39,962 bases of DNA from Lophium mytilinum (GCA_010093605.1 MU004200.1:744001-783962); one strand, 5' to 3'. Shown: positions 1 to 39,962, numbered from the stretch's first letter. Notes: generated by a model not told the origin, from the sequence alone. Made by a program: numbers and translations.

Positions 1-1
1 G

Positions 2-261
2 GCACGCGGAGGTCCCTTCAGGCCGTCCGTTTATGAGCTAGAACCTGGCTTTCACTCCGGCCAAGCCCCGCTCCAGTTCCAGACGTCAATATTCCGGAAG
101 TAGGTCTTGTCGTTGGAATATTTTGGATCAACACTAACCTTGTTAGCTCCCATTACAACACAGCGCACTTCCTAAACCCAGATTTCCAACCCGAGGAATG
201 GACGCCGGACTCGGAATATGTGACGACAAACCGCTCTCGGCATAAGTCGACGTCACAATAA
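2..261 (+). CDS. 3' end of a gene running off the left edge (exons <2-99, 147-261); possibly the C-terminal tail of a fungal otubain-like (peptidase C65) deubiquitinase
   Basis: Open frame ARGGPFRPSVYELEPG...QTSIFRN, a 47-bp GT-AG intron at 100-146 with a CTAAC branch site, then SHYNTAHFLNPDFQPEEWTPD...SQ*. The product guess rests only on my recollection of this C-terminal motif. Confidence 0.55.
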
Positions 262-2237
262 AAGTGCCTGTCTCCCAGACCTCTGGGACTGTCTAGTTCG
301 GTTCGAATAGCAAAGAAACGATAAAAACGGCTCCCGGGAGGTTATCTTTGTACCTTTTAGCGAAACTAGGCACGGCGTTCATCGAGCTCTCTAATTTGCC
401 AAGCCAAGGTTGCGAAACACTCCGATGACGCCCACGACTGTTGACGAAGTTTGACGATTTCTCTCAACTGCGAGCATCATTCAACTCTCACATCATACCC
501 ATTATATCTTACGTCCCTTTTGCTGCCACCCTAAAACGATTTCTTTTCCTGTCAACACGCCCATGCATCGTGCTTCGGTACAATATGCAATTGCTCCCAA
601 ACTCTACATCCTCCATCGATTCTTCAAATTCGGGCGGAATTCTCCACAACATTCTGTTTGTCATATTTTACGAACCAGACTGCAAAAAGAGGCTTCTTGT
701 CACCCGCGAGGATTGAAACGACCTTTCACGACTTCACATCAAAGACTATACTGCCGCAGGGTGCCCGACGTTACTTAGAGTTGAGAATCCTTATGTTGCT
801 TTCCTGTCTCTCTTCTCATAGCATGCGCCTCCCTCTGCTCCCCTAATCTTTTTCCTTGACTCTCTCTCTGGTTGGGTTTGTGCACACTACCCCTATTTGG
901 TAACTCTGCTACAATTGGGTTCTGTCTATCATCGCACTTTGCTCTGGCAGATCTCAACGGTGCCGCTTTCTTCCTAGCTGTGCTGTGTTGTGTGTCATAC
1001 TGAGCAAGTCGGATTTTCCTACTACTATCTTTTCCACACAGCCTTTGCCTGGATTTTTCTTTCTGACAGGCTTTTTTGTCGAGGCCCCTGAAACGATGGT
1101 GTGCGTGTGTATTGGCTTTGGGGTCCTCTGCGTGCTTCTAGGCACGTGACAGATAGGGGTGGGGGTGGATGAGTGGGGGATTTTGCGACCTGGTGCTTAC
1201 GCGAGCAATATGCGCCTAGGGTCGAATCACCAGTGGAGTGGAGACGATGGTGGACTTCTTTCTTCGGTGGGCTGCTTGCTTGTGGGGGATGTGGGTGGGC
1301 TATGGGAATTGGAGTGATAGTTGGGGACCGAGATGGGGATTGGTTTCCCCCAATCTTTACGAACGGATCGACTCGGCACTCTTCACCTCTGTGACTGGAG
1401 AAAGCGAGGCTTCGACCCCGAGCTCTCGCCCCGCACCAGCAGCTACATATCCCGGCATAGCTTACTTCGACGCAAGCAAGCAAACCGTGGGAGATAGACT
1501 GAATCCAACAAACATGAATTAAAAAACGGTACCTCTGTTTTCCGGTGAATTACGATATTCTTCCATACTCACTCACGCGTTTTATTACGACTATTAGCCC
1601 CAGTATTCCCCTTCTCTTCTCGATGTCTATCATTCCTCATAGCTATCGTCTTCGACTCGACACTGGCGACGTAAACAGCGTGCTAGTAGTCTTCGTTTCC
1701 TAAGTTTGCTATGGCGACCCCTCAAACCGCTACGACGCCTTTCTTCTCTGAAGGGTGCTATCTAAGTAAATGACTTGAGAGAAAGAAAAGGTAGTGACGG
1801 TTTGAGTAGAGAGTTCGGAGATCACGCAATGTGAGGTCGGAATCTCCTGTGTGGGGATGGGTGTGAGATATCCACTCGCCGCGTGTTTTTTTCCCGCCCT
1901 GGTACTGTTTCGACTAACATCACCCGCGAACGGAGGATGACTATGAGCTGCTCCGCCTTTTTCGATAATCGCGAACCGGTAACGCGTGGGCAAGTAGAAA
2001 GTCTTGTAATGCGTGGTAAACGTAGGGCGTTCGGTGGAGTGTGGAGTGGGAGGGATGGTGGATGAGGTGCGGGAGGAGGCTGTTGAGGGTCCTGATCCGT
2101 ACGTATATCTAGGATTTCTGTTCAACCTTCAAGGCTTCGTCGTTTTACCATACTATCACAAATCACAAAGACGTACTGACGCAGCTCGATCAGTTCCATT
2201 GTTGTATAATTTCAGAGGATATAGATGGGATTGACGT

Positions 2238-4766
2238 CTAATCTCTACCCTCCATCTTCCACTTATTTAGATTCTTAAGCGAAGTCTCTGTGTGAGGATG
2301 CCGAGGGCCAAGAACCTGCCTGCATTGCTGAACGCACTCTTCCATCAATGAGATGGCCTCTCTATTCCGGCTTTGGAACTTCCACGTGTGTGCCAGGTTG
2401 TTCATGCCAGTTAGCGTGTCCGTATGCGCCGGCCCAAGCACCCTCTTGCGTATCTCTATTACTTGCACGCCTAGCTCTTCGGCCTCTTTCCACCGCCCTT
2501 GATTAGCATACGTCAACGCCAAGTTATTTACGCTAGCTAGCGTATTAGGATGCTCCTCTCCAAGCACCCTCTTTGTTATCCCTACTACTTTTACTCCTAG
2601 CTCTTCAGCTTCCTTCCACCGCCCTTGATTGTTGTACGTTAACGCTAGGTTGCCTATGCTAGCCAGCGTGCTCGGATGCTCTTCTCCAAGCACCCTCTTT
2701 CTTATCTCTACTACTTGCACGCCTAGCACTTCAGCCTCTTTCCACCGCCCTTGATTCTGATATATCAACGCCAGGGTATTTATACTAGCTAGCGTGTCTA
2801 GATGGTCCTCTTTAAGCACCCTCTTTCCAATCTCTATTACTTGCAGCTGCAGCTCTTCGGCCTCCTTCCACCGCCCTTGATGACGGTATACTATTGCTAG
2901 TTCGTGCATGGTGCTTACTATAGAAGGGTGCTCGGCCACAAGTACCCTTTTTCTTGCCTCTAAAACTTGCTTAAACAACTCTTCAGCCTCTTTTGACCGC
3001 CCCGCAAAGCCTAATGATTGCCCTAGCAAGAGCATACTACGTGAAGTATATTCATGCTCTTTGCCATACAGTTTTATAAAAACCTGTACTACCATCTTTG
3101 ATAGCTTCTCGGCATCACTTAGACTTCCTTTCAGCTGTGCATACCAGGCCGCGTTGTGCAACAATAGAGCCCACCGTTCAAGGGATCTCTTAGATCTAGG
3201 CTGCTGCAATAGCGCCGACACAGCATGCGGGAAAAGAGGCTGGCATTGCGCCCAGTTCTCGAATCTCCCTGTCGGAAATGCTCTGCAAAGATTGTCGATG
3301 TATTGCTCCTTCCACGTTTCTAGTTGACCCTGTGCTTCCAGCCATTTCCGCGTGGCGAGCTGCACAAGCCTATGCATGTCGAATGTGGTTGCATCGGTGG
3401 TAAGCGTGATAAAGGAGTAGTTCCTCAGCGTGAGGATGTCGTCTTCGAATCCGTCGTCAACGCTGGCTTCCGACTGGCCATCGTCGTTGTCACTGTCTTG
3501 GAGTCTGTAGTCAACGCTGGCTTCCGACTCGATGTTGTTGCTATTACTGGGCTTGCCGTTTGTCTTCGTAGCGCTCAGGGGTCCATGGCTGTCGCCAGTC
3601 TCACTTCGCCTGTGGATGAGCGTTTCGGGAATCCCCTGCCGGTCAAAGAAGCTCATTAATGAAAGGAGGTCTGCGGCCGACCGCCTTGCCTCAAGTAAGT
3701 GATCAAACGAGATTTGCCACGTTATGAGAATAGAGTTCTTGGCTTCTTCGTCTCTCCGAAGGTGGCCTCCATCGTAATTCAACAGACTTGTCTTTTCCTT
3801 GTCGCTTTTGCGGAACTTCGCTAGGTACTGCTGCACCGAACACCGTGGTGCTCGTTGTCGGATGTACGCCGCCGCCTGCACGAGAGCAAGTGGCATGAAT
3901 TCGAGTGCGTCTGCTAGCTCGGCAGCGTTGTTCTGGTCGACTTCTTCTCCTATTTTCTTCAGCAGAAGCGCTCGTGCGCCGGCGTCGTCCATGGGATTGA
4001 TAGGTATGATATCTCTTTCTTCCACCAGCTGCAATGCCACCGCCCTATTCCGACTGGTGACCAGGACCGAGCCGTTCTTGCTCTGGGGCAGATATGACGA
4101 GAAGTAACGCGGAGGGCCACCGCTTGCTGGTAAAGAGAGAGCAGCGGCATCGTCGGCATTGTCGAGGACCAGCAGCCACTTCCCATTCTTCTCATTGCGG
4201 AGCCAGTTGTGGACAAGTTGGAAAACATCCGCTTTCGGGTCGTTCCGGCCAGCAAGCTTGACTTGGTCTGCGATGGCTTGGTAGCCTTGTTGGATGCGAG
4301 CCGCGGTGCTGGCATGTACCCAGAACACCCACGTCTCTGGTGACTGGTCCGCGATTCGATAGCAGTGCTCAATGGCGAGCTGCGATTTCCTATACCTATG
4401 TTAGGTTAAAGATCTCACCTAGGGGTTCTTTGGGCTTACCCCACACCACCGAAGCCCACCAGCGCTATGCGGGACGCCGGTGCGGAGCATCCTTCGCGTA
4501 TCTGATCGATTAGCGTTCCGCAATCGACAAAGTCTGGGTCGCGGCGAAATGGGACGACGCAGGAAGGGCTCGGTGGGGTCTCCGGTCGTTCTTGAAGAAA
4601 GCAGAAAGCTGTTAGCGTTACTATATCCAGGGCAAACTCTGACCGACACAATCAGCAACTCACGAGCCTGGTGGAAGTGGGCATCAATGTGGCCTGGGTT
4701 ATGCCCAACTTGCAGTCCTTGGTTACTGGAGCCCGAGAACGTAGAGTTGAAGGTAGGATTGGCCAT
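2238..4766 (-). CDS. Fungal NLR: N-terminal PP amyloid signalling motif + NB-ARC + TPR repeats, ~801 aa (exons 4766-4664, 4590-4440, 4389-2238)
   Basis: Introns 4663-4591 (GTGAGT..GCTAAC..AAG) and 4439-4390 (GTAAG..TAG) join MANPTFNSTFSGSSNQGLQVGHNPGHIDAHF, RPETPPSPSCVVPFRRDPDFVD and the P-loop GFGGVG|KS to the 696-aa ORF. That ORF has Walker B WLLVLDNADD, VLVTSRN, MPLALVQAAAYI, MHRLVQ and ~7 42-aa TPR-like units (QGRWKEAEEL...RVLGEEHP.TL). The exon sum of 2406 nt is in frame. Confidence 0.92.
2400..2960 (-). repeat. 126-bp tandem units encoding the NLR's TPR repeats
   Basis: TTCCACCGCCCTTGA recurs at 2488, 2614, 2740 and 2866, an exact 126-bp period (42 codons). Confidence 0.9.
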
Positions 4767-5876
4767 TTTCAAAAGCCCGAAGACCTTGACGCTTGCTGGT
4801 CCCTTGCAAATTTAAGAGTTGACGATGAGTGCGGGGGCAGTTTCCATCAGGCTGAGCTTCAGCTGAAATCTGCCTTTTCATGCAAGGCTGTGGGGCTGAG
4901 CAGATTCGTATCATTTTAGAGGCGTCCTACCTGCTTTTGGCACATCAAGGACGGGGATCCATCAAGCTGGCTGTATCGATTGCCTCTCTTTACGTGTCCA
5001 CCACGCAAGCCTCCTTTTCCGGGCCAGTCTTGAGCTGGCTTTGAGGTTGATTAGCTGGGAGAAGAGGCTGTAAATGTGTTCGTATGACAAAGCTCTAAAT
5101 AACCTGTTTCTGCAGCGCCGTAGCGCTGAGGCACACAAGCCCTACCTATCAGACAGCTAAGATACGAAGTTATCTTGCAGCAAGATATATCAGCTGAACT
5201 ACTCCGGCAACTTAACGCGCCAATAGCTGGCGGCTCAGCCTCGTAGCCTTGTTGAAGAGGCGAAATGAGGCTGGCGCCAGATGGAAAAGAAGCGGGACCA
5301 TCGAACTGAAAAAGCGGCCGGGTTACGGAACTTTTTGAGAGTAAGACTAAAAAGAATGAACCATTTCGCAAGAATGTAGTGGAAGTTGTTAGAACTAACA
5401 GCTCACCGGCAGGTCGGTGAGCGATAGATGAGAGCGGGTCGCCCCGCGATTAGACTGAACACTCCCGAGGCCAGGGACACTGTCCACAGCAAGTTCCCGC
5501 CGATCCCTGACGCCTATCTCCCCTGCTGTATTGGGACTGCAGTATCCGGCCTGGACTTCGAGAGTGCCTCACTGCACAGCCGTGCGCGTTCCAAGATGAA
5601 AACGCTACAGTTTCTACACAAAAAAGATACGCCTAGTACCGCAGTCTAGCCCTGCGTACTTGTTGACTTTGTGCGCTGTTGATAGCTCCGTGTCCTAGGA
5701 CCCCGCAAGGCTGATATTTAGCTCGACGCCGACTGTTAGGCAACGCGTTCACCTTCCAACAACAATCTAAGGAGCAGAGGTCCACAGCAGAACCTTTGTT
5801 GAAGGCTACTTTTACTGCTCTGTTAAGAATTTCCTCTCCGGCCTACGCTCTCTACTCCCCAAACCCGATCTACTCA
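4767..5876. promoter_or_regulatory. Divergent intergenic region and probable bidirectional promoter of the NLR and HeLo genes
   Basis: Start codons at 4766 (-) and 5877 (+) face away from each other, with no credible intact gene between them. Confidence 0.55.
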
Positions 5877-6671
5877 ATGGCAGAAGTTGCCAGTCTTGCT
5901 GTCGGTGTTATCGCTCTTGCTGGACTCTTCAACAACACTATCGAGTGCTTCGAATTCATCCAGCTTGGCCGTAACTTTGGGAAGAGCTTCCAGACAAGCC
6001 AGCTCAAGCTTGACAATGCAAGACTCCGCCTATCTCGCTGGGGCGCTTCCCTAGGATTAGGCGACAGCCCCCAAGAAATACAATCGCTGGAACAGCGCTT
6101 TGGTTCCGGCCAAAAATCTGACCAGGCCGAAGCTCTACTTGGCCAGATCCTCGACCTGTTTGCTGAAGCTGAAGGCATGTCGCAAAAGTATAAGAGGCGG
6201 ACAAAGGCTGGTGACAGCAGCCTCGCAGTATTCCATCCGGAAACAGATCTCGAACCTGCAAACGTAGATCTTCATCGAAAGATGCGGCAACTCTCTATCG
6301 ACCGTCAAAACCGGACTGGCCTGCGGGCGAAGACAAAATGGGCATTGTACGAGGAGAAGCGCTTCAGAAGACTGCTTGAAGATGTCATCGAACTAGTCAA
6401 CAGCCTCGTCGAGCTCTTTCCAGCCAGTCAAGCGGTCCAGCAACAGCTCTGCCAGAGAGAGGCGGCCGTGATTGGTGCAGATGAAGATATCTCGATGTTA
6501 CAGGAGATCGCTGCGGAGCAAGACAAGGCTTTGGAAACAGCTCTTGCAAAAGTTGCCAAGAGTACGCGAGGGTCAACGACTGTTGTGTTTTCTGGCAGCA
6601 ACAATACTGGCTTCCAGCTAGGTTCTAATTCCGGTTCAATTAGCGGCTTTACCTTCGGGAAAGGCAACTGA
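5877..6671 (+). CDS. HeLo (HET-S-like, prion-inhibition domain) cell-death effector with a C-terminal PP amyloid motif, 264 aa, intronless
   Basis: The N-terminus MAEVASLAVGVIALAGLFNNTIECFEFIQLGRNFGKSFQTSQLKLDNARLRLSRWG closely parallels the Podospora HET-S HeLo N-terminus (AGLFNN...CFEYVQLGR.FG...RLSRWG). It also has KWALYE.K.F..L.  The C-terminus is VVFSGSNNTGFQLGSNSGSISGFTF. The first ATG is at 5877; the ORF-track start at 5796 is TTG. Confidence 0.92.
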   Translation: MAEVASLAVGVIALAGLFNNTIECFEFIQLGRNFGKSFQTSQLKLDNARLRLSRWGASLGLGDSPQEIQSLEQRFGSGQKSDQAEALLGQILDLFAEAEGMSQKYKRRTKAGDSSLAVFHPETDLEPANVDLHRKMRQLSIDRQNRTGLRAKTKWALYEEKRFRRLLEDVIELVNSLVELFPASQAVQQQLCQREAAVIGADEDISMLQEIAAEQDKALETALAKVAKSTRGSTTVVFSGSNNTGFQLGSNSGSISGFTFGKGN

Positions 6672-8831
6672 TCGTCGCTTCTCAGTTTGTAGGGGTAGAC
6701 CCAGAACCAATGCTACCAATATAGCGCGATATGAAGAGAGCAGAGGAATTGCGCAAAGAATTAGTCTTTCTCCGTGTTACTAGTGTTATAGTTGAAAGGT
6801 TAGAAGAGAAGTGGACAGGAGATTGTCTTGACGAATAGCGATACAATTGAGTCCTTGTTAAAGCTTCCAGCTTTGCGAAATACTAGGATGCCGACCCGAG
6901 GACCTATCGGCGCCTCCATCCCCATGCTCCTACCATATTGGACCATGCCGCATGCGTGTTAGGCAGCCATAACTTGAACCCAGGGTCGAACACACCAGAG
7001 TGGCTGAATTATCTTGCTGCTCGCTGGCTTTGCGTCCGATCTAACCAATGTGGGCGAGGTTGAGGCATCGCCTGCTGCAATCAGAGAAGGAATTGGACTG
7101 GAGCGATTACTGGAGCCGGACGGAGTCACTTGATCATTACTGAGATCCTATTTGGTGAAGTGGATTTGAGGCTGTGGATGATCCTGGAGCTCCAATGGTT
7201 TGGTATGTTTATAGTGATGAGGTTGATTTTTGAAAGGCTCGGAGATCCGAAACGCCTTGGAGGTCCGCGTGCCTCTCATTGGGCCTCTGATTGGTGAAAC
7301 CCTTGCTAGCACCAATACCGCACTCCTGCCAGCGCAACAAATAACACGTGATGGAGTATCTTTCCAAATCATAGTGGTAATATATCTAGTGTTTCAGGGG
7401 GTTTAGCTGCAACGGCTTACGCTCTAGCTATACTGATGAAAAGATAGATTGTTATGTAAAAGCTCTCTAACGCTAAGCTATCTTAGGTAGTATACTAACT
7501 ATCTTTAGGTAATATCATATCACGTTAGCCTCCCTGGGGGAGGTGGACACTAGATCCAGGGCTTTCTACCAACTTCTGCTAGTAGGGCATGCGGGTTCAG
7601 ATGGCTGCTAATGATCGGGATTGTAATGTTAGAGATGGAGAAGAGGCTGAGAGGCAGGAGGTTGACTTGAAGCACGGGCGAAGAATCGGCCCGGTCGCCA
7701 GCCTCGTCATCATTTCTCAGGTCTCACGCAGTCACGCAGTCTTCTCCGTCCCAACTCACAACCACCAACTTCCCGACCTTTTCACCATGGTCTTATCTCG
7801 AAGTATAGGCTTCTTAAGTCTTTGTCTACGTGCTTCTGCGTGTCCGCTAGCTAGATCTCCGTGCTCGTAACCGATGCCAGTCGCCTGAGAATCATTTTTC
7901 GGTTGATACCTGCAATCAGTCCATCTGTCATTCGTATTATTAGTCTTCCTTTCTCGCAAGGATGTGTAGCTCGAGCATGTTTAGGCTCCGTGCTATCTGA
8001 GTGGCGACGTGTTCTATCGGGCATATTTCTTGATCATTCATGAGCGAGGACCGCAGGACGCTCTCTCTTCATAGTCCTAGTCTCGACACTTCAAAGCTGA
8101 TCTAAAACAATCTGTCTTCCTGTCGGGAGACTTGAAATGCTAGTGACCATCTTGACGGCTTCGGGACTCGTTTTGCCCACGTCTTCGAGCTGTTTCTTCC
8201 GCATGCCGTCAGAATACGGGATGTCGTGGAACCAACCACGAACCAACTCGTGCCACTTCCGAGATCGATCGCACCGGCTATGTAGATATGCACCACTCAC
8301 CACTCTCACACGGACTCCGTTTTGAGCAGAAAGAGGGGTGCAGATGCAAGACGTACCCCGCTGCGGCCAGACTGTCGATCTGGACGCCCACGTACAACAG
8401 ATCTTGCGCAATATCTAAGGTCTTCCCCTTGGAGCACCCGCGTGGACCAACCTCCATATCAGACGGACGACAAATTCTCGGAGAAGAAACTTCAGACTGC
8501 GTAGTGACATCACGCAGCGCGGAAGCAACCGCCAACACGATGCTTGCGGCTCCACCTGTCGAAAGCGCCCACCAATCGGGCGATATATCCCGCAGCAACT
8601 GCATACCAATCCCGCCATGCCAGCTGTCAACCACCTCATGCGGCATCCCAGCTGTCTCGAAAGGTTTTCAGGACCCCGAAGTAGCATGGTCCGCGTGGGG
8701 AAGCGTGGTGGTGTGCTCACGGGTGCCTTACCTGGGGCCTGGGGAAGCCCTAGGCGGAATATCATATCACTCAGGGTCCTTCTGAGTCGGGCTTCCCAAC
8801 TCTCGGAATGACTGCACATTTGGTTTCCACT

Positions 8832-10214
8832 ATGGGTACCACGGTTGGTGTTCTCTATCACGACCCACTGAATTTGGACTGATGGATGCCAGAAAGCATT
8901 ACCGGAGCCGGATAACGTGATCGAGTCCTTACTACACTCATTGCTGGAGACTTTCACTGCGACACGAGATCTCCACAAGACGCTCCGAGTGAAGGAAAAG
9001 AGGGACCATGAGGCAATCAAGACGATGAAGGGCTATCCGGAATCCCGCCGCAACTACTACACAGACAGTGACGGTATGGATGAGGCCGGAGAAGACGCGA
9101 TTACTGCGGACAAATCTGCCGTGAAACGAGAGTTCCAACGGGGATATAGCGACTTGGGACATCGATATGCAATTGGAGACGGTACTTCCATACCCGTTCA
9201 CAGCTTTGGTCCCCTCAAAACTGATTCCAGCCATCAGTCATCACTCAGACAGAACTCCAAGCCCAAATAATCGCCCTCCAAGGAACCCTCGTCACCGTAT
9301 TTCTCTACGGCCCGACCTCCCCTCATCCAATATCGCACCATCTCTCAACGATACTCTCCGCCTCGAGAACCGCCTCCGTCAACGCGGTCCACAGCCTTGC
9401 GGCGCAATACCAACGAATGATTACCGCATTCCCTCAAATCCCTCGCAGCTCTCCATCACCCCCTTACCCAGCAACCCTCCCACCAGCGCGACCACGCTCC
9501 TTATCTCTCTCCCAATCAAGGCCAATCCCCGCCCCCACCTCCACCGCGCTTGTCCCATCCCGCCACACATCCACGCACCACCCGTCCACTCACGCCAAGT
9601 CCGCCCGACCTCTTAGCTACCCAGCCTCCTCCCACGGCTCTCCCCCCGCCGTCCCAATGCCCTATCCCAGCGCCCGTTCCTCCACCCCGACGACCAGCTC
9701 CCTCACAAACCCCTCCCCAACCGCCAACCACGCCCTCTTCTGCCCCTACGCCCTGCATCTGCAATCCCACCCCCACCAACCCCTCTCCCCCGCCCTCTCG
9801 TCCTCAACTCCCTCCTGCCCATCTTGCGCCCGCACGCTGAACCTCACGCCCGGTCGCACCTGGGAAGTTCGCAAGACGGACATCGTGCTCGAGCACGACT
9901 CCCGCGGTCGCCGCGACAGCGCGCGGGAGAGGGAGGTCGAGCGGGTGTTCCAGGTGAACAACCGATTCGTCGTCAAGTGCCACCGCGCGGGGCCGGAAGG
10001 GGGGTATAGCTGCGTGATCTGTGCCAGAGATGAGGGGTGTGAGGCGGATACGGTGTGTGGGGATGTGAAGGCGCTGGTGCGGCATGTGTGGATGGAGCAT
10101 GAGGCGTGGGAGCTGGAGGGGGAGGGGGATATAGTGGAGGTGAGGGAAGGAGGTTTACAGGATAGATGGGAGAGGGGGAGCCGACGGAGGAGCTGGGATG
10201 CGGGGGATAGGTGA
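8832..10214 (+). CDS. Hypothetical protein, ~425 aa, with a Pro/Ser-rich middle and a Cys/His-rich C-terminus (exons 8832-8843, 8893-9181, 9238-10214)
   Basis: GT-AG introns 8844-8892 and 9182-9237 (CTGAT branch-like sites) join ORFs 8917 and 9417 in frame (AIGD|VITQTELQAQIIALQ). The C-terminus contains FCPYA, CPSC, KCH and CVIC...RHVWMEH. The first micro-exon is less certain. Confidence 0.75.
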
Positions 10215-10566
10215 AAAGGAGGGTTGCTTGATGTGTCTGTATGATGTTGATATGTGTTTCGGATTTTTTTTGGCACTTTGTATGATGATTGACAAATCTT
10301 CTGAGCGACGGGACAAGCTGGCGGACGAAAAGTATGTTTGTAGCATTTAGGTGATTGTCAGGCGTTTAGAATCTTTGAAATTTCAATGTAAAATTGGCAT
10401 ATTTTCGGAGAATAGCAAGAGGTACATCGTGGTCACTATTCGTACACTTGACGTCCCACTTCTTGCTACGGACCCTCCGCTCTTCGAACTCGGACAAATA
10501 TCCACCAAAAGGAAGATGCCAAATAAATCTTCATCTCCTCAAAACGGTGTCTTACAAGACATCGCG

Positions 10567-12827
10567 TCAGTTCGCCATCCGCCACGCCCTCAACGGCAAC
10601 GCCTGCAGCCTCATCGCCGCTGGCCGTATGAAACCCAAAAACGTCACCACGCCAATGACCACACAGATCACGTTCATGACGTAGTAGCCATCAGTCGTGA
10701 TATTGCATGTTCCACCCCCGTCCTTACAGCGGTGCTTATCCGCTTCTAGCGCGCAAGAAAACGGAGAGGTGATGAGTGGAGACTTGAGGCCGTCTAGTTT
10801 CTGGTCGGTGGGTGGGATACAAGTCGCAGCGGTAAACAGATCGACGAATTTGAGGATAAAGAAGCGGGGGAACGTGCCGCCGAGATTGGAGACCCTAAAC
10901 ATGGTCAGTGGTCTGGTTTCGGAGTGGAGGAAAATGAGGGGAGCTCACGTAGCTAAGAGCGTCATGTAGGTACCCCCGATGACTGGATCCGCAATTCGAG
11001 CATGGAAAGCGCTGATCGCTACGAACATGACTGTGTTCATGAAGGTGCTATAGACGTGCTCCACAATCACAGTAAGAAGATACCATGTTGGCACGCCAGT
11101 ATCCGGTGTGACGCCCGAAGGGAAGATCATGACCACAAATTGAGCAAAGACCGCAGCTCCTAAACGTCCCATGAATGCCCAGGACCACAGTTTCATGGGT
11201 GGGTAGGTCTGGCACCATTTCCCAGCGTAGTAGCCCAGTGCGATCTCAAATGGAAAGTCGATGAGGACGGTAAGAGCGAGGTCTTGCTGACTGAAGCCCT
11301 TGTCTAGTAATTTGAGGTTCGTGACGCCATCGTTGGCCTGGAATCCAATCTTCGCGATCAAATGAATGAGAATGAAGGTTTGGATGTTCTTAAGCTTTAA
11401 GATGCCGCCCATGACTTTGTACACGTCCCATATGCCATCGGTGTTTCTTGTGCGCTCTTCGGTCTTCATGATGGCGAGACCGGCTGTCACGATGAGATAC
11501 GCCCAGCCCCAGAATTTCAGATATCCGTCCAGAGTCATGAGACCGACGTCCAGGTGCGCGTCAGCAGGACGAAACCAGCGATTCGCAAAGTCCTTCGAGT
11601 TGAACGCAAGGAAAACGGTGTATGAGAGGAACTGGCCAGCCGTAAGACCGACGGTTTGCGCGGTCGAGGCATACGAGAGGTTTTCATGCGAAAGGAGCGT
11701 CAACGCCCAACCTGTTTGGATATCAGCAATTTGTCTCCAGAAACGTCCCCGTTTTAGACTTCACGAGTTTCCTGCACATCTCAAGACTCACCATCAACAG
11801 CAATATCCTGCGTGGCGCACAGAAACACGAGCGCAAACCACCACCACGTGAAATTCCACACTCCACCGCCATCTTTCGCCTCGGCACTGATCATCATCTC
11901 TTGTACACGTCCGCCCAGCCACAGCATCGCAAATCCACTGATTGTCTGAATTGGCAGAATCCAACTCTTCCTTCGCCCCAACTTCGGGCTCCACACAGCA
12001 TCCACGATGGGACTCCACAGCAGCTTCAAGCTGTACGGATAACTAGCCAGCGAGAACACGCCAATCTCGGTGTACGAGACGTGGCTCTTCAGCAAGAACG
12101 GCACCGACCCCGTCGCCAGCCCCATCGGAATACCCTGGAGGAAGTATAGCAGCACGAGCAGCAGGAAGTTCGACTGGTCCTGCTTCGGCAGCTCGAAGAA
12201 ACCCTTCGACGAGGCCTCGGAGTCGTGTGTCATGGTCGGCACGGGGTCATCTAATGAGAAGGAGTGCCGTCCTACCAGACTTGCCGTCTGCGATTCTGGA
12301 CTGTCGAGGGGCGCATGTTTCCGGCGGTGCTCGACCCCGTTCATGGCGTCGGCGCCGCGTGCGCTGCCGTTGGCGCTCGAGGGCGTCTCGGGGCGGGCAG
12401 AGGAGGCGGACCGGGGAGGTTGTGGGGAGCGGGATTGGCGGCCTTTTTTGCCCATCTGATGTTTGGTAGGGTTACTGGGGTCTTCGTCTGTGGCTTCTTC
12501 GTCGTCTGAAAATTCAGAGGGGTCGAGGAGGTGGGCGTGCTCAGGGGGGCTGCGAGAGGACGAGGAGGTGGGGATGTGGAGGGGCGACAGGTGCCTTCTG
12601 TCTTTTCTCTTGGTGTTTGAAGATATATTCTGCGATTCTGAAGTATCTAGAGAGGGTTCGATCGTCTGTAACTCGACGTCGTGCTGGCTTCTCGCGCGGC
12701 GATGTTGCGCGTACAGGTTCTGCTCGTACTGAGCGCGGTGGGTAGGTAGTATATGGGTCTCGGTGGCCGAAGGAAAGGAGGGCGGTATATGCGATGGTTC
12801 GAAAGCGTCACTTGTAGTGGGAGGCAT
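10567..12827 (-). CDS. Acetyl-CoA transporter 1 family MFS protein (AT-1/SLC33A1, Acatn), ~708 aa (exons 12827-11792, 11711-10949, 10894-10567)
   Basis: Motifs LLVLLYFLQGIPMGL, YPYSLKLLWSPIVD, ATQDIAVDG|WALTLLS and DPVIGGTYMTLLAT|VSNLGGTFP, with canonical GTGAG..AG introns. An alternative start is possible at ATG 12455. Confidence 0.92.
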
Positions 12828-13087
12828 CCATGAAGACCCCTCGCGGCAGAAGACGTGTGCTAGTGTCAAAGACGGCCCTATGCAGGAACGGAACGTGTCC
12901 TGAACGATGCAAGGCGAGTGGCGGATCAGCGAGTAGTGGGGGCGATGGAATGGGAGGGGAATGTCAAAGAGTGAATGAGAGAGTGAACAGAGAGAGCGGT
13001 ATTCCAGGGCGCGAGAGAGCTATTGACAGCTCCTCCCGTTGTTCCTGTCGAGATAACGGAACTGAGTCCTGTTTCATGCTCGACGGC

Positions 13088-13097
13088 ATCACGTGAC
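13088..13097. promoter_or_regulatory. E-box (ATCACGTGAC), candidate bHLH (Cbf1/SREBP-type) site in the short divergent promoter
   Basis: TCACGTGA lies between the starts at 12827 (-) and 13178 (+). Similar sites occur at 17331-17340 and 17768-17777 in the next divergent intergenic region. Confidence 0.35.
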
Positions 13098-13177
13098 TGC
13101 GGATCCAGAGCGCGTTGACCACAACACCATTCATCCCCTCATCCTCATCCTTCACCACAACCTCTCCCACCACCGCA

Positions 13178-14142
13178 ATGGCCACCTCAACTCCCCAAAC
13201 CCTCGACGCCGATCTCGCGAATCTGCACGCACAGCTCGCGCACCTTCGACACCGCCGCGCCAACCTCTCCACCGCCCTCCTCGCGCACCCAAACACCTCT
13301 ACTTTGCTAAACACCAACCGCCCCCGCGGCGTCCAAAAGCCCGCCCACCGCAGCGCCGCCTCCCTGATTTCCAAGCAGCAAAAACATACCACCCACTCCC
13401 TCCATCGCGCGCTGGCCGGGTGCACCGCCTACAAAGTGCAAGACCCGGACCCGCACGCTGTGGACTCCGGACGCGTATTGGGGGTGCAAATCGAGGTGTT
13501 TATAGAGGGTAGAGCCAATTCTTCAATCATAAGCTGGATACACGCTAACATGACGCAGGCGCATTCCTCCCGCCATACCACATCCTCCTGAATAGGCCCT
13601 ACGCAACATACCCCCAAACCCTCAAAATCCATAAACATACGCTCCCGCCATGCATCCCCCTAGCGCAGCTCGCACGGAAACACCTACCGCAGCCGAACAA
13701 GAATGATGGTAGCGAGCCGGTTCAGGATCTACAGAAACTGGTCCGCGCGGTGAGGTGGGAGGCGCAGAGCTGGCATCTCCGCGTTGCGGCCGTCGAGCGG
13801 CTGCGCGAGGAAGCTGGGTTGGGGGAGGATGAAGAGGTTGGAATTATGCAAGGCCTCGACGTGGACGCTAATCCGAGCGAGATGTTAAATGGTTACGTTG
13901 CACCCGCGAAAGCAGGCCCGCGTCGCAAGGGCAGGATCGTGACGGTTGATTCGGATAGGGCGGTGACTGTTGTATCGATTGAGTGGATGGGAGGATTAGG
14001 GGTGAAAATGCGCGTGAAGAAAGACGGGGAGGTGGAGAAAGGCGTTGCGCGGTGGCGGAGCGGAGAGAGGGATGAGAGGACCGAGAGGGCGGTGCTGGGC
14101 AGGATTGAGGGGGTGGTGGAGAGGTTGGGAGGGCGGAGGTGA
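13178..14142 (+). CDS. CENP-O/Mcm21/Mal2 family kinetochore protein, ~304 aa (exons 13178-13508, 13559-14142)
   Basis: An N-terminal coiled coil, then LAGCTAYKVQDPDPHAVDSGRVLGVQIEVF|..FLPPYHILLNRP..LKIHKHTLPPCIPL, typical of fungal CENP-O. Intron 13509-13558 is GT..CTAAC..CAG. Confidence 0.85.
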
Positions 14143-14378
14143 GTGTAGGCCATTCTCATGATGGCCATTTCCACAGTCGATCGCAGCCGTGGTCAGAAGA
14201 ACGTAGGGGCGAGTTGGAGATATTAGCATTATGAATGATACCCAGCCACGCGCATTCCACTCGCTTTTCTAAACTTCCAACCGCTTCAACCGCTCAATCA
14301 AACAGCTTTACTCAAACAAACAAGCAGAACAAGGAGAAGGGTACACAACTACCAGCAGTCAAGATCAGATTTGCCGCC

Positions 14379-16906
14379 TCACCGCCCCGTCTGGCAAAGC
14401 GCAATACAAAACTCCCTGAAATCGCCCTTGGTCGCTTCTTCCAAATCCTCCTCTATCACGCGTCCGTACTTTTCTTCGTACTCCGCTTTGACACGGATCA
14501 TATGTAGTCTATCCCAATGCAATCGTACCAGCCGCGAGATGAGAAGTTCGTAGCGCTGCTGCCGCTCGTGCTTGGAGACGGACTCTTTCGAAAGTTTGGA
14601 GGATGACGAGCGCGGGCCGGGTGCGGCGGGCTCGGGAGGCTCTATGAGGTCCATGAGGGCGTGATGGAGGAGCATGCTGTCGCGTGCGGGCCGGTTGATG
14701 GCGCCGTTGAGGATGTGAGCTATGACTTCGCCCTGTTGCGTGTGTTAGCTTATGCATTCCAATTTTGAAAGGCCTGGGGAAACAGAAGGAAGTGAGTCTC
14801 ACGTACCACAAGATTGTTACTCTTCCTCAATGCATCCCTCGCAAAGTTCCCCTGGTACTTCCTCTCGTACGTTCTCAGTACCTCTCTGAGATGCTGGTCA
14901 CTCCTCATGACCACAACGCCTAACATCGCCGTCTCGCCCCCTTCTCTCGCCTTCAATGCTTTGTAAAGCGTATCAACGTCCTTATTCCGATACTCCATCG
15001 GCCACTGATCGCTCTCCTCCTGCCGCTCTCCCTCCAGCGCCATCAGTACCGCTTTGCGAAACTTGTCTGCCTTGAGCTCTTTATCCATACACTTCGTTAA
15101 GCTGTCCCCGTACCGCTTATCCTTAAACGCGTCTTTAATCTCGCGGATTTCATGATTCTGCCGCCCCATGAGCGCCTCGACGAGGAGCTCCCGCCGCGCG
15201 TTGCTAGACTGGTACCAGAAATTTGCCCAGTAGCCCTCGCTCTCATACTTCCCTAGTGCAGTCACGTGGCAGATTTTGCCGAAATTGGATGAGGGAATTT
15301 TGAGCTTGATGTGCTTCGCGATGTTGATGCCGCGGCCTTGAACCTTGCAGTGCCGCTTGTACTCGGCGCGGAGCTCGAGCATTTGGTCGTGCGAGAGCAT
15401 TGGGAGGATGTCGATGAGGGTGTCGACGTTGGGCGTGCGGCTGGCGAGGGCGTCGACGAGGGCTAGGGCGTCTTCGGTGGCGTCGTAGATCTTGACGCGT
15501 TTTTCTTTCTGGGATTGGGTGGTCAAAGCCATGGCTTCGAGGGCAAGCTTGTCGCCCTTGCGGCCTTTCGAGGGAGGCGAAGGGTGGCGGCCTGAGGTCG
15601 ACGGGGCACGATGTCGGCTTGATGTTGAGGTGGCACGGTGTCGTCCGTGGATAGAAGAGGTGGAGTCACGTGGGGATAGGCTGTTAAGCATGGGGAGGTC
15701 GTCAAGGTCGTCGTCAGGGATCATCATGGCGGAGGGCATGGGAGAGATGGACTGGTAGACCCCGTGATAGGCTTCTAGGAGGGGGCTTCCTGGTGGTGCT
15801 TGGCCCGGGAGAATCTGCTGTATGTCTGGGCGATTGCCGCTGACAGATAGACGATCCATGCGAGGCATGCCGGGCGAAGGGGCTCGCAGATCGGGACGTG
15901 GGCCGTTTACGGACATTCGGTGTGGGTGGAGACCTGGAGAAGGGGGTTGGGGCATCCTAGAGCCTCCCGGGACTATCTCGACGACAGCGTGATCACCATA
16001 ATACCCTGATGGCTTCCGGGAGTGAGACGGCGCCGATTGCTGGATAGGAGGGGGAGATGGTTGGTAGTGAGCTTGAGGTGGAAGGGGCTGTTGATATTGA
16101 GCTTGAGGTGGAGGAGGGGCTTGTTGATATTGGGCCTGGGACTGAGGATGAGCGTGCTGATATTGAGCTTGAGGCGGAGAGGGCTGTCGCTGGCCATGTT
16201 GAGGCGTGGAGGTGTAATCGTAGGACTGGGGCTGCTGGTATTGCAGTGCCGCAGGTTGCGCACTATGTTTTATGGGGGGCTGCTGTGCCGATGAAACTAC
16301 AGGCTTCGACGTAAAGGTGATCTTATCCGGCGCTGGTGCATACTGGAACCCTCCAGTCCCTCCCGCTGCCCTTTGGGGACCGGACTGATTCGCAGCATTC
16401 GGCGTATACCCGTATTGCGGAGCCTGAGAATACGAAACTGGCTGCCCATACGCATAAGAAGGCGAAGTCGGCGATGCTGGTCCCCGGTCCTGCGGCTGAT
16501 TTGGATACTGATACTGTTGAGCCTGCTGCTGCTGCTGCTGCTGCTGGATATATCCCGGTCTCTCATGAGGCGGGAGATCAGTGTAGTCGCCCATGGTGAT
16601 GTCGCTCGCCATCGGGGGCGGGGGAGCATTGCTTTGAGCACTCATCTCAGCTCGGTGACCTCCTGAAGCTCCTCCCAGGAGGTGGGCGGGGGTTACATAC
16701 CCGTGAGGTTGTGCTGACGGCTGTGAGGGCTGCCTAACCTCATACTGCGGGGTAGCTCCCACCCCCCCTTGGCCTGGCGCTGCATATGAATAGGCAGCGG
16801 GACTAGGTGAGGGAGCCCGCACGTTGCTGCGCGATCTATCGCGTTTCCCTCCATCGCGCGACTTGGAGCGCGAGCGGCCCTTTCGGTCGTCGACGCGCAA
16901 CGACAT
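14379..16906 (-). CDS. Fungal annexin of the ANXC4 type with a long P/Q/Y-rich N-terminus, ~817 aa (exons 16906-14807, 14732-14379)
   Basis: Annexin-like repeats LIDILPMLSHDQMLELRAEYK, LLVEALMGR.N.EIREIK and ATKGDFREFCIAL. Intron 14806-14733 (GTACGT..GCTAAC..CAG) joins SNNLV|GEVIAHILNG. Confidence 0.85.
16523..16546 (-). repeat. (CAG)8 microsatellite encoding polyglutamine in the annexin N-terminus
   Basis: CTG repeated 8 times on the + strand; YIQQQQQQQQAQQY in the translation. Confidence 0.9.
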
Positions 16907-17647
16907 GGCAGGGATGATGGGGTCTGATGTTGAAGGATGAAAGAGGAAGTCAATGGCACGCGCAGAACATCAGATGGAAAGAGAAGAGGAAGGCTGATAC
17001 GCGATTGAGAGAGTAGGAAAGCAGAATGAAAGTAGAAGGAATAGAGAGCGCGAGAGGAAGACTTGAGGTTTCAGGCGCGTAGAAATTTGGATGGCTGGCG
17101 GGGGAGAGGCGTTTGCGGGCGGCGGTTCAGCCGCTTACAGGGATTATTTGGGGGCCAGAAGGGGTTTTGCAGTCCGAGGCGACATGTTGAACCGTCACAA
17201 GGGGAGTACAGCATTACTAACATCTCATTAGACGCAGCCAGAATATTCATGACGGCCATATAGTCTTACGACACACGCCTTGGGAGTTTCAGGGCGCATG
17301 CCGTGGAGTAGTGTAAGCTAAGCAGTGCAGATCACGTGATGGCTGCATTGTCCAGATCTAGCATGGTCAGGTTCTTGTGAATCGAGAAGCCTCCAATCCA
17401 TGGCCAGGCGATAGAGTATGTGAAGTCTCCAATTTTAGTCTGAGTGCTCGAATAATCAGGGCGTCACGACTCGAGACAGTTGATGTTGAAGGAAGAATTT
17501 CCAAGATTTGATATCGTCGAAATCATTAAAGCCTAGTCTATTCTCCTCCAGAACAGTTTGTAACCACTCCAAGAATTACCAATCCAGTCACACCACTTCT
17601 TACACTTTCCATCTCTACTCAGGCCTGTGACACTTTCTCTTCCAACT

Positions 17648-17762
17648 CCACCACAACTCATTGACCAATTCCACCACAACTCATTGACCAATTCCACCAC
17701 AACTCATTGACCAATTCCACCACAACTCATTGACCAATTCCACCACAGTTCATTGAGCGATT
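17648..17762. repeat. 23-bp minisatellite, 4 perfect copies plus 1 degenerate
   Basis: CCACCACAACTCATTGACCAATT starts at 17648, 17671, 17694 and 17717; the variant CCACCACAGTTCATTGAGCGATT starts at 17740. Confidence 0.97.
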
Positions 17763-18232
17763 GCACCGTCACGTGATCCTTCCTGCATGTTTCACACCCA
17801 CTGCTTAGTTCAGCCTCAACCGCCGATCGCAAGATGCACCCAACGCTGCAAAACCCACAAAAAAAGCTTCAACACCGATAAACACCCGTGACACACCCGC
17901 AACCTAGAGAAGAAGCCGGCTTGCGAAGATGCGGTGAGGATTGCACCCAGCGTCGTGATTTGTTCCTGCCAACTCGCCATCGTCAGCTCTAGACCTTGCA
18001 TGGCTTGGGCTACTGCCACGCCTATTTTCGTGCCCAGCTGAGTGATGCGATAAAGGGAGGATAAGGTGAGCTGAAAGAGTGGGAGGGTGGATATCGTTGC
18101 CGTTGCGTATATAAGGTTATCCAAGTCCCCAGGTCTTCGAGACGTGTTTTCCATTGCACTGTCAGCCGTTCATATTGCTAGCTTTGATTCCAATTCCCAT
18201 CTCTCACACTCCCCCTCCCCCAATTGGACGCT

Positions 18233-19126
18233 ATGGATCCAGCAATGCCTATGAATCCTGAGACGGTTTCACCTTTCCTCCGCCTCCCAGGCGAACTTCG
18301 CAACAGCATCTACAACCTGGCACTTACAACACCCTTCCCTATCACAGACCCCGGCGTCTCCTCCCACCACACCTCTACGCCACCATTAGGCCTTGCGCTT
18401 CTCCGCACTTGCCACACCATTTACGCCGAAGCCAGCCTGCGTCCTCTCTTCGCCTTGAATCGCTTTCATTTCACCGCTGTGACGCATGCACACCTATTCC
18501 TCTCCAAACTCACGCCCGCCAATCGCGCCTTCATCCAGGATGTAGAAGTGGATGTGCGGAGCGTGCACGCCCAGTATAGAGATTGGCCAGCATATCTAGA
18601 GTCCAATCTGGGCGAGGTCGGCAAATTGGCATCGTTGAGGACTGATGCATCAGGGCTGAAAGTGTTGCGACTAAATTTCAGCGCGTGGCCTACGATTGGG
18701 CTGAGCAGGGCGGAACTGGGGCAGCTTTTGAGGCACCTAGTGGTAGGCGTGGCTGGATTGGGACTGGAGCGGGTGGTTCTCATGGGCGCGAGTCGAGGAG
18801 AGACAATGGCGAGGAGGAATCCATGGAGTCCGGTGCATTTTGTGGGCGCTGAGGACTTCGGGGCGAGGTTCGACCTAGTCAGCGCCATGGGACGAGCGGT
18901 TAGAGACGAGCGTGATGAGAAGGTCGTGCGGTGGACGAGGGGGGAGGGGGCCATCGAACTCGAAGTCGTCTTATTATCGCACATTCGAAGAACGAATCGG
19001 TCCTGGGCTGCGCCGCCCGTCACGAAACCTATGAGCGAGGCGTGGCCGCGGAGTGGGTCTTGCAGCTGGGAAGAATACCAAAAGCGAGACTCGGAAAGCT
19101 TTTCATCTCTTCCATCAAGACGTTGA
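18233..19126 (+). CDS. Hypothetical protein with an N-terminal F-box-like motif (2EXR/DUF7730-like class), 297 aa
   Basis: Intronless ORF with SPFLRLPGELRNSIY...LALLRTCHTIYAEA...FALNRFHF, a common fungal F-box-like architecture. First ATG at 18233. Confidence 0.75.
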   Translation: MDPAMPMNPETVSPFLRLPGELRNSIYNLALTTPFPITDPGVSSHHTSTPPLGLALLRTCHTIYAEASLRPLFALNRFHFTAVTHAHLFLSKLTPANRAFIQDVEVDVRSVHAQYRDWPAYLESNLGEVGKLASLRTDASGLKVLRLNFSAWPTIGLSRAELGQLLRHLVVGVAGLGLERVVLMGASRGETMARRNPWSPVHFVGAEDFGARFDLVSAMGRAVRDERDEKVVRWTRGEGAIELEVVLLSHIRRTNRSWAAPPVTKPMSEAWPRSGSCSWEEYQKRDSESFSSLPSRR

Positions 19127-19150
19127 GTCACGATGTCTCCGGATGATGTA

Positions 19151-20637
19151 TCAAGACGTCAAGTCCCAATGTCTCCGGATGATGGGTCTCGCGGGGTCCC
19201 ATGGTCCGTACATCTCGTTCTTGTACTTTTGTAGTCCGATTAGCCACCAGCAGCAGATACCCATGACAAGGAATGTTAAAACGCTGCCGAGGACTGCCCC
19301 CACAATGGCTGCGACTGCACCCCCGTTCGAGATGATTACCCCCATTCCTCCCGATGCAGCAATCACGAGAAAGTAAGTTAGAGTCCGGTGGCCGGCCGAG
19401 GAACTGTTCCGAAGTTGGCGCCGGAAAACAGGAAACAGACCAAATACTTCTATTGAGAATAGCGTGATAGAGAAAACATGTGTGGTAGAGGGTAACCGGG
19501 AAGCCATGACGGCTGAAGCCATAACAGCAGCATTGGTAGACAAGGACGCAGGGAACCTGAAGCACCGATTAGCAAGGTAGAAATAGGAGCATAAAGGGAG
19601 AAGTACTGCGCTCCAGTTCCGCCCCCATAGTCAAAGAAGAACACGTTCATGCACATCAGCCACGAGCTCATCGCCCAAATGGAATCGCTAGTGGTTGAAT
19701 CTGTCAGAGACTTCAATATCGGGCTGAGTCCAAGCAATGCGCAGTAGATGAGAAGAGCAGACTTGGCCGTTGCTAGACGCTGTTTATTCCGAGATGATAG
19801 CGAGGATGCAGGATCGCCGTATGGAGGATACTGGGTCCCTGAGCCAGATTGTCCAGTCGAGGATGCCGACACATTCGAAGTAATGGACGTTGCACTCGCA
19901 CTGTGAGAGTGACCTAGCCGAGGACTGACACTTCCGTTTGGTATCAGCAGGCCTAGCCCTTGCGGGTCCTTCAACGAGCTGGTCGAGCTTGCGCTGGATG
20001 CGTCTTCCACGACCTCCTTTTCAACGAGGGCCTGCACCTTCGCGGCCTCTTCTCGCCCCATCCAGTAATCCCACAGTATCCAGCCCATCACTGTACTAAT
20101 ACTGCCAGCGCTGACCACTGCCACCGGGGAGACTTCAAATTCTTTGATTGCCACAAAACAGCATATAAAGATAATGACCGAAGCAATGTGCTGTATGATA
20201 ACGGTGGAGTCGGCCATGAGCGACCAGAATTCGTAGGGCTGGAGGCGAGGATTTCGTTGCAAGTGATCGAGGAACGTCTCTTCGTCGGTGTAGTTATCCG
20301 GATCTGAAATTCAATCAGCATTGGTATACTTATACTCCGAGTCTCGTGGCTTACATGGCTGCTTGAACCACAACAGCTTGTTCCAATGCCTCTTCCTCCG
20401 TCTGCTGCCACTCCGACCTCTCTCCTTCTCCCTTTGTCTGCGCGCCTCGGTCATGCCACGTACAGAGCTTCCGCTGGAAGCCCCAAGGCCGAGAGGACTG
20501 TGCTGGCGCACTCTTCGTGGTGGAGAGGTTGCGAAGAAGGCATCCTCAGGGGCCAGTCGCGACGGGTCGGGGGCGCCAGTGCGATTGTGGAGGAGCTGGC
20601 GTGAGGCTGCATTCTGCTGGACAGTAGTGGTTGACAT
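19151..20637 (-). CDS. GPI2: GPI-GlcNAc transferase subunit Gpi2/PIG-C, ~461 aa (exons 20637-20355, 20303-19607, 19556-19151)
   Basis: Motifs WNKLLWFKQP|YPDNYTD.ETFL.HLQRNP, LSPILKSLT.STTSDSIWA, SLSTNAAVMAS.VMASRL and KNEMYGPWDPARP, with canonical introns 20354-20304 and 19606-19557. Confidence 0.95.
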
Positions 20638-21171
20638 CAGGGCGGCATTGCGCGTCGTTGAGGCCCTTGTGCAGATGTCGTTGAGGTTGATGCGGGAGCT
20701 TCGAGTACAAGGCACGGACCCTTGGAAGTCGCGGACCAACCCAGGTGAAATCTTCGTCGACACCCCCAAGAACACCAACGTCGGAAATGAAATGCCGGCG
20801 AATGACCGCTATCAATCCAACCGTAGAACAGACGTGTCGGTCTAAAAGAGTTGGGGAAGCTATCATTACTGCTAATGTACGTTCGCCGTTGATTAGAATA
20901 GTGAGGATATTCAGTACACACAAAACCCGCTTCAGCTAAGTAGTTCGACGGCCCTGAATGTGGACTCAGTTTATTAAATGCAATATAAAAGGTAGATTGT
21001 ATTGATTCAATATCCATGTATCCTTCATCTCCTATTTGATGTATCAAAGATCACTATTACAATCTTTTCGCGCGTACAAGTCGTTACGGGCTGGTATCAA
21101 AACTTAGAGTCATCGAACCCTTTCTTGGGCAAAAAGAGCCAAAGGAAAGCTCCAAATGAGAGCTCGTTGCT

Positions 21172-22273
21172 CTACACAGTCTCCCCGTTGGTAGCGCCAT
21201 TGCTGTGACCATTGGTCCCAAAGGTGAGATTTACACCATTGCCCGCAGCGCCATTGCCTGTAGCACCATTGCCTGTAGCACCATTGCTCGAGCCACCTTG
21301 CGTCCCTCCACGCTTCTCGCGTTGGATGCCGCCATGGACCATCGGATCTTCATCATAATCGCGAATCCTCAAACCCAAACGAGCGGGGTCAATATTGCGG
21401 TGGCCGAAGAGCAAGATCGTGCCAAACACTGGCTTCGCCAAAAAGTCCAGTATACTGTAAAAGACCGCCTCCGAGTCGGGTGAGATCACATTTCCACCTT
21501 CACAGACGCCCCAGGCAATAGGGTACATGATCCAAAGGAAAGTGGTGAGTGAGCCGGTCATCAGGAAAACACGCCCGATGTCAGATCCCAGGGCCGACGC
21601 GTGTTTGCGTGCTTCGAAGCCGAGGACGTAGACGATGTATACAAGGGCGGCACAACCTGTCAAGTATTAGTTCTGGAAAGGCCAGGCATTCAAGGACTGG
21701 GAGAGCTACCCATTACAAAATATCCCCACTTGTAGTCTGATCGCACCAAGGCGCCGACAAGTCCAGTGACGATCATCACTTCGTCAACCAGGATAACCCA
21801 AAGTACGCTCGGCCACGGCATGCCGGCAGTCAAGAGCAGATCCATCAAGAGTAGCGGCGTGGTAATGAACCAATCGATGTACCGGACATAGAAAATTTCG
21901 CGGTAGTTTCCGCGTACGACAGAATCGCTGCGATGATATTCTACCTCGATCGGGGTCCAACCTAAATTGCTGCCCATTGAGAAGTACGCGATGGTTGCAA
22001 CCATGGTGACGCCAGAAGTAATGTAGTGGAAAATGCGATGCTGGCGCGGCTTGGTGAGCGCGAGGCACATGAACACGATTGTTGCCGTGCCCATCGCGGC
22101 ACAGATGGCGAAGTACAGATCGGAGCCATGAGTTGTGATGGCTATATCTGCGGTTCCGCCATTTACGGTATTACCTACACTATTGTCAGTTGGGAGTTTT
22201 ATCTATTGAGAAAGGTGAGGTTACCGTTGGTATTGATAGCACCGTTGCCTGCTCTTTTATCGAGGGCTGACAT
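21172..22273 (-). CDS. carO: CarO-type microbial rhodopsin, ~332 aa (exons 22273-22225, 22174-21710, 21656-21172)
   Basis: Helix C YVRYIDWFITTPLLLMDL (bacteriorhodopsin R82/D85/T89/D96 equivalents) and helix G LDFLAKPVFG (D212/K216). It lies next to carB. Confidence 0.93.
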
Positions 22274-23564
22274 ATTTGCTCAAGGGATCCAATCTTGTGG
22301 TTCTGAAGCTCGAGTACGAAATCTCTTTCTCTTCAATGTTTGAAAACACAAGGAAAGCCATGACCCGGCTGCCACCACACCTATATCGAGACCGCATCAG
22401 AGCTCCTATGACGACAGGAACCCCATCACGCGGCACTATATCCAGATGCCATCATGATTCATATCCTATGGCAATTACCGCGTTCATCACGTTTACAGCA
22501 CACGTGTAATGTTCGGATCTCTGCGGGTTTCCCCTCCCATATCATGCTCGGGGTAGGCCGGACCTATCACCACATCAACACCACTCCAAACGGGCCTTTC
22601 CTTGTGCCACCATGCCAAATAGACTTTGATATTCTCGCCTTGCATGATGCCCGCGGACGAAACCATTTCGCTAGCGCTACGCTTTGTTGGCCAGCACCGA
22701 ACAGCCTCGTTTACGGCCGCCGTGCTAACGAAAAGTCCATGACGCCAACATCACCTCCTTGTTTCAAACACCTCTGCAGGATCCACTGAACTAACACTCC
22801 GAAGTTGCCGTTGAACCGGCTAGTAATGCTTGTCGATAGCATAAGCTTTCCAACTCCGTGACGCCTTAACCTTGTTTTGATGACTGGTGACCGGGGTTGG
22901 TAACGTTGATCACGGCTATCTCACGCGCACTGCCTCGCATACTTGAAGCTCCTCGGAAGACCTGACGATACTACAGAGTCTTGAGTCGAGATACGAAGTT
23001 TGGGATCTGCTACTTTGCTAGTACATGGATATATATGCTGCTACTATGTGATTCGTACAGAGATATGTAATGGCGATAAGAAACCTGATGCATCGAAGAT
23101 CAACGTCGCGATAGAGAGACGCGTACTATACTAAGCTTAGAGCAAAAAAAAAACTTGTTTCTGTTCTGTTATTACTATCTGGAACAATCGGGGAAGCTTG
23201 GTGTTGTGGCTGTCAGCCCGGAAAAGTCGCCGTCATCTTGGAGTCCAGCTACAGCGTGCACGTCTTCTCTTTCCGTCATAAATCCTGATATCACGTGTGT
23301 GTGGTATCCCAGTGCCCTATGGCAGAATACTCCTTCGCAGAACTCAATGCTTTGTGGAATTACTTCATTTAGTCTTCGTTGCAGCGCTCCAGACTAGGTT
23401 CAGACCCTTAAGTCCTTTATCCAGATCGCCGGCTAGCAACCGTGGAATTGTAGCAAGAGGTAAGAAATGAAATGTTTAGAAAGAGAGAGTGACTGAGCGT
23501 TGAACGCAGTGGTTTAGATCATCCTGCGTTGATAAGATGAAGCCCATTTCAACCCATTCTTGAC

Positions 23565-25425
23565 TCATCTCTTGCCGCCTTCCCGACCAACCGCATCTCC
23601 CACTCCTAAGTAATTCCAGATAGTCCACCGCTCTCCTCCTAGAAGCCCCGCAAGCAGCCCAACCAAGAAAGCAAATACCGTGAACTGGTACCAACTAACT
23701 AGCGGCCCCGTCATCACTCTATCAATCTCCCGTCCTGTCTTCTTGGTCTCAAACTCGCCTGTCTTCCACGGCACCGCCATCTCATGATCCTCCAAAACCT
23801 GCCCCGCAACAATCTTACTGCCGGCAAGCACAATCGGCACACCAGTCCCGGGATGGGTACTTGCGCCCACAAAGTACAAACCCTTGATCTTCCGATGCTT
23901 CGTCCCAGGCCTGAAGCTCAGCACATTGAAGAACGAATGCGAGAGTCCTAGAATCGCGCCTTTATCGAGGTTAAAGGTAGACAGCCAGGTAGTTGGCGTA
24001 TTGACGCTTTCGTGGATGATCAGCGGGGCGAGATCGACGCCTGTGCGCGCCTGAATGGTGCCAATGACTGCTTCTCTGGCGGTTGCGAGCATAGTGGGCC
24101 AGTCCTGCGTGTTGCTTCCGTGCGAGGAGCTACCTTTGTGCTCGGTGGAGGTTGAGGAGATGAGATGGCCGACCGGAACGAGCACGACGACGGCGTCACG
24201 GCCGGTGGGGGCAGCGGTGGGGTCGATACGAGAAGGGACGTTGACGTAGAAAGAGGGGTGCGTGGGGATCAGATGTTCCTTGAAGATGGAGTCGAAGCTC
24301 GTGCGATAGGCGTCGGCGAGGAAGATGTTGTGGGCTGTAAGTGCAGGGACCTGGGTGGAGAGAGACCAGTAGAAAGAAATACTGCTACAGGAGGCTTTGC
24401 GAGTGGAGAGAGAAGCTGATTCAGATGTGCAATGGAGGAGGTTGTTGTAGGCGTAGACAAGGTCAGCGTTGCAAATTACGATGTCGGCTGTGAGGGTTGA
24501 GCCGTCGAGGAGGACAACGCCGGTGGCAGTGCGGCCATCGGGAGAAAGGCGGATGCGCGATATGGGGGTTGAAAGGAGGTATTCAACCCCTAGCTTTTTG
24601 CCAATATTTACGAGGCCCTCGACGACCTGTATCGTGTTAGTGATGTTGAAGATGCTGTTTCGGTGGTTCAGTGGCACCTTGTGAAATCCACCAATAGGAT
24701 ACCATATGCCTTCAGCGAGCTCCGTGTACTGCAGAAGACTATATGTCCCAGGGGCATCGAATGGACTCATCCCCATATACATGCTTCCGAACGTGAATAC
24801 TCGTCTAAGTCTCTCGGTCCAGAAATACTTCGACGCTCGGGAATAGATGCTCTCAAACGGATGCAATGCTAGCAGATGTCTAAGAAAGCTCGGCCTCGCC
24901 ATAGACATTAGGCCCGTGAAGTTCTTTCTTAACACGTGTGTGACGCTGAGCTCATAGTGGCGATGCGATTCTTGGAGGAAGCCTAGGTATCGGTCGAACC
25001 CATCTTTGCCCTCCCACTTTTCAATCTCAGTTTTCATGCGAGAGATGTCAGTGCTAAGTTCGAACGATTCGCCATCGCCGAACCAAATGTTGTAATTCGG
25101 TTCGCATTTGAGAAGCTTGATCCCTTCGGCTTCCATAGTTGTGTCAAGGTCGCGAAAAGCCTCTTCGAAAAGATGAGGAAGAAGTAGAAGCGACGGGCCT
25201 TGATCGAATCGCTAGATGCAGAATGTGAGACCTGGAAAATAGATTAGAAGTCTTGAGACTCACATATTCATCCCGATTAATTAACGAACATCGTCCACCT
25301 GTGAAGTTGTTCTTCTCCACGACGGTTACTCTGAACCCAGCCTTTGCAAGCCGTGCCGCTGTTGCAACTCCTCCAATACCAGCCCCAACGACGATCACGG
25401 TCCTCGACCCCTTCTTGGTGGCCAT
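23565..25425 (-). CDS. carB: Phytoene desaturase (CrtI/Al-1 family), ~585 aa (exons 25425-25264, 25211-24678, 24626-23565)
   Basis: FAD motif VIVVGAGIGG..EKN..TGGRCS, RFDQGPSLLL, SMYMGMSPFDAPGTYSLLQY and FVGASTHPGTGVP, plus a C-terminal hydrophobic helix. Confidence 0.96.
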
Positions 25426-25648
25426 AGTCTATTTGAGCGTTGAGAGTGTACATTTTGTCGTTGTGTTGCTGCGAAGTCATGACGTGGGAGGTCCACAAAG
25501 CTCGAGGTTGCCTCGGTTCAACTTGCACATTTTGTCCATAGAGATTGATTATTATGCACCGTACATGCAGTGTCATGAGCAACTCATGAGTGGCAATCGC
25601 TAATGAGTCTTCGAGTTCATTGTGATATCACTAGCAAGGTATTAAGTA

Positions 25649-27650
25649 TCAACCTCTCAAAGCTCGCCACGCCACTTTAATCCTCCTCAGCGTCGGCACA
25701 GTAGCTTTGCCAGCCTTCACTGTGTAGTGCTCCTCTCTCAAAACGCGGCCGATTTCCATGTAGCTCTCTACAGCCACTCTCATTGGCCCCCGTGTTTCTT
25801 GGGGTAACTTTTCGATAGCTCCCCGTGCTTCCTCATAGATCCTGAATGCTCTATCCAATAGCCGGGATCGAAGACGCTTGATCCCAAGGCTGTCAGGATC
25901 CTGAAGAACGTCCCGAGCGGTTAAGCCTTCCTCCTTAAGCCATTCTTGGGGCAGATAGACCCGGTTCATTCGTGCATCAACAGCAATGTCTCGCGCAATA
26001 TTCACGTACTGCAAAGCAACACCCGTCCGGGCTCCTGCGCTAAGGATTTCAGTTCGCTCAACTTCGTCAAGGCCGGTCTTGAAGTGATAGAAGACCAGCT
26101 GCAAGCACAGCATCGCCACCGTGCCAGCAACGCGACGGGCGTATGTCTCGAGGTCTCGTTCTGTTATTATTGGCCAATGCACGCTCTGTTCGCATGGAGG
26201 GGGATCTGCAAACTCCAAATCTTGTTTGAAGCCAAGGAGCATATCCTCAAAATGTTTCTTGGCCAGGAAACGGAGTGGTAATTGGGAAATTGCCTGGTTA
26301 CCGTCAGACAAATTGGGGATCGGGGCGCAAAAGTGTTCGCGGAATGATCGTACTACAGATGATGGGTAACGATGCCGATATTCTTCCCTAAGGAGGTCTT
26401 CCAGGTCGCGAATGGAAGCGTGTGCTTGCTTTGGTGTTGCAGCATCGTCGACCATGTCATCAGCAACTCGACACCAGGAGTATCTAGGGTTGTAAGTCAT
26501 AGCACTACGACAGGTGATCAGGCCGGCTTACAGCAGTAGTAGATCTACGCGTAACTTACCACTGAATGTGGAGCTAGCCAAATAGAAGCTGCGGCTCTTC
26601 CGCTTTAGCCTGTTCGCCGCGTCTTGTATACACAATAATCGTTTCTCATCGTAGTCAGTTGCGGAGAGCAGCAGGGCTTTCACCAAGAGTATTGGCGACG
26701 GTAAGGAAGGTACGTTCCGAAACGTATCTGGAAAGCTTTCCAGGACAGCAACCGCATTATCAAAGGCCAGAAGACCGAAAACGACTAGCGTGTTGGTGAT
26801 GAGAAAAAAGACCGCTTCTCTTGTCAATGTTAGTGGCCTAGGTCATCGCGGTAGAGAAAACAACCTACTCAATTTCAAGGCCGTCCCACAAGTGGACACC
26901 CAGCTTTGTTCCAGACGCTATAACCCAGGTGCCCCGTTGCAGGGCCAGAGTATCCACGTGCCAAAGGTACAGCGTTGGTATCAGGATGGGAAGGGCGGTA
27001 TTGATTAATGGTAGGCCAAGGATGAATTGGTATGCTAAACTCCAGAGAAGCAGCAAGAACGGTGCAGCCCAGAGCGCTATCAAGCCCATGTATGATGCCC
27101 TTCCATTATCTCTAATCATGCCAATGCTCGCGATGATCGCGCCTGCAAAGAACAACTGTCCCGCGATCCTACATAGCCGCCATGACGTGTTGTTTGAGAC
27201 CCGTCGACGCTTCAGTTTTGGCTCTGCTCGCAAATACGGTAGTTGGAATGTAGCTTTGCTAAGCATGAGGTAGAGGATCGAGGTTGTGTAGGTCTGGATG
27301 ACGAAGAAGAAGAGCTCTTCTGCGGGAATATCAAATAGCGTAGGCCCAATTATCACGTTCGAGGGGTATGTCCATATGCAATTACGGATTAAGTACGAGT
27401 CCCACGGAACGGTAGCAAGTACAGCAATCTATCGTAGTGAGCGCGTTGTTTTAGCATCTAAGCAGAGGTTCTCACTGTAACTAGGAACCCAATCTTGTAG
27501 AGGTCGAGTTTGGAAATAAGTGGTTGATAGAGCAGCGTGAGAAGTACTGCTGGTGGTATTGTGTACAACACGTGTCTGACGCGATGTAAGCGTAGTACTA
27601 AAGAACGAGGTAGGTGTAACAGCGTACACCATAGCATATTCGATCCCCAT
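25649..27650 (-). CDS. carRA: Bifunctional lycopene cyclase/phytoene synthase (Al-2/CrtYB), ~601 aa (exons 27650-27628, 27575-27476, 27428-26869, 26819-26532, 26483-25649)
   Basis: Cyclase motifs HVLYTIPP, PWDSYLIR, IPAEELFFFVIQT and IEEAVFFLITN; synthase motifs KSRSFYLAS, YSWCRVADDMVDD and LQYVNIARDIAVDA. Four canonical introns; exon sum of 1806 nt is in frame. Confidence 0.95.
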
Positions 27651-28195
27651 TGCACTCTTCTGGGCCGTACTCAGCCTATAGAATATGCGAAGAACGCGAC
27701 TTGACAAGCGGGGAACGCTCTCAACGGTCGAACAGCGGTCGGGACGAATTGGAGGATATGAGTAGGACAAAAGTCACGATAGGTAGCGTCATGGTGCCGA
27801 AGTGACAGCTGCAGCTCATGTGGGCCTTTCGTGGTGAGTAGTGGGAAGTGGTAGCGGCGTCTGAGCTTTAGCTGCGAGGGGCGCGAAGCCGCACTATCCC
27901 CGCCGGGTTCCTGACCAAAGTGACGGTTGGTGAAGTCATCGATCTCAGACCATGGCATTGTTCATGGGCCCCATGCTTTTCCTCGGACTAGAATGGCGCT
28001 TTTGACACAGAGTTAACCTTTGCCATGCCGGAGTCGTCGGCTGACTTCCATAACGCTTTTCCATGCCGTCATGGAGCTATCCGAGGCACAGCTTAGCATC
28101 TAGGTAGGATGCTTTCTTCTAAACTTTTTTGTACCCAGCTTTGCTCGTAATAGCTATTGACATTGAGAATGCGCCCGTGTCGCTGAACACCCAGA
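27651..28195. promoter_or_regulatory. Bidirectional carRA/carX promoter
   Basis: 545-bp divergent intergenic region, rich in CATG, with CGTCATG at 27787 and 28067. Confidence 0.65.
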
Positions 28196-30332
28196 ATGTC
28201 CTTGGATGGAACCAGAGGAAGTCGAGAAAAGCATCCGTATGTATTTCTTCCTCGCAGAAAATGGGTATCCTCTGATCATCGGTAGATACCTCTCTGGAAA
28301 TTTCGCCCCCATCCAGGAGACTTGGTCTGAAACACCGTGTAGCTATGTAGGGACTATTCCAGAAGCTTTGTTTGGCGGGGAATACATCAGAAATGGAGGA
28401 AACCCCGTCTCTAATAATGATCTCGGACGAGATGCACATTGGTTTGATGGCGACGGAATGCTCGCAGGAGTCATCTTCAAGAAGAACGAGAAACACGGAT
28501 CTATCACACCTCAATTCGTCAATCAATACATCTTGACAGACGTCTACTTATCCACCGTGGCCCACCCAAGTCTCAAAACACCAATTCTGCCAAGTATCAC
28601 CACGTTGGTCAACCCCATATCTACCCTCGTGTATATAATCTTTCGAATATTTCGGGCTGTTTTCTTAGTGTTTATATCCCATCTTCCGGGGTCACAGATT
28701 GCGATTAAAAAAATAAGCGTCGCGAATACCAGCATAATATACCACGATGGACGCGCATTGGCAACCTGCGAAAGCGGACCACCTATACGAATCCAGCTCC
28801 CTGGATTGGAGACCGTCGGCTGGTACGATGGTCTTCATGCGCAAGGAGAACCCAGAGCCGCGAAGGGTCCAAAGAGTGGAGGCGACCCAGCGCCGTTTGG
28901 GGGCTCAGGGATGCTCAGTTTCTTGAGAGAGTTCACGACGGGGCATCCCAAAGTCGACCCTGACACCGGAGAGATGATACTTTTCCACTGCACCTTTATT
29001 CCACCATATGTGCACTACTCCATCATCCCATCTACCCGCAACCCCAGCGTCGACATCTATCCTCATCATAGACTCCTTAACTCTCCGGTTCCTGGCATGT
29101 CTGGAGCGAAGATGATGCACGACTTCGGAGTATCCAGGACACACACGATCATAATGGACCTTCCACTGTCACTAGACCCTTTCAGCCTACTCAAAAACCA
29201 ACCCGTCGTGTCCTATGACCCTTCGAAGCCAGCCCGATTTGCCATATTCCCAAGACAGGACACTTCTAAGACTCGCTGGTTCGAGACTTCAGCTTGCTGC
29301 ATCTTTCACACCGCAAATGCCTGGGACACGGTTGATGCGAAGGGAGATGTCACCGCAGTGAACCTTCTCGCATGCCGTCTCACATCTGCCTCCCTCGTTT
29401 TCAGCGCTGGGAACATCGCGGCACCTCAGATCGTGAACTCCACCTACAGAGAAGAGCGCAAGCCAATTTCTTTTTTCGCGCCATACGACTATGATGAAGC
29501 CCTTACCAACCTTCCTATCTCTGATACCGCGGACCGAGACCTTGAAGGCGAACGGCAGCCACTTCTGGGTAAAACTTCGTCGAACTGCCGTACAGTCCCC
29601 GACCTCGACGACGAGGAACAATGCCGCCTTTACTACTACTCCTTCTCTCTCACTACCCCAGTTTCAACGATCACGAGACAATACGCTCTCTCTGCTATAC
29701 CTTTCGAATTTCCGACGCTGAATCCAGCCCGAGAAATGGGGGATGCTCGATTCATCTACGGTTGCAGCACTAGCACTTCGTCGTTTGGCGCGGCGCTTGG
29801 CCGAGCTACGAAGATTGATGTACTAGTGAAGATGGATGTTCATGCCTTGATTAGCGAAGGCGAAAAGAGGCCGCCGCGCAGCGTCACGGGGTGTGTAGAC
29901 AATCGAACGATCAAAGAAATAGTCGAGAGTGGGAATTTGAACGACGCTATCAAATGCTTCAAGATGCCCGAGGACTGGTACGCTCAAGAAGCCCGATTCG
30001 TCCCTCGCAACGCTGGGTCGTTAGACTGCGAGGAAGATGATGGATTCCTGCTCTTCTACGCTTTTGATGAGGGCCAATTGGACAAAGAAGGAGAGTGTGC
30101 ATCGAAAGCGGCCTCGGAACTTTGGATCATGGATGCGAGTGACTTCCGTAGCGTTTTGGCCAAGGTGAAGCTGCCGCAGCGGGTCCCGTATGGTTTACAT
30201 GGAAAATGGTTTTCGGAGGAGATGATACGGAGCCAGAGAGAGGTCGAAGAGGTTCGAAGGGTGCCGGATAAGAGTGACGGGAAGGGGTTTTGGGGGACGT
30301 TTAACCGGATGATGGTGAAGGCGGGCTGGTGA
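28196..30332 (+). CDS. carX: Carotenoid cleavage oxygenase (retinal-forming, RPE65 family), ~695 aa (exons 28196-28236, 28286-30332)
   Basis: Splicing the GTATGT..TAG intron 28237-28285 gives MSLDGTRGSREKHP|YLSGNFAP, restoring the conserved HPYL.GNFAP. Also HWFDGDGML and four candidate iron-binding His (TGHPK, MMHDF, IFHTAN, GLHG). Confidence 0.95.
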
Positions 30333-30912
30333 AGTGTTGCAATCCAAGCATTTATGTACATATATACCCTTACGCTTATATATACATTGTGGTCTAGAAA
30401 TAAAGGTCTAGTTGTGGACCTAGTCGTACCACAGCTTTGGCTGAGCGGTCTTTTGTAAATACAAAGGTACGCGCGCCCTTCGCACCCACTCAGAACGTTA
30501 TGAATTCTCAATCGTACCTCTTCCATACGCTTCATGATTAGAGGTCTGCTAATAGCCCAATGTAGCCGCTTATATGTCTAACGTGTATTTCCTAGAGTAG
30601 TAAATAATGCGTCGGCTAGGATATCCACTGTGTCTTGATCAATTGGCTATTCACCACTGCTCGAAGTAGCGCTAGCCGTCCGAACATAGGAATATCGGAT
30701 CATTGTTGCTGATCACGCCATGATCCTATTAGGCAGGAGGGGCGATGGCTGCCAAGGGATGGTTGCCTGCATCCGAGTTCGCCATTCACCTTGGTGACTC
30801 CGTCAACAGTACCCAACATACATGCGCTGGCTAGACACACCTCCATTATCACGCTCTTGTACGTCCTGGCCGGCGAGGCTGAGCTTCGAACCGGATCACT
30901 CTATTATTCTAA

Positions 30913-31005
30913 TCCAACAATCCTTCCTGTGCCCTGTTTTCCATTAGCATATTGGGCGTCCAACAATCCTTCCTGTGCCCTGTTTTCCATTAGCATATTG
31001 GGCGT
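30913..31005. repeat. Perfect 46-bp tandem duplication upstream of the ABC transporter
   Basis: TCCAACAATCCTTCCTGTGCCCTGTTTTCCATTAGCATATTGGGCG starts at 30913 and again at 30959. Confidence 0.97.
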
Positions 31006-31089
31006 TCTCAGAACAAGACGGCGACGCGGCTCGCTACGACAGCGGCTCCGGCTTGGATCCAAACCAGTCAACGTGCTTGAGTTTCCAAG

Positions 31090-34000
31090 ATGCCCTTTTC
31101 TACTGGCAAGGAGGACCTGCTCCAGCTGAATGGAAAGCAATTCGACTTTAACGTACAGTTCGAGCAGCTGTTCTTCTCCATCGTACCCTCAGTGTTGTTC
31201 ATCGTAACATCGTTATGGCGGACGGTCTCCCAAGCACGAAAGCCCATCCTGGTGAATGCTCCGCTTTTCCAGCTCATCAAAGTGGTAATTTCTCCCCCAA
31301 AATGTACCCGGTCCTGCCGGTATCATCCAAACGCGCTAATCAAACTTCTGCAGGGTGCTATCATAGCCGACGTCGCGCTTGAACTGGCACTCCTGGTCTT
31401 CGCTGCGGCTGGTTTCCTTCACGTAACTAGCATGTTCATAGCTGCCTCTGTTCTTAAACTTATGTCAGCTCTCCTAATGATAACGCTCAGTGTCGTTGAC
31501 CACAGTAGAAGCCCGAGGCCGTCTGTGATACTGGGTATCTACTTGTCTCTGACACTTCTCCTGGACGCGGCCCAGGCCAGAACGCTTTTCCTGACATCAC
31601 TTGGCAAGCCCGAGCTTACCTACAGCAGCATCTTCAGTGCTGCCATAGCCCTAAAAGCTGCAATATTGCTGTTGGAAGCCAAAGAAAAGTCCCCATGGGT
31701 ACGCTGGGACGAAAAAGAGCACAGCCCGGAGGAGACGAGTGGCATCTTTTCCCTTGGCGTCTTCTTCTGGCTTAATAAGATGTTCCTCTTGGGAAACAGT
31801 AAAATTCTGACCGTTGAAGACCTGTACCCCCTCGACAGCGCTTTCGACGCTAAGTCGCTCCACGACGAGTTTTCTAAGAACATGGATTACTCCAAACTAA
31901 AAGGCGATAAGTTTGGTCTAGCAAAGGTGCTCGTACGCACACTCAAAGTCCCTCTCCTCCTTCCCATCCTTCCACGCCTGGCGGTGCTAGGTTTCACGTT
32001 CTGTCAACCACTGTTTATGGAAAAGCTTTTAGAATACCTATCCCGGCCCGAGCTCGACGCGAATGTCGGATATGGATTCATCGGCGCTAGCTTGTTGATT
32101 TACGCGGGAATTGCTATCTCTTCGGCCTTATACTGGTACAGAAAAATCCGCGATAAATTGCCACCGAGATTTGCTACTTATGCGTTAGTTTAGGTACTTC
32201 CACAACCGAGCGCGTACTATGATCAGGACGATACTAGTCACCGAGATCTTCACCAAAGCCACGAGGGCTCGCATCGGAATTGCCGATGACAGTGCTGCGC
32301 TGACTTTAATAAGTACGGACATGGAGCGAATCAGGATTGGCTTGAGGTCTTTGCATGACATTTGGGCCGGCATGATACAGGCCGCTCTGGCTGCGTGGAT
32401 GCTGTCTAACCGACTTGGCGTGGTTTTTGTGGCACCCATCGGGCTTGTTACAACCTGCTTTATCGGTTTGGGGATCCTGATGAGCTTCGCAGGGGACTCG
32501 CAGAGAGCCTGGATGACAGGAGTCCAGAAGCGCGTTGGTCTCACGGCCACAGTCATCGCCAACATGAAGAACTTGAAGATATCTGGTCTCTCTGCTGCTA
32601 TCAGCAGCTTCGTGCAAAGGCTACGTGTCGAGGAACTAGCGGCGGGAGCCCGATTCCGCAAGGTATTCATCACTGCAGCTCTCTTTGGCTACATTCCGGA
32701 GCTAATCAGCCCGCCACTAACCTTCGCATTTACGCAACAAACATTGGATGCTTCAACAATGTTCACGTGTCTTGCTTTCCTTACGCTTTTGACCTACCCA
32801 CTGTTGCTGATCTTCGACTCCTCCCCTCAGCTCGTCTCTGGGCTAGCATGTTTGGGCCGAATTCAGGCTTTCTTGGAGTGCGAGACTCGCCATGATTTTC
32901 GCCAAGATCTTGCTGAAGTAAGGAACAAGGCAGAGAAGCCCCTAGATGACACCAAATCTTCGTCTGCTTCGTCATTGACCATCAGCAACGGAAGTTTCGG
33001 TTGGGAGGCCGGCAAGTTCGTCCTGCGGAACGTAAATACTCAAATCTCCAAGTCCTCGCTCACCATTGTCGTCGGACCCGTTGGCTCTGGCAAATCTACG
33101 CTCTGCAAAGCACTACTCGGAGAGATACCTTTTAGCGAAGGTAGCGTGACTTCAAGTAGGTTCGCTCACGTTGGATTTTGCGAACAGACGGCTTTTCTCC
33201 TGAACGGGTCGATCAGAGACAACATTGTGGGATTCTCCCCTTTCAACAACAAGAGATATGCCGAAGTCATCGATGCCACGGCTTTGAGCTTTGACCTTAC
33301 CACGTTGCCGCAAGGAGATCAAACAAATGTTGGATCTGACGGGATCACGTTATCAGGGGGCCAGAAACATCGCGTTTCTCTCGCTCGCGCTCTCTATCTG
33401 CAATCGGACTTGCTAATTCTCGACGATGTCTTCAGTGGTTTGGATGCCGATACCGAGGAACGGGTGTTTCAACGAGTCTTCGCGCCAGGTGGTCTGCTCA
33501 AACGACGACGCTCTACGGTCGTGTTGTGCACTCATAGCGTCAAACACCTGCCCGCAGCCGATAAAATTCTAGTACTTGAAGAAGGTGCCATTGTCGAGCA
33601 AGGTAGTTTTGGGGAATTGATGACGGGTCAAGGTTACGTTCAGCGTCTGAAGTTAAGGGGCTTTCCCGACAGTGATGCTTCGTCTGACGAAATCACTTCG
33701 GACCAGAGCGTGCAGGGATCGGCCCCACAACTACTCCATACGGCTACGACTGGCGTAGTCTCTCTTGCGCTGGACACCGATAAATCGCGGCAAGTTGGCG
33801 ATAAAACGGTATACAAGCATTACGTCAAAAGCATGGGCTTATGGCCAGCAGCATTCAGTCTGTTCTTCGCCATCCTTTGGGGTTTCTTCACGAACTTTCC
33901 ATCAATCTGTGAGTTAGCCTTGTCTTTGGACCGCAGAGTCTACATGGCTTGGCCTTTCAATGAAGAACAAGAGAGCCCGTTATGGAGTTTAGCGTAATGT

Positions 34001-36035
34001 AGACTAATGTTTGTAGGGCTCACATACTGGACCGACGACGTCTACTCGGACAATCCGGAGCACTCTTACGCCTACTACGCCCGGATATACGCTTTGTTCC
34101 AAGTATTAGCCCTCTTATCGCTGCTTCTCCTCGCCATAACGCTCTGGGTTGTCGCCATTAAACGAGCAGGTGCCAATATTCACCAGGAAGCCTTGCGAAC
34201 TCTTATTCGAGCACCATTGAGCTTCTTCACCAAGACGGATACTGGTGTGATAACCAACTTATTCTCGCAGGACCTGAACCTTATAGATACAGAGCTACCA
34301 GAAGCCACGTTAAACGTGATGATGGCCGTAAGTCTACTCATTAAATTTGAAAGGAAGCTGACAGTGGCGTTACTTTCACTCTTTGGTAAAGACTTTGGAA
34401 AAACTTATCCAGTAGTCTGACGCAGAACTCGAAGGTCTTTCAATCACTTGGACAAGCGGCTGTTATGCTTACATCATCTGTGTGGTTGGCCATAGCCTAT
34501 CCGCTCATCGGCGCCATACTGTACGTGGTGGGAAGATTCTACCTGAGGACTTCCAGGCAGCTCAGAATCCTAGACCTTGAGGCTAAAAGCCCCTTGTAGT
34601 AAGTTTACGTGTCCGCTATAGTGTGTTATGCTAATATTCATCCGTTAAGCACAAATTTCCTTGACACTGTCAAGGGCATCACAACTCTAAGAGCCTTTGG
34701 TGAGTAGTGTGTAAACCCAACTCGACTCCGAGAGCATGCCTGGATGTGACATTTTGCGGCATCTCGAGTCAAGACATGTACGCCGCTGCTAACATGAGAG
34801 ATGTGAAGGTTTCCTTCCCAATGATGTTCAAAAGAACGCTCGCTTGATTGATACTAGCCAACGACCGGCGTATCTCCTACTTATGATTCAAGAGTGGCTC
34901 AACCTCGTTCTCGGCCTCGTCGTCATGCTAATAGCAGTGGTTCTGGTTACCCTTTCCGTCCGGCTTCACTCCAAATCTGGTTTCGCCGGTGCTGCTTTGT
35001 ACAGCCTCATTTCTCTCGGCGAGAACCTCACTGGCATTGTCCTCCACTACACCAGGCTTGAAACCTCTATTGGGGCTATTGCCAGACTCAAGACGTTCAA
35101 AGAAACTGTCAAGGCGGAGGACAGAGAAGAAGAAGATATTGTTCCACCTGAAGAGTGGCCTAAGGGGGGCGTGATAGAGTTGAAGGGCGTGTCCGCAGGT
35201 TATGAGTAAGAGAATCACAGCTCGCGAAAACCACATCATCTACATAATGCTAACGCCCCGGTATAGAGCCGAAGAGCAAACCAACGGAACACCCAGCCTA
35301 GCTCTCCGCGACATCCGCCTAACGATCAAACCAGGCGAAAAAGTAGCCATCTGCGGCCGCACTGGCAGCGGGAAATCCAGCCTTATCGCACTGCTCCTTA
35401 AGCTCCTCGATCCACTCTCCGAAACTGCAGGCAAAGCCATAATCGATGACACAGAGCTCCGTCGCATTGACCGACCTACGTTGCGCCAGCGCATCATTGC
35501 AGTACCCCAGGAAGCCGTGTTCTTGCCCGACGGTTCTACCTTCCAGACCAACCTAGATCCTTCCGACGTTTCAGCGCCCGAAGAATGCCAGGCGGTCCTC
35601 GCGGCTGTCAGCCTGTGGGAGTTCGTGCAGGAGCGTGGTGGTCTAGGCGCAGGAATGAGCCCGGGGACGCTCAGCGCCGGGCAAAGGCAGCTCATGTCGG
35701 TTGGGCGTGCGCTCCTTCGGCGTCGTATTCGGGCGCGGAACGCGGATCGTAGGGGTACATCTCTAGATAGCGGCATCTTGTTGTTGGATGAGGTGAGCTC
35801 GAGCGTAGACCACGAGACCGAGCGGGTAATCCAGGAGATTATCAGGACTGAGTTCAAAGACTACACGGTCGTAGCTGTGAGCCATCGGTTGGATATAATT
35901 ATGGATTTTGATAGAGTCGTCGTTATGGACTCGGGAGTGGTAGTAGAGGATGGGAAACCTGCGGTGTTGGCTACAGAAGCGGGGACTCGGTTTGGCGACT
36001 TGGTGCGGGCTGGGATGAAAGAGAAATTAAGGTGA
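31090..36035 (+). CDS. ABCC (MRP-type) ABC transporter, ~1460 aa (exons 31090-31284, 31354-32135, 32194-33908, 34017-34327, 34435-34598, 34650-34699, 34809-35205, 35267-36035)
   Basis: N-terminal FDF...FEQLFFSIVPS. NBD1 has GPVGSGKS, LSGGQ and LLILDD; TMD2 has NLFSQDLNLIDTELP and RQLRILDLEAKSPLY; NBD2 has GRTGSGKS, LSAGQ and LLLDE. The exon sum of 4383 nt is in frame. Confidence 0.92.
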
Positions 36036-36049
36036 GCTTAATCTACCGC

Positions 36050-39000
36050 TGGGTTATCTTTAATCCTAGAGGGCTAGGGTTTATCCACTCTCTATTAACG
36101 CAGCCTTTATTCCCTATAATTAAATAGCTCTAAATAAGGCTTTATAAAGCGCGGCGTTTATTAAAGCTAATCTCTAGAATATTAGATATAGAAAAGAAGC
36201 TACTTATATATTATATATAATAACTTTCTAATTAAGGTCTACTTCTTAAATTTTAAAAATATAGTAAATATATTATATTACTAATACTAGTTCTAATAAT
36301 TTAAGAGAAAGATCTAATAAATTATTATTCTCTAGCTAGTAAGACTTTTAACTTCTTTATATAAAAACCTCTTTATAACTTCTACTCTAATACTACTACT
36401 AGCTTTCTAGTAGATATATATTACTATAGTTTCTATAATATATATTATTTATCTATAAGTTTATATAGCTATACCTATAGTAAACTTCTAGTATATCTCT
36501 AAAATAAAATACTATATAAATACTTCTTATATAAGTAGAACTACTAGTATATATATTTTTATAAAATCTATAATAGTTACTATTTAAGAGTAGAGATATA
36601 TAGCTATTAAAGTATATAGTAGATATATTAGAAGAATAAATACTAGTATAGATACCGCTAGTATAGTTTATTTTAGAGAAACTAGAAGTATTATACTAGC
36701 TATAGTAAAGGCTATTAGTTAAAAGAATTATAAAACTATTACTAGAATAAGTATCTAATATTTTCCTATTATAAATAGCGTTATAGGCTCTACCTAAATA
36801 GATAAAGCTAGACTTATAAAATTACTATAGAATTTTTAATATATAGTTAATATTTAAATATTATATATATAATATATAAATCTACTAAAAAAGAGCTTTT
36901 TTATATAGATTTAGTATAATTTAAGGCCTATATAGGCTTCTTAAATATATATATAGTTTAGCTAGATTTCTATATAAAATTAATATTTATTATTCTTTAA
37001 ATTTTTATATTATATAAATAGAAATATTATATTTAGTAGCTTAGTTATAGTTTTAGCTACTTTTAAAGCCTTTTTAAAGAGCTATTAGATTCTTAAACTT
37101 AATAGTATAGAGCTAGATAAGACTATATTTTTATAATTAACTCTTAGTAATAATAAATATAAGAACTTATAAACTATATAGAAAAAAATAAAGTTTCTAT
37201 TACTATACTATAGAGGTTATAAGATAAAAAGAAAAAAGAAATATAAGTATAGTAGCTAGAAGTAGGCTACTATATATATACTAATATACTAGTATACTAA
37301 AAAATATAAAAGTATATAATTTATATATCTATTCTATAATAAATAAAAAAAGAAAACTAATAATTCTATACTAGGTTTTTTCTCTATATATACTATATAA
37401 TTCCTCTATATATACCTATTTATATCTAATCTTCTAATTAGCCTAGAGGGCTTAAAATACTACTCTAGCGCTTTATAGTAAGGCTATATAGCCTTTCTAT
37501 TTTATTATATATTCTTACTATTTTTAATAGACTATATTTAGCTATATATAAGGCTATAAATAAGGCTATATATATAGGCTATATATAAGGCTATATATAA
37601 GGCTATAGTTATAGTAAGGCTATATAGTTATAGTAAGACTATATAGTATACCCGTTTTACTATATATACTTTCTATTTTCTATAGTATATATAGGCTATT
37701 ATATTACTATCTATATACCTATATACCTATAAGTATACTAAAATAGTTAAATTCTTATCTTATTATAGTATCTCTATATTAAACCTAGCCCCCCTATATT
37801 ACTACTATACCCCCCTAGCTATTCTAATCTATTAACCTCTCTATTTACTAATTATATAATACTATCTAATATTAGAGCTCCTTAATAGAAAGTAGCGCAG
37901 GCGCTATCTAAGGCTAAGGAGCTAGCTAAGGCTAAGGCTTAGAATTAGTACTATTCTAGCGCTCTATAACTACCTTCTTCTTTCTTAGTACTTTATTCTT
38001 TAAACTAAGAGGCTAGCTACACTTTTTAGGTATAGTAGTAGATATAGTAGTAGGTATAGATATAGATATAGGTATAGATATAGTAGTAGGGGGGGGCCTA
38101 GCTATAACTATATACTTAAACTTAGATAGATTAGTAAGTAAATTATTAAATTCTATAATAGCTAGTATAGCTATTAACTAAGAAGTACTATAAGTAATAG
38201 AACTAGGTAGATTTAGGCGCTAAGACGCTAGTAAGTATTATAAAGCTATACTTTATTATTCTTTCTATTTACCTCTATAAGCTATATCTATAGTAATTTT
38301 AAATAAAGATAGTTCTCTCTATATACTATTATATATATAGTAGCCCCTCTATACTATAGTAGGCTAGCCGCGCTAGCACTTAATAATAGTAGGCTCCTCT
38401 ATATTACTAAAAGGTCTAAAAGAAATTACCTACTATTATATTTCTAGCTAAGTAAACTACTAATAGTAATCTATCTAATCTAATTATATATAGTATACTA
38501 GATTAAGAGGATTAGCTAGCGCTTAATATAAAGAATTATAAAGCTTATATGCGCATAGTATACTAAAAATAGAATAGAATATCTATATATAGTTAAGTAG
38601 ATTATATTTATTTAATTTAGCCTTTTTTAATTACTTCTTAAGTAGCTTTAAATACTATAGCGTAACTATCTAGAATAGATTATAGAATTTAACCTCTCTA
38701 ATATTATAAGGAGTTCTAGCGTACTATATTACCTTCTAGTTCTTATACCTAAAGTAGCTAGTAAGAATAAAGTTCTATATATTAAGGAGAATATTAAATA
38801 GATAGCTAGTTAATATTTAAAGAAAGCCCTTAAGCTAGCTATATACGCCCTTATTCTATAATATAATACTATAAGAAATTAAGTTAGTATTATATACCTC
38901 TACTACTTCTTTATTTCTTAGTTATTCTTTAAGCTATACTTTTACTCTCTTTAGTACTACTTATTTAGTATATATATAGACCCTATATAAAGTTTAGGTA

Positions 39001-39962
39001 TTAAATTTAAATATCTTAGTATTAAGAAAAATTACTTATATAGTACTAAAGTACTAAGTATTAAATATATAGTAAGTTACCTATTTAAACCTATATAACT
39101 ACTATTTCTCTACTATATAGGCTATAAGGTTAGGCTACTTCTTATTATAGGGGCTAGAGGGTTAGGGTTAGATAGGGAGAAGCGAGTTTAATATAGAGAA
39201 AATTAACCTTTAAGAATTGCGTGTAGTATAACCTTACACCGCCGCATTTAACTACTATAATATAAAATAGAGTATATATGCAAAGAATAATACTTAGAAT
39301 ATAATATAATAGCGTTCTATTAACTTTAATTTAATTTATAAGCCGTAGTAGTAGCTTAAGGTAGGTATAGAGAGACCGCAGGGTGCGCAGGCATAGAATA
39401 GAAATTACTTAAAGGGTTTAGCATAAAAATAGCCTTGCGCTTAAGAATTAGTATAACTACTACTGCATGTAACTACTATAATATAGTATAGAAGAAATAT
39501 ATAAAGGATTATATATAATATATAATATAATAGTAATCTATTAACTTAGAATTAATATACAGGCTATAGTAGTGGTAGTAGTTACGTATAGAGGTAAGAT
39601 TTTAAATAATAGAAGTTACTTAAAGAGTTTAGCGTAATGCTAGCCTTATACTTAATAAAGACCTTAACTAGCGCTATATAGAACTACTATAATATAAGGT
39701 TAAAGATATTTATAAGAAAAATTACTTATTATATAATATAATAGTATTCTAGTAATTTAGAAATATTTTATAGGCTATAGTTATAGCTCTAGATAGATAT
39801 AAAGGGTAAGAGAAGAGGGCGGCTAGCAGTATAGAGTATAGCCCTATAATTAAGTAGCCTTTTACTACTATATATAATAACTTCTAGATATTAAGATACT
39901 ATAATAGAGCTATAATACTATATATAGTATACGCAATTAAATTTAAAGTATTATAGAAAAGG
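36050..39962. mobile_element. AT-rich, RIP-degraded repeat/transposon relic block; family not identifiable by eye
   Basis: GC content collapses abruptly. CpA/TpG is nearly absent while TpA and TAG/CTA are very abundant, and the ORF track reports nothing here. This is the expected signature of repeat-induced point mutation. Confidence 0.85.
37540..37646. repeat. Short tandem array (AAGGCTATATAT-like 12-mers grading into ~19-mers) inside the RIP block
   Basis: GGCTATA-type cores recur about 7 times in ~100 bp, with a related palindrome AGGCTATATAGCCT near 37481. Confidence 0.75.

Follow-up and report, generated by a model that had tools for sequence, protein, structure and literature searches.

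A very probable NLR/amyloid signalling gene pair of the described PP-motif class in the Dothideomycete Lophium mytilinum

The original definition of the PP motif came from an architecture consisting of a HeLo-PP protein and a PP-NB-ARC-TPR protein, with the consensus FxGx(x)NxGLQLxGxNxGxL (Daskalov 2012, PMC3321046). In the same study, HeLo proteins with a short C-terminal extension were described in Arthroderma otae and A. gypseum, whose genes adjoin NB-ARC/TPR STAND genes bearing a homologous N-terminal extension. Pairs of a PP NLR and a PF14479 effector have also been tabulated (Wojciechowski 2022, supplementary file 7), and the names Lophium and Mytilinidion do not occur in 11 of the supplementary files of that work. 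Judging from passages of two papers (PMC7885112, PMC5485727), the PP effectors that have been studied experimentally are HELLP, which has a HeLo-like domain, and SBP; in the literature passages on PP systems, we found no bench experiment on any HeLo-PP pair. According to passages of one of these papers (Bardin 2021, PMC7885112), experiments in Podospora anserina have demonstrated PP prion formation, seeding by NLR(1-31), and toxicity of HELLP, and partial cross-seeding between PP and RHIM motifs has been reported.

We analysed a window of 39,962 nucleotides from L. mytilinum (GCA_010093605.1 MU004200.1:744001-783962; all positions refer to this whole stretch). An earlier note, made from the sequence alone, had proposed that it contains a PP-NB-ARC-TPR NLR gene lying head-to-head with a HeLo-PP effector gene. 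The HMM searches which that note had suggested (HeLo PF14479, NB-ARC, TPR, and PP) all gave matches, with PP, NB-ARC, and TPR_10 in one gene and HeLo and PP in the other, and its coordinates and sequences for the first NLR exon and the effector tail proved accurate. The NLR (minus strand) and the effector (plus strand) have their start codons 1110 bp apart. We consider that the two genes very probably form a PP-motif NLR/amyloid signalosome, and the locus has the following features:

2238..4766, minus strand: NLR gene (PP-NB-ARC-TPR), three exons, 801 codons plus TAG stop at 2240..2238 (spliced translation)
4664..4766, minus strand: NLR exon 1, 34 codons plus 1 nt, bearing the N-terminal PP motif (PF17046 and effector-tail profile)
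4591..4663, minus strand: predicted NLR intron 1, 73 nt, GTGAGT...GCTAAC...AG, separating the PP exon from the NB-ARC exons (sequence)
4440..4590, minus strand: NLR exon 2, with linker, VPFRRDPDFV stretch, and first P-loop half GFGGVG
4390..4439, minus strand: NLR intron 2, 50 nt, GTAAGC...TAG, splitting the P-loop as GFGGVG/KS (RNA-like contig)
2241..4389, minus strand: NLR exon 3, with the remaining NB-ARC, DUF7779, and the TPR array
3795..4471, minus strand: NB-ARC, protein residues 75-283, across intron 2 (Pfam; nucleotide limits converted from residue numbers)
2241..3062, minus strand: TPR region, residues 528-801, of which 528-737 form five clear 42-aa units (TPR_10)
4767..5876, no strand: divergent intergenic region between both start codons, 1110 bp
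5877..6671, plus strand: effector gene, intronless, 264 codons plus stop (ATG at 5877, stop at 6669-6671)
5895..6506, plus strand: HeLo domain, Pfam residues 7-210 (PF14479)
6573..6647, plus strand: single C-terminal PP motif, Pfam residues 233-257 (core 237-259, 6585..6653; PF17046)

The Arthroderma pairs have an identical architecture, and the published PP consensus fits both Lophium motifs; however, they belong to a fungal class other than Dothideomycetes and are likened to our locus by their published description. In the HELLP/PNT1 system of P. anserina and the CgHELLP/SBP/PNT1 system of C. globosum, as passages of PMC7885112 and PMC5485727 describe them, the genes form an adjacent cluster with one motif per protein, as in Lophium, and PNT1 has the same PP-NB-ARC-TPR domain order as the Lophium NLR. 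On the other hand, the killer domain of the HELLP systems is HeLo-like (PF17111) whereas that of Lophium is HeLo (PF14479), and prion formation, NLR seeding, and cell death have been demonstrated for HELLP/PNT1 whereas the Lophium pair is known from sequence. Regex and profile searches of the window revealed no third PP gene for a SesB-type lipase, so that the SBP-type lipase gene of C. globosum has no counterpart there. HET-S/NWD2 of P. anserina shares the HeLo killer domain with the Lophium effector and follows the same logic, in that the adjacent NLR carries one copy of the amyloid motif of the effector; but where the Lophium effector has one PP motif, HET-S carries a beta-solenoid built of two 21-residue HET-s repeats, and its partner is a NACHT-WD rather than an NB-ARC-TPR protein. 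A likeness at the motif level only exists with the RHIM of RIPK1/RIPK3 in mammalian necroptosis, proteins that are otherwise unrelated but have the G-phi-Q-phi-G core in common with both Lophium motifs (GLQVG in the NLR and GFQLG in the effector). The other large ORFs of the window correspond to an acetyl-CoA transporter, an annexin, GPI2, carotenoid genes, and an ABC transporter.

Both PP motifs pass PF17046 (cut-off 23.2 bits), with 30.9 bits for the effector and 32.0 bits (exon 1 alone) or 25.2 bits (whole protein) for the NLR. They lie at residues 2-27 of 801 in the NLR (Pfam limits) and 233-257 of 264 in the effector; published NLR PP motifs start mostly at positions 5-9. In passages of two papers, PF17046 is identified as the PP motif under the mistaken name Ses_B, and a sigma-motif reading prompted by that Pfam name was therefore discarded. 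The introduction of one of these papers nevertheless assigns the number to sigma.

The translation of NLR exon 1 (4766..4664, minus strand) is MANPTFNSTFSGSSNQGLQVGHNPGHIDAHFHQA, and the effector tail at 6585..6653 reads VFSGSNNTGFQLGSNSGSISGFT. The gapless match between the NLR core (residues 9-31; 4674..4742, minus strand) and the effector core, which the earlier note had recognised, comprises 11 identities over 23 positions, with the common pattern F-S-G-S-x-N-x-G-x-Q-x-G-x-N-x-G-x-I, and is unique in the window: among 35,020 stop-free 23-mers from its six frames, the effector tail is the best match to the NLR motif and the sole one with 11 identities, followed by one 23-mer with eight and four with seven. 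Matches to the regular expressions N.G.Q.G and G.Q.G.N in the six frames of the window occur at these two sites only. In BLASTP, exon 1 matches the effector with E = 3e-6, and a profile built from 82 effector tails alone retrieves the NLR exon-1 piece from 1445 ORF pieces with E = 4.1e-7, the next piece having E = 0.42. Being G/S/N-rich and short (some 20 residues), the motif might be suspected to be a low-complexity coincidence or a relic in two independent genes, which appears hardly credible. The curated PP model is passed by both motifs, 11 identities were not attained once when the last 60 effector residues, which are G/S/N-rich, were shuffled 20,000 times at constant composition, the motif positions are near-invariant among 82 effector homologues, the pairing recurs among relatives, and both ORFs are intact and seen in RNA-like contigs. 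A chance match of the two motifs is excluded.

The spliced NLR model is identical, residue for residue, to a public 801-aa protein (P0124, 'TPR-like protein [Lophium mytilinum]'), for which PF17046 and PF00931 are already among the precomputed Pfam entries, and the effector is likewise an already called public gene with PF17046 and PF14479. The pair is thus not hidden, as had been claimed. The related claim that it is easy to miss because introns cut off the motif and the P-loop fails on the same grounds. RNA-like evidence on the introns comes from contigs of a single run (X1), labelled 'RNA?'. A 925-nt contig omits exactly 50 nt at 4390..4439, the ends of which are CT..AC on the plus strand and thus GT..AG on the minus strand, and the P-loop intron (intron 2) is confirmed by this cDNA-like contig. 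These contigs leave 4472..5056 bare, with exon 1 and intron 1 included and a contig ending at 4471. The predicted joining of the PP exon to the NB-ARC exons by intron 1 rests on splice signals and conserved position: the genomic gap at this point exceeds the coding distance by 50-63 nt in nine related loci, a stop or frame change is present there in eight of the nine, and the residues at the junction recur in the M. resinicola orthologue (P0166). Apart from 4472..5056, the contigs cover both the NLR and the effector genes with intact ORFs, and one is colinear with the genome over 5734..7200, spanning the effector. A transcribed piece (5057..5354) was also observed inside the divergent intergenic region.

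In searches with the whole NLR protein, PF00931 (NB-ARC) scored 29.1 bits at residues 75-283 (cut-off 23.5) and NACHT scored 26.9 bits (cut-off 26.7); the NB-ARC assignment is weak because it is itself only just above its cut-off and NACHT is also narrowly above its own. STAND motifs expected of NB-ARC are present, namely the P-loop GFGGVGKS (80-87), LLVLDN (157-162), LVTSR (194-198), and MPLAL (250-254), together with MHR at residues 423-425, outside the Pfam NB-ARC span. The names Walker B, GLPL-like, and MHD-like for such motifs follow plant and animal NB-ARC usage. TPR_10 matches six stretches of the NLR with 258 bits, and the underlying DNA contains a 126-bp tandem array at 2392..2881 (3.9 copies, 78% matches; TRF). 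The five 42-aa TPR units have pairwise protein identities of 43-81% and so fall short of the internal identity of >85% by which highly conserved fungal NLR repeats were defined (Dyrka 2014).

The effector matches PF14479 along nearly the whole profile (positions 2-204 of 205; E = 1e-52, 179.4 bits, cut-off 23.2), and its residues 2-226 align with the solved HET-S HeLo structure (2wvo; E = 8.4e-37), including the hydrophobic N-terminal segment. The latter match is decisive for the HET-S-type HeLo identity. No match to HeLo-like (PF17111) was obtained at E ≤ 1, a range in which HMMER filters remove most matches above about 0.1, and none of the Pfam HET-s prion-domain families matches at E ≤ 1 either; the tail beyond residue 230 comprises 34 residues with one PP motif. 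The earlier note was thus right that the domain is of HET-S type rather than HeLo-like and that a single PP motif takes the place of the two-repeat HET-s domain. However, the combination is not new: the PP motif was defined from it (Daskalov 2012, PMC3321046), and PF14479 pairs of this kind have been tabulated (Wojciechowski 2022). An AlphaFold2 model of only moderate quality (mean pLDDT 64, pTM 0.59) is helical over residues 2-230 and coil from 231 (pLDDT block means 43-54), and places the PP motif immediately past the last predicted helix (217-230).

Reading the locus as an amyloid signalosome fits every feature testable in silico. By homology with HET-S/NWD2 and HELLP/PNT1, we infer oligomerisation, amyloid formation, templating, and toxicity as follows. 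The TPR array of the NLR would bind a cue and the NB-ARC would oligomerise, gathering the N-terminal PP motifs into a cross-beta fold, which may then serve as template for the one PP motif of the effector C-terminus. Since that motif lies directly against the last HeLo helix, converting it would release the hydrophobic helix at the N-terminus of HeLo, leading to membrane insertion and cell death. It could also be imagined that the PP tail acts mainly as a self-propagating allorecognition prion like het-s/het-S, independently of the NLR, given that the HeLo is the HET-S domain and that, in the passages on P. anserina, HELLP is described as having prion-forming PP regions. We regard this as very improbable because a toxic-competent HeLo is unable to propagate as a prion and the conserved NLR adjacency would be left unexplained. 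Moreover, in the solved-structure alignment the effector has N where HET-S has H and HET-s has P, and so lacks the HET-s proline; this position is presumably the one deciding toxicity.

The effector family is widespread, with 341 matches, and HeLo and PP occur together in 112 of the best 120. Named homologues have 63-81% identity across Dothideomycetes, Leotiomycetes, and Lecanoromycetes, and the M. resinicola orthologues, which lie on equally long contigs, reach 81% (effector) and 70% (NLR). A PP-tailed effector was present in 19 of 52 related metagenome loci, 13 of which were informative (at least 700 bp upstream). An adjacent NLR was detected in all 13, head-to-head in 11 (ten identified by tblastn to the NB-ARC part and one judged NACHT-like by eye) and downstream on the same strand in the other two, whose sequences are identical. 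In contrast, 17 complete HeLo paralogues that lack the PP tail and have 700 bp or more of upstream sequence gave no NB-ARC match anywhere in their loci. The near-invariant tail and the head-to-head NLR retained by most of the sampled relatives, unlike the usual birth-and-death turnover of fungal NLRs, would suggest a conserved trigger, and we tentatively raise the possibility, without considering it likely, that the pair is an unusually long-lived module.

Motif covariation within pairs was not detected among 11 pairs (cognate mean 10.8/25, non-cognate 10.7; 9210 of 20,000 permutations attained the observed cognate identity), implying that, adjacency aside, the motif match is no evidence for the NLR being the specific partner. 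A variant of the main model is that the effector serves as a conserved hub for several PP-NLRs, the neighbouring NLR being one sensor among many. Besides the absent covariation, this would agree with the effector tail being near-invariant among 82 homologues while NLR-side motifs vary, with one locus (L002) in which an effector is flanked by two PP-NLR starts, with another (L015) in which the same effector type accompanies a NACHT-like NLR, and with supplementary file 7 of Wojciechowski 2022, in which an effector is listed with several NLR07 (PP) NLRs of the same genome. However, just two PP motifs exist within the window, and the adjacency seen in all 13 informative loci speaks for a preferred partner, so that we view the variant as a conceivable but less probable arrangement.

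The probable signalosome in Lophium is a well-formed but ordinary example of a class of cell-death signalling pairs described in 2012. It provides one clean, expressed HeLo-PP/PP-NB-ARC-TPR pair in a saprobic Dothideomycete, of an effector family that is, together with its head-to-head partner, widespread and well conserved. Already modelled correctly in public annotation, the locus leaves current understanding unchanged. Any HeLo-PP pair could be used to probe how one RHIM-like motif activates a HET-S-type pore former. If the pair were indeed a long-lived module, it would lend itself naturally to testing whether one PP rung abutting the last helix can fire a HeLo domain, in contrast to HET-S, in which HeLo is fired by a two-rung beta-solenoid.

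The region 2238..6671 of Lophium mytilinum (a Dothideomycete of the order Mytilinidiales) comprises two divergent genes, namely a plus-strand effector gene (a putative executioner with a HeLo domain and a C-terminal PP motif, the pseudopalindromic, RHIM-like NxGxQxGxN amyloid motif) and a minus-strand NLR sensor gene (PP-NB-ARC-TPR), whose exons sum to 801 codons and whose P-loop is split by intron 2 between GFGGVG and KS.

Gene structures of the pair
5877 (ATG) to 6669-6671 (stop), plus strand: effector open reading frame, 264 residues
4766..4664, minus strand: NLR exon 1
4663..4591, minus strand: NLR intron 1, 73 nt, GTGAGT...GCTAAC...AG
4590..4440, minus strand: NLR exon 2
4439..4390, minus strand: NLR intron 2, 50 nt, GTAAGC...TAG
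4389..2241, minus strand: NLR exon 3, followed by a TAG stop

The exon limits and both peptides quoted in the earlier note were correct when the sequence was re-read. The same note had called the pair hidden. Exon 3, used as a database query, retrieved an 801-aa protein with 100% identity ('TPR-like protein [Lophium mytilinum]'), whose precomputed domains include PF00931 and PF17046 (the PP motif family, described in two papers as misnamed 'Ses_B'), and the spliced NLR model is the same as this protein at every residue. The effector likewise is a called gene in the public record, with PF17046 and PF14479. Both genes were therefore already public and correctly modelled, with PF17046 on each, and the term hidden does not apply.

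Transcript evidence came from one public sequencing run (X1, labelled only 'RNA?') that accounts for 73% of the words sampled from the stretch. A 925-nt X1 contig omits exactly the 50 nt of 4390..4439, whose minus-strand ends are GT..AG, which confirms intron 2 and shows that X1 includes spliced sequence; the effector lies within colinear X1 coverage that extends from 5734 to 7200. The NLR-covering X1 contig stops at 4471, so that its coverage excludes exon 1 and intron 1. Intron 1 is supported by canonical splice signals, by identical junction residues in the Mytilinidion resinicola orthologue (P0166), and by nine related loci in which the PP motif and the following exon lie 50-63 nt further apart in the genome than the coding distance. 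At this place, the PP frame meets a stop in six of the nine loci, the frame changes in another two, and one is open in frame. The P-loop intron is apparently present in four metagenome loci (L001, L003, L009, and L049), whose tblastn matches break near residues 75-86, and apparently absent in six (L004, L005, L010, L012, L013, and L046), whose matches are unbroken. A 298-nt X1 contig (5057..5354), central in the stretch between the two divergent genes, is not joined to either gene and could be a piece of 5' UTR or a separate short transcript; a minus-strand ORF overlapping it (5051..5449) has no Pfam match.

The HeLo, NB-ARC, TPR, and PP domains named in the earlier note were all found by Pfam profiles, those of the NLR as follows.

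Pfam matches in the NLR
residues 2-27: PP
residues 75-283: NB-ARC, 29.1 bits against a cut-off of 23.5
NACHT, 26.9 bits, barely above the cut-off of 26.7
residues 320-436: DUF7779
six stretches: TPR_10

The NLR contains the motifs GFGGVGKS, LLVLDN, LVTSR, MPLAL, and MHR. Its TPR units (42 residues each) are 43-81% identical to one another, under the 85% that defines 'highly conserved repeats' in fungal NLRs (Dyrka 2014). The effector matches HeLo (PF14479, 1e-52, residues 7-210) and the solved HET-S HeLo domain (2wvo, E = 8.4e-37, residues 2-226), and neither HeLo-like (PF17111) nor the HET-s prion-domain family was matched in Pfam at E <= 1. Its AlphaFold2 model (mean pLDDT 64, moderate only) is helical to residue 230 and a low-confidence coil after it, which places the PP motif directly behind the last helix.

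The gap-free alignment of NLR residues 9-31 to effector residues 237-259 has 11 of 23 residues identical, with the shared pattern F-S-G-S-x-N-x-G-x-Q-x-G-x-N-x-G-x-I, and each motif scores above the curated PF17046 cut-off. Chance is excluded as the source of this match by four tests. Of the 35,020 stop-free 23-mers read in all six frames across the window, no other one shares more than 8 identical residues with the NLR motif; 11 identities were reached in 0 of 20,000 shuffles of the last 60 effector residues, which are rich in G, S, and N; exon 1 matches the effector by BLASTP at E = 3e-6; and a profile made solely from 82 effector-homologue tails finds the NLR exon-1 piece among 1445 six-frame pieces with E = 4.1e-7 (runner-up, E = 0.42).

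Homologues of the effector number 341 proteins at E <= 0.001. PF14479 and PF17046 occur together in 112 of the best 120 (query counted), whose named sources include many Dothideomycetes (e.g., Mytilinidion resinicola, 81% identity, and Cenococcum geophilum, 78%), a Leotiomycete of the Mollisiaceae (73%), and the Lecanoromycete Puttea exsequens (66% and 63%). In an alignment of 82 of these 120, which excludes five longer forms (278-413 aa) and all rows past P0090, the PP positions F238, S239, G240, N243, G245, Q247, G249, N251, S252, G253, S256, and G257 show little or no variation. The M. resinicola effector orthologue (P0005) and P0166 come from contigs of equal length.

Metagenome contigs, when scanned, yielded 52 loci, 19 of which encode an effector with a C-terminal PP motif (by regular expression); an NLR adjoins the effector in all 13 of these with at least 700 bp upstream. 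The NB-ARC part is matched by tblastn upstream on the opposite strand in 10 of the 13, and in L028 and L030 (identical sequences) the NLR lies downstream of the effector in the same orientation. In L015 (300-800, minus strand), reading by eye showed a PP exon upstream of the effector and, after this exon, a P-loop region of NACHT-like instead of NB-ARC type, implying that the sensor NOD type varies around the HeLo-PP effector family. By contrast, of the complete HeLo paralogues that lack a PP tail and likewise have 700 bp or more of upstream sequence, 0 of 17 lie in a locus with any NB-ARC match, the query being blind to NACHT-type partners. Four more distant HeLo paralogues (L043, L044, L045, and L051) have HET-s-like tails (e.g., ...GNKYGGKDFFDD) and not PP, and a larger group of about 234-241 aa has neither a recognisable amyloid tail nor an NB-ARC neighbour.

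The strict N.G.Q.G motif is present in 9 of the 13 NLRs, the remainder having one core substitution. Across 11 pairs, cognate motifs are no closer (mean, 10.8 of 25 identical) than non-cognate ones (mean, 10.7 of 25; the observed value was reached in 9210 of 20,000 permutations), and thus dedicated partner specificity beyond adjacency is not supported. With an effector tail that is near-constant and an NLR side that is variable in these pairs, this leaves room for an effector that acts as a hub rather than as the dedicated partner of one NLR. In L002, two PP-NLR starts (4903-5262, plus strand, and 1221-1241, minus strand) flank one effector, the gene having one of them head-to-head upstream and one downstream.

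The surroundings of the pair include an apparent carotenoid gene cluster (23568..30329).

Genes of the apparent carotenoid cluster
23568..25211, minus strand: flavin amine-oxidoreductase-type ORF, phytoene-desaturase-like
25652..26527, minus strand: squalene/phytoene synthase
28167..30329, plus strand: RPE65-type carotenoid oxygenase

Housekeeping-type neighbours lie at 10948..13019, 14753..16969, 19453..20310, and 31081..36032, comprising a two-exon acetyl-CoA transporter, an annexin-repeat protein, GPI2, and a TMD0-containing ABC transporter. The setting of the pair is thus one of ordinary genes rather than a cluster of NLRs.

The Lophium pair has the same architecture as pairs in Arthroderma otae and A. 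gypseum, in which HeLo proteins adjoin NB-ARC/TPR STAND genes with a common extension (consensus FxGx(x)NxGLQLxGxNxGxL; Daskalov 2012, PMC3321046). In Wojciechowski 2022, PP (motif NLR07) is reported on 296 NLRs and goes with pore-forming and also enzymatic effectors, and the first 30 of 237 places in supplementary file 7 include pairs of an NLR07 NLR with a PF14479 effector, e.g., in Talaromyces islandicus and Penicillium camemberti; 'Lophium' and 'Mytilinidion' are absent from the 11 supplementary files searched. The mechanism is experimentally proven for the effector/NLR pairs HELLP/PNT1 and HET-S/NWD2 (Bardin 2021, PMC7885112; Loquet & Saupe 2017, PMC5485727). For the pair whose anatomy, conservation, and expression are documented here, the function is most likely standard NLR/amyloid death signalling, with steps proposed by homology: a ligand would cause the NLR to oligomerise, the oligomers would nucleate the PP cross-beta fold, this fold would template the effector tail, and the templated tail would free the HeLo N-terminal helix, which may then damage the membrane. 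The literature consulted yielded no bench study of a HeLo-PP pair, and it is from this combination that the locus draws its modest value as a further well-formed HeLo-PP pair of a known class, correctly annotated beforehand.
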